The notes under the pieces: model-generated
Databases searched by the model: none
What the model was told of the DNA's origin: nothing
The model's input: the letters and a program-made list of their open reading frames with translations, nothing else
Shown: in pieces, positions 1 to 64,000 of the stretch
Layout: each line of letters begins with the position of its first letter
Position numbering within the stretch: position 1 is the stretch's first letter
Position numbers and translations under genes: made by a program
Source of the DNA: an uncultured Pseudomonadales bacterium
GTDB lineage: Bacteria; Patescibacteriota; Microgenomatia; UBA1400; PJMF01
Reading direction: 5' to 3'
DNA length: 64,000 bases
NCBI GenBank assembly: GCA_964637295.1
Contig: CAZWWE010000003.1
Span: forward strand, 37,565 to 101,564

Positions 1-258
1 GAGCTTTATGTCAAGAAAGATGGTGAAGATTTCAAGTTAAAAGCTACGGAAGAAAATGAATATCGTTTTGTTGGCAAACTAGAACTTGCCCGCGGTCGCT
101 ATGAGCTGTACGCCAAAGCTTATTCTCGAGAAGGCAAAACCAAAGAAAGCAGCAAAATTCGTATTGGTACTGGTGGCATGGCTTGGGACTATGTGGAGCC
201 AGTGTTAACCCCCACTCCCAGCGAACCCACTCCGACCGCCTCATCTAGTGCTAATTTA
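1..258 (+). CDS. 3' end of a hypothetical protein (C-terminal ~85 aa, Pro/Thr-rich tail); 5' end lies outside the window
   Basis: Open frame 1 from the window edge to TAG at 256-258, translating to ELYVKKDGEDFKLKATEENEYRF...TPTPSEPTPTASSSANL. Codon usage resembles neighbouring genes. The listed minus-strand ORF 44..244 is its antisense shadow. Confidence 0.4.
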
Positions 259-316
259 TAGAAGTTGTCGCAAGAAAATTTACAGCAATTTTTCAATTTT
301 GATCAGACAATTCTTG

Positions 317-1609
317 TTAAAAAAATAAATAAAATAAACTAAGTAGAGCCAGACCCACCGGTTGTGTCCATAGATAGTGATCCAAGCTCACTATTGCCAA
401 CAGCACCGTAGATTTGAGCAAAAAATGGGCTATTCGCGCCCTTCTAAGCAGATAAAACAGGCCAAAGAACAGATAAAGGCCTCCTTCACTCAGAATTAAT
501 AAAAGCAGCTGATGCGCTGGTTGCACAAAGCGCACGGTTTCTTTGGTAGTTGCAAACTGTTCTAGATAATAAGTGAATTGATTGAGGCCAACGCCAAAAA
601 TAGGCTTGCTTTGCCACATTCTCCAGGCTGCCTGATTTAGATTGGCACGTCGGCCAATTGAGTCAAATTGTTTTTTTTGGCTTGATCGTTCCAAAAATAA
701 AGGTAATAAAACAATCCAGCCAAGAAATAAACTAAATAGTAAAATTTTTTGACCCATTGAAGGGTTTCTGTCCGCTGAATTTTTGGAAAAAAAGTAAGTA
801 TAAAGCAAAAATAAAACTCCGCTTAATAAAGCACTTAGCGATTGAGTGATAAAAACAATACCAACCAGGTTAATGATCAAGGCAATTTTAAGCCAGCGCT
901 GCCAATGATTCTGTTTCAAAACTAAAATGCTCAAAATGACGATTAGACCAGCCAAAATATTGGGGTGAGCAGTGCTGCCATAGGGCAAAATTTTTTCTGC
1001 CCACCAAAATTGAGCTTTGCTAATATTGGCCAAATCAAGCAATCTGCTTTCGCCTAGAAAATGATATGCCAGCAAAGGTTGTTGCCAAATGAATTGATAA
1101 ATGGCTAAGCAACTTTGCACCATGATGACGCCTAAAAGGGTTAATAGGCCAAGTTTTTGGACTTTTGGTCTTTGCCAAAATGGATCCTGGCGCATCAGGT
1201 AGAAAAACAGCCACCACGCACAAAGATGAAGTAAAGCGTGCCAAGCCGCCAGAGGACGTGGGGTAAAAATTTGTACCGCAAATAAGCCGCTCAACCATAG
1301 GTAGACTCCAGGCGATTTTTTGAGTTTGGGCCAAAATCGCCATTCGATTAGTAAGAACAAAATTAAAAAAATATCTACTAAATAAAACTTAGGAATTAAA
1401 TAATCGATCAATAAACCGTCAAGATAAGCACCCTCTAGGGTAATTTTTTTAAATAAATTGAGACTAAAAGTGCTGAGAATCAGTATCAAGAGACTTAGTT
1501 TAGCGATTGGCCAAAACCAAAGTTTTCTAAATTTGTCCCACCAATTGTGCTTGAAATTCATTTTCTGCCATTCTAACAATTTTTTGCCTGATTGGCTCAA
1601 CGGTTTCAT
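317..1609 (-). CDS. Polytopic membrane protein, O-antigen ligase (WaaL/RfaL)-like
   Basis: 430 aa with about 10 or more hydrophobic helices and a large loop, resembling the O-antigen-ligase / oligosaccharide-repeat-unit polymerase fold. Its 5' end overlaps the pheT stop by ~80 nt, so the true start is probably the internal Met (MNFKHNWW...). Confidence 0.4.
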   Translation of the reverse strand: MKPLSQSGKKLLEWQKMNFKHNWWDKFRKLWFWPIAKLSLLILILSTFSLNLFKKITLEGAYLDGLLIDYLIPKFYLVDIFLILFLLIEWRFWPKLKKSPGVYLWLSGLFAVQIFTPRPLAAWHALLHLCAWWLFFYLMRQDPFWQRPKVQKLGLLTLLGVIMVQSCLAIYQFIWQQPLLAYHFLGESRLLDLANISKAQFWWAEKILPYGSTAHPNILAGLIVILSILVLKQNHWQRWLKIALIINLVGIVFITQSLSALLSGVLFLLYTYFFSKNSADRNPSMGQKILLFSLFLGWIVLLPLFLERSSQKKQFDSIGRRANLNQAAWRMWQSKPIFGVGLNQFTYYLEQFATTKETVRFVQPAHQLLLLILSEGGLYLFFGLFYLLRRARIAHFLLKSTVLLAIVSLDHYLWTQPVGLALLSLFYLFF

Positions 1610-3536
1610 TGCTCAAATTAGTAGTGGGATCTTGAAAGAGAAAATTGAAAGTAAAGTTATTTTGATAGATATCACTTAATTCAATTTTTTTAATACGTGG
1701 ATCTAGTTGACTCAGCGCATCCATGAAAGTGCCCACTGCCACGGTGTTTTGCAAGGTGAAGGTTAAACTTTCATTGATGGTGGCGGTTTTAATAATTTTT
1801 TGATAACGAGGATATTTTTTTGCCACTGCTAATAAACTAGCTAAATCAATTTCAAGAGCAACTAAGTCCTGATCTAAAATTACCAGATGCCCAATGAATT
1901 GGCGGCTGCGATCTTGCTTGACGATGATCAGCTCAGCCTCTTGCTTGGCTTGTGGCAGAGTGAGCTTGCGAGCTGGTTTTTCTTTGATGAGGAGTTTTTG
2001 TTGGTGATTAAAGATAAATAAGCGTTCGCAAAGGCTTAAAAAATCTCCTTTGACTTGGCGATAATTTTGTTTGGCTACTAAAGTGAGAGTTAGATTTTGT
2101 TCAGGTAAACCACTTGTTTGTGGATGATAAAGTTTGGCAATTTCAAACACGGCGAGTTGTTGGCGAGTTGGATTCTGTGCCAAAATTTCACACAAAGATG
2201 GGATTAAACTGCGTCGCAAATATTGATGTTCTTGAGTGAGTGGATTAGCCAGCTTGAGATGCTGTTCTAAATCATAGCCAGATGACACAGCTTGTTCGGC
2301 GCTGACTAGCGAATAACTATAAATTTCTTGCCAGCCTCGTGTGGCCAGAAAATGTTTAATCAGATTTTCCAAGTGATAATCAGTAGTAGGATCAGGGTTG
2401 ACGGCTAGTTCACCACTCATTAATTTACTGGGTAAATTGTGATAGCCATAAATTCTGGCTAATTCTTCGATCACGTCGGCGGGAATTTGCAGATCAGAAC
2501 GAAAAGTCGGCGGAGTAACCAGAATTCCATCATTTTTACTAATTACCTGGCAATCTAAATCGGTAAGAATGGTTTGAATTTCTTCCTTTGGCAGTTTGAT
2601 GCCCAGATAATTTTCAATGCTTTGGTATTTGACTTGGACTGGCAGAGCTAACTTGGGAGCAGGAAAATAATCATAAAGCTCTGAGGCAACTTGAGCTTGG
2701 CAAAGTTGACTAAATAATTGGACGCCGTACATCATCACTGCTTTGGCTAAATGAGGATCAACATTTTTTTCATTTAATTGGGCAGCCACAGTACGAATAG
2801 CATGACTCATTGAGGCATAACGTACTTTTTGAGCATCAAGAGATTCGATCCAAAATAAAATTGACTTTGTGTGCTGATCGACGCCCGTATTCAGCGTGCC
2901 CTTGATTGCTGGCAAATCAATGATTTCGCCATTTTCTGCTTCGAAAACAATTTCTCCGCCAAGAGTTTGATGAGTCGCACCGTCTAGAGTGACAAAGCTT
3001 TTACCTTTATTGGCTTCTTTGATGATAATTTTGCCACCCAAATTCATGATTTTGTCATAATCAAAAACGTGACAAGGATGTCCCAATTCGTGAGTGACAT
3101 AATTACTGATATCAATGAGAGCTTCATGAACATTGACGTCAATGGTTTGTAGTCTTTGTTTCATGAGCTCTGGACTATCCACATGTTGCACGTTGGTCAT
3201 CACTACGGCCAAAACACGATGTACAGCCTCAGTTTCATAAATAATTTCTGGCAAAGGCAAGTTCTTGTGGGGATGCTTTTTAATTTCAGGAAAATTAATG
3301 GCTTTGAGCTTAGCTGCAAAACCAGCTCTTTTCAGGATCGTAGCGGCTTCACGAGCGATGCCGCGTACCGACATGCAATCAACTCGATTAGTAGTTACCT
3401 CAAGGTCATAAACGTCATCATGGTAAATTCTTTCAACTGAAGGACCACTCAGAGAGAGATATTTTTGAATATCTGTTTTACTAGCCGTAGTTTGTAAGTG
3501 TTCACGTAGCCAAGAATCTGGAATTAAAATGTTCAT
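1527..3536 (-). CDS. pheT: Phenylalanine--tRNA ligase beta subunit (shortened, 669 aa)
   Basis: N-terminus MNILIPDSWLREHL matches the PheT consensus (M..S..WL.E). The gene lies immediately downstream of pheS with a 2-nt gap. It carries tRNA-binding and B3/B4 domain-like regions. Confidence 0.9.
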   Translation of the reverse strand: MNILIPDSWLREHLQTTASKTDIQKYLSLSGPSVERIYHDDVYDLEVTTNRVDCMSVRGIAREAATILKRAGFAAKLKAINFPEIKKHPHKNLPLPEIIYETEAVHRVLAVVMTNVQHVDSPELMKQRLQTIDVNVHEALIDISNYVTHELGHPCHVFDYDKIMNLGGKIIIKEANKGKSFVTLDGATHQTLGGEIVFEAENGEIIDLPAIKGTLNTGVDQHTKSILFWIESLDAQKVRYASMSHAIRTVAAQLNEKNVDPHLAKAVMMYGVQLFSQLCQAQVASELYDYFPAPKLALPVQVKYQSIENYLGIKLPKEEIQTILTDLDCQVISKNDGILVTPPTFRSDLQIPADVIEELARIYGYHNLPSKLMSGELAVNPDPTTDYHLENLIKHFLATRGWQEIYSYSLVSAEQAVSSGYDLEQHLKLANPLTQEHQYLRRSLIPSLCEILAQNPTRQQLAVFEIAKLYHPQTSGLPEQNLTLTLVAKQNYRQVKGDFLSLCERLFIFNHQQKLLIKEKPARKLTLPQAKQEAELIIVKQDRSRQFIGHLVILDQDLVALEIDLASLLAVAKKYPRYQKIIKTATINESLTFTLQNTVAVGTFMDALSQLDPRIKKIELSDIYQNNFTFNFLFQDPTTNLSNETVEPIRQKIVRMAENEFQAQLVGQI

Positions 3537-3538
3537 AC

Positions 3539-4582
3539 TTAAAATTGCTCCAAAAAGTCTAGATTACCTGAATAAAAAAGTCTAATGTCGTCAATGTTCA
3601 AATCTTTTTTCAAAGTATAAGTGCGCTCCACTCCCCAACCAAAAGCAAAGCCAGTGTATAAATCTGGATCAATGCCGCCAGATCGCAAGACATTGGGGTG
3701 CACCATGCCAGCGCCACCGACTTCGTGCCAGCCAGATTTACAAAAACGGCAATTTTCTCCCGATGATAGTTGACCAGTGCCGCCACAAATATGGCAACTA
3801 AAATCAACTTCAAAAGAAGGTTCAGTAAATTGAAAATGAAAAGGTCGAATGCGACTTTTGGTGCCCGGCCCATAAAAATTTTGGGCAAAATAATCCAGAG
3901 TGCCCTTGAGATGCTGAATGTTAATGCCCTGATCAATCACTAAGCCTTCAAATTGATGAAACATTTGAGTGTGAGTGGCGTCACTTTGGCGACGATAAGT
4001 GCGCGCCACATTGATCATGCGGATCGGCGGCTTGGCTTTAAGGCGCTCCATTTCGCGCACTTGTCCATTGGAAGTGTGAGTGGTCAGAACCATCTTGCCC
4101 AATTTTTTATCTGCTGGCGTGTCAATAAAAAAAGTTTCCCACTCATCGCGGGCTGGATGATCTTTAGGCATGTTGAGAGCCTCGAAAACATAATAGTCGA
4201 AATCAACCTCTGGATAACGAACGCGATTGAAACCAATTTTTTCAAAAATTTGACAAATTTCTTCAATAGCTTGAGAAATTGGGTGTAAATGACCAATTTT
4301 TGGTTTTAATCCAGGCAAAGTCAAGTCAATTCGGTCATTGTCGTTTGGTTGTTGAGCGAGCGTTGCAATTTTTTGTTCAATTTTTTGCTTTAATTGATTT
4401 AATTTTTGGCCAAAACGTTTTTTTTCATCATTGGGCACATCTTTGATCAAAGCGGCGAGTTGCTTAAAAGCACCATTTTTACCCAGATATTTGATGCGCA
4501 ATTTGGCTTGGTCAGTCTCGGTTTCTTGATTGATGGTTTGTGCCAGATCTTGGCAGAGTTGGAAAGGATCCGATTGGTTCAT
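3539..4582 (-). CDS. pheS: Phenylalanine--tRNA ligase alpha subunit
   Basis: Class II aaRS motifs are present, including FRPFHFQFTEPSFEVD (PheS motif 2/3 region) and GWGVERT, in the typical pheS-pheT order. Confidence 0.92.
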   Translation of the reverse strand: MNQSDPFQLCQDLAQTINQETETDQAKLRIKYLGKNGAFKQLAALIKDVPNDEKKRFGQKLNQLKQKIEQKIATLAQQPNDNDRIDLTLPGLKPKIGHLHPISQAIEEICQIFEKIGFNRVRYPEVDFDYYVFEALNMPKDHPARDEWETFFIDTPADKKLGKMVLTTHTSNGQVREMERLKAKPPIRMINVARTYRRQSDATHTQMFHQFEGLVIDQGINIQHLKGTLDYFAQNFYGPGTKSRIRPFHFQFTEPSFEVDFSCHICGGTGQLSSGENCRFCKSGWHEVGGAGMVHPNVLRSGGIDPDLYTGFAFGWGVERTYTLKKDLNIDDIRLFYSGNLDFLEQF

Positions 4583-4611
4583 ATTGATTTCATTTTTTGT
4601 TTATTATAACG

Positions 4612-4806
4612 CTATATCTTGTGAGATCCAAGATTGTCAAGATAACTCAGAACATATAATTCTGGCGAATTAGACTGCAACTTGGGATATTTTTGTAAAA
4701 TTTTTCCTAAAATTCCAGCGCGAGTTGAAAACTGAGGACTTTTTTCTGAGCAAAGATTTATTTTTTCTGCATTCATAGCTGTTTTTTTCATATTTTTTTC
4801 TTTCAA
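4612..4806 (-). CDS. Small hypothetical protein (64 aa)
   Basis: ORF lying between the rplT terminator and pheS, with no recognisable motif. It could be spurious. Confidence 0.2.
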   Translation of the reverse strand: MKEKNMKKTAMNAEKINLCSEKSPQFSTRAGILGKILQKYPKLQSNSPELYVLSYLDNLGSHKI

Positions 4807-4810
4807 AACT

Positions 4811-4848
4811 AAAAAACCCCGCTTTTTTGCGGGGTTTTTATTTTTTTA
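4811..4848 (-). terminator. Bidirectional rho-independent terminator downstream of infC-rpmI-rplT
   Basis: aaaaaaCCCCGCttttttGCGGGGtttttattttttt: a perfect 6-bp GC stem with a 6-nt loop, flanked by an A-run and a T-run so that it reads as a terminator on both strands. Confidence 0.7.
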
Positions 4849-4957
4849 ACTTAAATTTGCCGATCAACTACCCCGCTCTTTTTTTTAACAAAAAGCTTTG
4901 AAACATAATAGTAGTTTGTTGACGATCAAAACTTAACATGACTGTTTACTTATATAC

Positions 4958-5311
4958 TTATTTTTGAATTTTGGCAAGAATTTCTTTGAAAGTGTCAAAA
5001 TCTTTAACAGCGATTTCAGAGAGCATTTTGCGATTGAGAGCAATTTTAGCAGTTTTTAAACCCTTGATAAAACGAGAATAATTAAGTTTTTCGCTAACTT
5101 GCTTGACTGCGGCGGTAATACGCACAATCCATAATTTACGCATATCACGCTTACGTAGCTTACGACCAATATAGGCGTATTGGCCAGCATGCAATAAAGC
5201 CTCTTTAGCTCTTTTGTAAAGACGATTGTTGGTGCCACGAAAACCCTTAGTGAGGGTCAAAACTTTTTTGTGGCGGCGATGACGAATGGTACTGGTTTTA
5301 GTTCTGGACAT
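4958..5311 (-). CDS. rplT: 50S ribosomal protein L20
   Basis: MSRTKTSTIRHRRHKKVLTLTKGFRG... is the canonical L20 N-terminus, and the gene sits in the infC-rpmI-rplT operon order. Confidence 0.95.
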   Translation of the reverse strand: MSRTKTSTIRHRRHKKVLTLTKGFRGTNNRLYKRAKEALLHAGQYAYIGRKLRKRDMRKLWIVRITAAVKQVSEKLNYSRFIKGLKTAKIALNRKMLSEIAVKDFDTFKEILAKIQK

Positions 5312-5336
5312 AATAATCTTTCTTGCTTGAAAAAAA

Positions 5337-5540
5337 TTAAGCTAAACCTAGCATTTTCTTGATTTTTTTAGCGAAAGCACCGGTAATCTCTACTGGCACT
5401 CGATAATTTCTAATGGCTTTTTTGCTTTTATTTTTACGTAAATGGCGGCGATTTTGAATACGACGCATAATTTTACCAGTGCCAGTTACATGAAAGCGAC
5501 GAGCCACACCCTTTCTGGTTTTTACTTTAATTTTTTTCAT
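5337..5540 (-). CDS. rpmI: 50S ribosomal protein L35
   Basis: MKKIKVKTRKGVARRFHVTGTGKIMRR is the L35 signature. The gene lies between infC and rplT. Confidence 0.93.
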   Translation of the reverse strand: MKKIKVKTRKGVARRFHVTGTGKIMRRIQNRRHLRKNKSKKAIRNYRVPVEITGAFAKKIKKMLGLA

Positions 5541-5551
5541 AAACTTCTATC

Positions 5552-6103
5552 CTATTTTTTCTTGCCAATTGGGTCAAGTTGAGCTTGTAATTTTTTGCCA
5601 ATTAACTTGGGAGGCAAACTAATCTTGCCCACATCAGCATTGCTGCTAAAGATTTTTTCAAAAACTTCAAATCCCAGATCCTTGCGGACAATTTGTCTGC
5701 CTTTAAAAGTCAAGGTTAGTTTGACTTTATTACCTTTTTCCAAAAAATCTCTAACCTTGCGATTGCGAGCTTCAAAGTCGGCTTCACCCATAAAAGGAGT
5801 AAAACGCAGCTCTTTAAGTTCTTGAGTTTTAGATTTTTTGCGCGTATCAGCAGTTTTTTTCTTGAGCTGATACTTATATTTTGAAAGTTCAATAATCTTC
5901 ACCACTGGTGGCTCAGCTTTTTCAGTCACCAAGACTAAATCAATATCTTGTGACATGGCTTGTTCCAAAGCTTCATTGGAAGACATTTCTCCCAGTGATT
6001 CGCCATATTCATTGAGCACACGAACTTTTGGAAAACGAATCTGATGATTCGCCTTCACGTAAATCTGTTCACTCCTATTTTTGTTGTATTTTTTTCTAAT
6101 CAC
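5552..6103 (-). CDS. infC: Translation initiation factor IF-3
   Basis: INHQIRFPKVRVLNEYGESLGEMSSNEALEQAMSQDIDLVLV matches the IF-3 N-domain, followed by the C-domain. This is the first gene of the infC-rpmI-rplT operon. Confidence 0.9.
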   Translation of the reverse strand: MIRKKYNKNRSEQIYVKANHQIRFPKVRVLNEYGESLGEMSSNEALEQAMSQDIDLVLVTEKAEPPVVKIIELSKYKYQLKKKTADTRKKSKTQELKELRFTPFMGEADFEARNRKVRDFLEKGNKVKLTLTFKGRQIVRKDLGFEVFEKIFSSNADVGKISLPPKLIGKKLQAQLDPIGKKK

Positions 6104-6258
6104 GCAAGGTCGTTTATTATATACTATGGACTTGAATTTCGCACGAGACTTAATTCAAAGTGCGAAATTCAAATTTACTTCAAGTTATGAAGTTGAGGGA
6201 ATTATAACTGATGAAGGCTTGTGTAGCAAGAGAAGGGTGTAGTTTACGCTTAGTTCTC

Positions 6259-6287
6259 TTGTCGAATGTTTCTTCTTGATTTATAAT
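6259..6287 (+). promoter_or_regulatory. Candidate sigma70-type promoter for tRNA-Val
   Basis: TTGTCG at 6259-6264, a 17-nt spacer, and a perfect TATAAT at 6282-6287. The predicted start is ~10 nt upstream of the tRNA 5' end. Confidence 0.4.
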
Positions 6288-6303
6288 AGCTCGTTTGCGA
6301 AAC

Positions 6304-6377
6304 GAGCTTGTAGCTCAGTTGGTTAGAGCGCTTCGTTGACATCGAAGAGGTCAGAGATTCGAGTTCTCTCAAGCTCA
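6304..6377 (+). tRNA. tRNA-Val (anticodon GAC)
   Basis: Folded by hand into a cloverleaf. The acceptor GAGCTTG/CAAGCTC gives 7 Watson-Crick pairs. D arm is GCTC-AGTTGGTTA-GAGC. Anticodon stem CTTCG/CGAAG carries the loop TTGACAT. T arm is AGAGA-TTCGAGT-TCTCT, with discriminator A. CCA is not encoded. Confidence 0.85.
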
Positions 6378-6384
6378 CAAAAAT

Positions 6385-6407
6385 ATCCCCGAAACGGGGA
6401 TTTTTTT
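6385..6407 (+). terminator. Rho-independent terminator after tRNA-Val (also serves the convergent minus-strand gene)
   Basis: aTCCCCgaaacGGGGAttttttt forms a 5-6 bp GC stem followed by a T7 run. Confidence 0.65.
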
Positions 6408-6414
6408 GTAAGAC

Positions 6415-7059
6415 TTATCCTACGGCATTGGCTCCGAAATTTCTTTCGTTGTTCATGCCTTGATGCACGTCTTTAGTTTTTTTATAATTTAGACCGTATC
6501 TTTTTTTGCTCTTACTTTGCATTTGTTGTGCCCAACTTCTGGCGCTACTGACTTTTTGTCGCAATAATAAGATAAATTGACGCAATTGAAAAAAGAAATT
6601 GTGATAATAACTAGCTCCTTCACTGCCTGGAGCGACCACATCTTGAGCGACCGCAATTTCGACATCTTGATTTAAACCTTTAATGTCGGCAATCAATAGC
6701 TCCAGCTCTTTTCTCACTTGGTTAAGTTCTTCTTTACTCTTTTCTTCTTTGGCAGAAAAAATATCGTAAGTATTGACGGGATTGATTTGTTCATGCAGTT
6801 TACGACGCAGGGCGTCTTTTTTTTGTTTCAAGAGCCATTCTTCTTGTTGTCTCAAAATATTTTCACCAGAAAAAGCATCTTGATTTTGGCCAGAACTATT
6901 TAACAAGGCATTGGCAAAAGGATTGATTTCATCGGCTATTTTGGCGTTAGGAAATTGTTTGCTTTTTTGTTCATTTTCCACCAAAGAGTCTGCAAAATTA
7001 CCGAGTGGTTTTTGCGTAGCTACTTTGTTGTGACTACTGCCTTGTCCTAATGTTGCCAT
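6415..7059 (-). CDS. Hypothetical coiled-coil protein (214 aa)
   Basis: Long open frame with charged, heptad-like central region (EEWLLKQKKDALRRKLHEQ..., KEELNQVRKELELLIADIKGLNQ). No catalytic motif is visible. Confidence 0.45.
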   Translation of the reverse strand: MATLGQGSSHNKVATQKPLGNFADSLVENEQKSKQFPNAKIADEINPFANALLNSSGQNQDAFSGENILRQQEEWLLKQKKDALRRKLHEQINPVNTYDIFSAKEEKSKEELNQVRKELELLIADIKGLNQDVEIAVAQDVVAPGSEGASYYHNFFFQLRQFILLLRQKVSSARSWAQQMQSKSKKRYGLNYKKTKDVHQGMNNERNFGANAVG

Positions 7060-7143
7060 TTTGATATAGATAGACTGTTATTGACCGCATATTATAGGTT
7101 TTTGCGCTTGACAAGTCAATGGACTAGCATACTTATAGCAAAA

Positions 7144-8130
7144 TTAAAGCGTAAGTAAAAGATTCAAGGTCTTGTTTTGCAACAAGCTTGCCTTAATTTG
7201 ATTGAGGTAATTTTGATTTTTTTCTAAATCTTGACGAATTTTAAGATTAGTAATTTTCACTAATTCAGCTTTTACTTCTTCATCTGTAACGCTTAATTTT
7301 TCCGCTTGACTAATTGCTGCCAAGATAAAATCTAGCTGTAAGCGGCTCAAAACCGTCCCAGCTAGTTCTTGACTTAATTGTTCAATGCTAATTTGGCGTC
7401 TTTTTAAATAATCTTCAGTAGAGATTTTATATTGTTTTAGTTGTTCAACTAATCGCTCATATTCAGCTTGAGTTTCTTGTCGCAACAAGAGTTCGCCGAT
7501 GGCAGGAGCAAAATTGGTCACCAACTCCTTGAAAATGTGTTGTAAATTGATTTCTTTTTTTTCTTGTTCAGTTAGTTCTTGATGAGCTTTGGCATGGTCA
7601 TGATCTTTATCCTTGCTTTTGCACTCAGCCGCTTCTTTTTTAATCGCTTGATTACGTTCCTCAATAAATTTAAGAGCTTCAGTTTTGGCTTTTTTGGTGA
7701 CTTTTTGATAATCTCCTAGTTTTACCTCGGGAATTGGAGAAAAAAATGCTTCTAGAACCCAAGTTTTATTTTTTTCTAAACTAATCGGATTAAATTCAGG
7801 CGGAGTGATGGGTTTTTTGCCACTTTTTTTGATTTCTTTTTCGTAAGCTGCTGGCAATAATTCGCGTAAGACCTGGTCGATGATTTTTTCTAAACCTACT
7901 TTTTGTTCAACGATGGCCAATGGAGCTTTGCCCACACGAAAACCTTCGGCTTTGACGGTTTTGGCGAAGGCAGCGACGGTTTTTTTATAAACTGGTTCGA
8001 CAATTTTCCACTCAAGAGTGATTTTGATGGAATCATTGGGAGCAATCAGAGATTTTCCAGGAGCTTCTTTTTTTGCTGTTTTAGCTTCTTTTTTAGCGAT
8101 TTGATCGATCGATTTTGTGCTTTTAGACAT
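7144..8130 (-). CDS. tig: Trigger factor, truncated form (N-terminal ribosome-binding domain plus C-terminal domain, apparently lacking the PPIase domain)
   Basis: AEGFRVGKAPLAIVEQKVG contains the trigger-factor ribosome-binding signature (GFRxGxxP). At 328 aa it is well below the ~430 aa of the canonical protein. Confidence 0.65.
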   Translation of the reverse strand: MSKSTKSIDQIAKKEAKTAKKEAPGKSLIAPNDSIKITLEWKIVEPVYKKTVAAFAKTVKAEGFRVGKAPLAIVEQKVGLEKIIDQVLRELLPAAYEKEIKKSGKKPITPPEFNPISLEKNKTWVLEAFFSPIPEVKLGDYQKVTKKAKTEALKFIEERNQAIKKEAAECKSKDKDHDHAKAHQELTEQEKKEINLQHIFKELVTNFAPAIGELLLRQETQAEYERLVEQLKQYKISTEDYLKRRQISIEQLSQELAGTVLSRLQLDFILAAISQAEKLSVTDEEVKAELVKITNLKIRQDLEKNQNYLNQIKASLLQNKTLNLLLTL

Positions 8131-8305
8131 AGGAGTGGATTATAGCATGAAAAATTAACTCAAGAACCCTAGAGCTTTTTTAACTAATCTGTGCAATGCT
8201 GGATCGAGTCTATCTCTTGCTCATTCAATTTTTTTAAAGCTAAAAAATTTTAGCTCTTGTGATTCATTTATCCAAGATCATGATTTAAGTTCTAATTAAA
8301 CTTTT

Positions 8306-9355
8306 TTAGATTTTAAGCAACTGTTCCACCAATCTGCAAGTGTAACCCCACTCGTTATCGTACCAGGCGATCACTTTCACTAAATTACCATCGATGACTT
8401 GAGTCAATTCTGCATCTACGACCGCTGAATATTCACAGCCGATAAAATCACTAGAAACCAGTGGCTCGTTACTGACGGCAACAATGCCTCGATAGTCTTT
8501 TTGACTCGCTTCTCTGAAAATTTGATTAACTTCTTCAGCAGTAGTGTTATTTTTGGTCAAAAAAGTTAAATCGGAGAGTGAAACGGTGGGTACTGGGACT
8601 CGCAGAGCTAAACCATCGAACTTGCCTTTCAAGCTAGGAATAATGGCGGCACTAGCTTTGGCGGCGCCAGTGCTAGTCGGCACGATGTTGCTGGCGGCAT
8701 TTCTGGCCCGACGCAGGTCTTTTTTGTGCGAATTATCATGCAAATTTTGATCATCGGTGTAAGCGTGAATGGTGCTTAAAACTGCTTTTTCTACTCCCAG
8801 AGTGTCCTTCATGATCTTGACTAAGGGTGCAATGCAATTAGTGGTGCAGGAAGCGTTGGAAAAAATTTCTTTAGATTTGTCAAATTGATTGACTGAAATT
8901 ACACTAGTCGAAACCTCATTGTTTTTGTCAGCTTTAGCAGGAGCAGATAATAAAACTTTTTTGGCGCCAGCTGTTAAATGAGCCTTAGCCTTTTCTGGCT
9001 TATTAAATTGTCCAGTAGATTCTAGAACAATTTCGACCTCATATTTCTTCCAGGGAATTTTGGCAGGGTCTTTTTGGGCTGTGACAACAATTTTGTGTTC
9101 GCCAACTTCTAAGTAGCCAAGTTCTGGATTTTCATCGCTAATTTCTTCAATTGTTTGTGTTGCTTTAAAATTAATTTTGGGCCTAAAAGAACCATAAACG
9201 GTATCGTGTTTGAGCAAATGCACCCAAGCAGCAAGATTCATTGACCCAGAAGTGTTAATCGTTGTTAATGTTAGTTCTTGTTGGTGCTTTTCAAACCAGA
9301 CGCGAAAAGCCAAACGACCAATTCGGCCAAAGCCGTTAATAGCAAATTTTTTCAT
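8306..9355 (-). CDS. gap: Glyceraldehyde-3-phosphate dehydrogenase
   Basis: MKKFAINGFGRIGR gives the NAD-binding N-terminus and ASCTTNCIAPL the active-site Cys motif. I trimmed the start from the track ORF (9439) to Met-29 at 9355, which restores a canonical N-terminus. Confidence 0.92.
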   Translation of the reverse strand: MKKFAINGFGRIGRLAFRVWFEKHQQELTLTTINTSGSMNLAAWVHLLKHDTVYGSFRPKINFKATQTIEEISDENPELGYLEVGEHKIVVTAQKDPAKIPWKKYEVEIVLESTGQFNKPEKAKAHLTAGAKKVLLSAPAKADKNNEVSTSVISVNQFDKSKEIFSNASCTTNCIAPLVKIMKDTLGVEKAVLSTIHAYTDDQNLHDNSHKKDLRRARNAASNIVPTSTGAAKASAAIIPSLKGKFDGLALRVPVPTVSLSDLTFLTKNNTTAEEVNQIFREASQKDYRGIVAVSNEPLVSSDFIGCEYSAVVDAELTQVIDGNLVKVIAWYDNEWGYTCRLVEQLLKI

Positions 9356-9496
9356 AGTAAGATTAGTATGCCACAGAACTGTATTTTGCAACAAGTTTAA
9401 ATAGAAAAGGAAATTTAATTCGACGATGCATTTGATCACCTGAGGAAATATATTTACTCAAGTGATCACTGAGGAGGAGAATTGAATTTCCTTTTC

Positions 9497-10234
9497 TTAG
9501 GCCAGCACAGTTTGGGTTTCATTGGAAACGTAAGTGCCAATTTCTTCACCGCTGATCGCTTTTTCTAGCTGTCCATCGGCAAATAAATTAAAAACCATGA
9601 TCGGCATATCATTTTCTTTACACATGGCTAAAGCCGCTGTGTCCATAATTTGCACTTCGTCCATCTCAATAGCGTCTTTATAGCTCATGGTTTTGAAACG
9701 ACGCGCATCAGGATAAGTCAAAGGGTCTTTATCATAAATCCCGTCGACTTTAGTTGCTTTCATCAAAACATCGCAGTGTAATTCTAAAGCATGTAAGGAA
9801 GCACCAGAATCAGTAGTCACGTAAGGCATGCCGGTTCCAGCCGAGAGAATGACGACTCGACCTTTTTGCATATGACGAATGGCTTTATTACGAATAAATC
9901 CTTCTGCCACGGCTGGCATTTGTAGAGCCGACTGCACGCGCACTGGTACACCGACTTTGTCCAAAGCATCTTGGAGAGCCAAGCCATTCATAACAGTAGC
10001 TAACATCCCCATGTAGTCAGCAGTAGCGCGGTCGATGCCATTTTTGGAGGCGCTTAAGCCTCGAAAAATATTGCCTCCGCCGATGACGATGGCAATTTCT
10101 ACTTCTTTGGCATAAATGCTTTTAATTTTTTCAGCTACCGAGAGCACCGCTTTTGGATCAATGCCGTATTCTCTATCTCCAAGTAAAGATTCGCCACCAA
10201 TTTTCAATAAAATTCTTTTAAATCTTTTTTGCAT
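9497..10234 (-). CDS. pyrH: Uridylate (UMP) kinase
   Basis: KRILLKIGGESL and VIGGGNIFRG are the motifs of the amino-acid-kinase-family UMP kinase. Confidence 0.92.
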   Translation of the reverse strand: MQKRFKRILLKIGGESLLGDREYGIDPKAVLSVAEKIKSIYAKEVEIAIVIGGGNIFRGLSASKNGIDRATADYMGMLATVMNGLALQDALDKVGVPVRVQSALQMPAVAEGFIRNKAIRHMQKGRVVILSAGTGMPYVTTDSGASLHALELHCDVLMKATKVDGIYDKDPLTYPDARRFKTMSYKDAIEMDEVQIMDTAALAMCKENDMPIMVFNLFADGQLEKAISGEEIGTYVSNETQTVLA

Positions 10235-10268
10235 GTTGTCCTTTCTGTGACTATGTTCTGTTCTTTGC

Positions 10269-11339
10269 CTAAAAAAATTTCTTTTTGAGTCTTAAAAATT
10301 TCCAGCGCCAATTTTCTGCCAGAGTATAGATTTTGTACATGGGATAATCATGAATTAAATCGTAACTGCCAATAAATTCTACTAGTTCGCCGCCATAACC
10401 CTTTTTGAAACGGTGAAAGCCATTCCAAGGGCTTTTTGGATCCGGATCAGGTCCCAAAGAACCCCACATATCAAAACTTTTACAACCACTTCTTTTGCCA
10501 AAACGAATAATTTCCCACATCATCAGGTTGCTGGCCATGACTTCGCGATGCAAAGAGCTAGAAGCGCCATAGGGATAATATAAAACGCCGTTGAACACAA
10601 AAACTATCCAAACCACTAAGACCTTGTTTTCATAAATGGCTTTGAAAATATGAGCCATACCGCTATCTTTGAGGCTTTTCCAGAGTTGACGAAAATATGC
10701 TGGAGAATGAGCATAGAAACCTTGTCTTTGTGTGGTTTCTGCCAAAATTTTTAAATAATCTTCTAGACCACGCTCGCTACTGTCTTCAATAATTTTGACG
10801 CCTTTTTTTTCTGCTAGTCTGACGTTGTAGCGTGTTTTGCTGCTTTGCTTATTGAGGAGTTCTTCTTCACTGGCTTGCAGATCGAGTTCAAAAGTGTAGC
10901 GGGTAAAAAGGGCTCTGCCCTCTTCAACTTGATATTTTTCCATTAATTGCACATAAGGATTGGCGCTTGAATCTTGATCCAGGGGCTTTTTTACATTTGG
11001 TTCCATTTTGATGTAAATGGCATTATGTTTTTTGGCTAACTGTTGTAAGGCTGCCATTTGATCATCATCTGGAGGAAAACCTTTGGGAAAATAACCTACT
11101 ACGCGATTGAGCAATGGAATTTTGTGAAAAGTGACTTGTAAAGCTTGGCGCAATTCGCCTTCCACAAAAAATCCTAATCTTTCAACCACAACTCCAGTTT
11201 GCTTTCTAAATTCACCCCACTGGTGAGATTGCAGAGGATGATTGACCACTTGATTAAACAAAGTTTTTTCTTGTGGCAAAATTTCTCTGATCAACATAAG
11301 GTTTTTTCTATTATAGGCGAGTAAGATCACTTTTGCCAA
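10269..11339 (-). CDS. FemAB-family peptidoglycan interpeptide aminoacyltransferase
   Basis: The N-terminal region (...HPLQSHQWGEF...) and overall length are typical of the FemX/FemAB (Methicillin_resis) GNAT-like fold. Confidence 0.7.
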   Translation of the reverse strand: MAKVILLAYNRKNLMLIREILPQEKTLFNQVVNHPLQSHQWGEFRKQTGVVVERLGFFVEGELRQALQVTFHKIPLLNRVVGYFPKGFPPDDDQMAALQQLAKKHNAIYIKMEPNVKKPLDQDSSANPYVQLMEKYQVEEGRALFTRYTFELDLQASEEELLNKQSSKTRYNVRLAEKKGVKIIEDSSERGLEDYLKILAETTQRQGFYAHSPAYFRQLWKSLKDSGMAHIFKAIYENKVLVVWIVFVFNGVLYYPYGASSSLHREVMASNLMMWEIIRFGKRSGCKSFDMWGSLGPDPDPKSPWNGFHRFKKGYGGELVEFIGSYDLIHDYPMYKIYTLAENWRWKFLRLKKKFF

Positions 11340-11341
11340 CT

Positions 11342-13372
11342 TTATTTTTGGAGAAATTCTCTGATATCCAATTCATCGTTGAGTAAAGCTTCCAAACTGT
11401 CTTCATCAATGACCAGGCGCCTTGACTGATTAGGTTTTTTGTTTGTGGTTTTTTTATCTTGATAATAATATTTTTTTTGAGCAGCTGGTTCTTGATATTC
11501 AAAACTACGATTAAATTGCAGTAATTTTTGATCAATTTCACTTAAAAATCGGCTGGGAGAACAATGACTGCTGTAGCCGTAAGTGAAACGAGTCCTCGCA
11601 TAACTAAAATAAAGTTTTTTTTTGGCTCGAGTAATGCCCACATAACACAGACGGCGTTCTTCTTCAATTTCATTACTTTCCAAAATTGCTCGAGAATGAG
11701 GCAATAAACCTTCTTCCATGCCAACCATAAAAACAATGGGAAACTCCAAGCCTTTGACAGAGTGTAAACTCATCATGGTGATTTTATTCTCTAGTTCTTG
11801 CTCTACTTGTTCATTGGCCAAGTAACCATCTTGAACTAAAGCAATGTTTTCTAAAAGCAATAAGGTGTTGTCAAAACGACTGGCGACATTGAATAATTCT
11901 TGAATATTATCTAAGCGCGCCAAGTCATCGGGATCTTTTTGATCATATTTGTCCAAATAAAGAGTGTTTTCAATGATGCCTTGTAAGCAACTACTTGGAT
12001 TTTCTAAAATTTGTCGATCGGTTTTTTCTAGCCATAATAGTAATTTTTCTAGACGTCTTTTGCCAATTTTTTGCGCTCTTTCAAAACTTGGGCTATCGAG
12101 TCGATTAAAACACAGTCGTAAATAAGCTAGTAAATCTTTAATTTCGCTGCGCTCATAAAATTTGGTACCACCTACAATTTTGTAGGGTAATTGTTGGCGC
12201 ATAAAGGCTTCTTCAAAAGCGCGCGATTGAACATTGGTGCGATATAAAATAGCGATTTGATCGAGCTGATCTAAGTATTTTTCCCTGATAATCGAGGCGA
12301 TTTTTTCTGCTTCCAATTCTCCACTGCTATTTTCATAAACTTCTAATTTTTCTTGAGAAGTCTGGTCGGTCCATAATTCTAAAACAGGATGGGATTGATT
12401 GTTGGAAATCACTGAAGTGGCAGCATCCAAAATATTTTGCGTAGAACGATAATTTCTTTCTAGGCGATATTCTTGAATATTGGGAAAGTCGCGACTAAGT
12501 CTTTCTAGATTGCGATAATCTGCTCCTCGCCAAGCATAAATACTTTGTGAAAAATCACCGACCACAAACAAATTATTTTCAGGATTGCTAAAGATTTTAG
12601 TTAAAAAATATTGAACTTGATTAGTATCTTGAAACTCATCAACTAGCACGTGCTCAAATCTCTTTTGATATTTTTGCCTGACAGTTGCATTTTGAAGCAG
12701 TAGTTGATAGCAAATTGCTAGCAAATCATCAAAATCGACCGCGTTTTCATCGCGCAATCTTTTTTGGTAAATTTTGTAAACTTTGGCAGTAAAAAGCTGT
12801 AAACCGTCTTTAGCCATTTCTTTAAAATCAATGGGACTAACTAATTCATTTTTAGCCTGACTAATTTTGGCTCTGACTACCTGTGGCTTGAAAGTATTTG
12901 GATCAAAACCATTAGTTTTATAAATGTTTTTAATGAGACTGAGTTGGTCGTCGCTGTCATAAATAGTAAAATTAGCATTAAGACCAAAATCAGCTAAGTG
13001 GCCGTTGGCGGCTTCAATGCGGAGAATTTTGGCTGATAAACTATGGAAAGTGCCGCCATAAGTTAGATTTTTGCCAGTGTAATCTAAAACTCTTTTTTTC
13101 ATTTCGGCAGCCGCTTTATTGGTAAAAGTTACTAAGAAGATAGCGTTTTCTGCTACTTTTTTTTCTTTAATCAAATAGGCGACGCGAGTCGTCAGCACTC
13201 TGGTTTTACCACTGCCCGCTCCAGCCAAAACAATGGCCGGTCCTTCTTGATGAAGCACAGCTTTTCGTTGTTCTGGATTGAGTTCGTTGAGCAGATTAGC
13301 AATTTCTAGCACGATTGACATATTAGCATAGTTGTCAGTTATTTGTGCTAAATGTGCGGGGTCAACCCACAT
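11342..13372 (-). CDS. uvrD: ATP-dependent DNA helicase, UvrD/PcrA family
   Basis: AGAGSGKTRVLT (Walker A / motif I) with a DEFQD motif II equivalent and typical SF1 helicase spacing. Confidence 0.9.
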   Translation of the reverse strand: MWVDPAHLAQITDNYANMSIVLEIANLLNELNPEQRKAVLHQEGPAIVLAGAGSGKTRVLTTRVAYLIKEKKVAENAIFLVTFTNKAAAEMKKRVLDYTGKNLTYGGTFHSLSAKILRIEAANGHLADFGLNANFTIYDSDDQLSLIKNIYKTNGFDPNTFKPQVVRAKISQAKNELVSPIDFKEMAKDGLQLFTAKVYKIYQKRLRDENAVDFDDLLAICYQLLLQNATVRQKYQKRFEHVLVDEFQDTNQVQYFLTKIFSNPENNLFVVGDFSQSIYAWRGADYRNLERLSRDFPNIQEYRLERNYRSTQNILDAATSVISNNQSHPVLELWTDQTSQEKLEVYENSSGELEAEKIASIIREKYLDQLDQIAILYRTNVQSRAFEEAFMRQQLPYKIVGGTKFYERSEIKDLLAYLRLCFNRLDSPSFERAQKIGKRRLEKLLLWLEKTDRQILENPSSCLQGIIENTLYLDKYDQKDPDDLARLDNIQELFNVASRFDNTLLLLENIALVQDGYLANEQVEQELENKITMMSLHSVKGLEFPIVFMVGMEEGLLPHSRAILESNEIEEERRLCYVGITRAKKKLYFSYARTRFTYGYSSHCSPSRFLSEIDQKLLQFNRSFEYQEPAAQKKYYYQDKKTTNKKPNQSRRLVIDEDSLEALLNDELDIREFLQK

Positions 13373-13411
13373 CCTTGCTAAAAATATTTTTATCTCTAGA
13401 ATAAATCTTGC

Positions 13412-14131
13412 ATGAAAAAGTATATTGTTGCCAACTGGAAGTCCAACAAAACTTTATCCGAAACCACATTTTGGTTGAATAATTTTCCCAATCAGCAAGA
13501 AAGCAAACAGGCTCTAGCCAATTTAGAAATTATTTTGGCTCCTCCCTATCCCTTTTTGTCTTTATGCAAGGCCATTATTGTCGAGCGCCAATTGCCTATC
13601 AAATTGGCGGTTCAAGACTTAAGTGCTTTTGGCCGCGGAGCTTATACGGGTGAAGTTTCAGCCTACAATTTGCAAGACTTATCGATTGACTATGCTCTTG
13701 TGGGTCACAGTGAGAGACGTCGTTTTTTAGCAGAAAGTTCGGCCTTGATTGCTGATAAAATTCATGAAGCCTTGTCTTGGAAAATTAAGCCGATTTTGTG
13801 TTTAGATCAACCATATTTTCTTGAGCAAGCTCAGTTTCTCAGCAGTCAGGCTTTGACAGAATGTTTTTTGGCTTATGAACCGCTCGGTGCGATTGGCAGT
13901 GGTCAAGCTGAGTCGCCAGGAGATATATTAGCTATTCGTCAGCAGTTAACTAGCATCTACGGACACGGGCCGATTTTTTATGGTGGGAGTGTTAATGCAG
14001 ATAATATAGCTGCTTATTTGCGAGTCTGCGAAGGAGTTTTATTGGGAGGAGCTAGTTTAGAATTGCAAAATTTTATTGATTTGTTATATGCCGCTTCAAA
14101 AACATCTGACTTTACTCAAAACAATTTTTAG
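13412..14131 (+). CDS. tpiA: Triosephosphate isomerase
   Basis: N-terminus ANWKSN, the VGHSERR active-site region and a GGS loop. Confidence 0.92.
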   Translation: MKKYIVANWKSNKTLSETTFWLNNFPNQQESKQALANLEIILAPPYPFLSLCKAIIVERQLPIKLAVQDLSAFGRGAYTGEVSAYNLQDLSIDYALVGHSERRRFLAESSALIADKIHEALSWKIKPILCLDQPYFLEQAQFLSSQALTECFLAYEPLGAIGSGQAESPGDILAIRQQLTSIYGHGPIFYGGSVNADNIAAYLRVCEGVLLGGASLELQNFIDLLYAASKTSDFTQNNF

Positions 14132-14149
14132 CATATAGTTTGATTTACA

Positions 14150-15478
14150 ATGACCCTCAAAGAGCTATTAATTTTGCTAAGCTTGTTGTTTTTTGCTCTT
14201 TTCAGCCGTTTATGGCGTTTAGCTGAGCCTGCTTGGATGTATTTTGATGAACCCTACCATCTTCGCGCAGCCAAATTATTGGCTGAGGGTGATTGGCGCA
14301 CTCCTTTTCAAATCCCAAGTACTGCAGCGAGTGCTGATTTTGCGGCCTCAGCTTATGATTGGCTACATCCTCCTCTGGCGAAGTATATTCAAGCAATTTT
14401 TATTTGGCGCTTTGGTCTCAATGCTTGGTCTTGGCGTTTGCCTTCGGTGATTTTTGCTTTGTTGACTTTAGTGGTTTTTTATTTTTTAGTGCGTTTTTTG
14501 GCTTTGCATTTTTTGTTTTCTGCTGCAAAAAAAAATCGCCAAGTCAATCAAGCCAGTAACCTGGCTTTATTGGCTACTTTTTTTCTCGTTCTCGATGGCT
14601 TATTTTTTGTGCAATCAAGAATTGCCATGAATGATGTTTTTGTACTTTTTTTTACGCTCTCTGCGATTTTGGTTTATTTAGATTATCAAGCAAAACATCG
14701 TTTGCTTAGTTTGTTTTTGAGCGGCTTGCTCTTTGGTCTGGCTTTGGCGAGTAAATGGAGTGCTTTTTGGATTTTACTTTTGTTATTTTTCAAAGAACTT
14801 TGGTCTAGCAAAAGTTCGCGCCAGTGGCCTTTTTTGTGTTTCGCCCTGATCTTGACTCCAGCCATGTTTTATTTGTTGCTTTATTTACCGATGTTTATTC
14901 AAGGTCAAGACTTAACTGCTTTTTGGCTTTTACAAAAAACAATTTTGCGCTCACAACTTACTAATCCCGCTACGCATTTATACAGCAGCGAGCCTTTATC
15001 TTGGGTATTTAATTTGCGACCTGTTTGGTATTTTACTAATCAAGCTATATCTGGTGGTAATTGGGTGGCCAACATTTATGCACTCAACAATCCGCTGCTA
15101 ACTTTTTATTCGCTAATTGCTCTCATTTTTATCTGGCAAGAGCTAATTGGCAAAAAAATCACAATTGCACGGCGTCAAACGATGATTTTTTTATTAGCCT
15201 TGTATGGTATTAGTTTTTTACCTTGGCTGTTTTTCTCCAGAATGATGTTTTATTATCATTATTTATTGGCCGTACCTTTTTTAATGATCCTTTTAGCCTA
15301 TGTTTGCCTAGTTTTTTTTAACAGCATTCAAGACCAAACCAAGCGTTTGGCAGTAATTTTTAATGTTCTTTTTTGGCCATTTTTAGTTTTTGTGCTTTTT
15401 TACCCGCATTGGACAGCCTGGCCAGTACCACAATTTTTCGCTCAAAGTCTTTATTTTTTCTTAGCTAGTTGGCGATAA
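14150..15478 (+). CDS. GT-C fold membrane glycosyltransferase, PMT/ArnT-like (GT39/GT83 family)
   Basis: Polytopic, with an N-terminal YFDEPYH first-loop motif that resembles the DE motif of dolichyl/undecaprenyl-phosphate-sugar transferases. It shows paralogue-like similarity to the 49422..50771 protein. Confidence 0.55.
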   Translation: MTLKELLILLSLLFFALFSRLWRLAEPAWMYFDEPYHLRAAKLLAEGDWRTPFQIPSTAASADFAASAYDWLHPPLAKYIQAIFIWRFGLNAWSWRLPSVIFALLTLVVFYFLVRFLALHFLFSAAKKNRQVNQASNLALLATFFLVLDGLFFVQSRIAMNDVFVLFFTLSAILVYLDYQAKHRLLSLFLSGLLFGLALASKWSAFWILLLLFFKELWSSKSSRQWPFLCFALILTPAMFYLLLYLPMFIQGQDLTAFWLLQKTILRSQLTNPATHLYSSEPLSWVFNLRPVWYFTNQAISGGNWVANIYALNNPLLTFYSLIALIFIWQELIGKKITIARRQTMIFLLALYGISFLPWLFFSRMMFYYHYLLAVPFLMILLAYVCLVFFNSIQDQTKRLAVIFNVLFWPFLVFVLFYPHWTAWPVPQFFAQSLYFFLASWR

Positions 15479-15524
15479 TGCCTCTAGACTTCTGCGCTAA
15501 TTATCGTCAACATATTGATTAACT

Positions 15525-16823
15525 ATGAAAATCGCGATTATTGGTGCTGGTTTTGGCGCTTTAGCGGCCAGTTTTGATTTAAGTCAAGATCAGCAGAATC
15601 AAATTGAGGTCATTGATGCGCAAAGTGTGCCTGGTGGCATGGCTAGCGGTTTTGAAAATCAAGCTTGGGACTGGTCTCTTGAAGAACATTATCACCATGT
15701 TTTCACCACTGATCAGGCTTTTAAAGATTTTTTAACAGATTTGCATTTAGCGGATCAATTATTTTTCAAAAAAGTCAAAAGCTCTACTTTATATCAGGGC
15801 CAAATTTTTCAGATTGATTCTCCTTGGTCTTTGCTTCGTTTTTCCAAGATTTCTTTATTTTCTCGATTGCGCACTGGCCTAGTTTTGGCATTTTTAAAAA
15901 TTTTACCCAACGGAGTGCTGTTGGAAAATTTTCAAGCTAGCCACTTTTTAAAGCAAACCATGGGTCAAGAAGCTTGGCAGGTCATTTGGGAACCGCTTTT
16001 CCAGGCTAAGTTTGCTCGTTTTAAAGATCAAATTAATATGGCTTGGTTTTGGGCCAGAGTTCATCCGCGCAGTGCGCAGTTGGGATATGTCAAAGGTGGT
16101 TTTAAAAGATTGGCAGAACTCATTGTGCAACGTTTAAAAAAAGCAGGTGTGCATTTCGAATTTGCTACGCAAGTGCAACAAATTACTGCCGATGAAAATC
16201 AACGATTAACGCTAACTCTACTTAAAGCAAATCATCAGCCAGAAAAACGTTCTTATGACCTGGTGATTTCAACCCTGACAGCGCCAGTTTTTGCTCGCTT
16301 AATTGATTTGCCAGAATTAAAATCAAACAAGCTTCAGGGTTTAGGAGCGATGACCATGCTTTTGCGTTTAAAAAATAAATTGCTTAAAGATGGCACTTAT
16401 TGGCTCAACGTAAACGAGCAAAATTGGCCTTTTGTCGCAGTGGTGGAACATGATAATTACATCAGCAGTGAGCATTATAATCAGGAAAGCTTGGTTTACT
16501 TAGGTCGTTATTTGGAAGCCAGTGATCCTGCTTATCGCAAATCTGTCCAAGAACTGCTCGATGACTATCGACCTTACTTGCAACAACTAAGTCCTACTTT
16601 TAACACTGACCTCAAAGAAGCTTTGCTTTTCAAAACTCCTTTTGCTCAGCCGCTCAGTTTCACCCAACAGAGTCGCTTTTTGCCGAAATTTGAGACCAGT
16701 GTGGCCAACCTATATTGGGTTTGCATGCAACACGTCTATCCTTTTGATCGCGGTATAAATCACGCAATCAAGAGCGCTCGTAAACTTGCTCAACATGTTA
16801 GAATGAAAACTTCTGTCTTATGA
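15525..16823 (+). CDS. FAD/NAD(P)-binding oxidoreductase (amine oxidase / protoporphyrinogen-oxidase-like fold)
   Basis: MKIAIIGAGFGALAA is a Rossmann GxGxxG dinucleotide-binding N-terminus, and the ~430 aa length fits the family. Confidence 0.55.
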   Translation: MKIAIIGAGFGALAASFDLSQDQQNQIEVIDAQSVPGGMASGFENQAWDWSLEEHYHHVFTTDQAFKDFLTDLHLADQLFFKKVKSSTLYQGQIFQIDSPWSLLRFSKISLFSRLRTGLVLAFLKILPNGVLLENFQASHFLKQTMGQEAWQVIWEPLFQAKFARFKDQINMAWFWARVHPRSAQLGYVKGGFKRLAELIVQRLKKAGVHFEFATQVQQITADENQRLTLTLLKANHQPEKRSYDLVISTLTAPVFARLIDLPELKSNKLQGLGAMTMLLRLKNKLLKDGTYWLNVNEQNWPFVAVVEHDNYISSEHYNQESLVYLGRYLEASDPAYRKSVQELLDDYRPYLQQLSPTFNTDLKEALLFKTPFAQPLSFTQQSRFLPKFETSVANLYWVCMQHVYPFDRGINHAIKSARKLAQHVRMKTSVL

Positions 16824-17404
16824 AGCAAACACAAAAAATGATTAGAATTGGTTTCGATCTCGATGGCGTTTTACTAGATAATCCGAGCCGAGTTTTTCGT
16901 AGCCTCATTTCTAGAAGTAAAAAAGCTCACTTGTTTCCGCGTAAAGAATTAGAGTTTTATCATCCCAATTCTGCTTGGGAAAAATTTTTATGGACCATGG
17001 TTCACAAAAGTAGTTTTAAATTAGCCAAGGGTTTTACCCAATTGGAAAGTTTGGCTTTAGAACAAACAAATTTACAAATTTATGTGATCAGTGCGCGTTT
17101 TGCTTGTTTAAAGAAGGACACTTGTCAGTGGCAAAAAATCATTAATCAGAAACACATTTTTCAAGGCATGTATTTTAATGATCAGGACGAACAACCACAT
17201 TTATTTAAAAAAAGAATGGTGCAAGAATTGGCTCTTGATTATTTTGTGGAAGATAATTGGGACGTGGTCAATTATTTAGCCAAAGAACAAGGACAAACGC
17301 AAATTTGGTGGTTAAGTAACTTTCTTGATCGTCAGATTGATTATCCGCACAAATTTTTTTCATTTCAAAGTGTAGTTTCTAAAATTGCAGGCTTTTTGTT
17401 ATAG
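16820..17404 (+). CDS. HAD-superfamily hydrolase-like protein
   Basis: IGFDLDGVLLDN gives HAD motif I (DxDGxL) at the N-terminus. The start overlaps the upstream stop (ATGA). Confidence 0.5.
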   Translation: MKQTQKMIRIGFDLDGVLLDNPSRVFRSLISRSKKAHLFPRKELEFYHPNSAWEKFLWTMVHKSSFKLAKGFTQLESLALEQTNLQIYVISARFACLKKDTCQWQKIINQKHIFQGMYFNDQDEQPHLFKKRMVQELALDYFVEDNWDVVNYLAKEQGQTQIWWLSNFLDRQIDYPHKFFSFQSVVSKIAGFLL

Positions 17405-17412
17405 TAGAAAGC

Positions 17413-19560
17413 ATGATTTGGGGTGATTTAGCTTATTTGCTTGTGACTTATGCGAGCTTATTTTTATTACAACTAATTGCCTTGCCTTTGATTTTTTACT
17501 TGTCAAATAGATTCAGTATGCTCAAAGATGCGGCTTGGGGTTTTGGTCGCATCATTACTCTTTTGTGTTTAGCTTTTTTAAGTTGGCAATTAGCTTTTTT
17601 GCAAATTCCCATTAATAGCGATGCTGGCGTGTTACTGTTATTGATGTTATTTTTACTGATTTCTTTGTACAGTACTTCTCGTTTTTTAAAATCACGTCCG
17701 CATTTTTGGCGATCTTTTTGGCAAAAATTTAAGTCTGTCATTATTGTTGAAGAAAGCATTTTTCTCTTGGCTTTTTTGTTTTTATTTGTGATGAGAAGTT
17801 TTCAGCCAGAAATTTTGGGCTTGGAAAAATTTATGGACGCTGGTTTTATTCAGGCTTATCTCAAGTCGCCTACTCTGCCAGCGAAAGACATTTGGTTCGC
17901 GCTTGAAAACATCAATTATTATAGTTTTGGTCATTTTTATAACGCCATTCTGGTTCATTTGTGGCGAATTGATCTGGCTTATGCCTACAACTTATTGCTC
18001 ATGACGCTTTTTGCGATTTTTGTGATTGAAATTTTTTCCCTAGTTTATAATTTAACCAGTAATCTGTTGGTTAAGCCATTTTTTATTGGTTCCGAAAAGC
18101 GTGTCACACAAATTGCCAAAACTGCCGCCGTTTTGGCGATTTTTTTAGTAGCCTTAGGAGCGAACGGACATCCACTTTGGTATTTTTGGCAGCACGGCAG
18201 CATGGAAGCTTATTGGTACCCAGATGCCACTCGCTTTATTACGCACACTATTCATGAATTTCCAGCCTACAGTTTTGTGGTCAGTGATTTGCACGCTCAC
18301 GTTTTATCTTTGCCTATCAGCTTACTACTTCTTTTGAGTATTTTTTTGTGGGCTCAAGAATTATGGCGCACTAAGGTTTGCCCTAAATTTTTGTCACTCA
18401 GCATTGGTTTTATTTTTGGAATTTTGACCATGACTAATACTTGGGACATTATGGTTTATGGGGTTTTATTGATTATTTTAGCGGTTTTATTATTAGTCAA
18501 AAATCCCAAAGTTTTTTTTCCTTTATTTTTGAGCGCTTTATTAATTGGCTTGATGACTGTCGGCACATCTTTTTTTTGGCTCAGTCACTTTGTGCCTATT
18601 TCCAGTAATTTGCTTTTGACAACCGAGCAAACTCCGTTTTGGCAATTAGCCATGTTGTGGGGATCACATTTATTGTGGGCGCTTGCTTTCATGTTTTTCC
18701 TCAAACCATTATTTTATCGCTCTGATCAATTAGCTCCGCTGGCTTTTTTATTATTAGCCATTTTTGCGCTTTGTCTGTTTTTGTTTGTTTTTCCAGAATT
18801 TTTTTATTTCAAAGATATCTACAAAACTTATCCCAGAGCTAACACGATGTTTAAGTTGGTTTTTCAAGCCTTTATGCTATTAAATTTGCTAGTGAGCATG
18901 TTTTTTAGTTTGCTGCTTTTTCCCAAAGAAAAGCAAAAAAGTATTTTTGCTTGGCGTTTATTAGATTTACGAGCTTTTTTACCGCGCACTCATCAATCGT
19001 GGTTTTGGTTGAAAACTAAGCTGCGCCGATTTTTATTCCTCTATCTGCCCATGGCAGTGTTTTTGTTTTTTGCCACACTGGTTTATCCTTACCAAGCTTA
19101 CAAAAGTTATTACGGTCAATGGCGTAATTATCGAGGATTAGATGGTTTAGCTTGGTTTGCCGAGCGTTATCCAGAGGATTTTTTAATTCTTGATTATCTA
19201 AAAAAACATGAAAACAAACAAGTTAACATTCTTGAGGCTGTGGGCGAGTCTTACACTGAATTTGCTAGAATTTCAGCTTTTTCCGGTCTACCCACCGTTT
19301 TGGGTTGGCGTGTGCACGAATGGTTGTGGCGAGCAACTTGGGATAAACCAGCCCAAAGAACAAAAGAAGTAGAAAAAATTTATTTAACACCCACCAGCAC
19401 CGAGGCACAAAAATATTTGCAAACATATCAAGTGAAATACGTGGTGCTTGGCTCTAAAGAATTTGAAGCTTATCCAGAGCTTGATCTTGCCGGCTTACTA
19501 AGCTTAGGCGAAACAGTCTTAGCTGTGAACAATCACTACTTGATCAAACTCTTTGACTAA
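17413..19560 (+). CDS. Large integral membrane protein, DUF2298 / YYY-domain-like (GT-C-like superfamily)
   Basis: 715 aa with about 14 or more transmembrane helices. EFPAYSFVVSDLHAHVLSLP resembles the conserved FP.FSF..DLHaH motif of DUF2298 proteins. Confidence 0.45.
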   Translation: MIWGDLAYLLVTYASLFLLQLIALPLIFYLSNRFSMLKDAAWGFGRIITLLCLAFLSWQLAFLQIPINSDAGVLLLLMLFLLISLYSTSRFLKSRPHFWRSFWQKFKSVIIVEESIFLLAFLFLFVMRSFQPEILGLEKFMDAGFIQAYLKSPTLPAKDIWFALENINYYSFGHFYNAILVHLWRIDLAYAYNLLLMTLFAIFVIEIFSLVYNLTSNLLVKPFFIGSEKRVTQIAKTAAVLAIFLVALGANGHPLWYFWQHGSMEAYWYPDATRFITHTIHEFPAYSFVVSDLHAHVLSLPISLLLLLSIFLWAQELWRTKVCPKFLSLSIGFIFGILTMTNTWDIMVYGVLLIILAVLLLVKNPKVFFPLFLSALLIGLMTVGTSFFWLSHFVPISSNLLLTTEQTPFWQLAMLWGSHLLWALAFMFFLKPLFYRSDQLAPLAFLLLAIFALCLFLFVFPEFFYFKDIYKTYPRANTMFKLVFQAFMLLNLLVSMFFSLLLFPKEKQKSIFAWRLLDLRAFLPRTHQSWFWLKTKLRRFLFLYLPMAVFLFFATLVYPYQAYKSYYGQWRNYRGLDGLAWFAERYPEDFLILDYLKKHENKQVNILEAVGESYTEFARISAFSGLPTVLGWRVHEWLWRATWDKPAQRTKEVEKIYLTPTSTEAQKYLQTYQVKYVVLGSKEFEAYPELDLAGLLSLGETVLAVNNHYLIKLFD

Positions 19561-19569
19561 TGATTTCTG

Positions 19570-20367
19570 TTAATTTAATTCAAAGGTAACAGAAACCGTT
19601 TTCAAAGTAGTGCTTGAGCCTGGTTCTAGCTTAGCATCCATGGCCATAGCCCCCGAAGCCATGGGGACAGAGGAACGATAACTTTCATACAAAGGATAAA
19701 CTCCGTCTTCACTCAAAGTAATGATTTTGCCGACCTTTTGATGATTGGCCGCGGCAATTTTTTCTGCTTTAGCTCGAGCATTGCTGACGGCTTCAACTAA
19801 AAGTTCGTCCGTGATTTGGTCTGCATCTTCGAGACTGAAGTTGGGGCCAGTAATTGCATTGGCACCACTATCATTGAGAATAGCCAGCAAATCTTCAGCT
19901 CGCTCCACTTCTCTGAGAGTAATGCTCACAGAATTATTGGCTCGCCAATCACCTTTCCTGGCTTCACCTCGATCTGGTTCAGGATACATGAGATTATTAA
20001 CAGCGCGATCTTCTTTGATGTATTCTGTTTCTTGATAAACGTTGACGTTTTGCGATTGGATATCTTCAGTTTTAATGCCAAACGCTTTGACTCGATCAAT
20101 TAATTGATTCATGGCTTCAGTGCTTTTTTGCAGTGCCGCTTCTTTGCTTTCTTCAATACTTTCCACTCCTGCAGTAAAATAGGCAATTTGATTAAGTTCT
20201 TGCTTTTCTGCTTTGCCAGTCACTGTGATAGTAGAGGTGGGATTAGTGCGCATTTCAAAACTGCCCCAGTTTGGCTTGAGGCTAGTAAAACGAGTTAAAG
20301 CGATCAAGGTCAAAATAAAAACGAAAAAAATAAGTGGTTTTTTTAGATTTTGAGTTTGATTTAACAT
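19570..20367 (-). CDS. SIMPL-domain (DUF541, YggE-like) exported protein
   Basis: An N-terminal signal anchor is followed by ITVTGKAE...IQSQNVNVY..., matching the SIMPL pattern. Confidence 0.6.
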   Translation of the reverse strand: MLNQTQNLKKPLIFFVFILTLIALTRFTSLKPNWGSFEMRTNPTSTITVTGKAEKQELNQIAYFTAGVESIEESKEAALQKSTEAMNQLIDRVKAFGIKTEDIQSQNVNVYQETEYIKEDRAVNNLMYPEPDRGEARKGDWRANNSVSITLREVERAEDLLAILNDSGANAITGPNFSLEDADQITDELLVEAVSNARAKAEKIAAANHQKVGKIITLSEDGVYPLYESYRSSVPMASGAMAMDAKLEPGSSTTLKTVSVTFELN

Positions 20368-20371
20368 ATTT

Positions 20372-21100
20372 TTATTCTATGACATTTTGGTCACTTTGGG
20401 CAGAGTCACTCGCCACCGCTCCATTGCTGGCGACATCAGTTTGTTTTGTCACTGCAGTGTTTTCGAGCTTACTTTGAATGGTTTGACTGGTTTGCTGATC
20501 GACGGTTGGCGTGGGAGTAATTAAATGCAGATTTTTAGCCAAATTAACTGTAATTTTAGTTTCATAACCTGCCAAAACTTGAAAACTATGATCTTGAGCT
20601 TCGTAAGAAGGCAGATTGACTAAAAAATGATGTGCTCCAGAAGTGACTCCTTCAATGGTCAGGGGGGAGAAATTGGCTTCTTGTTGATCAAAAGAAACAA
20701 GGGCGTTTTCTGGATATGTTTCAAAACTAACTGCGGTTTGGCCATCTTTGCGCTTGCGTAATTCAAAAATAGTACTGGAGCTGTTTTTAGGATTACTGCC
20801 GGGATTATAAACCACGATCGTCAAGGTGCCTTTTTCCAAAAAAATGGGCACAGTAAAATTACTCAAACCTTCTTCATCAGGATCAATTTTCAACATGTAT
20901 TCTCCGCTTTTGAGCTGATGTTCAACTAGTGGAGCTTTGCCCAAAAAATCATCATTTAAAAACACTGCGGCGCTGCCACTTACATATTCGATTTGTAAAC
21001 CTGCTCGAGACTTTTTTTGCAGAGGATCGCTTAAATAAAAAAATACCGCTAAAGCAAAAACCAATAAAGCAGCTAAAAAAATTAGCGTTTTTTTAAACAT
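20372..21100 (-). CDS. Exported or membrane-anchored protein, PEGA-like beta-sandwich
   Basis: Signal anchor followed by ...VFLNDDFLGKAPLV.., which is PEGA-like. The tail is Ser/Thr-rich. Confidence 0.4.
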   Translation of the reverse strand: MFKKTLIFLAALLVFALAVFFYLSDPLQKKSRAGLQIEYVSGSAAVFLNDDFLGKAPLVEHQLKSGEYMLKIDPDEEGLSNFTVPIFLEKGTLTIVVYNPGSNPKNSSSTIFELRKRKDGQTAVSFETYPENALVSFDQQEANFSPLTIEGVTSGAHHFLVNLPSYEAQDHSFQVLAGYETKITVNLAKNLHLITPTPTVDQQTSQTIQSKLENTAVTKQTDVASNGAVASDSAQSDQNVIE

Positions 21101-21133
21101 AGCTAATGATCAGTATAACAGTTTAATAGCGGC

Positions 21134-23497
21134 TTAACGCTCCAACAAGGCAATTTTTAATACCGTCGCCACGTCAGACACTGGTTTGAAAGTTACTTGC
21201 TGATTTAGGAGTGGCAAAATTTTTTCTAGATCGCGCTCGTTTTCTTGAGGAATAATAATCGTTTTGCTGCCAGCATTATAAGCGGCAATGGCTTTTTCTT
21301 TGAGTCCGCCAATGCGCAAAACTCGTCCACGCAAAGTAATTTCTCCAGTCATGGCCACATCTTTGCGCACAGGACGCTTGGTGAAAGCAGATACCAAAGC
21401 GGTTGCAATCGTTACTCCAGCAGAGGGGCCATCTTTGGGCACCGCTCCTTCTGGAACATGAATGTGCACGTTGGATTTATTAATCAGTTCCATGCTAATT
21501 CCTAGTTCGCGATGATGGGCGCTGACATAAGTGAGAGCTGCTTGTGCCGATTCTTTCATCACTTCGCCCAATTTGCCAGTTAATTTAATTTGGCCTTTTC
21601 CTGGAGAAAGGGCCACTTCGACAAATAACACCTCGCCGCCGACGCTGGTCCAAGCCAAACCAGTAGCCAAGCCGACCTGATCTTTGTTTTCTGCTAAACT
21701 TTCGTCAAAAATCGCTGGCCCCAGATATTCTTTCAGTTTTTTAGGAGTAATTTTGATTGTTTTACTTTCTTTAATTAAAATTTCCCGAGCTACTTTGCGC
21801 ATAATTTTATTAATTTGTCTTTCTAAATCTCTGACGCCGGCTTCTTTAACGTAATTTTTAATAATTTTAGTCAAAATCATTTCATCAAGCTGCACCACGT
21901 TTTTATTTAAAGCATTGGCTTGTAAGCTTTTTTTAAGCAAATAACGTTTGGCAATTTCCAATTTTTCATGTGCCGTGTAACCAGAGTATTGAATAATTTC
22001 CAAACGATCACGCAGGGCGGCTGGAATAGTATCCAAAGTATTAGCAGTGGCGATAAACAAAACATTAGACAGGTCAAAAGGAAAATCTAAATAATGATCT
22101 TCAAAAGCATAATTTTGTTCGGGGTCAAGCACTTCTAAAAGAGCTGAGCTGGGATCGCCACGAAAATCGTTACCCAATTTATCAATTTCGTCCAGCATAA
22201 AAACTGGATTGCTGCTTTTCGCATTAGTCAGGGCTTTAATAATTCTGCCTGGCATAGCCCCAACATAAGTGCGGCGATGACCGCGAATTTCCGCTTCATC
22301 TCGCACTCCACCTAAGGAAATCTTGGTAAAATCTCTGCCTAAGGCATTGGCAATAGATCGGCCAATGCTAGTTTTGCCGACACCAGGTGGACCAACAAAA
22401 CATAAAATCGTGGGCAAATTTTGACTTTTTCGTTTTGCTTGTTTTTGTTTTAATTGTAAAACAGCCATGTATTCTAGAACGCGATCTTTGACTTCTTCTA
22501 AGCCGAAGTGATCTTTGTCTAATAAAGTAGCAGCTTTTTGAATATCAATTGCTTTGTTTTTTAATTTGCCAAAAGGTAGTTCAAAAACCAGATCTAGCCA
22601 ACTGCGAATATAAGCCCCCTCTGGATTATTGGGTGACATTTGCTGCAATTTTTTGATTTCTTGTTCAACTCGCTTGGCTATCTCTGCAGGCAACTTAGCT
22701 TTTTTTAATTTATGAGCATAATCACTGATAATCTCTTCTTCATCATCAAGTTCGCCTAGTTCTTTTTGAATGGTGTGCAATCTTTCGCGCAAAATACTCT
22801 CGCGCATGTGTTGATCAAATTTTGCTTGTGTTTTTTTAGAGACATCTTTCTCAATTTCTAAAACCTTGATTTCTTTGGATAAATAAAAAATGATTTTTTT
22901 AATTCTGTCTTTGACTGCCACCATTTCTAAAATTTGTTGCTTTTCTTTGGTGGACAGAGTGAGGGTGCTGGCAATTTGATCGGCCATTTCACTTTCATTG
23001 ATGCCACTGAGCAACTTGATAAAATTTAAAAATTCAATTTGCTTGCCCATTTGGACCGTTTTTTTAAACAGTTTCTGTAATTGATTGCTGAGCGCCAGCA
23101 ATTCTTCGTCTCTGGAAAATTTTTCGTAAATTTTTTCGACACTGGCCAATAAAAAAGGTTGTTCTTGCAAAAAATTTTGCACTTTTACTCGACCTACGCC
23201 ACGGACTAAAGCGCTGACACTGTTATCAGTGACCAGAGTTTTTTCAATAATCGCCAAAGTGCCCACTAGATAAAGATCGGTGGTTTTTGGTTCTTCTAAG
23301 TTGGCTTGTTTTTGGGTCAACAAGACTACGTATTTATTGTTAATTTCACTTTTTTTAATCGCAGCAAGTGACATTTTTCTGCCAAAAGTTAAGACTGACT
23401 CGGTAGATGGAAAAAGCACCCCCTCGCGAATAGGAATAACAGGCAAACTTAATTGACTGGTGGGTAAATTTTGCGCTTTATCGGGCTTTACTGGCAT
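21134..23497 (-). CDS. lon: ATP-dependent Lon protease
   Basis: LON N-domain, the AAA+ Walker A motif GPPGVGKTS, and the S16 catalytic-domain motif [13 protein letters not shown]. Confidence 0.95.
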
Positions 23498-23583
23498 AGT
23501 TTTTAGATGGCTAGTTTTTCTTAAATAGTGGTAAAAAATTGGTGAAAATCAATCATCTTTGCGCGTCAATAAGTCATTTAGCG

Positions 23584-23657
23584 TGGGTGTGCTTGGAATC
23601 GAACCAAGGACCTCAGTCTTATCAGGACTGCGCTCTAACCATCTGAGCTACACACCC
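23584..23657 (-). tRNA. tRNA-Ile (anticodon GAT), downstream of 16S
   Basis: The reverse complement folds as acceptor GGGTGTG/CACACCC, D arm GCTC-AGATGGTTA-GAGC, anticodon stem CAGTC/GACTG with loop CTGATAA, T arm CTTGG-TTCGATT-CCAAG, and discriminator A. Confidence 0.85.
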
Positions 23658-23814
23658 TATTTTCGACAAGGATATATTTTAGCACAGGCTGGTTTTTTTA
23701 CCATCAACTATTTTAAGATTGCAAGATAGCATCCTAACATTGTTTTGCTTAATTAGCAATCACCTAATTGGTCTGCTAATATCGCCCTCCAGAGAGAAAG
23801 ATTGATCTATCAAT

Positions 23815-23845
23815 ATATATTTTGATATATTTTGATATATATAAT
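23815..23845. repeat. Short tandem repeat (atatattttg x ~3) in the 16S/tRNA-Ile spacer
   Basis: atatattttgatatattttgatatatat. Confidence 0.4.
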
Positions 23846-24200
23846 CAAAATCAAATCAATGCAAAACAGCTCTCAAGTACAAAAAAACCGCCAGAATACA
23901 GCGGTTTTAAAATCATCAAGAGCAATTGAAAGCAAATACAGTGACAGAAAGTATGACCTAGACACAATGATCATAGGATTTGTATTTTTCGTCTAGATCG
24001 CTCTAGACGGGAGAAGGAGGTCGTGAAAAAACTCCTACCCATTCTCCTTAGAAAGGAGGTGATCCATCGCCACCTTCCAGTAGCGATACCTTGTTACGAC
24101 TTAACCCTCATCGCTAACCTCACCGTAGAAGGGCCACTCGCTTGCGCGTTATGGTCACCCGCTTCGGGTGTTGCTAACTTTGCTGGTTTGACGGGCAGTG

Positions 24201-25109
24201 TTCTGAGATAATTAGTTCATCACTGAACTTTACTTCTCTCCCGACTGGGCACACGGTTTTCCCGTACCCTAGCCGACGCTTGATTTTTTACTAAATTTAT
24301 TCATTTTTTTGCGAATGGCTCGCAATTGCTCAATGCCATCTAAAGTTAAATGCTGTTTACTCTTAAATATTTCTACGGCTTGTAGAAAATATTGATAAGA
24401 CAAACGTTTTTTAGCTCTAAGCGGATATTGATTAAAAAATGGAATTAATTTATCAATAATTTCCCTGATCGAAGACACTTTTAGTTCAACGTGTGGATGC
24501 CACCCATAACGCTCATAATTGAGAGTATAGATATGACCACAGCCGAGTGTTTTTTGAATTTGTTGCAAGATTTCTAAATCATCGCTTCGCAATTCGATTT
24601 GAAAATGCAAACGCGCATCCAGACCCAATTTCTTGGTAGGATGTTTAGAGATGACGATGGTGAAGCAGCCTTCTCCATCAACAAATCCTGCTATATATTC
24701 GCCAGGTAATTTTTTATCAAGTGAGTCCTTCCCTTTCTTATGAAAGGTACTATGACTCTTGCAGACTTCCTGATGAATGTTTGATTTCATCACTTCCATC
24801 ATACTCATTTCTCGTTATTAAACAAGAAGCGAGAGACATCAGGATCTCCCTTTGTACCCATAAAGACCTTTTGTTTTCATCTCGAGCCCAGATATTTTAA
24901 ATACTATACTTAAATAAGTAGTTTCCCCAAATGTACGAATGGGTCACCAATATTTAAAATCGTTTAAACTTCAAGCTGAAAACTGCTACTTTTACCCTTC
25001 ATCTAGCTCCTTGCGGAGATTAGACTGTAATTTGGCTTTACTTGGCTTATTTCCAAGTAGTTGGATTCACACCAACTTGTTTTTATAGGCGAAAGGCGCA
25101 TATTTACGT
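24201..25109 (-). mobile_element. Intron (probably group I) inserted in 16S rRNA near E. coli position ~1396/1397, carrying a homing endonuclease ORF
   Basis: 909 nt interrupt the otherwise colinear universal motif TTGTACA|CAC(C/T)GCCCGTCA. The insert encodes a single-motif LAGLIDADG protein in the rRNA sense orientation. Boundaries are placed by the exon consensus and are good to ±1 nt. Confidence 0.7.
24269..24808 (-). CDS. LAGLIDADG homing endonuclease (single-motif type) encoded inside the 16S intron
   Basis: LPGEYIAGFVDGEGCF matches the LAGLIDADG consensus (LAGFIDGDG). The 179-aa product is typical of homodimeric intron-encoded endonucleases. Confidence 0.8.
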   Translation of the reverse strand: MSMMEVMKSNIHQEVCKSHSTFHKKGKDSLDKKLPGEYIAGFVDGEGCFTIVISKHPTKKLGLDARLHFQIELRSDDLEILQQIQKTLGCGHIYTLNYERYGWHPHVELKVSSIREIIDKLIPFFNQYPLRAKKRLSYQYFLQAVEIFKSKQHLTLDGIEQLRAIRKKMNKFSKKSSVG

Positions 25110-26562
25110 TGTACAAGGAGCGAGAACGTATTCACCGCAACCTGCTGATTTGCGATTACTACCGATTCCGACTTCATGCTCTCGAATTGCAGAGAACAAT
25201 CTGAACTGAGGGGCCGTTTAAGGATTAGCTCCACCTCGCGGTCTTGCTTCCCGTTGTCGGCTCCATTGTAGGATGTGTGTAGCCCTGGATGTAAGGGTCG
25301 TGCTGACTTGACGTCATCCTCTCCTTCCTCCCTGCAAAAAGCAGGGCAGTCTCTCGTGACACTTGTAACACGAGATAAGGGTTGCGCTCGTTACCACACT
25401 TAAGTGGACGCCTCACGACACGAGCTGACGACAGCCATGCAACACCTGTGTACCACTCTCGAAGAAGACTTAGTTTCCTAAGCCGTGCAGGTACATGTCA
25501 AACCCAGGTAAGGTTTTTCGCTTTGTATCGAATTAAACCACATGCTCCACCGGTTGTGCGCTCCCCCGTCAATTCCTTTGAGTTTTAATCTTGCGATCGT
25601 AATCCCCAGGCGCCTTGCTTAACGCGTTAGCTTACATCACTCAATCCATAAAGGACCAAGCAATTAGCAAGGAATGTTTACGGCTTGGACTACAGGGGTC
25701 TCTAATCCCTTTTGCTACCCAAGCTTTCGTCCCTGAGCGTCAGTATTACCCTAGGAGCCCGCCTTCGCGAATGGTGTTCCTCTCGATATCTACGGATTTC
25801 ACCCCTCCACCGAGAATTCCAGCTCCCCATAGTAAACTCTAGTTTATCAGTTTTCCATCCTGTATCTGGAGTTGAGCCCCAGTATTAAAGATGAAACTTG
25901 ATAAACCGCCGACGGTACGCTTTACGCCCAGTAAATCCGGATAATGCTTGCACCCTACGTATTACCGAGGCTTCTGGCACGTAGTTAGCAGGTGCTTTCT
26001 AGCAGGGTACGCTCAAAATTTGTTCCCCTGCCACAGTGGTTTACACTCCGAAAAGCTTCTTCCCACACGCGGTGTCGCTGCGTCAGACTTTCGTCCATTG
26101 CGCAATATTCCCAGTTGCTGCCACCCGTAGGTGTAGGCACCGTGTCTCAGTTACCTTGTGGCCGGTCATGCTCTCACACCGGCTACCCGTCATTGGCTTG
26201 GTGAGCCGTTACCTCACCAACTACCTGATAGGGCGCAGGCCTCTCCCCAAGCGTCTTGCGACTTTGACCTTACGGCCATATGCGGCATTACCCCACCTTT
26301 CGATGAGCTATTCCCCACTTGAGGGTAAGTTCCTACGTATTACTCACCCGTCTGCCACTCGTTCTTGCGAACCGTTCGACTTGCATGCTTAAGGCACACC
26401 GCCAGCATTCATCCTGAGCCAGGATCAAACTCTTAAAAAAAAGTTTGATTAGCTCTATAAAAAACTAATTTGATTTACTTAAAAAATTGACGGACTTTTC
26501 CAAAAAAAGGAAAAATCCTTGCACACTTTCTATCACTATATTTATTTTCAATTGGCTGTTAC

Positions 26563-26728
26563 TAGACCTGTAAAGAAATACTAAAAAGGTTTCTTAACCT
26601 ATCTTTTACATATTTTAGTTCTTTTCTTCTTCCTCAAGTAGGCATAGCTACTATCGTCATCAGAAAAGATTAAAATATTGTAAAACCTAAGGTTAATAAA
26701 CTCAATTTATTATTTCTTTACAGGTCTA
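26563..26728. repeat. 18-bp perfect inverted repeat in the 16S leader (arms 26563-26580 and 26711-26728)
   Basis: tagacctgtaaagaaata ... tatttctttacaggtcta, giving a potential long-range stem that encloses ~130 nt of leader. Confidence 0.55.
26632..26658. repeat. 27-bp direct repeat, copy 1 (inside the 16S leader)
   Basis: cctcaagtaggcatagctactatcgtc, containing a hairpin AGTAG-n6-CTACT. It matches copy 2 at 25 of 27 positions. Confidence 0.5.
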
Positions 26729-26741
26729 CTTGTTAAAGATC
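26728..26741 (-). promoter_or_regulatory. boxA-like antitermination element in the 16S leader
   Basis: On the rRNA-sense strand, TGATCTTTAACAAG matches the rrn boxA consensus TGCTCTTTAACAA at 12 of 14 positions. It lies ~65 nt downstream of the predicted promoter. Confidence 0.5.
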
Positions 26742-26806
26742 AATTTGGCCTAGCAAACAAAAAAAAGAAAGAAAAACTTTCTAGTTTTTTGTACTTCCTC
26801 TAGACG

Positions 26807-26842
26807 CTGAAGAATTTTATTCCATGGAAGCCTATTTGACAA
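26807..26842 (-). promoter_or_regulatory. Candidate sigma70 promoter for the 16S rRNA operon
   Basis: On the minus strand, TTGTCA (26842..26837), a 17-nt spacer and TAAAAT (26819..26814). It sits ~375 nt upstream of the 16S 5' end. Confidence 0.4.
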
Positions 26843-26894
26843 GTCGCATTCTACTGCAAGTCTGTAGACTTCGGCAAAAAAATATTTATTTTAT

Positions 26895-26921
26895 CCTCAA
26901 GTAGACAAAGCTACTATCGTC
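26895..26921. repeat. 27-bp direct repeat, copy 2 (upstream of the rRNA promoter)
   Basis: cctcaagtagacaaagctactatcgtc. The hairpin stem is conserved while the loop differs from copy 1. Confidence 0.5.
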
Positions 26922-27054
26922 TAAAACTAAATCTTTTTTTGCTCGAACCTTCAGCCTTTCGTGACGAAAGGGACTTGTTAAATAGGCTTTAAGAACAAAA
27001 TTGTGAAGTGGGAGTTATTTTAAGGGCAAGTCTATGAAAAGACAATAGTCAATC

Positions 27055-27897
27055 GTGAGTGTTTACTCTATACTTTTTAGTATGAGTGCAATTAAGCAAG
27101 CGATTTTACTGACCATGAGCGTTCTGGCGGCTTATTTGTATCTGCAAGTGCCTTTTTTGAAAGAGTATTTTTTGCAAGCTTTTGCTTTGAGTAGTGCTGT
27201 TTATTTATTTTTACAAAAGCAGCAGAGGGGCTATTCTGCCTTATTTTTAGCCAATCATTCTGTATTAGGTTTGGCGATAATCAATTTTGCTTTTTTATTA
27301 TTGGTGGGTGCCAGTGGTTCTCTGGCCTCACCCTTTTTTGCCCTGACTTTTATTGAACTTTTCTTTGTTGCGTTGAGTACATCGGCAAAAAATACTTTGT
27401 TGTTGAGTTTAGAAATCATGGTTTTTCATTTTAGTCTGAGCATTGCCAATAGTAACCATTTTAGATTGGAAACAGCGCAATTATCTAATTTATTAGCTTT
27501 GCCAATTGTGAGCATTTTTTATTTATTTGCCAAAAACCAATATGAGAAAGCTTATCGCAATCACTTGTTGCTTGATTGGCAAAATCGAGAATTAGAGCGA
27601 GCGCAAAGCGATGATCAAGCCGTAGCAGAATTTGTCACCTCTTTACTTAATCGACGCTTGCCGATGCTAGAATTTTTACTGAGTTTTCCAGAAAAGAATC
27701 AGGCAGCTATTTTGGCAGAAATCCAAATTTTAAAGCAAGATTTAAACTTATTGATTAGACAAATTGAGAAAAAAACTGAAAGCTCAAATTCAGATCAATC
27801 GCTTATCTTGAAACAGGAAGAAGCCAAAACGCCAAATATGGAGGCTCTAATCGATCTAGTGGAAAAAGAAAGTCATGAAGAAAAGAAAAGCCCATGA
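27055..27897 (+). CDS. Membrane protein with a C-terminal coiled-coil (first gene of the surface-protein operon)
   Basis: GTG or ATG start, ~5 transmembrane helices, then a charged coiled-coil tail (QDLNLLIRQIEKKTES...). No enzymatic motif is visible. Confidence 0.5.
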   Translation: MSVYSILFSMSAIKQAILLTMSVLAAYLYLQVPFLKEYFLQAFALSSAVYLFLQKQQRGYSALFLANHSVLGLAIINFAFLLLVGASGSLASPFFALTFIELFFVALSTSAKNTLLLSLEIMVFHFSLSIANSNHFRLETAQLSNLLALPIVSIFYLFAKNQYEKAYRNHLLLDWQNRELERAQSDDQAVAEFVTSLLNRRLPMLEFLLSFPEKNQAAILAEIQILKQDLNLLIRQIEKKTESSNSDQSLILKQEEAKTPNMEALIDLVEKESHEEKKSP

Positions 27898-28721
27898 TCA
27901 AGGCAAAGGTGAAAACGACTAAGATTGCATCTTTAATAATAGGTTTCTTTCTATGGAGTGGTTTTGCTTTGCCAGCAAATAATCAAGTCATGGCTGAGGA
28001 AATGCAGTCTAATTCGTATAAGATTCAATTTGGCAATTTTAATATGGCTTCTGGTCAAAGAAGTGGTGAAACTTACGCTCTCTCAGATACTATGGGTGGC
28101 TTAGCTGTGGGGCCCTATGGACAATATGGTAGTAGCAGCTACTTTATTGGTGGTGGTTTTCAATATGTTTATCAAATTGATTATTTTTTCTTTAGCATTT
28201 CCAAATTAAGCATCAATTTGGGTGAATTATTTGCAGATAGTTTTAAAACTGACTCACACACAATCAGCGTGACCACTAATGGGGCCAGTGGCTACAAAGT
28301 GTATGTTTTTGAAAATCATCCGCTGCGCTTGATTGGAGCTAGTACCCCTAGCCCCAGCACTGATCTAAGTGACACCACTTGCGATGCTGGCTGTGATGAA
28401 AGCACCGCTGGACTGTGGACTAATGCAAGCAATGCTGGTTTTGGTTTCAACGTCAGTGCCAATGTTTTGCCTAATGCTAATTTGCCAGGCGGCACTTTTA
28501 ATTTGGGCGATGATGATGTGGCCGCTGATTTTATTAATCAGAATTATTTTCGTCAATTTGCGAATAACGAAGCTGGCGAAAGCATGCAGGCAATTATGAG
28601 TTCTGATAATGTTGCTTTGCAGAACACAGCCACTGTGACTTATAAGGCCGCTATGGCTGGCAATCAAACAGCCGGTTCTTATCAAACAAGCATTGTTTAT
28701 GTGGCCGTACCTGGCTATTAA
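27894..28721 (+). CDS. Exported protein, paralogue A1 (shares a ~110-aa C-terminal domain with A2)
   Basis: Signal peptide. The C-terminal block GLWTNASNAGFGFNVS...FRQFANNEAGE...SYQTSIVYVAVPGY aligns with A2's DWTNASTYPGFGYSLS...AKQFADLAAGE...NYENYIVYTASATF. Its start overlaps the upstream stop (ATGA). Confidence 0.55.
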   Translation: MIKAKVKTTKIASLIIGFFLWSGFALPANNQVMAEEMQSNSYKIQFGNFNMASGQRSGETYALSDTMGGLAVGPYGQYGSSSYFIGGGFQYVYQIDYFFFSISKLSINLGELFADSFKTDSHTISVTTNGASGYKVYVFENHPLRLIGASTPSPSTDLSDTTCDAGCDESTAGLWTNASNAGFGFNVSANVLPNANLPGGTFNLGDDDVAADFINQNYFRQFANNEAGESMQAIMSSDNVALQNTATVTYKAAMAGNQTAGSYQTSIVYVAVPGY

Positions 28722-28730
28722 GTTTAATTT

Positions 28731-29780
28731 ATGTCAATTAAAAAATATCTCTCATTTTCTTTGCTTATTAGTTTGTTGACTTTAGTTTTTTTAAGTAAAC
28801 CGACTTTGGCGGCTTCAGCTTTGGACTTAAAAATTTATCCACCAGTTGCCTATCTATCAGTTAAGCCTGGCGCAGGCATTAACCACCTAGTCAAGCTGAG
28901 CAATCAAGGCCTTTACACTTTAGAGATTGCTCCGACTTTGGTTAATTTTCAGACTGATGGCAAATCTGGAGCAGTTATTTTAGAGCAAAGTAGTGATTTT
29001 ACTTACCTTAATTTAGAAGCCGATCCGGCCAATTGGGGTAAATCTTTTATTCTTAAACCAGGAGAAGAAAAAAATCTTAATTTTGTTATTGCTCTTCCCA
29101 GCTTGGTGCCAGAAAAAGAGTTTCATTTATCAATTTTATTTCAAGCCAGACAAGTGGCACAAGGTAGCAGCCATCAACAACAAGCAATTCTGTCAGCGAT
29201 TGTGGCCAGCAATGTCGTTTTGGCAGTGAGTAATGAAGGGCAAAATCGCGGAGAATTGGTCATTGAACAATTTAATGTACCCAAGCTAGCCGACAGTTTG
29301 ATAGGTTTTAGTTTCAGCGCTTTGTTAAAAAACATTGGTTCGAATGCTACTCCTATTACTGGACAAATTAAAATTAGTCATTGGCCAGCCGCCCAAGCAG
29401 AAATATATCAGTTATATCCAGATATGGTTTTGGCTGGCAGTCAGCGCTTGGCTCGAACAATGAGCGAGACGGAGCTAAAAAGTTTAACGCAGCTCGAAGA
29501 AAGTAAGGCAGTTTTAGCTGCCAACGGTGAAGATTATGCAGCTCGCAAAGCTCAATTAATTAGAGAAAAATTAAAATCGCAAGTTTTTTATAAAAAAAGC
29601 TTTTTACTTGGTGCTTATGATTTAGAATTAGCTGTTGGCGAGCAAACATCGAGTAAAAGGGTGATAGTTTTGCCTTTTTCGCTATTGTTCATCGTTTTAA
29701 TTCTGCCGATTCTTTATACTCTATTTAGTCTGTTACAAAAATTGACGCAGAAAGTTATTTTAAAAAAACCCGATAATTAG
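28731..29780 (+). CDS. Exported protein with a C-terminal transmembrane anchor, paralogue B1 (DUF916-like architecture)
   Basis: Signal peptide, then a beta-rich domain (DLKIYPPVAYLSVKPGAGINHLVKLSNQGLYTLEI...), a coiled region, a C-terminal hydrophobic anchor and a basic tail (KKPDN). It is a paralogue of B2. Confidence 0.55.
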   Translation: MSIKKYLSFSLLISLLTLVFLSKPTLAASALDLKIYPPVAYLSVKPGAGINHLVKLSNQGLYTLEIAPTLVNFQTDGKSGAVILEQSSDFTYLNLEADPANWGKSFILKPGEEKNLNFVIALPSLVPEKEFHLSILFQARQVAQGSSHQQQAILSAIVASNVVLAVSNEGQNRGELVIEQFNVPKLADSLIGFSFSALLKNIGSNATPITGQIKISHWPAAQAEIYQLYPDMVLAGSQRLARTMSETELKSLTQLEESKAVLAANGEDYAARKAQLIREKLKSQVFYKKSFLLGAYDLELAVGEQTSSKRVIVLPFSLLFIVLILPILYTLFSLLQKLTQKVILKKPDN

Positions 29781-29832
29781 CAAATTAATAGTTGACGACC
29801 AGACTTAAACAGGTTTATGCTTAAGTAAACTT

Positions 29833-31275
29833 ATGAAATTCAAGCAATTATTGTTTTTATTCACCCTTGTTAGTTTAGTTTTTTTGGCAGCCAAGAAAAA
29901 TCTGGTTTTTTCTGGTGAATTCACCAATGTTTCTGCTACCTTGAATAATGCTCGCTTGTCTTTTCGTGGAGCTTTGGAAGGCACCCAAACTACAGGTTCA
30001 TCTTTGGTGACCATTGATACCGGCAATTACCCTTCCGAATCGGTTTTGCAATTACAAAATCGCGATACTTTGACCATTAATGATAGCACTTACACGGTGG
30101 CCACTACGATTGATGATGCTAGTGATAATACTTTTAACTTAACTGCTGGTTTAGATGCCAGTGATATTACTAACGATGCACCCATTTACGGCAATCAAAG
30201 ATCTAGTTTGACCGTGCGCCTAAAAACCATCAGTGCTTTAAGCGCTGGTTCATTTCGCATCTTAGTGCCAGCAATTAGTAACACTGGCACGGATCACGAT
30301 GGCATTCCAGATGCGGGTGGTTTCGATTTTGGCACTGGTACCACCGCCGCCATCACTTGTCCGACTCTAGCTGCCTATGGCACTTTTACTGCTGCAAGTA
30401 CTCCAGCCCAGAGTGCAAGTGTAGTAATTGATGGAGTTAATTATCATTCTTTTGTTTGTGAATATAGCGGCTTGGGAGAAGTAGGCACCGATTTTGATGG
30501 CACCGATGCTAATCCTTTTGTGATTAGCAACTTGATTAATCCGGCTCCGAAAACTGGCACTGACAATCATACTTTGGGTCAAGCAGATACCTATACAGTA
30601 ATTATTCAACATCGCGATGCTGCCGATACGGTGATTGATCAAACTTTAACCAAAATCGGTGTAGTTGATGCAGTCAAAGTTTCAGCGCAAATTTCACCAC
30701 AAATTACCTTTACCATTGCTGGTTTGCCAGCAGCCACCAGTGCTTGTGGAGTCAGTACTAATGTTGCTACCACCGCCCTGACCGTTCCTTTTGGAGAATT
30801 GACCATTGGTTCTTTTGTGAATGCAGCCCAGCGTTTAACAGTTACTACTAACGCGATTGGCGGCTATACCGTGACCGCTGCTGAGAATGATCAGCTTGGT
30901 CGTGAAGCCAACGCTTGTGCCACTGATGGTTCTGCGAGTATTACTTGTTTGGTCGATGCTAGCGTGACTGGCGCCAGCCACACTGCTGCTGCTGATTGGA
31001 CTAATGCCTCCACCTATCCAGGTTTTGGCTACAGTTTGTCTTCGGCAGTCGGTTCACCAACTTTAGTTTTTACTTACAATGAGTCCTCACGCACTTTTTC
31101 TGCTAAGCAATTTGCTGATTTAGCTGCTGGAGAGTTGGCGCAAACTATTTTTCAACGCTCGACGGTAACTGCGAGCGATGCCGTCAATGTTTGTTACAGA
31201 ATTGCTCCAGCAGCCACCAATGCCGCTGGAAATTATGAAAACTATATCGTATATACAGCTTCGGCTACATTTTAA
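29833..31275 (+). CDS. Exported Thr/Ala/Gly-rich surface protein, paralogue A2
   Basis: Signal peptide. The central region is low-complexity T/A/G/S-rich, which looks like beta-strands. The C-terminal domain is homologous to A1. Confidence 0.55.
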   Translation: MKFKQLLFLFTLVSLVFLAAKKNLVFSGEFTNVSATLNNARLSFRGALEGTQTTGSSLVTIDTGNYPSESVLQLQNRDTLTINDSTYTVATTIDDASDNTFNLTAGLDASDITNDAPIYGNQRSSLTVRLKTISALSAGSFRILVPAISNTGTDHDGIPDAGGFDFGTGTTAAITCPTLAAYGTFTAASTPAQSASVVIDGVNYHSFVCEYSGLGEVGTDFDGTDANPFVISNLINPAPKTGTDNHTLGQADTYTVIIQHRDAADTVIDQTLTKIGVVDAVKVSAQISPQITFTIAGLPAATSACGVSTNVATTALTVPFGELTIGSFVNAAQRLTVTTNAIGGYTVTAAENDQLGREANACATDGSASITCLVDASVTGASHTAAADWTNASTYPGFGYSLSSAVGSPTLVFTYNESSRTFSAKQFADLAAGELAQTIFQRSTVTASDAVNVCYRIAPAATNAAGNYENYIVYTASATF

Positions 31276-31285
31276 GGCTTAAACT

Positions 31286-32299
31286 ATGCGCAAAAACTGC
31301 CCTGTTTTTAAAATTTTTCATAAACTTAGCTTAACAATCTTGGCTTTGTTTTGTTTTTTGCAAAGCTATGGTATGGCTTTAGCTGCCACTGATTTATCTT
31401 TGACCGCTACCCCAGTGAGATTGGGAGATGATTACAGCATCAAATTGAAACCAGGTGAAAAAAAGCAAGTGCAGGTCAAAGTACGCAACGGTTCTACTGA
31501 TACTTTGGAAATTGAAAGCAAAGCATTGGATTTTGTGGTCGCAGAAGACGGCTTTTCTCCTCTTTTTGTGGACGCTAAAGAAGCTGATCCGCGTTGGAGT
31601 TTGGCTTCGTGGCTGACTTTAGTGCCCAATGAGCATAAGTTAGCCAATGAAGAAGTGGGCACAGTTAACGTTTTAATCGAAGTGCCAAAAAATGCTTTGC
31701 CAGGCGGACACTACGCGATGGTTTATCATCGTCCTCTAGCCTCGACAGCTTTAACTGAGTCTGGATCTGGTATTGCTCAGCGCGTTGGGACTCTACTATA
31801 TGTCGTAGTCGATGGTCCAATCAATGAAGAAGCTTATATTAGCAAGTTTCATTGGCCCAAATTTCTCGAAAATGGTCCGGTTAATTTTTCCTTACAAATC
31901 GATAACCAATCTGATGTCCATATTAGTCCACAGCCTATTTTAAAAATTTATAATTTATTTGGTAAAGAAGTAGCCAAGATTGATCTTGAAGCGAGAAACA
32001 TTTTCCCCAAAACACAACGCGAATTTAGTGGCACTTGGAATAAAATTTGGGGACTAGGTTATTATAAGGCTATAGTTGAGGCTAGCTACGGTAGTGAGGG
32101 TCGCATGTTAAGCGCGGCAGCTGGTTTATATTTAGTGCCAGTCAAATTAATTCTCTTGATTTTAATCATTATTTTGTTAGGTATTATTTTGACTTTAACG
32201 ATCAAAAAACGTCGCCAGCATCAAGACACTGCTGCTAAATCTGATCTTGATTTAGAAACTCAGCATGAAGAAACTGATGATGGAGCAGCAAAAAATTAA
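31286..32299 (+). CDS. Exported protein with a C-terminal transmembrane anchor, paralogue B2 (DUF916-like architecture)
   Basis: Signal peptide, then DLSLTATPVRLGDDYSIKLKPGEKKQVQVKVRNGSTDTLEIE... and ...HYAMVYHRP. It has a C-terminal transmembrane segment and a KKRRQHQ stop-transfer followed by an acidic tail. Confidence 0.55.
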   Translation: MRKNCPVFKIFHKLSLTILALFCFLQSYGMALAATDLSLTATPVRLGDDYSIKLKPGEKKQVQVKVRNGSTDTLEIESKALDFVVAEDGFSPLFVDAKEADPRWSLASWLTLVPNEHKLANEEVGTVNVLIEVPKNALPGGHYAMVYHRPLASTALTESGSGIAQRVGTLLYVVVDGPINEEAYISKFHWPKFLENGPVNFSLQIDNQSDVHISPQPILKIYNLFGKEVAKIDLEARNIFPKTQREFSGTWNKIWGLGYYKAIVEASYGSEGRMLSAAAGLYLVPVKLILLILIIILLGIILTLTIKKRRQHQDTAAKSDLDLETQHEETDDGAAKN

Positions 32300-34295
32300 A
32301 CCCTTTTTAGCTTGGGTTTTGGGCTTACTAGCTTTTTTATCGCTATCTGTCTGCGCCCGAGCACAAGACGTGAGCGTTAGTGCCTTAGTCCCGGATAGTC
32401 AACCCCCGACAGTGCCAATTTTAATTTCTCCAGAGGACGGAGCCATTATTAGTGATAACACACCAGCTTTTAAGTGGTATGCATCTAGCGATAACAATGG
32501 TTTATCTCATTATGCTTTATATTTAAACAATAATTTACTCTATGACCAAATTCCTTTAAGTGCGGTAGAAAATAGCAATTACAAATTAGAATTTGACCAT
32601 CTGAATGGTTTTTATACGTTGACCGTTAAAAAAAGTTTAAGCGACCGCACTTATCAGTGGAAAATAGTAGCTGTTGATTATGCAAACTTGAAAGCCAGCT
32701 CAGATATTTGGGATTTTACCATTGACACTTTAGCGCCCAATTTTACTTTGAGCCAAATTGGTGATACCGCAGTCCGTATCTCAGCCAGCGAAGTTGGCTC
32801 AGTTCCTACTGAGCCAATATTGATCTTTAAAAATGACGCTACTGCCAACGAACCCATTCTTAAGGCCAGCGGCGAAGCTTATAGTCAGGTCAAATTAACT
32901 GTGACCATTCCCAATGATTTAACTCAAGTTTTTAATACTCAAATTGATAAAAATGGAGTTTACGAAATTAAACTAGGCATTTTGCCTCGAGATGTTGATA
33001 TTAGATTGGATTTTATTATTACTGATCGCGTCAATCATGTGAGTGTTTTGGAAAAAGTATATTTTCGTATTGCCCTACAATATTGGCCAACAGCCGCCTC
33101 TCCCACTCAGGGATCGCCCACTCCGGACTTTAGCGTGACTCCTTCAGTTAGCTTGTCTATCAAGCCTTCTATTAGCGCCAGCCCTAGTTCTTCTTTGAGT
33201 CCAACACCAAGTTTGTCAGTTACTCCAAGCTTGCAACCTAGCGGTTTTGTCCCAATTTTGCCACCCAAAGAAATGGTTCATGAGTTGAGCGATGAATTAA
33301 TTGAATTTTTACCAAGTGACGCTGCCTGGCAAGTGAAAAATTTTTTGCGTTCTCAAGCTTGGCTAAATTTAGCCCCTAATCTATTTTTATTGTTTTTTGT
33401 ATTTGCTTACTTTTTGGCCTTTGTTGGTTTGCTAAGCAAATTTTGGCATTTTTTATCTTGGAAATTATGCCGCAAACTAGTCTTATTAATGTTGCCATTT
33501 TTACCAAAAGCTAAAAAAAATTTAGTTTTTGAATACAGTCAAACTACGGCTAGTCCGTTAAGCATAGTGAGCTTACTTGACGATCGGGGGCAGGAAGTGG
33601 ATTTTACCTTGACCAACTTGCAAGGCAATTTTGATGATTTTAAGCTTTTGCCGAAGCAATGGAGCTTGCGGGTTAAAGATCCTAATTTTTATTTTCCTAT
33701 CGGTGAAACTAAGCCTGAGCAATTAGCTTTTTGGCAATTCTATCAAGGACAAATTTTTGATCAACAGAATTATTGCGGCCAAGCCATTCTTCTGCCTACC
33801 CTGCGTGCTGCTGGTCAAAAGCACCTGCCTTTTTGGGAGAACTGTCGCATTTTGATTTTGTATTTATTGGAATATCCGTGGTGGTTTTTAAGTACATTAT
33901 TGGTTTTGAATTTGCTTTTTACCCTGCGCTATCCAAGTTTGGCAAATTATTTGATTTTGGGTTTTTATATTTTAGTGGCCATGAGTAAAATTGTGACCCT
34001 CAAAAAGTTTGCTAAAAAACTGTCAATTACCCTGACTATTGATGCGCAAACTAATTTTAATGACAATTTAATTGTTTCTTTGAGTCAAGCCAATTACCAA
34101 TCTGCCCAATCTGTGGTTTTGCCTTTTAACTTTGCCAAATCTAAAGAAATTAAACACTCATTAACACAAGGTCAAATTGTAGTTTTTGCCAAAAATCTGG
34201 CTTTAGTGCATGAACAAAAAATTGTTGCCATGCAACAATTTGTCTGCAATCAAGCGCAGACTTCGCTGCCTCTTATTTTAAAAAAAGTTAAATAA
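32265..34295 (+). CDS. Large exported and membrane-embedded protein (Ig/Fn3-like N-domains, Ser/Pro linker, polytopic membrane domain, C-terminal domain)
   Basis: Signal peptide. SPTQGSPTPDFSVTPSVSLSIKPSISASPSSSLSPTPSLSVTPSLQPSG is a low-complexity linker, followed by ~6 transmembrane helices. This is the last gene of the operon. Confidence 0.5.
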   Translation: MKKLMMEQQKIKPFLAWVLGLLAFLSLSVCARAQDVSVSALVPDSQPPTVPILISPEDGAIISDNTPAFKWYASSDNNGLSHYALYLNNNLLYDQIPLSAVENSNYKLEFDHLNGFYTLTVKKSLSDRTYQWKIVAVDYANLKASSDIWDFTIDTLAPNFTLSQIGDTAVRISASEVGSVPTEPILIFKNDATANEPILKASGEAYSQVKLTVTIPNDLTQVFNTQIDKNGVYEIKLGILPRDVDIRLDFIITDRVNHVSVLEKVYFRIALQYWPTAASPTQGSPTPDFSVTPSVSLSIKPSISASPSSSLSPTPSLSVTPSLQPSGFVPILPPKEMVHELSDELIEFLPSDAAWQVKNFLRSQAWLNLAPNLFLLFFVFAYFLAFVGLLSKFWHFLSWKLCRKLVLLMLPFLPKAKKNLVFEYSQTTASPLSIVSLLDDRGQEVDFTLTNLQGNFDDFKLLPKQWSLRVKDPNFYFPIGETKPEQLAFWQFYQGQIFDQQNYCGQAILLPTLRAAGQKHLPFWENCRILILYLLEYPWWFLSTLLVLNLLFTLRYPSLANYLILGFYILVAMSKIVTLKKFAKKLSITLTIDAQTNFNDNLIVSLSQANYQSAQSVVLPFNFAKSKEIKHSLTQGQIVVFAKNLALVHEQKIVAMQQFVCNQAQTSLPLILKKVK

Positions 34296-34334
34296 AATAC
34301 TTTTTAATCAAACACAATGTTGTAAAATTGCTCT

Positions 34335-35615
34335 ATGTCTAACTCCGTTTTGCAACAGCTGCATTTTTTGATGGTGGGTTTTAATGCCAAAAAAATTCAA
34401 GTTGAATCAGCTCAGCAACTTGGTCTTAAAGTCAGCTTACTAATTTCTCGAGCCAAATATGAACCAGCATTCGAAGCAATGTTTCAGCAGGTTGTAGTGG
34501 TGGATGACATCTATAACTGGCCGCTAGTTGAAAAAGCTCTTCACCAATTTACAAAAATTGATGTGGTTTTGACTAGATCTGAAGACCATATTAATGTAGT
34601 GGGAGCGATCAACCAGCATTTACATTTGGCAGGCATAGATTATCAAACTGCGCGTAATTTTTGCAATAAATACTTGATGAAAGAAAAATGGCTAGCCGCA
34701 GGTGTGCCCTGCGCTCGAGGCATCTGTTTAGATGACCATCAAGATCTTGATTTATTTTTGCAGCAGCATCAATTTCCTTTGATGTTGAAAAAAACTTCCG
34801 CAGCTCATTCAAATTTCGTCATACGAGTGACTTCTCTGGCAGATTTATTGGATAAATGGCAATATTTAAAAAACAATGTTCAAGACGAAGTGGTTTCTAA
34901 AACTATGGCTGGTTTCAAGCAAACAAAACGGGCTTGCCAATTTGTTTTAGAAGAGACGCTGTCTGGTCGCGAATTAACGGTGGATACTTTTGTGCTTAAT
35001 GATCGTTATTTACACACGCCGATTTGCGAGTACGTCATGGCTGATGAGCTAAATGTTGAAGATACTTATTTGCCAATTAGGACGATGCCGATTGTTTTAA
35101 CTCAGGCACAAAGCGATTTGGTTTATCAAGTGGTGGAAAAAGCCTTGAGAGCTTTGGGAGCCAAAAATTGTGTGTGTCACACTGAGGTTTTTTTTGATGA
35201 ACAGAAAAATTATTGTGCAGTCATCGAAACTACAGCCAGAGGTGGTGGTAATCGCGCAGAGATGACTCTGGCAACTACTGGCTTTGATTACAGTTTAGCC
35301 GTTTTTCAAGTTGCTGCTGGCCTTGAGCCCCCATCAATACCCGCCCCACAAAGGGCCATTTCCGTAGTCGAATATTTTGCCAAGCAAAAAGGTTATTTCC
35401 AAGATTTGAACCTAGATTTTTTAAGCCAAAATCCTGCGGTGACCAATATTCAACTCAAATATAAACCTGGTCAATTAGTTGAAAAAGCTAAGTTTGGGGG
35501 AAAACCCATTATTAGTTTTTTTGTCAAGAAAAATACAGCCTTAGAAAGTCAAGCTTTGGCCAAAGAATTATTTAAAAAAATTCAAACTACAATAAAAATC
35601 GATTATCTTGAATGA
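34335..35615 (+). CDS. ATP-grasp family ligase (carboxylate-amine ligase-like)
   Basis: Pre-ATP-grasp domain followed by an ATP-grasp fold (PLMLKKTSAAHSNFVIRV...; ...CHTEVFFDE...IETTARGGG). Confidence 0.6.
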   Translation: MSNSVLQQLHFLMVGFNAKKIQVESAQQLGLKVSLLISRAKYEPAFEAMFQQVVVVDDIYNWPLVEKALHQFTKIDVVLTRSEDHINVVGAINQHLHLAGIDYQTARNFCNKYLMKEKWLAAGVPCARGICLDDHQDLDLFLQQHQFPLMLKKTSAAHSNFVIRVTSLADLLDKWQYLKNNVQDEVVSKTMAGFKQTKRACQFVLEETLSGRELTVDTFVLNDRYLHTPICEYVMADELNVEDTYLPIRTMPIVLTQAQSDLVYQVVEKALRALGAKNCVCHTEVFFDEQKNYCAVIETTARGGGNRAEMTLATTGFDYSLAVFQVAAGLEPPSIPAPQRAISVVEYFAKQKGYFQDLNLDFLSQNPAVTNIQLKYKPGQLVEKAKFGGKPIISFFVKKNTALESQALAKELFKKIQTTIKIDYLE

Positions 35616-36576
35616 TTTTTCGTACTTTACTTTTGTATAAATCAGGATCGGCAGTAAAAATTTTGGGTAAAAGAATTGGCTGGACAATGGCCAGCTTTTC
35701 AACTTTTTTGATATCTTGAACGGCAATTTTACCAAAGTAAAGTTTACTCGGATCAGCATCATTTTTTTGTAAATATTTTAAAATCTCGATAAAGCCTTCA
35801 AAGTAAACTAAATCTTTGCTAAAAGCTCCTTTTTGGCTAGTATCGGTCAAGCCTCTCTTTTTCTTCACCGTCCACCCCCAAGCCTTATTGGGATCTAGCC
35901 AAGCTCGCCAAAGAAAATTGAAAGTGCTCTGAAAATCTTTTCGCCAAGCCACATCATTGGCCAAATAATTGATGGCGCTTTTATAAGCGATACTTTGTTC
36001 TTTGGCGATCATCTCGTGAATAATGGCTAGTCCTTCTTCAGTACGCAGATGATTGTTTAAACCATAGCTTTTCTTTTTTTTATACCAGATTTGCTGTTCA
36101 TAATTATGTTGTCGCAATAAATGAGTATCTATTTCATGTGCCAAGATCCCGAGCATCTCTTCTTGAGTAATTTTGATCGGTAGAGCAATTTTAATTTCCC
36201 TATTTTTTAAATGAACGGCGCAGCGACTGACAAAGTTTGTTGAGAAGATGAGTCTATATTTATTTTCTAAGCCATATTGTTGCAAATGTTTGTCAAAGTA
36301 AGCACTTACCTCCTGCTGACTCAAATATCGAGTAGTGTTTTGAGTTTGTCTAATTTGTTTTTGCCAAGCTGCCTGATATTTTTTAAAAATATAATAAGCC
36401 TTGATTAAATAAGTCAAGCGAGGCTTGCCGTAGGCTAAAAGCTCATTTTTTGCAATTGGTCGCTGATAAACAAATTGTGGATTATATTTGTAATTGGCGG
36501 CAAAAAACTTAGCTTTTTCACTGGCTAAATTAAGAGGCACGAGTTCACTCAGTTTTAACATATGCTTGTCATTCAT
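35587..36576 (-). CDS. DUF1704 (QEGLA-motif) zincin-like metallopeptidase / carboxypeptidase
   Basis: HEIDTH is an HExxH motif and RTEEGLAIIHEM is a QEGLA-like motif, both hallmarks of DUF1704. Confidence 0.6.
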   Translation of the reverse strand: MNDKHMLKLSELVPLNLASEKAKFFAANYKYNPQFVYQRPIAKNELLAYGKPRLTYLIKAYYIFKKYQAAWQKQIRQTQNTTRYLSQQEVSAYFDKHLQQYGLENKYRLIFSTNFVSRCAVHLKNREIKIALPIKITQEEMLGILAHEIDTHLLRQHNYEQQIWYKKKKSYGLNNHLRTEEGLAIIHEMIAKEQSIAYKSAINYLANDVAWRKDFQSTFNFLWRAWLDPNKAWGWTVKKKRGLTDTSQKGAFSKDLVYFEGFIEILKYLQKNDADPSKLYFGKIAVQDIKKVEKLAIVQPILLPKIFTADPDLYKSKVRKIIQDNRFLL

Positions 36577-37855
36577 CGAAACGAATGATGAAGTTTTTTA
36601 AGTCTTTGCGGCCAATTTCAATTTTATTTGTTTTGCTATTGAGTTTATTACTCACAATCATGGTGGTTTTAACCAACTGCTCTTTCATTTTAAATTTCAC
36701 CTCCACAACTGGGACTTTACCTTCTTCTTTTTCTGCCTGAAACCACAGCAAATCGTCCACATCAATCAAACCTAATTCTTGAGCCAATTGTTTGGCGATG
36801 GCACTACTAAAGCGACCGGTATTTAAAAAAGCCACGGTTTCCAATTTGCGTTTTTGCTCTCCCCAAATCAACACAGTTTCGTGTAAATTCACAATAGGAA
36901 ATTCAGCCTTATTTTTAATTTTAGAGGCAAAGTCGCTGGCAAATAAAGCTTGGGCGACTTTCACTCCGTGTTTTGGGTTTTGAATATTGAGATCCTCGAC
37001 TCGCTCTAGTCGGCGACGCAAGCCAGCGCGATTAGCAGCTTGGATTGATAGGCCCGGAGCAGCATTGAGCTCCACCACCATTGGGCCCTTGTCTTTATGG
37101 ATAAATAAATCAACCCCAGCAAAATTTAATTCAGCGGCATTACTGGCAGCCACTGCAGTTTCTAAGATGCGGTTCCATTCAGGAATGAGAATGCCGTTGA
37201 GTTTCTTCTTGGTACCAGGCAAATAGTTGATGGGTTCACTTTTGTGTGCCACTGCGTAAGTAGTGATCCCACTAGCAATATCAATCCCAACCGCCAATGC
37301 TCCTTGAGTCACATTGGCTCGACCACCCGATTCTTCAGTGGGTAAACGCAACATTGCCATGACCGGCACGCTATTAAAAACTACCACGCGGATATCAGGT
37401 GTGCCTTTATAAGAATATTTTAATAATTTGGGATGAATTGGCACTCTTTCTTCAATAATGACATTGTGATTGAGACCATGAATGCTGTATTGTCCAGATA
37501 AAATATCATCACAATGCAGTTTAATATCTGCTAAACTCCATTTGTTGCCTAGCATGTCTTGCCAAGTATCGGGATCAATTTTTTCCCGAAAAGCCACTAC
37601 TCCAGTGCCAGCGTAGCCATTGGTGGGTTTGATCACAAAATTTTTTTCCAAACTTTGCCAGTTAAAATCCATGATGTCTTCATTAGTGGCTAAAACACCA
37701 TAGATTTCTGCGGTGGCAATTTGATAATCTTTGAGTAAAATTTTGGTGGCGTATTTAGAGTGAACGATGGCCTTGGCTTTATTTGAACTACGACTCAAGT
37801 ACAAAGAATTACGTGCATTAATTCCCAAAAGATCTTTGGCTTTGCTCACAAACAT
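36569..37855 (-). CDS. RimK-related ATP-grasp ligase (alpha-L-glutamate-ligase-like) with a C-terminal extension
   Basis: N-terminal LGINARNSLYL resembles the RimK-like N-domain. The ATP-grasp core reads FVIKPTNGYAGTGV...VVELNAAPG, and a ~130-aa C-terminal extra domain follows. Confidence 0.6.
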   Translation of the reverse strand: MFVSKAKDLLGINARNSLYLSRSSNKAKAIVHSKYATKILLKDYQIATAEIYGVLATNEDIMDFNWQSLEKNFVIKPTNGYAGTGVVAFREKIDPDTWQDMLGNKWSLADIKLHCDDILSGQYSIHGLNHNVIIEERVPIHPKLLKYSYKGTPDIRVVVFNSVPVMAMLRLPTEESGGRANVTQGALAVGIDIASGITTYAVAHKSEPINYLPGTKKKLNGILIPEWNRILETAVAASNAAELNFAGVDLFIHKDKGPMVVELNAAPGLSIQAANRAGLRRRLERVEDLNIQNPKHGVKVAQALFASDFASKIKNKAEFPIVNLHETVLIWGEQKRKLETVAFLNTGRFSSAIAKQLAQELGLIDVDDLLWFQAEKEEGKVPVVEVKFKMKEQLVKTTMIVSNKLNSKTNKIEIGRKDLKNFIIRFDE

Positions 37856-37860
37856 ATGCC

Positions 37861-47708: not shown

Positions 47709-47783
47709 GGTGCCTGTAGCTCAGTTGGTTAGAGCGCCACTCTGTGGAAGTGGAGGTCGCGGGTTCGAGTCTCGTCAGGCACC
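47709..47783 (+). tRNA. tRNA-His (anticodon GTG) with an encoded G-1
   Basis: Acceptor GTGCCTG/CAGGCAC. An extra 5' G pairs with discriminator C73, the His identity element. Anticodon stem CCACT/AGTGG with loop CTGTGGA. T loop TTCGAGT. Confidence 0.85.
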
Positions 47784-47811
47784 CATCTTATCAAAAAGGT
47801 GTTTTATTACA

Positions 47812-49248
47812 ATGCAAGAAAATCTTTTCGTAGGTCCTACAATTGGCAGAAGCACTGACAGCGATTTATTTAATCCAAGAGAAAGATGGGATGTGTTAAA
47901 TAATCACAGGCCTATTAACAATAATTTTTTTTCTCCTGGATGTCCAGTTCAATGCATTTATTGTAATCAGCAGGCTTTTGAAATGGATCCAATTTCTGGA
48001 GAAAAAGCAACTCCATACATATCACTAATGGTAGACGGAGGTATTTCTTTAAATACGCGTTTAATGTCTGGGACTCAGTTGACACATGAAATTGAGCCAA
48101 AAGAATTACTTGATGCTTTCAACAAATCTCCATTTTTTGATCCCGATGCTTCTTTATTAATTGAAAATTTTAACGATCCTGGAGTAAATTGGAAAAAAAC
48201 TCTTGATTTGCTTAAATTATTAAACGAGCAAAAACATGTTGGGCCAGTTATTATTTTAACAAAACTAGGAATTTCAGATGAATTTGCGGAAGAATTGGCT
48301 CAGTTAAAAGCCAATGGTTTAAAAATTATTTTTAGCATTACATATGCAAATTTGCCAAAAACTATAGAGCCAGTAGATTCAATTTACCGATTGCGAGCTC
48401 TAAAAAAAATTTATTCACTTAATATACCCACAATTGTTTCCATTAGGCCAATGATTAAAGGATTAAATGACGGTGCGGAGAATATAAAAAAAATATTGTC
48501 CGATATTAGTCCTTTTTCAGATGTGATTACCGTTGGGGGATTATTTGTGTATGATGGATTGACTCAGATTGTTTTTGAAAAAGCTGGATTTTCATTAGAT
48601 CCAGTTTATTTTCAAGACATTTATTCAATGGCAAAAATTTTGCCACCAGAAATTAAAGAACAATTTAGAAAACATGCAATCGAATTAAATGTAAAAGCAC
48701 CAATTATTGATCATTATAGTTGTTGTATAGCTCATATTTGTACCTTGCATTATAATTCGCCTCGATCAGACAGAATGGCTCGTTGGGCCAACGCAAGCGG
48801 CCATTCATTTTCAGATTGCTGTGAAAATTGTTTGCCAGAGCAAAAAGCACAATGCCTTAAGAAAAGCCAAGAAAAACCAGAAGATATCATTTTTTTAGCC
48901 AAAGAAGCTGCAAGAAAAATTGGTTATTCTAAACTTCAAATTGTTAAGTCCCCAAATATTTCAGGACTTTTACTTATTTTAAATGGTTCTTTAGCAATTA
49001 ATGAAATATTTTTTATTGAACAGCACTGCGGTTGGGATGTAAACAATGTTCCAGACTCAATCAGCTTGATTATTAAAGCCAAAGAAGTATTGGCTCAAGA
49101 ATTAAATATGCGCTATGAAGAAGTTGTCGAAGAAATTAATCTTAACGAAGCTTATGAATGGATAATTAAAGTGAAAAATGATTACAATAAAACTTTAATT
49201 CAAAAATTTTTGAGAGGTAAAATTAGATCTAGAATTTTAGTTGTTTAA
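47812..49248 (+). CDS. Radical SAM domain protein with a C-terminal Cys-rich region (function unknown)
   Basis: I trimmed the track ORF (47656) to the first ATG after the tRNAs, which has an AGGTG Shine-Dalgarno 11 nt upstream. The CxxxCxxC motif is GCPVQCIYC. A C-terminal cluster reads HYSCCIAHIC...FSDCCENCLPEQKAQC. The gene is noticeably more AT-rich than its flanks. Confidence 0.6.
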   Translation: MQENLFVGPTIGRSTDSDLFNPRERWDVLNNHRPINNNFFSPGCPVQCIYCNQQAFEMDPISGEKATPYISLMVDGGISLNTRLMSGTQLTHEIEPKELLDAFNKSPFFDPDASLLIENFNDPGVNWKKTLDLLKLLNEQKHVGPVIILTKLGISDEFAEELAQLKANGLKIIFSITYANLPKTIEPVDSIYRLRALKKIYSLNIPTIVSIRPMIKGLNDGAENIKKILSDISPFSDVITVGGLFVYDGLTQIVFEKAGFSLDPVYFQDIYSMAKILPPEIKEQFRKHAIELNVKAPIIDHYSCCIAHICTLHYNSPRSDRMARWANASGHSFSDCCENCLPEQKAQCLKKSQEKPEDIIFLAKEAARKIGYSKLQIVKSPNISGLLLILNGSLAINEIFFIEQHCGWDVNNVPDSISLIIKAKEVLAQELNMRYEEVVEEINLNEAYEWIIKVKNDYNKTLIQKFLRGKIRSRILVV

Positions 49249-49421
49249 TTGGTGAAAATTATTTGTTTGCCACCATGAAGGTGAATCTATTAATGTCAAT
49301 AGCAAGCAAGACTACGGTAGAATTACTGTGGCAAGAGGTTTTTAAATTATTAAGAGACAGAGCTACTAGTTTTTTTAACCACCAAACCCCCATTTTTTTG
49401 CAAAAATGCTAGAATGAAAAC

Positions 49422-50771
49422 ATGGTTTCTTGGTTCAAAAAACGCTCATTGATTCTTAGTATTATTTTCATTACTCTTTTAGCCTTCGTCTTGCGTTTCC
49501 ATAATTACGCTCTTTTTCCTGCTCACGATGCCACCGTTGATGAAAGAGCTTGGACTTGGTTGGGCGCTTCACTGCTAACTGAGGGTCAGCCAACTAGCTG
49601 GTCGCTTTTTCATAGTTATGAGGCAGACTATATTTATCAAGAGCGAGGCAACAGCGCTCCTCTAGTGCGGCCGGCACTTGATCATCCGCCCCTTTTCGCT
49701 TTAATTCCTGGGTTTTTTCATTTATTAAGTGGCCAGAATACTTACGATTTACCTTCTCAAGTAGCGATTCGTTTGCCGATGGTGTTGATTGGCACCCTCA
49801 ACGTGTTTTTATTTGTTTTACTGGCTCATCGCCTCACTGACAAAAAAACCGCGTTTTTGGTGAGCTTATTTTTTGCCAGTTCCCCACTAGTGGTAGCCAG
49901 CAGTCGCTTGGTTGTGGCAGATAATTTATTAGCAACCTTAGTGTTGCTGGTGGCTTTACTTTTTACCTTGAAAAAACAAAACTTATTTTTATTAATGTTC
50001 TTGAGTGCGGCGGCGATACTGACAAAAGTTCAGGGTGCTTTTCTTGGCGCTGGCTTGGCTTTGTATTTTTTTGCCGAAAAAAAATATCAGTCAGTAGCGA
50101 TGATTTTGGCTGCCATGTTTTTAGCAGGAGGTGTCTTTGCCTTGTACGGAGCATTTTTTAATTGGGATTTGTTTATGGCGATTTTTGCCGAACAATCTTC
50201 AAGAGCAATTGGCTTAACTACTCTTTTACATCGTTTTTTCTTCTATCCTTCTTTGGCGGCAGAAATTTGGCCAACTGCGGAAAAAAGTATTTTATTTGTT
50301 GTGACGATCGGTGTGGTGATTTATCAATCTCAAGTTAAAATTTTTCGTTTATTGGGAGCTATTTTTTTAACCTTTTTAGTTGTTGCTGTGGCGGCTTTTG
50401 ATGAAACCAATATCAACGGCTGGTATGAATACGCCCTCTTGCCAATTCTATTTATTTGCACTATCCCAGTGGTTAAATTTATTCTGGAAAATCTGCACAA
50501 GGCAGCGATTTGGCTGTTGTGGTTACTCTTTGCACTGCCTTTACTGAAAATGTGGGCTGTCAACTTGGGTCAATTGGAGCCGTTTACGCCTCTAACTCGT
50601 AAATTTTTACCTTTAGTGGGCGGCATAGTATATCTGCCATTTTCAAAGACTTGGCAAAAAGTTATTACTTGGGGATTTTTATTGGTAATTATTGGTTTGC
50701 AGTTAGTGGTTAATTGGACCTTATCAAGCCAATCATATAATCATCAGCTGTATTTGTTGGGCAGATATTAA
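49422..50771 (+). CDS. GT-C fold membrane glycosyltransferase, PMT/ArnT-like (second copy)
   Basis: Polytopic, with first-loop motif ATVDERAWTWLG (DE motif) and an architecture like that of 14150..15478. An extended -10 (TGcTAGAAT) lies ~15 nt upstream. Confidence 0.55.
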   Translation: MVSWFKKRSLILSIIFITLLAFVLRFHNYALFPAHDATVDERAWTWLGASLLTEGQPTSWSLFHSYEADYIYQERGNSAPLVRPALDHPPLFALIPGFFHLLSGQNTYDLPSQVAIRLPMVLIGTLNVFLFVLLAHRLTDKKTAFLVSLFFASSPLVVASSRLVVADNLLATLVLLVALLFTLKKQNLFLLMFLSAAAILTKVQGAFLGAGLALYFFAEKKYQSVAMILAAMFLAGGVFALYGAFFNWDLFMAIFAEQSSRAIGLTTLLHRFFFYPSLAAEIWPTAEKSILFVVTIGVVIYQSQVKIFRLLGAIFLTFLVVAVAAFDETNINGWYEYALLPILFICTIPVVKFILENLHKAAIWLLWLLFALPLLKMWAVNLGQLEPFTPLTRKFLPLVGGIVYLPFSKTWQKVITWGFLLVIIGLQLVVNWTLSSQSYNHQLYLLGRY

Positions 50772-50772
50772 T

Positions 50773-52017
50773 TTATTGGCCAAACATGGTTTCACTTTTG
50801 ACTGCTTTTTTAATGACTGAACCAGGTAGAGCACGAGCTTCTGCACCGATGGTGATACCTGGCAAAATTGAGCAATTAATGCCCAAAAAAACTCCTTTAG
50901 CCATGATCGCTCCCAGTTTATTTTTATCAGTTTGAATCAGTAAATCTTCACCATTTTCTTGAGCGAGTCGCAGTTTAACTTTGTCCTGATCAAAGCGTAA
51001 ATTTGCAGTGCAAGTGCCGTAACTAGGATTAACAAAAGCTTCTAGCACGCTATCGCCGATGAAATTGTGGTGTAGATTGCAATTTGGACCAATATAACTG
51101 CGCGCCACTTCGGAACCAAAACCAATAATACTATTGGCTTCAATGATTGAATTTCTAATTAAACAATGATTGCCAATAATGGTATTGGCGCCGATGTAAG
51201 CCGGTCCCTTAATCACTGCTCCAGCCTCAATTTTCACATTAGCCTCAATTTGTACTGGTCCTTCAATTTTGGCAGTTTTGTCTATTTTTGCTGATTTATC
51301 AATCTTATTATTCATTTTATGTTGCAGAAATAATTGAGTCATATCTAAAACATGGTGCGCTTGCTTGAGTTTTTGCCAATAACCCTCATAAACCATAAAA
51401 GTCACATTTTGACTGTGCAGCAATTCGTCCAAAGCTTTTTCATAAGCATCGTCGCCAGCAGTATATTTAGTTAATAAAGCAAAAAGCTCTTGAGGCTTAG
51501 CAAAATAATGAAAAAAAAGATTGGCGATGTCACTGGGTTCTTTTCCTACTGCCGGTTTTTCCACAATACTTAAAACTCGCTCTCCGTCCACTTGCAAGTA
51601 ACCACCCAAAAAATGTTTCTTAACTCTCATGCCCAAAATTTGAGCATAAGTTGTTGAAGCTTGTTTCATAAATTTTTGTAGAAATTTTGGCTCGATTAGA
51701 TCAACAGCATTGAGAATGATCACCGGTTGATCATCAGCAACTAGATGACTGACCAAAGTTAAGGCATCTGCTTGGCCCGCAGCGGTATTTTGCAGCACAG
51801 TGATAATTTGTAATTTTGTCGATAAATTAGCAATCACTGATTGATTTTCTTGATTGCAAACGACCAGTGCTTCAGTTCCTCCAGCGGCTTGAATCATTGC
51901 CAAAGTGTGTTCAATTAGTGGTTTACCAAAAAAAGGAAAAAGGCTTTTATTAGTGACTAAAGGAGCAAAATTTTTCCCAATGCCACCAGCTAAGACTATA
52001 AATAGGGGTTTTTTCAT
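50773..52017 (-). CDS. Sugar-1-phosphate nucleotidyltransferase with a C-terminal left-handed beta-helix (hexapeptide) domain
   Basis: LAGGIGKNFAPL is the NTP-transferase G-loop, and C-terminal [LIV]G-x4 hexapeptide repeats follow (IGANTIIGNHCLIRNSIIEANSIIG). Confidence 0.7.
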   Translation of the reverse strand: MKKPLFIVLAGGIGKNFAPLVTNKSLFPFFGKPLIEHTLAMIQAAGGTEALVVCNQENQSVIANLSTKLQIITVLQNTAAGQADALTLVSHLVADDQPVIILNAVDLIEPKFLQKFMKQASTTYAQILGMRVKKHFLGGYLQVDGERVLSIVEKPAVGKEPSDIANLFFHYFAKPQELFALLTKYTAGDDAYEKALDELLHSQNVTFMVYEGYWQKLKQAHHVLDMTQLFLQHKMNNKIDKSAKIDKTAKIEGPVQIEANVKIEAGAVIKGPAYIGANTIIGNHCLIRNSIIEANSIIGFGSEVARSYIGPNCNLHHNFIGDSVLEAFVNPSYGTCTANLRFDQDKVKLRLAQENGEDLLIQTDKNKLGAIMAKGVFLGINCSILPGITIGAEARALPGSVIKKAVKSETMFGQ

Positions 52018-52061
52018 AATTTAATCATATTTGGCCTATCAGTTTTGCGCTGCATCGGTAT

Positions 52062-52697
52062 TTAGCCAAGGTGCGATGAATCATTAAGACAAATAATTTT
52101 CCAAGCTCCAATTCTTTCGTCGTACCTTGCTCGACTAAGTCCAGTATTATCAAGATTAAAATTATTATACATAGCGCACCAATGTTCTAAATTACCAGTT
52201 GGATCAAGAATTTGTGTAATAAGCATTTTTAGGGTCAAGGCATGACTAACGATGATGAGCTTTCTTTCAGGTCTTTGACCAAGCTTTTGTAAAACCCGCT
52301 GAATTCTTTGTGTAAATTGCCAAGCGCTTTCTTCATCAGCATGTTGCCACTGACCATTTTGCTCCAGTGCGTGAGCATTGATTTTTGCTTTGATTTCTAG
52401 AGACAAGGGGCTGTGATGAGACTGACCAATTAATTGACTGGCAACTTTTTTTTCGCTTAATAATTTATCAAATTCAATGGGAAAATGATTTTGATCGGCA
52501 ATTGCTCGAGCAGTTTGTATGGTTCTCAGGTAAGGACTGGCAATAATTGAAAAAGGGCCTGGAATTCTAGAGAAACGTTGTGCCAATGTTTGGGCTTGTA
52601 ACAAACCAGCTTCAGTCAGTGGGGTGTCTGGTGATTGATGTACTTCGCGAACATTGCCTTCACTTTCTCCGTGTCGCACCAAATAAATTTCTTTCAT
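52062..52697 (-). CDS. Histidine phosphatase family protein (phosphoglycerate-mutase-like)
   Basis: MKEIYLVRHGESEGN carries the RHG catalytic motif, with a second His in VSHALT. Confidence 0.75.
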   Translation of the reverse strand: MKEIYLVRHGESEGNVREVHQSPDTPLTEAGLLQAQTLAQRFSRIPGPFSIIASPYLRTIQTARAIADQNHFPIEFDKLLSEKKVASQLIGQSHHSPLSLEIKAKINAHALEQNGQWQHADEESAWQFTQRIQRVLQKLGQRPERKLIIVSHALTLKMLITQILDPTGNLEHWCAMYNNFNLDNTGLSRARYDERIGAWKIICLNDSSHLG

Positions 52698-52779
52698 CTT
52701 TTAATCGCCTTGCTTAAGTGCTTGATTTAAGAGATAATAATTCCTCAACATGATTATAAAGCAAATTTAAGGAAAATTT

Positions 52780-54183
52780 ATGTCAAAACTCACTAAAATT
52801 ATTGCTACTCTGGGTCCTGCCACCGAAACAGCAGAAACCATGGAAGCTTTAATCAAAGCTGGAATGAATGTAGCACGTTTCAATACCAAACATGGTACGC
52901 CAGAATGGCATTTAGAACGTATTCATCGCGTCAAAAAAGTAGCTAAAAAACTCAATCAAGCGATAGGTGTTTTACTTGATTTGCAAGGACCAGAAATTCG
53001 TATTAATACCAAAGATGGGGCTAGTTTTGAAGTCAAAGAAAACGAATTGATTAAATTTACTAGCCAGCCACCAGCTGCCAAAGAAATGAACATTCCCAGC
53101 AACGTGATTGAGGCCATTCAAATTGGTGATTTGGTTTCGATTGATGATGGTATTTGTGAGTTTGAAGTTGTGGAAAAAGACCAGACAACTTTGACGGTCA
53201 AAGTTTTGGGCGATTACACGATTAAACATCGCAAAACCATGAATACACCTGGCATTGTGATTGAGATGCCCTCTTTAATTGAAAATGATTTGGTGCAATT
53301 AGACAACATGACAGACGCAGACATTGATTTTGTTGGTTTGTCTTTTGTGCGCGATGCCAAAGATATCGCTATTTTGCGCGATGAGCTTAAAAAAAGAAAC
53401 TTACATGCGCAGATTGTCGCTAAAATTGAAAATCAAGCCGCAATTGATAATTTAGACGAAATTATTGAAGCTGCTGACGCGGTCATGGTGGCGCGCGGTG
53501 ACTTGGCAGTTGAGGTGCCTTTTGAAAGATTGACTTATTACCAAAAAATGATCATCGAAAAATGTCGCATCGCTGGTAAACCAGTGATTACCGCCACTCA
53601 AATGCTCGAAAGCATGACTTTTAATCCACGCCCGACTCGAGCTGAAGTCAGTGATGTGGCCAACGCCATTTATGATGGCACTGATGCGGTTATGCTATCT
53701 GGCGAAACTACTTTGGGTAAGTATCCAGTTAAATGTGTAGCCACGCAAGCTAAAATTGCAGCTTACAATGAACCTTTCACCGAAAATTATTTGTGGGATT
53801 GGGCCGATCAAGGTGATGTCTCCGCGATTACTTACGCTGCTTTTTCTCTTTTGGACTCCAGCAAAGCTGAAGTTGATTTAGTCATCTGCTTGACTGCGAG
53901 TGGCAAAACTGCCCGCCAGCTCTCTCGTTTTAGGCCTGACGTTAAAATAAAAGCCGTGACCTGTGATCAATCGGTTTATAACAAATTAGCCTTAGTTTAT
54001 GGGGTTGAACCAGTTTTAGCTGATGATGAAAGTTTCAAGTATTCTGGCGAGATGGATCTAGTAGCTAATTTGAAAATGAATAAGATCGTGCAAGCTGGTC
54101 AGAAAGTTTTGATTATCGCTGGTTTAAGCGAGCAAGTGCAGGGTCGAGAGACAGATAGTTTGCTGTTAGTGGATATTAAATAG
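52780..54183 (+). CDS. pyk: Pyruvate kinase
   Basis: TKIIATLGPA, MNVARFNTKHG and MVARGDLAVE are characteristic pyruvate-kinase motifs. Confidence 0.93.
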   Translation: MSKLTKIIATLGPATETAETMEALIKAGMNVARFNTKHGTPEWHLERIHRVKKVAKKLNQAIGVLLDLQGPEIRINTKDGASFEVKENELIKFTSQPPAAKEMNIPSNVIEAIQIGDLVSIDDGICEFEVVEKDQTTLTVKVLGDYTIKHRKTMNTPGIVIEMPSLIENDLVQLDNMTDADIDFVGLSFVRDAKDIAILRDELKKRNLHAQIVAKIENQAAIDNLDEIIEAADAVMVARGDLAVEVPFERLTYYQKMIIEKCRIAGKPVITATQMLESMTFNPRPTRAEVSDVANAIYDGTDAVMLSGETTLGKYPVKCVATQAKIAAYNEPFTENYLWDWADQGDVSAITYAAFSLLDSSKAEVDLVICLTASGKTARQLSRFRPDVKIKAVTCDQSVYNKLALVYGVEPVLADDESFKYSGEMDLVANLKMNKIVQAGQKVLIIAGLSEQVQGRETDSLLLVDIK

Positions 54184-54210
54184 ACTTTGACTAGCTTTAA
54201 GTTGTAATTT

Positions 54211-54495
54211 TTGCTATGCTTTAAGCATATGTCAAATAAAAAAACTGGGGTTTTTCCGATGTTGGTAGGTGCGGTGGCTGGCGCAGCGGCAGTCTTTTTT
54301 GCAGATAAAAAAAATCGCGATAAAGCCAGCAGGGTTGTAACCAAAAGCAAGGCTTCACTCAAGAAAATTTCCACCGAAGCCAAAAAAAATCCAGAAGCTT
54401 TTGCCAAAAAAGTACTCAGTCAGGCTTCGACTACGGTTCAAAAAATCAGCCGTCAAGCCGCCGGTGCTGCTAAGCAAAAAAGCACTAAACGATAA
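54211..54495 (+). CDS. Small basic membrane-associated protein (YtxH-like?)
   Basis: One N-terminal hydrophobic segment followed by a Lys/Ala-rich tail. This is a weak call. Confidence 0.3.
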   Translation: MLCFKHMSNKKTGVFPMLVGAVAGAAAVFFADKKNRDKASRVVTKSKASLKKISTEAKKNPEAFAKKVLSQASTTVQKISRQAAGAAKQKSTKR

Positions 54496-54960
54496 TTAAT
54501 CAAGCAAATTGATCAATTTTTCAGCCCAACTTTGCAGTTGAGCTTGATTTTCTTCTGTTTCTGGAAAACCATCGAGGTGTAAAGTTTCGATAATTTTTGT
54601 GGCCATCATCTCAGTCACAAAAACTTGTTCAATAATTTTAGTCGCTCCGCAGAAATGTACATAATTGCTGTCGCCGCAACCCAAAATGGCTACTTTTTTA
54701 CCATTTAGCTTAATTTGGCTTGGCTTAATTCTATCTATAAAATCGGCAAAATCTGCTTGTGGTAAACCATCATCCCAAGTCGAACAGGCAAAAATATAAG
54801 TAGTGTAATTACCCTGTAAATCAGCTAAATCAGCATCGAGGGCATTTTTAACTTCAATGCTTTTGCCCTTATTTTGCGCTAGCGCTTGTAATTTATAAGC
54901 AACGCCCTCTGTGTTGCCAGTTAAACTGCCATAAATCAATAAAGTATTTGCCATAATCAT
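54496..54960 (-). CDS. Flavodoxin
   Basis: LLIYGSLTGNTEGVA is the flavodoxin FMN-phosphate-binding motif (T/SxTGNTE), and the 154-aa length fits. Confidence 0.8.
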   Translation of the reverse strand: MIMANTLLIYGSLTGNTEGVAYKLQALAQNKGKSIEVKNALDADLADLQGNYTTYIFACSTWDDGLPQADFADFIDRIKPSQIKLNGKKVAILGCGDSNYVHFCGATKIIEQVFVTEMMATKIIETLHLDGFPETEENQAQLQSWAEKLINLLD

Positions 54961-55002
54961 TAAATTGTAGCATGCTTCGCCAAAACCAAGTTAATTTGAC
55001 CA

Positions 55003-56802
55003 TTGCTTCGACTTCTCCTACAATTGACGATTATGGACTTGGAAAGCATTAACTGGAAAATTGTCGGCAAAGCTGGTGAAGGAGTGATGCTTAGTGCGAA
55101 ACTTTTTGCCAAAGCTTGTAAGCGACAAGGCTTAGCAGTTTTTAATTATTACGAATACCCTTCTCTGATCAAAGGTGGCTCACAAAGTGGCCAAGTTTAC
55201 GCTGCCCTACAAGGAGCCAGCAGTCAGCGTCGTCGTTTGGATTTATTAATTCTTTTTCATGAAAAATTTCTTGTCGAACATTTGACTGAAATAGACGAAA
55301 ATTCTTTAGTCATCATCAATGCCAATACTTTTGATGCGAGTCGGTTGCCTCAACTCAAAACTCGTGTTTACGCCCTCAATTTAACTAAAATTGCCAGAGA
55401 TCAAGGCGCTCATCCCCTGTCGGCTAACATCGCTGCCTTAGGAATGAGCGTGGCTTTATTAAATATGGATTTGCAAAGCATGAGTAAAATTGTAGTCGAA
55501 GAATTTGCTAAAAATAAAAATTTAGCTTTGCAAAATTTGACTGTTTTGCAAGCAACTTACAAACTAACTCAACAATTATTTCAACAAGGCAATTTAGCCG
55601 CTCTTGGACAATTGGTAAACACCGGCCTGGATGAGCAAATTTTATTAAGTGGCAATGAGGCGCTTGGGCTTGGTGCTCTAGCGGCTGGTTTGCAATTCTA
55701 CTCTGCTTATCCGATGACACCAGCAACTGGAGTTCTACATTACTTAGCGAGTTTGCAAGATCAATATCCCATCGTGGTTAAACACAGCGAAGATGAAATT
55801 GGAGCGATTAATCAGGCAATTGGCGCGAGCTTTGCTGGCGTACGTACCATGACTGGTAGCTCAGGTGGAGGTTTTGCCCTGATGGTGGAAGCTCTTTCTT
55901 TTGCAGGTGTGGCTGAGATACCACTGGTAGTGGTGGAAGCGATGAGACAGGGGCCAGCAACTGGTTTGCCCACCTGGACTTCGCAAGGAGATCTGAATTT
56001 TGTTTTAGGCGCTGGTCATGGCGAATTTTTGCGAGTGGTTTTGACTCCAGGTGATGTACGCGAGCATTTTTTGTTAGCTAAATTAGCAGTGGAATTGGCG
56101 GAAAAATATCAGCTCCCAGTTTTGATTATGTCTGACAAATATATTTTAGAATCACTGCAAAGTATACCCAAGATGACTCTGGAGTTGGAAAACACGCGTT
56201 TTTCAATGCTCAATGATGGTCAGCTTGGTGAAAATACTTTAAAAGAGGGAGAATATTTGCGTTACAAAGTTACTGAAGACGGTATCTCTCTTCGCTCAAT
56301 CCCAGGCCAAAATCATGCTTATCAATTAAGCAATTCTTATGAACACGATGAATATGGTTTTGCGACCGAAGACTCCAAAGAAACTAAAAAAGCGGTCGAG
56401 AAAAGAGCGGCTAAATTAGCTGCTTTGAAACAAGATTTACCAAAACCACTTTATTTAGGTGCTAAAAATCCACAACAAATTTTCATTTCTTTTGGCTCCA
56501 CCATCAATGTGCTAAAAGATGTTTTACTTGATGAGGCAGCTAAAAACATTGCCGTGATTCACTTGCCTTGCATTTATCCGTTTCCAAGCGAAGAATTAGA
56601 GGCTTTACTGGCAGGAAAAAATGCAGAAGCTTTTGTAGTCGAAGGTAATGCGACTGCTCAGTTAGCGGCTTTAATAAGAAGAGAAACTAAGTTACAAAAT
56701 CTTCGTTCAATTTTACGTTACGATGGCCGACCTTTTTACAGCGAAGATCTGATAGATTTTTTAAAAACTCAAAAATTAGATCAACAATATAAGTTAATAT
56801 GA
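55003..56802 (+). CDS. 2-oxoacid:ferredoxin/flavodoxin oxidoreductase, fused gamma-alpha subunit
   Basis: An N-terminal gamma-like domain (KIVGKAGEGVMLSAKLFAKA) is followed by an alpha domain (YPMTPATGVLHYLA). The true start is probably the internal Met (MDLESINWKI, ~55033). Confidence 0.8.
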   Translation: MLRLLLQLTIMDLESINWKIVGKAGEGVMLSAKLFAKACKRQGLAVFNYYEYPSLIKGGSQSGQVYAALQGASSQRRRLDLLILFHEKFLVEHLTEIDENSLVIINANTFDASRLPQLKTRVYALNLTKIARDQGAHPLSANIAALGMSVALLNMDLQSMSKIVVEEFAKNKNLALQNLTVLQATYKLTQQLFQQGNLAALGQLVNTGLDEQILLSGNEALGLGALAAGLQFYSAYPMTPATGVLHYLASLQDQYPIVVKHSEDEIGAINQAIGASFAGVRTMTGSSGGGFALMVEALSFAGVAEIPLVVVEAMRQGPATGLPTWTSQGDLNFVLGAGHGEFLRVVLTPGDVREHFLLAKLAVELAEKYQLPVLIMSDKYILESLQSIPKMTLELENTRFSMLNDGQLGENTLKEGEYLRYKVTEDGISLRSIPGQNHAYQLSNSYEHDEYGFATEDSKETKKAVEKRAAKLAALKQDLPKPLYLGAKNPQQIFISFGSTINVLKDVLLDEAAKNIAVIHLPCIYPFPSEELEALLAGKNAEAFVVEGNATAQLAALIRRETKLQNLRSILRYDGRPFYSEDLIDFLKTQKLDQQYKLI

Positions 56803-57659
56803 ACAAAATGAGTTTAGAAAAATTAATGTCGCCAGTGCAACCCACTTGGTGTCCTGGTTGTGGCAATTTTAGCATTTTAACGGCTCTAAAACAGGCTTTA
56901 GTTGACTTAGACTTATCGATGGAGGAAGTCACGCTAGTATTTGGTATTGGCTGTAGTGGTAACAGCGCGGACTTCATCAAGTGTTATGGCTTGCATGCTT
57001 TGCATGGGCGTGGTTTAGCCAATGCCATTGGCATTAAATTGGCCAATCACCGCCAAAAAGTGATTATGATTGGTGGTGATGGCGATATTTATGGTGAAGG
57101 TCTCAATCATTTGGTGGCGGCTTGTCGCGGCAATCATGACATCACTACCCTAGTGTTTAATAACCACCGTTACAGTTTAACCACTGGTCAAAGTTCACCG
57201 ACCTCTGCGAAAGGAACGATCAGTAAATCGACTCCACAAGGCTTGATCGAAGATCCGATTGCTGCTCTGAGTACAGCGATTAGCAATGGTGCTGGTTTTG
57301 TCGCCAGAGCTTATGCAGGTAAACTTAAACAAATGGTGGAATTAATTAAAGCGGGGATTTTATACGAAGGTTTTTCGCTGATTGATATTTTACAGCCTTG
57401 CCCAAGTTTTAATAAAGAACAAGATTACGCTTGGTATCAAAACAATGTTTTTGACTTAGACGAAAAATATGATCCAAGTAATCAGGCCAAGGCTATTGTT
57501 GAGTTATTAAATCAAGAAAAGTTAAGCTTGGGTGTTTTATATCGCAACGACCAGCGGCCTGCTTATCACAGAGCAGTGCCTCAATTAAAAGACAAGACTT
57601 TGATTGAACAATTTCCCAAAGAAATTAATTTGAGTCAAGCTATTGCTGAGTTTATCTAA
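56799..57659 (+). CDS. 2-oxoacid:ferredoxin oxidoreductase, beta (TPP-binding) subunit
   Basis: WCPGCGNFSIL and the GGDGD TPP-binding motif. The gene is translationally coupled to the alpha gene (ATGA overlap). Confidence 0.85.
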   Translation: MNKMSLEKLMSPVQPTWCPGCGNFSILTALKQALVDLDLSMEEVTLVFGIGCSGNSADFIKCYGLHALHGRGLANAIGIKLANHRQKVIMIGGDGDIYGEGLNHLVAACRGNHDITTLVFNNHRYSLTTGQSSPTSAKGTISKSTPQGLIEDPIAALSTAISNGAGFVARAYAGKLKQMVELIKAGILYEGFSLIDILQPCPSFNKEQDYAWYQNNVFDLDEKYDPSNQAKAIVELLNQEKLSLGVLYRNDQRPAYHRAVPQLKDKTLIEQFPKEINLSQAIAEFI

Positions 57660-57673
57660 CGTTTACCTAGTGT

Positions 57674-58360
57674 TTAATTTTCGCTAATGGTGATGGAGCT
57701 AATCGTCACCGGTTCGACTGGTTTAGATAATTCACCACTAAAACTATTGGTAACGGCAGCGGTGGCAATTTTGTCTACAGTTTCTAGTCCACTGACGACT
57801 TGACCAAAAATGACGTAGTTTGGTTGTAATCCATAATCTTGATGCATGATGAAAAATTGGCTACCGTTGGTGTTTGGCCCAGAGTTGGCCATAGCCACAG
57901 TGCCACGCTTATATTCACCGGTAAATTTTTCGTCAGCAAATTGATAGCCTGGTCCGCCAGTGCCATCGCCCCGAGGGTCGCCACCTTGAATCATGAAGCC
58001 ATCAATGACGCGATGAAAAATAGTGTTGTCATAAAATTTGTTTTGGGCTAAATAGAGAAAATTATTAGCAGTAATGGGAGTTTCCTTAGTATTGAGACTG
58101 ATCGTGATATCTCCAGCACTTGTATGGAGAGTGGCTTGATATTGTTTAGTTTGATCGATGATCATTTCTGGCTGATTCATTTTTTTATTGGCTGACAGAC
58201 TAGCTGGCATGCTCTCTTCTTTCTCTTGGTAATTAATATTGAGTTGGCCATCGGTTTGTTTGTCGATTTTTTTGTTCATTTTTTTAATGCTCAGAGTGCC
58301 GACGAAGAACAAAAAAATGAGCAATACGGTAATTAGTAAGTAATCTTTTTTCATAAGCAA
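57674..58360 (-). CDS. Cyclophilin-type peptidyl-prolyl cis-trans isomerase, membrane-anchored
   Basis: FHRVIDGFMIQGGDP and related cyclophilin motifs, with an N-terminal transmembrane anchor. Confidence 0.88.
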   Translation of the reverse strand: MLMKKDYLLITVLLIFLFFVGTLSIKKMNKKIDKQTDGQLNINYQEKEESMPASLSANKKMNQPEMIIDQTKQYQATLHTSAGDITISLNTKETPITANNFLYLAQNKFYDNTIFHRVIDGFMIQGGDPRGDGTGGPGYQFADEKFTGEYKRGTVAMANSGPNTNGSQFFIMHQDYGLQPNYVIFGQVVSGLETVDKIATAAVTNSFSGELSKPVEPVTISSITISEN

Positions 58361-58417
58361 GACGCCTAGTATATACTAAGCTTTTTTGAAAAAGCAAGAC
58401 AAATAGCCAATCTTATT

Positions 58418-59266
58418 TCAAGCTTGTAGTTTAAGATTTCTTTTGGCCAAAAATCTGGCTATCATTGGAGCTGCTTTTTCTCGCAAAACGTTTTTAGTGT
58501 TCAGTAGAACTCCGTCCATGTCGACAATCAAGTAAATTTTTTGTTCTTGGCTTAAATTTTGTAAAAAGTTTAAGCAAGCTAAACAATTTTTAGCAGGATC
58601 ATTTAAATCGATTAAAAAAGTCTGCACTGTTAAATTTTTTTGTTCAGCTATCCATGTTTTTAATTGTGGATCGAGTTGTAAGTTTTTGTTTTTATCGTCG
58701 ATGATGACAATTGTAATTTTTTCTGACTGCGCTTGTTCATTTTCTTGCACTGCTCTACTTTGAATTCCACTAATAATTGATTGGAGCGCTTGGGTTTTTT
58801 CTCTTTCTATCAACCTTTTTTGTATAGGCATTTGCTCTAGGCCAGTTAATTGAAGTTTACGATTTTGCCAAATCAAATCTCCCTCTGACCACAAAACAAA
58901 ATTAGCATCAATCGCTAGCAATGCTTTGGCAAAGCTGGTGGCACCAGTTTTTATTAGAGCTTGTTGATTGAAGCAGCGTTCGATGATTTCTTGAATTTGT
59001 TGAGTGGTGGCCTCATCAATTGAGGGTTCAAGCAGGGCGCAGAGGCGAGCAAGGCTTTTTTTCCAAGAGAACACTTCTGTGTTTTCATCAAAAACATACC
59101 ATTGGTTTTTATCGCTGATTAATGTTTTAATTTGCTTGGTGTATCTATTAATTTCATTTAGATATCTGAAAGCTTCTGCGGGGTCGGCTGGTTTTTCTGG
59201 AGCATCTTTCAAGCTAACAGCCAGGCCAACAGGAGCTTGGTTTTGGTATTCAGATGCTTGTATCAC
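58418..59266 (-). CDS. Hypothetical protein with an HAD-motif-I-like sequence at its C-terminus
   Basis: No N-terminal motif. The C-terminal LIVDMDGVLLNTKNVLREKAAPMIARF resembles the N-terminus of the 16820..17404 HAD-like protein. Confidence 0.4.
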   Translation of the reverse strand: MIQASEYQNQAPVGLAVSLKDAPEKPADPAEAFRYLNEINRYTKQIKTLISDKNQWYVFDENTEVFSWKKSLARLCALLEPSIDEATTQQIQEIIERCFNQQALIKTGATSFAKALLAIDANFVLWSEGDLIWQNRKLQLTGLEQMPIQKRLIEREKTQALQSIISGIQSRAVQENEQAQSEKITIVIIDDKNKNLQLDPQLKTWIAEQKNLTVQTFLIDLNDPAKNCLACLNFLQNLSQEQKIYLIVDMDGVLLNTKNVLREKAAPMIARFLAKRNLKLQA

Positions 59267-59336
59267 GGTTATCCTAGATTTTTTTTGTAGATGATGGTGC
59301 GCAGAAAGGCCATTAAGAAAAAATCTGCATAGATAT

Positions 59337-60479
59337 TTATACCACTTTTGATCCCATTTTTCGAGGCAGTCGATAGCCTGGATTAAAACCAGGCGTTTCT
59401 ATTCTGGGCCTTTCCATTTTTCGTGGAGTCTTTTTATCAAGTCTTACCGCACCATAAGCAAAACGGGCTGGCCGAGCACTTTTGAACTTATTTGGCCACT
59501 TAACTTTTTTCTTGACCAGATTGGGATCATTAGTAATTTGTTCAAACAATTCTTTTTCTTGGTCAGATAGAACTCGATAATTGGCGGTCATTAATCTTTC
59601 TAAGATTTTAGTTTTTTCTTTTTCGTCCTTTAGCAATTTTTGATAAAACTTAGTGTCTTCAAAACTTAAAGCTGGAGTAGTTAAAACTTGCTCGATTCGC
59701 GCTTGCTCTTTTAGGCTGGCATCATATAGGTTCATATAGTAAAAAATTGGAAAAAGACTTGATTTATCTGGAGAAAAACCTTGCTCATCAAGCAAAATAG
59801 CGATGCTTGGCCAATTGAAACCATCATCTAAATCTGTTTCAATCCATTTTTTTTCTTGATCTGCATCCATATAAGCATGGGTGACTAGATTGCTGAAATA
59901 TTTAGCCTCAATCGCTTGCGGATCTCCACAAAGCTCTCCTGTACAGCGCCAGAAGCTACTGACTTTGCCCTCACTTTGACGATCGGCAAATTGTTGGTAG
60001 ACCATGATTTGCGCAGCAAGCTCTCTCATTTTATTTAGCTCATCGCTTTCTTTGTTGCCCAAAACGATGACTGTTTGGCACCAATCAGCGAACAATGATG
60101 ACCAGCAAATCGGTTTATAAGCTATTGAAGTCGGTAAGCTAGCATTTTGAGAGTTCCAAGCGATTATTTGCAAGTCTTCTTCAGTCACCGCCTCCAGAGT
60201 TCTTAAAATTTTTTGCTCAATCAATTTTTGGCTATCTGGATTAATTTGGGAATCATTTTTGACTCGCTGAATAATTGCTTTTAAATTCAATCGAATCTCT
60301 CTTGTTTCAAACTCGTCATAACAATGACCTTGTAATAGAGGATTTTCGAATTTTTGGCAACTGCTGGTTTTTTCAGCGTATTCTGCAATGAGGAATAATA
60401 TATAACAGGCCAACATCATTATAAAAATGCTAGTGGCTGTTTCTGTTGCTTTAATTTTTTCAGATTTAGACATGCTCAC
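59337..60479 (-). CDS. Membrane-anchored hypothetical protein, paralogue of the downstream gene and lacking its HExxH
   Basis: N-terminal transmembrane segment. It aligns with the 60553..61692 protein over the whole length (ILLDEQGFSPDKSSLF versus ILLDEKGLSPDKSALF), but the HELAHH position reads QIMVYQ. Confidence 0.5.
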   Translation of the reverse strand: MSMSKSEKIKATETATSIFIMMLACYILFLIAEYAEKTSSCQKFENPLLQGHCYDEFETREIRLNLKAIIQRVKNDSQINPDSQKLIEQKILRTLEAVTEEDLQIIAWNSQNASLPTSIAYKPICWSSLFADWCQTVIVLGNKESDELNKMRELAAQIMVYQQFADRQSEGKVSSFWRCTGELCGDPQAIEAKYFSNLVTHAYMDADQEKKWIETDLDDGFNWPSIAILLDEQGFSPDKSSLFPIFYYMNLYDASLKEQARIEQVLTTPALSFEDTKFYQKLLKDEKEKTKILERLMTANYRVLSDQEKELFEQITNDPNLVKKKVKWPNKFKSARPARFAYGAVRLDKKTPRKMERPRIETPGFNPGYRLPRKMGSKVV

Positions 60480-60552
60480 CTTTGTTTTTTTGGTTTAAAT
60501 ATCAACTAAATGATGAGCAGGTTTTTTTGCTAGCTTTGGAATTATAGCACGC

Positions 60553-61692
60553 TTAATCAATTGTTTGATTGTTTGTTTCTAAACTGATTAGACGACTCGG
60601 ACTTTCAGGAGTAAGAGAAGTTGCCATTGGTTGATTTGATTCTGTGCCACTTATTTCATTGTCTAAAATAATTCTGTTGATAACTAAATTAGGATCAGTG
60701 ACAATTTGTTTGTAAAGTTCTTGTTCTTCTGGCGTTAATGTGGCGTAATTTTCTTCCATGAGTTCGACTAAAAGTCGCATATATCTTTCAATGTTTGGTA
60801 AATCTTGGCGATATAATTGCAAATCTTCTTCATTCATCGTTGCTTGACCTTTTGCTAGAATTTCTTCGGTTAAGCGATATTGCTCTGCACTTAAGTTATA
60901 CAAGCTCATATATTCAAAAATTGCAAAAAGTGCTGATTTATCAGGAGAAAGCCCTTTCTCGTCAAGCAAGATGGCAACATTGGGCAAATTAATGCCAATT
61001 TGTGTGTCCTCATTTGTCCAGGTATTTTTATCCTCCAGATCTCTAAAGGCGTACTGAACAAGATTTGACAAAAATTCTGGCATAATTTCTAACTCTAATT
61101 CACATTTCCCTCCACTAGGACAAACTATAAATTCATCAGCCTCGCCTGTTTCTTGCTTTTTAACTAACTGTTGATGGTGAGCTAGTTCGTGAACGAGAGA
61201 GGAGAAATAGTCGCCTGGCTTTTTTAAATCATCCATGTCGATAATGACGGTATGTTCACAATGTAAGCCCAAGCGTTTTTCTATAGCAGTACAATCGCCG
61301 AAAGAAATCATTGGGGTCACATCAGTTTTTGAAGCAGTCCAATCTACTATACGTAATTTATCTTGCGTGATTGCTTGTGCTGCAAGCTCTAGCACTTCAG
61401 TGATTTTTGCTTTGCTTGTCGGACTGATTTCCTGATGAAAATTTAAGCGATCTAGAATAATTTGAAAAATTTTATTCGGATCATCAACTTCTTCAAGACA
61501 ATGCTCTTGGAACAATAAATTTTTTGGAGCATCACAATCTCGATTTTCCTCAAGAATTTCTCCAATCCACCACAATAAAGCTAAGATAATAACAATCTTG
61601 ATGATGTTGCCAGTAACTTCAACTGTTTTTTTGATTTCCGCCATATTTGTCTTTCTAAACGAAGCTTTCGCATTTGCTTCGTTTTTTGACAA
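60553..61692 (-). CDS. Membrane-anchored putative zinc metallopeptidase (HExxH), paralogue of the upstream gene
   Basis: N-terminal transmembrane segment. SLVHELAHHQQ is an HExxH motif, and CPSGGKCELE is a conserved Cys pair. Confidence 0.5.
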   Translation of the reverse strand: MSKNEANAKASFRKTNMAEIKKTVEVTGNIIKIVIILALLWWIGEILEENRDCDAPKNLLFQEHCLEEVDDPNKIFQIILDRLNFHQEISPTSKAKITEVLELAAQAITQDKLRIVDWTASKTDVTPMISFGDCTAIEKRLGLHCEHTVIIDMDDLKKPGDYFSSLVHELAHHQQLVKKQETGEADEFIVCPSGGKCELELEIMPEFLSNLVQYAFRDLEDKNTWTNEDTQIGINLPNVAILLDEKGLSPDKSALFAIFEYMSLYNLSAEQYRLTEEILAKGQATMNEEDLQLYRQDLPNIERYMRLLVELMEENYATLTPEEQELYKQIVTDPNLVINRIILDNEISGTESNQPMATSLTPESPSRLISLETNNQTID

Positions 61693-61865
61693 GACGGGAA
61701 TTATAACACAATTTAGACAGATAGATAGATCTAAATTAAATAAAACAACAGTTAAAATTTTTGACCCTAGAGTCTACGGGAATTTTCAAGTGTGATGGTA
61801 CAAGTAAATGAAGTGATAGTTTTTTTAAAATGGATAATCAATTGAAATTCAAGTAAGATTAAATT

Positions 61866-63017
61866 ATGGAAAAAACTCCTCTTAACGAAGCCAAAGAAGT
61901 AATTGAAGAAATTGTTGAAGAAGTAAAACCAGAATCGAAAAAAAATTATAGTAAGTTGATTATTGGTTTATTGATAGCCATCGTGCTGATTTTAATTGCT
62001 TTGGTGTTTTTTTTGATAAAAAAATCTGGACTTTATATTCAAAATAATGTTATTAGTGAAGCTCCAGGGGTTGAGCAGGTTTTCGTTTCGCCAGTCGCAC
62101 CAACAGACACGAGCTCATGGGCTACTTATACAGACAAGGAAGCTGGTTTTTCCTTTAAATATCCTCCAGACAGAGTTTTGGTCAATTATTCTGAGACAGA
62201 TGAAGTGGATGGGCTTTTTTTATCGGTTGCAGCGGAAAAATTAGCTGATATTCCTGAAGATCTACCTTCATTTATGGGACGTAAAGACGCTTTATTAGAA
62301 AAAGAATTGCTAGACAATGGAAAAGCAGTCGGCGCGGTCAAGATCGGTTCATTGAGTGGAAATGTTTCTTCAGAATATTCTAGGTTTGAAGTGTGTAGTG
62401 TATTTTTTGCCAGAAAATTAAAATTTTACCCAGGCGAGTATCGCGTGATGCTGATTTTAACTGCTCCTAAAGAAAGAGTTGTAGATGAAATGCCAGAGTT
62501 TTTCCAAATTGATGAGGCTAATTGTGGTTCGCAAAAAATGTGGAAACTTGATCAGAGGGAAAATTTTGATGATCTGTTACAAAAAAATCAAGGACAAGGC
62601 ATTGCGCAGGAATGGTACAACACCTTTAATGACATAGTTAAAACTATTGAGTTATTTGAGCCAGCTAAAGCTGTTCCAAGCTCAACCCCGACTCAAGCAT
62701 TAAATGATGTTTTAACCTACACAAATGATCTGTATAAATTCAAATTGAATTATGAGACTCCCTATCGTGTTTTAACAAGCAAGGATGATTTATATGGTCA
62801 TCCAAACGGAATAGCTCTGATTTACGCAGGTGGGCAGGCTTACGACATTGTTATCGAGGTCTGGAATAGTAAGGCAGCTTATGAAAAAGAATATACCGGA
62901 AGACTCTCTGATCTAAAAGTAGTTGAAAGTGCTGGTAAATTTATTACTTTTTTAAATAATACATCTTCAGCAGAAAATCAGAAAATTATTGATTCAGTAA
63001 AAATGATAGCTGAGTAA
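61866..63017 (+). CDS. Hypothetical protein with an N-terminal membrane anchor and an extracytoplasmic domain
   Basis: Acidic N-terminus, one transmembrane helix and a ~300-aa domain with no recognisable motif. Confidence 0.4.
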   Translation: MEKTPLNEAKEVIEEIVEEVKPESKKNYSKLIIGLLIAIVLILIALVFFLIKKSGLYIQNNVISEAPGVEQVFVSPVAPTDTSSWATYTDKEAGFSFKYPPDRVLVNYSETDEVDGLFLSVAAEKLADIPEDLPSFMGRKDALLEKELLDNGKAVGAVKIGSLSGNVSSEYSRFEVCSVFFARKLKFYPGEYRVMLILTAPKERVVDEMPEFFQIDEANCGSQKMWKLDQRENFDDLLQKNQGQGIAQEWYNTFNDIVKTIELFEPAKAVPSSTPTQALNDVLTYTNDLYKFKLNYETPYRVLTSKDDLYGHPNGIALIYAGGQAYDIVIEVWNSKAAYEKEYTGRLSDLKVVESAGKFITFLNNTSSAENQKIIDSVKMIAE

Positions 63018-63032
63018 ATATACAGGTGAAAA

Positions 63033-63827
63033 ATGAAATCTAGTTTTCAAGCTAATTTTTCTTTAGTGAAGTTTTTATTAATTGTGATCTTTTTTTCATG
63101 GCCATTTCAGATCGCCTATCCTTTTTTAGGTGAGTCATATCGTTATTTATTATTGATATCGATGACCATGGTGGCGGTGGCCACCTACATATCTGGTAAA
63201 TTTGTTTTTAGGGATGGTTTTCAGGGTGCTGGATGGCAATTGGGAAAGCCCAAGCATTATTTATTATCATTGCTTTTAGCCTTGTTTTTGTGGCTTTTTC
63301 CAAGCATTATTGAGAGAGGTTTGGGAATACATCAACCTATTCGGGAATGGTCAACTAGTGAGTTCATTTTAACTTTTTTGCAAAGTTTTTTGATTACTTT
63401 AATCCCGGCTTTTAGCGAAGAATTTGCTTGGCGAGGCTATCTTTTACCTAGACTATTTGATCGCTATAGCAAGCGTCGAGCTCTATTGCTTCACGGATTG
63501 CTTACATGGACTTGGCACTTACCCGTACTTATTTTTATGGGTTGGCAAATGAACAATAGTTCGCCCGCGATTTCCGTTCTTGTCGTATTACTTGTCAGCC
63601 TCATACCAACAATTTTTCATGCCATCGTATTCGCATATATTTGGCATGCTTCAAACAGTTTGCTAGTATCCACTGTTTATCATTCTAGTTTTGATGAGGT
63701 AAGAGACAGCTTGGAAAATTCAATAGGACTTGGAGCGTTGGGGCAAAATTGGCAAATGCTAGTTTTGGTTATTTTAGGAGCTTTTATACTTTGGAAAGCT
63801 CAATGGAAAAAAGAAGAATGTATTTAA
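63033..63827 (+). CDS. CPBP-family (CAAX protease / Abi) intramembrane metalloprotease
   Basis: SEEFAWRGYLLPRL is motif 1 (EExxxR), with later FHAIVFAYIWHASN His motifs. The protein is polytopic. Confidence 0.7.
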   Translation: MKSSFQANFSLVKFLLIVIFFSWPFQIAYPFLGESYRYLLLISMTMVAVATYISGKFVFRDGFQGAGWQLGKPKHYLLSLLLALFLWLFPSIIERGLGIHQPIREWSTSEFILTFLQSFLITLIPAFSEEFAWRGYLLPRLFDRYSKRRALLLHGLLTWTWHLPVLIFMGWQMNNSSPAISVLVVLLVSLIPTIFHAIVFAYIWHASNSLLVSTVYHSSFDEVRDSLENSIGLGALGQNWQMLVLVILGAFILWKAQWKKEECI

Positions 63828-64000
63828 ATGACAAAGATTACGCTTCTCTTAAAATCATTAAAGTCACTCATACAGTCATCTGGCTTGTGATGTTTTAATT
63901 TGTTTGTTATTATTTTTGAAAAATATTATTCTTCTGTTAGCTTCAAACAATGATTTGCATTATCTATATTAGATTGCAATGAATCAAACATGCTAACCTG

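Follow-up and report, generated by a model that had tools for sequence, protein, structure and literature searches.

A probable IIC-like group II intron with a LAGLIDADG homing endonuclease reading frame in the 16S rRNA gene of a Patescibacteria genome

The interrupted 16S rRNA gene and its uninterrupted relatives

We analyzed a stretch of 64,000 nt, called the window throughout, whose host organism belongs to the Patescibacteria (CPR). Its minus strand carries a bacterial 16S rRNA gene at 26440..24052, recognized by the model RF00177, and this gene is interrupted. The 5' part matches RF00177 from 26440 to ...CCUUGUACA at 25110 with 1284 bits. The 3' part, scanned alone (24215..24052), matches the same model at 24200..24052, from CACUGCCCGUCA to the 3' end CCUCCUUU, with 106 bits. 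Joined together, the exon pieces rebuild the universal CCUUGUACACACYGCCCGUCA, and the insert, lying between ...CCUUGUAC(A) and (A)CACUGCCCGUCA, is therefore exactly 909 nt long. Its bounds can be drawn as either 25109..24201 or 25110..24202, since both ends have the same A. The elements of the locus at this level are:

25111..26440, minus strand: 16S rRNA 5' exon (E. coli ~1-1395), from RF00177; colinear with the intron-less loci L118, L157 and L175
24202..25110, alternatively 24201..25109, minus strand: probable group II (IIC-like) intron of 909 nt, defined by the gap between the RF00177 alignments and by the break against intron-less loci
24052..24201, minus strand: 16S rRNA 3' exon (E. coli ~1396 to the 3' end), beginning ACACUGCCCGUCA, from RF00177
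23583..23657, minus strand: tRNA-Ile(GAU), downstream of the 16S gene (context)

The automatic Rfam match to the 16S gene ends at 25092. Elsewhere the gene is colinear with RF00177, the bacterial SSU model, and taking out the 909 nt leaves an intact 16S gene. An earlier note on this DNA had described a 16S gene split by a 909-nt insert and otherwise colinear with bacterial 16S. The two RF00177 alignments and the exact break against intron-less loci bear this out; the gene ends given there, 24051-26437, need adjusting by 1-3 nt to the 24052-26440 of the model.

The same locus also occurs without the insert. In the syntenic, intron-less loci L118, L175, L173, L157 and L082, whose 16S sequences are 94-99% identical to that of the window, the alignment runs up to 25110 and resumes at 24201, at the adjacent coordinate of the locus; the uninterrupted site in L118 reads CGCTCCTTGTACACACTGCCCGTCAA. 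The 26-nt junction was found uninterrupted in at least 100 metagenome contigs. Chance is excluded, as these orthologous, syntenic metagenome loci align on both sides and break exactly at 25110/24201.

Relatives of the reading frame inside the insert were confirmed at more than 514 loci of GTDB species representatives. Among the 80 loci fetched, about 70 carry it at the same 16S site, almost all of them in Patescibacteria, in line with the earlier association of such genes with candidate-phyla-radiation bacteria. The window intron is at most ~72% identical to those of the GTDB representatives fetched. Introns at this site split the 1391R/1392R primer site (a disruption of the 1392R site had also been foreseen) and lengthen the gene, so that lineages carrying them are under-counted in amplicon surveys. 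Automated rRNA callers, too, truncate genes with such introns.

The endonuclease reading frame and the domains of the insert

The insert contains one long open reading frame in the rRNA sense, for a predicted LAGLIDADG homing endonuclease (LHE):

24269..24808, minus strand: LHE ORF of 179 aa with a single motif, YIAGFVDGEG (PF00961)

The match to PF00961 (LAGLIDADG_1) is strong (95.9 bits, where the cut-off is 23.1, and E = 3.1e-27), which confirms the 179-aa LAGLIDADG ORF recognized before and provides the HMM check suggested for it. Within GFVDGEG, the residues D44, G45 and E46 are invariant among 26 homologues. Each half of I-OnuI-family enzymes matches the ORF at 1e-18 to 1e-25, and the closest solved structures are those of the fungal mitochondrial I-OnuI / I-LtrI / I-PanMI family. 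Judged by its sequence, the ORF codes for a homing endonuclease and is not a cellular gene. The ATG used by most homologues is missing from the window, and the ORF start is therefore placed ~35 codons upstream, inside domain II. Its N-terminal ~35 aa overlap domains II-III, and its last codons and TAG stop (24271..24269) lie within the 5' strand of domain V. A different CPR LHE, I-ShaI from a 23S group I intron, is described as active and dimeric in PMC11270868.

All six domains of a group II intron can be placed in window coordinates around this ORF, which sits in domain IV. From the 5' exon to the 3' splice site, the parts are as follows:

25111..25115, minus strand: IBS1 UGUAC, the last exon bases, complementary to EBS1 GUACA
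25102..25110, minus strand: 5'-terminal linker AACGUAAAU, 9 nt, from the splice site to the 5' motif
25097..25101, minus strand: 5' motif AUGCG, counterpart of GUGYG (13-sequence alignment)
24849..25096, minus strand: domain I, with basal stem CCUUU...AAAGG and sub-helices IA-ID (RNAalifold consensus)
24926..24943, minus strand: EBS1 hairpin, whose stem covaries (columns 182-184 with 197-199)
24936..24932, minus strand: EBS1 GUACA, the loop that co-varies with the exon
24764..24848, minus strand: domain II, with closing stem GAGAUCC ... GGAAGUC and an expanded interior; its 3' part lies within the RF01998 alignment
24725..24756, minus strand: domain III, GUC-AUAGUA-CCUUUC-AUAA-GAAAGG-GAAG-GAC, the best-matching part of the RF01998 match
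24279..24721, minus strand: domain IV, with arms CUUGAU (24721..24716) and AUCAAG (24284..24279) enclosing most of the ORF
24241..24276, minus strand: domain V of 6 + 4 + 4 bp, with a GGC triad at 24274..24272 including a G.U wobble and the loop GAAAA (gapless 66-sequence alignment)
24205..24240, minus strand: domain VI, with a GAGA/UCUC base, a GNRA-capped hairpin and the candidate branch-point A24209 (folds of 66 relatives)
24202..24204, minus strand: 3' tail AGA, ahead of the 3' splice site

Two kinds of evidence support the assignment to group II. The first comes from covariance models. RF01998 (group-II-D1D4-1) matches at 24804..24725 with 37.2 bits, just above its gathering score of 35, and all 12 homologous loci tested are matched at the corresponding place, with 40.6-54.8 bits; RF02001 also matches one of these 12 relatives. 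The general group II model RF00029, which covers domains V-VI, gave no match at E <= 10 in 23950..25260 or in the 111-nt slice 24190..24300, and none at its gathering score in the 12 relatives.

The second is covariation, which is seen in domain I, the domain IV stem, domain V and the base of domain VI, domains II-III being covered by RF01998. In the RNAalifold consensus of 13 introns, 59 of the 89 pairs of domain I show compensatory changes. The domain IV stem starts 3 nt past domain III and stops 1-2 nt ahead of domain V in the relatives analyzed; its sequence varies among loci and its complementarity is kept. Domain V is the best sampled: across 66 sequences (53 distinct), 99.5% of the cells in its 14 pairs are paired and 9 of the 14 pairs have changed on both sides. 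None of 500 shuffles scored as high, and slid controls were 27-49% paired. The domain has a 2-nt bulge (GU) in its 3' strand and departs from the canonical 34-nt form in having one extra bulged A elsewhere, a 5-nt loop, and GGC in place of AGC or CGC. Most relatives have the IIC-type triad CGC; a GGC (or AGC) triad with compensating partners is common to L001, L002, L004, L010 and L019. At the base of domain VI, the helix covaries as GAGA/UCUC, GGGA/UCCC, GGAA/UUCC and GAAA/UUUC. Directly before its UCUC arm lies the candidate A24209, 8 nt from the 3' end, a distance that is the same in both intron types distinguished below. Its counterpart is a clean single-base bulge in relatives such as L008, L051 and L078, and falls in an internal loop in the minimum-energy fold of the window.

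The ends of the intron do not match the canonical 5'-GUGYG...AY-3': it starts with AACGUAAAU-AUGCG and ends with AGA. In the 13-sequence alignment, column 17 of the 5' motif holds A or U and columns 18-21 (UGCG) do not vary, and AUGCG aligns with the GGGUG/UGGCG/UUGCG found at the extreme 5' end of linker-less relatives, which mostly end in AU. An A/U-rich leader of 7-10 nt precedes the motif in all relatives of the window type and in none of the other type. A 5' splice site displaced in this manner is a documented variant of group II introns, according to PMC4424553 and PMC13190283. Outside the interior of domain IV, the ribozyme measures ~460 nt. Of the features that define rns-1396/IIC introns, the window has the 16S site, the single-motif LHE in domain IV and the 5'-terminal linker.

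Proposed exon recognition and splicing, and alternative readings

We also observed a correlation between the EBS1 loop and the exon it faces. Across 66 loci the two co-vary in six combinations (exon/loop): GUAC/GUAC; GCAC/GUGC; GUACUC/GAGUAC (37 loci); GCACUC/GAGUGC; GUACAC/GUGUAC or GUGUGC; and GCACAC/GUGUGC. EBS1 was motif-anchored in all but L001, L002 and L008, where it was read by eye and fits GUAC/GUAC and GCAC/GUGC. RNAalifold proposed two other pairings, one of the exon GUAC with a GUAC in domain III (columns 4-7/398-401) and one of UGCG with J2/3 (columns 18-21/385-388), both of which we consider spurious. The columns of these alternatives are invariant and GUAC is a palindrome, so the co-varying EBS1 loop is preferred.

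The GUACA/UGUAC pairing and the domain VI adenosine 8 nt from the 3' end favor an insertion between C1395 and A1396. The earlier note had placed it between 1396 and 1397, a possible register that gives an identical mature rRNA and is one base away from the one favored here. Among the relatives, the 1395 type, to which the window belongs, has the linker of 7-10 nt and a first core base that is not G, and the 1397 type lacks the 5' linker and has a canonical-looking 5' end and domain VI; L053 fits the 1396 register, with the EBS1 context GUGUACC. Tentatively, and with more doubt than confidence, we suggest that the splice site of this homologous, LHE-bearing, IIC-like family moved among 1395, 1396 and 1397 with EBS1 tracking each move, and that CPR bacteria are the main reservoir of group II introns with LHEs. 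If such sliding by retargeting of EBS1 is undescribed, the CPR would offer a natural series for splice-site shifts of a group II ribozyme.

Together, these results lead us to read the insert, with a probability of about 0.88, as a mobile, small, IIC-like group II intron whose domain IV holds a single-motif LHE where a reverse transcriptase is usual, and which would be spliced out by RNA catalysis and spread by homing. The intron class, which the earlier note had left open, thus comes out as group II (IIC-like) and not group I, RF01998 matching and RF00028 giving no match; its picture of a self-mobile element inside an essential gene is likewise supported, with endonuclease activity predicted from the protein family. 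Membership in group II also accounts for a 5' exon that does not end in U and an intron that does not end in G.

Under this reading, the RNA would fold into its six domains, and the EBS1 loop of domain I (GUACA) would grip the end of the 5' exon, UGUAC, at 16S positions 1391-1395. Domain V would form the catalytic center and domain VI would offer its bulged adenosine 8 nt from the 3' end, with the 5' splice site lying 9 nt upstream of the conserved 5' motif, at the far end of the 5'-terminal linker. Excision, whether by branching or by hydrolysis, together with joining of ...CTCCTTGTAC to ACACTGCCCG, would yield a normal 16S rRNA with its decoding center intact. The LHE would act as a homodimer and cut this 16S site wherever it lacks the intron; the element would then spread when the break is repaired with an intron-bearing copy as template.

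We weighed several other readings of the insert. One, which we regard as very unlikely, makes it an intervening sequence: RNase III or some other host nuclease would excise it, and the 16S rRNA, never religated, would stay in fragments. The insertion site is in a single-stranded linker of the decoding center and not at a helix tip able to hold fragments, and a conserved ribozyme-like core with an exon-co-varying loop would be superfluous in a passive spacer. Intervening sequences of this sort are known from bacterial rRNA genes, and PMC11270868 suspects them behind some of the short CPR insertions.

Just as unlikely is a decayed intron that no longer splices, in a 16S copy that is a pseudogene or an unused second copy. 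The GGC triad of domain V, the A in place of G at the start of the 5' motif and the loss of the usual ORF start codon could be read as decay, but the triad, with compensating partners, is shared with the five loci named above, the helices are all still paired, and the exons are intact and as close to intron-less relatives as given above. The ORF, moreover, remains open and retains the invariant catalytic residues, with 97% identity to P0001. CPR genomes also usually have a single rRNA copy, as stated in PMC11270868.

A group I intron with a LAGLIDADG ORF, in which a guanosine would attack a 5' splice site held in a P1 helix, is highly improbable. Most LAGLIDADG ORFs are found in group I introns, and relatives do carry such introns at other 16S sites, where RF00028 detects them (L001 at 260-547 and 3428-3650, L013 at 411-639). 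This model, which works in the relatives, nevertheless finds nothing in the insert at E <= 10, and a search of the insert by eye for P/Q/R/S-like group I elements found none. The 5' exon ends in C or A and not in U, the intron ends in A and not in G, and group II domains I-VI with an EBS1-IBS1 pairing account for the helices that are conserved and covary.

An expansion segment retained in the mature rRNA has only formal possibility in its favor and a likelihood close to nil, since CPR rRNA insertions are removed from transcripts (PMC11270868). As for the alignment check proposed earlier for this case, the covariance model cannot place or absorb the insert; close relatives are wholly without it, and it encodes a protein and a ribozyme-like fold. 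Archaeal-type bulge-helix-bulge splicing was rejected, the junctions not being complementary by eye and bacteria not being known to have the splicing enzyme.

Comparison with known introns

The nearest described class in the same host clade is 16IS9. Its insertions were reportedly first seen by Brown et al. in 2015. They lie at position ~1400 of the CPR 16S gene, are group-II-like and mostly carry LAGLIDADG_1 ORFs, according to Tsurumaki et al. 2024 (PMC11270868). The window agrees with 16IS9 in host clade, 16S site, Rfam-based group II call, Pfam family of the ORF, a single-domain endonuclease and the lack of a reverse transcriptase. Its intron shares at most ~72% identity with those of the fetched GTDB representatives, which makes it a further member of the class and not a re-isolate. 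The 16IS9 study (PMC11270868) presents no secondary structure, splice-site register or exon-binding analysis.

The second comparable system is rns-1396 (S1396) of Thiomargarita and other Thiotrichaceae, which Liu et al. 2026 (PMC13190283) describe as a IIC intron family: the LHE, with one motif, lies in domain IV, every member has a 5' linker, and EBS2 is absent. Both it and the window combine 16S position 1396 (+/-1), a small IIC-type ribozyme, a single-motif LHE in domain IV, a 5' linker and a GUAC-based EBS1; the host phylum differs. That survey (PMC13190283) has the bacterial family almost confined to Thiotrichaceae, whereas relatives of the window ORF occur in more than 514 GTDB species representatives; a role of the CPR as main reservoir of group II introns with LHEs would run contrary to the survey. 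Compared by EBS1, C-GUACA in the window fits a site after C1395 and the UGUAC-C tabulated for Thiomargarita fits A1396, the latter being the same context, GUGUACC, as in L053. Salman et al. are said to have found in 2012 that the Thiomargarita introns are self-splicing.

Fungal mitochondrial rRNA genes also contain group II introns that carry LAGLIDADG ORFs and 5'-terminal insertions (Toor & Zimmerly 2002; Li et al. 2011; Mullineux et al. 2010, all cited through PMC4424553). The linker-type displacement of the 5' splice site, known from other LHE-bearing group II introns, recurs in the window. The fungal introns differ in being IIB1, with mostly double-motif, monomeric LHEs and many without a branch-point adenosine; in the window, a IIC-like intron retains a candidate bulged A and encodes an LHE with one motif.

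The group IIC intron of Oceanobacillus iheyensis is the crystal-structure model of group II ribozymes. Its domains II-III (…AGAAGUCAGCAGAAGUCAUAGUACC…GGGGAAGGAC) and the flanks of its domain V (AACCGCC…CGGUGGUGUG) are closely like those of the window family. The O. iheyensis intron differs in having a remnant of a reverse-transcriptase ORF, no linker and a GUGUG start, and in lying outside an rRNA gene.

The window intron fits an intron family already described from CPR and giant sulfur bacteria, and none of its features is new in kind. In that family, nature has joined a group II ribozyme and a DNA endonuclease in a compact element, set in one of the most conserved sequences known, and the many CPR variants of the family, with their exon-co-varying loops, are comparative material on the choice of splice sites.

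Two pieces of a 16S gene and their orthologues

The window carries a minus-strand bacterial 16S gene in two pieces. The longer aligns to the Rfam model RF00177 from 26440 down to ...CCUUGUACA at 25110 (1284 bits); the 3' piece, scanned alone, aligns over 24200..24052, from CACUGCCCGUCA through the 3' end CCUCCUUU. Joining these pieces rebuilds the universal CCUUGUACACACYGCCCGUCA, and 909 nt are therefore inserted between them. The earlier note had claimed both this interruption and a LAGLIDADG reading frame in the rRNA sense within it, and both are borne out (179 aa; Pfam LAGLIDADG_1, E = 3.1e-27).

Metagenome contigs were scanned for the uninterrupted 26-nt junction CGCTCCTTGTACACACTGCCCGTCAA, which is present in at least 100 of them. 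We then spliced the window 16S in silico and aligned it end to end with several of these insert-free contigs.

Identity of insert-free loci to the spliced window 16S
L118 (841-kb contig): 97.5%
L175: 96.4%
L173: 95.9%
L082: 94.5%
L157: 98.9%, over the 1120 nt available

Synteny between the window and all five loci extends to either flank (upstream genes, tRNA-Ile, Lon protease). In each locus the alignment ends at window 25110 and restarts at 24201, the two locus coordinates being directly next to each other. The element is therefore absent from the same locus in close relatives, as expected for a mobile intron. The 909 nt are an insertion relative to orthologous loci and no alignment artefact.

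Neighbouring genes
21134..23497, minus: Lon protease gene
within 21134..23657, downstream of 16S: tRNA-Ile(GAU), followed directly by the Lon gene
27055..32299, plus, upstream of 16S: five consecutive ORFs (280, 275, 349, 480 and 337 aa)

None of the five ORFs matches a Pfam family at E <= 1e-5; their position is kept in the syntenic L118 and L175. A 23S or 5S rRNA gene was found nowhere in the window's 64 kb, and the rRNA genes therefore seem not to be linked.

Two changes in the 16S gene itself hit widely used 'universal' primer sites. A U stands at window 24197 (16S position 1400, in CACUGCCCGUCA) in place of the universally conserved C1400 of E. coli; the same U occurs in ~100 intron-less relatives from the metagenome junction scan. 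At 25966..25987, the 515F primer region, the window reads GUGCCAGAAGCCUCGGUAAUAC and the consensus GUGCCAGCAGCCGCGGUAAUAC.

Intron class and ribozyme domains

The intron is of group II, IIC-like. The earlier note was correct about the intron, apart from its class, which that note left open, and a one-base refinement of the site. Group I is very unlikely: the group I model RF00028, which that note had asked to be run, gave no match in the insert at E <= 10, though it does detect group I introns elsewhere in relatives' 16S genes (L001, L013). The group II model RF01998 (group-II-D1D4-1) matched at 24804..24725, scoring 37.2 bits where its gathering score is 35. Since this margin is narrow, we tried the model on relatives, and it matched at the same relative position in 12 of 12 homologous loci scanned (40.6-54.8 bits), with RF02001 matching additionally in one. 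Rfam's general group II model, RF00029, did not recognise domains V-VI in the window insert or in the 12 relatives. The window intron's boundary motifs are non-canonical for group II.

Features of the insert
25101..25097, minus: conserved 5' motif AUGCG
25096..24849, minus: domain I (RNAalifold consensus of 13 introns)
24848..24764, minus: domain II
24756..24725, minus: domain III, the strongest part of the RF01998 match
24721..24716 (CUUGAU) and 24284..24279 (AUCAAG), minus: domain IV stem
24808..24269, minus: LAGLIDADG ORF
24276..24241, minus: domain V (gapless alignment of 66 introns)
24240..24205, minus: domain VI, with a covarying base and a GNRA-capped hairpin

Compensatory changes are found in 59 of the 89 domain I pairs. 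The domain IV stem begins 3 nt past domain III and stops 2 nt short of domain V; its sequence varies between loci with complementarity kept. Across the 66 introns, the 14 pairs of domain V are paired in 99.5% of cells, with both sides changed in 9 pairs; none of 500 shuffles scored as high, and slid partners gave 27-49% paired. As expected, the 3' strand of domain V carries a 2-nt bulge, and a G.U wobble lies within its NGC triad. The triad is CGC (IIC type) in most relatives and GGC or AGC in the window and its nearest relatives, where the partner base compensates. This domain is unusual in its loop of 5 nt, GAAAA, and in an additional bulged A, which is invariant. The basal pairs of domain VI covary (GAGA/UCUC, GGGA/UCCC, GGAA/UUCC, GAAA/UUUC), and its adenosine is a clean single-base bulge in many relatives.

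Exon pairing and splice-site register

In domain I, the loop of a hairpin (24940..24929) holds GUACA, the complement of exon UGUAC, and across 66 loci this loop varies in step with the exon. The match is the group II pairing of EBS1, the exon-binding loop, with IBS1 at the end of the 5' exon, and it sets the splice-site register.

Exon and EBS1 combinations
GUAC with GUAC: the window and 17 others by script; L001 and L002 also, by eye
GCAC with GUGC: L012 by script; L008 also, by eye
GUACUC with GAGUAC: 37 loci
GCACUC with GAGUGC: 1 locus
GUACAC with GUGUAC, GUGUGC or GUGUAU: 5 loci
GCACAC with GUGUGC: 2 loci

A second, larger type within the same intron family (L029-L079, e.g. L040 2129-3124, L056 and L078) occurs mostly in Parcubacteria-type hosts. 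Its 5' exon is predicted to end after 1397, with the 3' exon starting at A1398; the intron opens directly with GGGUG, UGGCG or UUGCG, without a 5' linker, and has a clean bulged A in domain VI. At 38 such loci the host exon is GUACUC or GCACUC, with U at 1396, and EBS1 compensates as GAGUAC or GAGUGC. At the seven loci with GUACAC, only the 1397 register restores the canonical sequence. At one locus, L053, the register is apparently a third one, after 1396, which is the one tabulated for Thiomargarita.

EBS1 in the window's type is two bases shorter than in the second, which places the predicted 5' splice site after C1395. A distance of 8 nt between the domain VI adenosine, 24209, and the end of the intron requires the 3' exon to begin at A1396. 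For these two reasons, we prefer 25110..24202 as the intron; because an A is repeated at both insert ends, 25109..24201 is equivalent, and the mature rRNA is identical under either. Nine extra bases, AACGUAAAU, separate the window splice site from the AUGCG motif, and an A/U-rich leader of 7-10 nt is present in all window-type relatives.

The endonuclease, its relatives and known systems

The ORF encodes a single-motif LAGLIDADG enzyme, with GFVDGEG invariant in 26 homologues. Because each half of the fungal mitochondrial I-OnuI / I-PanMI / I-LtrI family (solved structures) matches it, the window enzyme would be expected to be a homodimer. Most homologues start with MKLPG directly past the domain IV 5' arm. 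In the window this position reads AAA AAA UUA and offers no in-frame start codon, so the ORF extends ~35 codons upstream through domains III and II, with ATGs at 24808-24790 as candidate starts, an extension common to the closest homologues (P0001-P0006). In this stretch, 24709..24808, the start of translation would have to fall within the folded ribozyme core.

At the 3' end of the ORF, the stop and the three sense codons before it lie within the 5' strand of domain V (24269..24276). The ORF calls of many relatives (P0012, P0019, P0021, P0053 and others) run on through domain V, and the C-terminal tails SARVRENRVPGRER and GQGTGKPCARSGEK, one RNA translated in two frames, recur for this reason. 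The conserved-looking tails, RHGAGKPRAGRRET included, represent a single conserved RNA read in several frames and are unlikely to be genuine protein sequence.

At E <= 1e-5, homologues of the ORF number at least 199, and its protein is 97% identical to P0001, from a Logan contig. Among GTDB species representatives, a pattern scan confirmed more than 514 loci, almost all in Patescibacteria. In ~70 of 80 fetched loci the ORF lies between GAATACGTTC... and ...CCGCCCGTCA of the 16S gene, in inserts of ~900-1000 nt. The nearest GTDB representatives among those fetched are only ~72% identical to the window in the intron and ~84-86% in the 16S.

Several GTDB records with a CPR-type 16S and the intron (L002, L009, L011-L013, L017, L038, L040, L061) bear the titles 'uncultured Pseudomonadales', 'Gammaproteobacteria' or 'Bathyarchaeia archaeon'. 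These are apparently placeholders or errors of binning, not the true hosts. Relatives also have 16S insertions at other sites, several of them group I by RF00028 (L001 260-547 and 3428-3650; L013 411-639). In many loci, 700-1100 nt rather than ~150 separate CCGCCCGTCA from the 16S 3' end, and these therefore contain another insertion, within helix 44 or beyond it.

In the survey of CPR rRNA insertions by Tsurumaki et al. 2024 (PMC11270868), group-II-like insertions occur only at 16S ~1400 ('16IS9'); 39 of 53 encode LAGLIDADG homing endonucleases (LHEs), predominantly LAGLIDADG_1, and none a reverse transcriptase. That paper states that CPR insertions are removed from transcripts. Among CPR enzymes, the one tested is I-ShaI, encoded in a 23S group I intron. 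The bacterial 'rns-1396' family, discovered in Thiomargarita (Salman et al. 2012), is described by Liu et al. 2026 (PMC13190283): these are IIC introns with no EBS2 and an EBS1 built on GUAC; the LHE, of single-motif type, lies in domain IV, and every member has a 5'-terminal linker. In C.te.I1 and in fungal group II introns with LHEs, splice sites upstream of GUGYG are on record as a variant (PMC4424553). Set against these published descriptions, the window element appears to share every feature listed. It is a further member of an already described class, ordinary for CPR bacteria. The only point that may be new is the occurrence of 1395, 1396 and 1397 registers within one family, each matched by its EBS1; these registers, and the sheer abundance of the introns in CPR genomes, exceed what PMC11270868 and PMC13190283 report.

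Follow-up and report, generated by a model that had tools for sequence, protein, structure and literature searches.

The six genes at positions 27055-34295 of the window (the whole stretch of 64,000 nucleotides that was analysed) raise the question of what kind of surface structure a CPR bacterium would build from exported and membrane-anchored proteins that come in alternating pairs. An earlier note, made from the letters alone, had likened the cluster to the WxL/Csc cell-surface complexes of Firmicutes and had also suggested a pilus-like assembly. The gene layout, the folds and remote relatives of the encoded proteins, and their distribution among related loci bear on which reading holds.

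Gene layout and conservation of the module

The locus consists of six co-directional open reading frames in the order M0-A1-B1-A2-B2-L, all on the plus strand, as follows:

26441..27054, no strand: intergenic region between the 16S rRNA gene and M0 (from the 16S coordinates)
27055-27897, plus strand: M0; gene callers favour 27082 as the start (271 aa)
27894-28721, plus strand: A1, 275 aa
28731-29780, plus strand: B1, 349 aa
29833-31275, plus strand: A2, 480 aa
31286-32299, plus strand: B2, 337 aa
32265-34295, plus strand: L, 676 aa; called start 32277

Spacing between the genes is tight, with a 4-nt overlap of M0 and A1, two gaps of 9-10 nt and one of 52 nt. The open reading frames and family profiles confirm the six co-directional genes and the two paralogous pairs (A1/A2 and B1/B2) claimed in the earlier note, and the divergence of the operon from the rRNA is borne out by the minus-strand orientation of the 16S rRNA gene (25092-26440). 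The operon promoter presumably lies in the intergenic region, where the promoter-like matches are all non-specific. The FemAB gene of the same window (10269-11339), from which the note had suggested a possibly Gram-positive-like envelope, is verified as a gene of that family by a match to PF02388 (E 6e-31).

The same six-gene order is complete in 50 of 77 related Pacebacteria/Microgenomates loci; most of the others are interrupted at contig ends, and no alternative gene order was found among the 77. The order persists down to an A2 identity of 35-45%, and the module is a cassette found in differing neighbourhoods. Such an arrangement is far beyond chance. The informative titles of these loci name Pacebacteria, Microgenomates, Woesebacteria and Patescibacteria, while the titles of many bulk MAG records are implausible.

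Exported A proteins, anchored B proteins and the membrane proteins at the module ends

A1 and A2 are 34% identical across 177 aa (BLASTP E 4e-14), and the profiles of their families match with E 9.2e-22. From these alignments the common C-terminal domain measures about 170 aa; the paralogous domain proposed earlier thus stands, but not its length of about 110 aa. For A1, whose segment lies below the scan threshold, the signal peptide was identified by eye in the sequence and family alignment; A1 further possesses two invariant Cys and a strand-like FSFSIS motif directly before the C-domain. In A2 an N-terminal hydrophobic segment was found by topology scan. The AF2 model of A2 (pLDDT 89.6) consists of two beta domains bridged by a strand at residues 291-297; the protein has six invariant Cys, and its most conserved 9-mers include the linker VVDAVKVSA and the C-terminal strand YENYIVYTA. 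The features of the two proteins are:

27996-28199, plus strand: A1, conserved N-terminal segment of 65 aa (family alignment)
28200-28718, plus strand: A1, Pam-type C-terminal domain (NCBIfam models, family alignment)
29914-30666, plus strand: A2, N-terminal beta-sandwich domain (AF2 model)
30667-30732, plus strand: A2, linker and putative donor strand (AF2 model, conservation)
30733-31272, plus strand: A2, Pam-type C-terminal acceptor domain (AF2 model, family matches)

A2 has 1276 relatives at 50% clustering. A Foldseek search with its model returned the CFA/I pilin CfaB (prob 0.99), SafA and TasA among many Ig folds, as well as the TasA-like TLP-1b. As modelled, A2 has the build of a two-domain pilin: signal peptide, beta-sandwich N-terminal domain, linker strand, Ig-like C-terminal domain and paired cysteines.

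Compared directly, B1 and B2 are weakly similar (26% identity, E 0.004), and their families align over 281 columns (hhalign 99.6%, E 1.7e-24); the two are full-length paralogues. Both have N-terminal hydrophobic segments by topology scan and C-terminal transmembrane helices (residues 311-329 in B1 and 288-306 in B2), each followed by basic residues, in agreement with the C-terminal anchor and basic stop-transfer described earlier. Their features are:

29661-29717, plus strand: B1, C-terminal transmembrane helix (topology scan), preceded by a signal peptide and two Ig-like domains
31400-31735, plus strand: B2, domain 1, DUF916-like (PF06030, AF2 model)
31736-31783, plus strand: B2, low-confidence hairpin loop, putative complementing strand (AF2 model)
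31832-32134, plus strand: B2, domain 2 (AF2 model)
32147-32203, plus strand: B2, transmembrane helix (topology scan)

B2 was modelled by AF2 with pLDDT 85.7, and its most conserved segments are those on either side of the hairpin loop. The three best Foldseek matches of this model in the PDB are WxLIP proteins of E. faecium (including 9i1y and 9i25; E 2e-12 to 2e-11), followed by the chaperones CfaA, YadV, CsuC, Caf1M and FimC of chaperone-usher systems (E 1e-9 to 1e-7). The B2 model, the transmembrane helix of both proteins and the homology of B1 to B2 together describe a PapD/FimC-like chaperone with a C-terminal membrane helix. B2 is thus best identified as a membrane-anchored WxLIP/PapD-like chaperone with a DUF916-like first domain, and B1 as a membrane-anchored, chaperone-like protein with A1 as its presumed partner.

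Membrane proteins stand at both ends of the module. M0, the first gene, keeps its place before A1 in most of the related loci and encodes about five transmembrane segments (TM scan) and a C-terminal amphipathic-helix or coiled-coil tail with a 3.6-residue periodicity; it matched no Pfam or NCBIfam family, and a role as assembly platform or regulator is possible. L always closes the module. Besides a signal peptide or N-terminal hydrophobic segment it has a strand-like stretch conserved near the N-terminus, Ig-like domains, three further transmembrane segments (topology scan) and a Pro/Ser linker, and in its family Big_13 occurs in 27 of 27 members and CarboxypepD_reg in 21 of 27:

32382-33104, plus strand: L, Big_13 Ig-like domains (family matches)
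33381-33437 and 33849-33995, plus strand: L, transmembrane helices (TM scan)

The operon as a probable divergent CPR Pam pilus

The Pam pilus is a CPR surface filament recently described from Candidatus Mycosynbacter amalyticus (Saccharimonadia), whose Pam proteins were seen as filaments by cryo-EM (Troman et al., bioRxiv 10.64898/2026.03.03.709456). According to that description PamA and PamB contain 2-3 Cys pairs, the pilins have their linker and C-terminal strand among their best-conserved parts, and PamC and PamD share a signature of signal peptide, two Ig domains and C-terminal transmembrane helix. PamR has two FnIII domains, an N-terminal strand and one C-terminal transmembrane helix; the ATP-synthase neighbourhood of the Pam genes is emphasised, and distant PamA homologues were already known from Microgenomatia (10.64898/2026.03.03.709456).

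The NCBIfam models built for this system are the sole specific family matches of the A proteins. A1 matches NF058581 (CPR_Pam_pilin_C) with 35.4 bits (E 1e-8), under the cut-off of 55 bits, and NF058579 (PamT equivalog) with 28.7 bits (E 8e-7) over profile positions 12-241 of 241, under the cut-off of 240 bits. More broadly, NF058581 is matched by all 31 A1-family members and by 13 of 30 A2-family members, every score lying under the curated cut-off, and NF058579 is matched over its full length by 18 of 31 A1-family members (best E 1.5e-10, also under the cut-off). A2 itself gives no match to NF058581 at E<=1, and its link to Pam runs through A1 and the family members. What the A proteins share with the Pam models is significant remote similarity rather than curated membership.

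Taken with the architecture of the operon, these matches make it probable that the locus encodes a divergent, Microgenomatia-type CPR Pam pilus, an usher-less filament that would assemble by donor-strand exchange and without an ATPase. This identity is supported because the fold and transmembrane helix of B1 and B2 match the PamC/PamD signature, and because the Cys of A2 and the conservation of its linker and C-terminal strand match the published features of PamA and PamB. A1 is best identified as a PamT-like minor pilin and A2 as a PamA-like major pilin. The earlier idea of a pilus-like assembly suited to an episymbiotic life was right in spirit, whereas a match to a known pilus system is an outcome that the note itself had named as telling against its WxL/Csc reading.

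Further likenesses to the Pam system are the Sec-exported two-domain pilins with paired Cys (beta-sandwich N-terminal domain, linker strand and Ig-like C-terminal domain), the single-C-domain PamT-like subunit A1, the two PapD-like chaperones with a C-terminal transmembrane helix (compared by published description), the placement of all genes in one operon, and the lack of an usher, ATPase or sortase gene in that operon. The restriction of the Pam system to CPR bacteria (Saccharimonadia, Microgenomatia) also holds here, judged by the informative locus titles. The operon differs in scoring under the NCBIfam curated cut-offs, in having only two pilin genes, with no PamB or PamE equivalents seen, in an extra polytopic protein, M0, for which no counterpart was found among the described Pam components, and in lying outside an ATP-synthase neighbourhood. 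L may correspond to the described PamR anchor, having Ig-like Big_13 domains, a conserved N-terminal segment and transmembrane helices, but at 676 aa it far exceeds PamR in size and is polytopic with CarboxypepD_reg domains, whereas PamR is RbmA-like and single-pass. L is a probable membrane anchor and a putative terminator, analogous in this proposal to PamR.

Assembly may be pictured as follows. All structural proteins would be exported by Sec, and A1 and A2 would fold with an incomplete Ig-like C-terminal domain. B1 and B2, two-Ig-domain proteins held at the cytoplasmic membrane by their C-terminal helix, would each briefly lend a pilin domain the strand it lacks, taken from the conserved hairpin that follows domain 1, with B1 serving A1 and B2 serving A2 as gene order suggests. 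During polymerisation the next A2 would displace the chaperone strand with its own conserved linker strand, and the product would be a linear fibre whose tip is A1 and whose shaft is (A2)n. The putative donor-strand exchange is supported here by how strongly A2 keeps its linker and its C-terminal strand. L may form the end of the fibre and hold it in the membrane by means of its N-terminal strand-like segment, Ig domains and transmembrane helices, and the fibre probably contacts a host cell or surface.

A Pam-type fibre in which the parts are cast differently, with A1 as an adaptor or second shaft subunit that supplies FSFSIS as its own donor strand and L as an assembly platform analogous to an usher, is unlikely, if still the best of the alternatives. 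The conserved N-terminal 65 aa of A1 and the strand-like segment before its C-domain suggest that A1 is possibly no pure tip subunit, and L is polytopic with several beta-sandwich domains; against this, 18 of 31 A1-family members align over their full length to the model of the tip protein PamT, and an usher-like beta-barrel is not expected in a monoderm.

The proposed Pam-type pilus has parallels in other fibres. Chaperone-usher pili (Pap/Fim, CFA/I class 5 and archaic Csu) likewise employ a two-Ig-domain chaperone followed by strand exchange, as proposed here, and at the level of models B2 appears close to their chaperones and A2, weakly, to CfaB and SafA; no homology to these pili was detected at the sequence level. 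The operon is unlike them in that its chaperone-like B proteins are membrane-anchored, its module has no usher-like gene, its donor strand would come from a linker inside the protein instead of from an extension at the N-terminus, and its pilins are two-domain. There is also no outer membrane for an usher to occupy; CPR bacteria are not known to have one. With the strand-complemented fibres of monoderms and archaea, made with or without chaperones (TasA/TapA, archaeal threads, bundling pili), the operon would share Sec-exported beta-sandwich subunits, strand complementation and independence of an ATPase, and TasA and TLP-1b are among the fold matches of A2. A motif-level scan of all open reading frames in the window revealed no sortase, LPXTG, prepilin or PilB motifs, and hence neither the LPXTG pilins and sortase of a sortase-dependent pilus nor the prepilin leader and PilB-type ATPase of a type IV pilus.

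Relationship to WxL clusters

The minimal WxL cluster of Lactobacillales and Bacillales comprises a small WxL protein, a large WxL protein and a WxLIP (WxL-interacting protein; DUF916-DUF3324-TM), and the literature treats WxL proteins as adhesins bound to peptidoglycan and not as fibres (PMC9772566, PMC10599100). The small and the large A protein with a common C-terminal domain, together with an anchored B protein, mirror this layout.

The B proteins are true relatives of WxLIP/DUF916 proteins, which belong to Gram-positive gut bacteria; the earlier note had proposed the likeness to DUF916. B2 scores 25.1 bits against PF06030 (DUF916), slightly under the cut-off of 27.3 bits; matches at E<=0.01 were found in 27 of 31 B2-family members, the B1 family (31 members) did not match this HMM, and several database homologues carry PF06030 or the name 'DUF916 domain-containing protein'. 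Supporting this conclusion, profiles trimmed of signal peptides and transmembrane helices align with genuine Firmicute WxLIPs over about 217 columns and both domains (hhalign 94.9% for B2; 86.9%, E 4e-6, for B1), with scores of 59.8 for B2 and 47.4 for B1 against 17.1 +/- 3.0 and 16.0 +/- 2.2 for column-block permutations (about 14 sd). The PF11797 (DUF3324) search that the note had suggested gave no match in the 31 B2-family and 31 B1-family members, although both the hhalign alignment and the superposition on 9i1y and 9i25 span the two domains of B2. The B proteins further resemble WxLIPs in length (about 340 aa) and in having two Ig domains, a transmembrane helix and an identically placed hairpin loop; in WxLIPs, AF2 predicts that the equivalent hairpin inserts a strand into a gap of the beta-sandwich of the WxL partner.

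No such affinity was found for the A proteins. Neither A1, A2 nor any of the 31 A1-family members matched PF13731 (WxL) at E<=1, and hhalign of the A C-domain against verified WxL domains gave less than 1%, equal to reversed and permuted controls. The dual W-x-L motif is absent from the A C-domains, which have Y-x-V and Y-x-A at the motif positions. No open reading frame in the 77 CPR loci matched the WxL HMM, and no WxL chain is among the best fold matches listed. The operon also contains no LPXTG protein or sortase, and its host belongs to the CPR rather than the Firmicutes. Of the WxL/Csc architecture first proposed, the WxLIP-like B proteins and the layout remain, and a WxL domain in the A proteins is not supported.

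A non-filamentous complex of WxL/Csc type, with the B proteins as permanent anchors that hold single A1 and A2 as adhesins, is accordingly quite improbable. It would account for the WxLIP homology of the B proteins by HMM, profile and structure, for the layout and for 9i25, a solved complex of WxLIP bound to a long WxL protein (PDB), and no filament is reported for WxL clusters in the literature searched. Yet the A domains match Pam pilin models and not WxL, Pam proteins form the filaments of M. amalyticus, the conserved linker and C-terminal strands of A2 fit polymerisation, and two dedicated B paralogues suit a chaperone role. A reading of A2 as an Ig-fold adhesin, S-layer-like or acting alone, with the other genes unrelated and merely co-transcribed, is extremely unlikely in view of the six-gene synteny across deep divergence and different neighbourhoods, the paired paralogues, the Pam HMM matches and the chaperone fold of the B proteins.

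With the operon read as a Pam-type pilus, its B proteins connect that system to WxLIP, a link not drawn in the literature on Pam or WxL as searched; this link is the interesting new element, the pilus type itself being already known. Somewhat speculatively, Pam pili and WxL/Csc clusters might be two branches of one ancient monoderm 'anchored-chaperone' system, in which PamC/PamD-type proteins correspond to WxLIP and the pilin C-domain to a very divergent WxL domain. If so, donor-strand complementation would also be how WxL clusters assemble, possibly as fibres, and this would offer a testable mechanism for a Gram-positive family of surface and virulence proteins that has long lacked an explanation. 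Short colinear motif pairs are seen between the pilin C-domain and the WxL domain, namely VPFGEL and FGxQKI, VTTNAxxGYxV and VTDNRGTxAGWxL, and, as a third pair, AGNYENYIVYTA and VGDYQGTLSWQLVSAP.

The operon and its surroundings

The genes M0, A1, B1, A2, B2 and L run in one direction from 27055 to 34295, separated by overlaps or by gaps of 9-52 nt. As had been described from the sequence, all six ORFs are present and diverge from the rRNA, the 16S rRNA gene occupying the opposite strand at 25092-26440. Directly downstream, at 34335-38880, lie four genes resembling a peptide-ligase/modification system.

Genes of the operon and of the cluster downstream of it
27055-27897, + strand: M0, ORF of 280 aa (start at 27082 in public gene calls)
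27894-28721, + strand: A1, ORF of 275 aa
28731-29780, + strand: B1, ORF of 349 aa
29833-31275, + strand: A2, ORF of 480 aa
31286-32299, + strand: B2, ORF of 337 aa
32265-34295, + strand: L, ORF of 676 aa (start at 32277 in public gene calls)
34335-35615, + strand: ATP-grasp_4, downstream cluster
35587-36576, - strand: MATCAP/DUF1704, downstream cluster
36569-37855, - strand: ATPgrasp_ST, downstream cluster
37861-38880, - strand: 7TM_transglut, downstream cluster

A hydropathy scan places N-terminal hydrophobic segments in B1, A2, B2 and L; the signal peptide of A1 scores too low to be called in this way and was instead recognised in the sequence and the family alignment. The same scan finds a single C-terminal TM helix in B1 and in B2, bearing out the membrane anchor that the earlier note had assigned to the B proteins. 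The large envelope protein L has three TM segments beyond its N-terminal one, and its relatives contain Big_13 (27 of 27) and CarboxypepD_reg (21 of 27). M0, for which no family match was found, has about five TM segments and a tail with a 3.6-residue hydrophobic periodicity. A promoter and terminator scan was uninformative in DNA this rich in AT. A motif scan of the window turned up nothing of the ATP-synthase, sortase, LPXTG, prepilin or PilB type, and components of an ATPase, usher, sortase, LPXTG or type IV kind are missing.

Elsewhere in the window, the 16S rRNA gene is followed closely on its 3' side by a LAGLIDADG_1 homing-endonuclease ORF (24269-24808, - strand, E 3e-27), together with a weak Rfam match to group-II-intron D1-D4 (24725-24804). 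No more than 1349 nt are covered by the 16S match, compared with 1533 positions in the full model, and the window contains no 23S rRNA gene. The FemAB-family gene previously reported at 10269-11339 (- strand) is real (PF02388, E 6e-31) and adjoins a UvrD-type helicase at 11342-13372.

Relationship to the Pam pilus

When compared through NCBIfam models and the published description, the operon is best classed as a divergent Pam-type pilus system. The models derive from a 2026 preprint in which two filaments of Ca. Mycosynbacter amalyticus were solved by cryo-EM (10.64898/2026.03.03.709456). In PamA and PamB of that system, one linker strand, donated to the subunit that follows, joins a beta-sandwich NTD to a truncated Ig-like CTD. 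The chaperones PamC and PamD (WP_260763277.1, WP_260763284.1) are PapD-like and carry a TM helix at the C-terminus, the tip subunit PamT has a single domain, and PamR is an RbmA-like membrane anchor; in Microgenomatia, distant PamA homologues were detected by language-model search only (10.64898/2026.03.03.709456).

The exported protein A1 matches the model for the 'Pam pilus system pilin subunit' (NF058581, E 1e-8) and, over nearly its full length, that for the 'CPR-type pilus protein PamT' (NF058579, E 8e-7), both under the curated cut-offs. NF058581 is matched by all 31 A1 relatives and by 13 of 30 A2 relatives, and the PamT model by 18 of the 31 A1 relatives; Pfam has no match for A1 or A2. 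The AF2 model of A2 (pLDDT 89.6) reproduces the PamA/PamB architecture, with strands and two short helices at 31-278, a strand at 291-297 and a beta domain extending to 480. The A2 family has six invariant Cys, and among its best-conserved 9-mers are YENYIVYTA in the C-terminal strand, VVDAVKVSA in the linker, and VTTNAIGGY and TTALTVPFG where the CTD begins. Fold searches gave generic beta-sandwich matches only, including CFA/I CfaB, SafA, TasA and TLP-1b, and PDB sequence searches with A1, A2 and profiles of the A1 and B2 families returned nothing relevant.

Nevertheless, the operon differs from the described Pam system in several respects: the A proteins match under the thresholds of the curated models, the pilin set is reduced, L differs from PamR, M0 is an extra gene, and the ATP-synthase neighbourhood is missing. 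The match to this known pilus system tells against the WxL/DUF916-type interpretation first proposed for the cluster.

Both pairs are paralogous. A1 and A2 are 34% identical over 177 residues (E 4e-14) and their families align at 99.4% in hhalign (E 9e-22). The shared C-terminal domain claimed in the earlier note therefore holds, with a size of ~170 aa that exceeds the ~110 aa estimated there. B1 and B2 are weakly similar pairwise (E 0.004) and clearly homologous as family profiles over 281 columns (hhalign 99.6%, E 1.7e-24), in agreement with their proposed paralogy. An insertion of ~35 aa in the second domain of B1 (29466-29579, residues ~246-283), poorly conserved and predicted from sequence to be helical, is missing from B2 and from WxLIP; this is reminiscent of the way in which the Pam preprint distinguishes PamC from PamD.

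The anchored B proteins and the WxL system

The homology of the operon's anchored Pam-type chaperones to the WxL-interacting protein (WxLIP) of Firmicute clusters is the solid and new element of this analysis. The AF2 model of B2 (pLDDT 85.7) consists of a signal peptide, an Ig domain (39-150), a low-confidence loop (151-166), a second Ig domain (183-283) and a long TM helix. Its top three Foldseek matches in the PDB are E. faecium WxLIP chains (9i1y_A/B and 9i25_C, the last 'bound to long WxL'; E 2e-12 to 2e-11, TM 0.55-0.60), followed by RbmA and the chaperone-usher chaperones CfaA, YadV, CsuC, Caf1M and FimC (E 1e-10 to 1e-7). B2 itself scores 25.1 bits on PF06030 (DUF916; cut-off 27.3), a family matched by 27 of 31 B2 relatives, and several database homologues are labelled PF06030 or 'DUF916 domain-containing'.

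For profile comparison, 29 genuine WxL clusters were collected from metagenomes with the published WxLIP motif NQIDKxxxYFDLK and verified by Pfam (PF06030 with PF11797, and PF13731). After trimming of signal peptides and TM helices, hhalign aligned the B2 family with WxLIP at 94.9% (E 4e-8, 216 columns across both domains) and the B1 family at 86.9%; the scores of 59.8 and 47.4 compare with 17 +/- 3 and 16 +/- 2 for block-permuted controls. The WxLIP HMM in turn matches B2 and 23 B2-like ORFs in CPR loci. In the alignment, the low-confidence loop of B2 corresponds to the hairpin of WxLIP, which AF2 predicts to turn into a strand that closes a gap in the beta-sandwich of WxL. These results confirm the DUF916-like character that the first reading gave the B proteins, and that reading was also right about the WxL-cluster-like architecture of the operon; the suggested check against PF11797 (DUF3324) gave no HMM match to the B proteins.

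The Pam preprint (10.64898/2026.03.03.709456) makes no mention of this homology, the link is also missing from the WxL papers retrieved, and no paper in the literature searched connected WxL with donor-strand assembly. The present comparison links Pam-type chaperones to the WxLIP of enterococci, lactobacilli and Listeria, which suggests that monoderm envelopes share a principle of assembly requiring neither usher nor ATP, and it yields concrete experiments for both fields.

The C-termini of the A proteins had likewise been thought WxL-like, and this was not supported. PF13731 matched neither A1 and A2 nor the A1 relatives, no W-x-L motifs were found in the A proteins, and hhalign of whole proteins and trimmed domains against verified WxL gave <1%, no better than reversed or block-permuted controls, with only one of five comparisons marginal (1/60 permutations). 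The WxL HMM matched nothing in the CPR loci, nor did WxL proteins match the NCBIfam Pam models. With PF13731 as the definition of the WxL family, the operon falls outside it. Three short colinear motif resemblances between A1 (28149-28718) or A2 (30772-31272) and WxL domains are a lead only, being not significant in hhalign against controls: VPFGEL with FGxQKI, VTTNAxxGYxVxAxEN with VTDNRGTxAGWxLxVKQN, and AGNYENYIVYTA with VGDYQGTLSWQLVSAP, Tyr standing in the A motifs where WxL has Trp. Separately, small WxL proteins from the Firmicute-type clusters (L080-L107) match NF053819, the EF0750/EF2685 LPXTG surface-protein family, over their first ~60 aa in 18 of 26 cases (best E 1e-7). WxL proteins and the sortase-anchored protein of the cluster therefore share an N-terminal segment, which is what the donor strand of a wall-anchored terminator would look like.

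Proposed assembly and distribution of the cassette

Much of bacterial diversity belongs to the CPR/Patescibacteria, whose usual way of life is attachment to other cells. In the assembly envisaged here, pilins would be exported by Sec and the incomplete C-domain of each captured by a membrane-tethered B chaperone, gene order suggesting the pairs A1-B1 and A2-B2. Strand exchange with the A2 linker would then give a linear fibre with A1 distal. L may end and anchor this fibre by means of a conserved strand-like segment at its N-terminus, together with its Ig domains and TM helices. Folding would supply the energy, as in chaperone-usher pili, and by analogy with the role proposed for Pam pili the fibre likely serves host-cell or surface contact.

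A scan with the A2 family, at one genome per species, yielded 77 related loci, whose informative titles name Pacebacteria, Microgenomates, Woesebacteria or Patescibacteria. When BLASTP was used to map the six proteins onto every ORF of these loci, the order M0-A1-B1-A2-B2-L was recovered in 50 of 77, with A2 as low as 35-45% identical; no alternative order occurs among the 77, the remaining loci being mostly cut by contig ends. The flanks (Lon upstream, the ATP-grasp/MATCAP/7TM-transglutaminase cluster downstream) are common to close relatives only, and a distant 1.4-Mb contig carries the same cassette between LeuRS/ComEC and a giant ORF; the six-gene module is therefore a self-contained unit. 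Pacebacteria- and Microgenomates-like lineages share this compact, six-gene version of the Pam pilus as a cassette that is both conserved and mobile. In a full HMMER scan covering 1.84 billion representatives, A2 had 1276 relatives at E<=1e-3, corresponding to ~1,300 pilin clusters at 50% identity, of which 229 reached E<=1e-30. Every copy seen is annotated 'hypothetical', and curated models still miss these genes.

Many bulk MAG titles among the loci are implausible, and those of several records look wrong for CPR-like sequence, such as 'uncultured Pseudomonadales' (many CAZ*/CAY* records) and 'candidate division TM6 ... GWF2_28_16' (L004, CP011212.1, locus GC 36%). Some genomes hold a second operon copy or an orphan A2-like pilin gene beside Lon and a PEGA-domain gene, which suggests pilin diversification; L044 and L058 are such orphan loci, and the same-genome pairs are L026/L027, L041/L051, L044/L059, L058/L062 and L068/L071.
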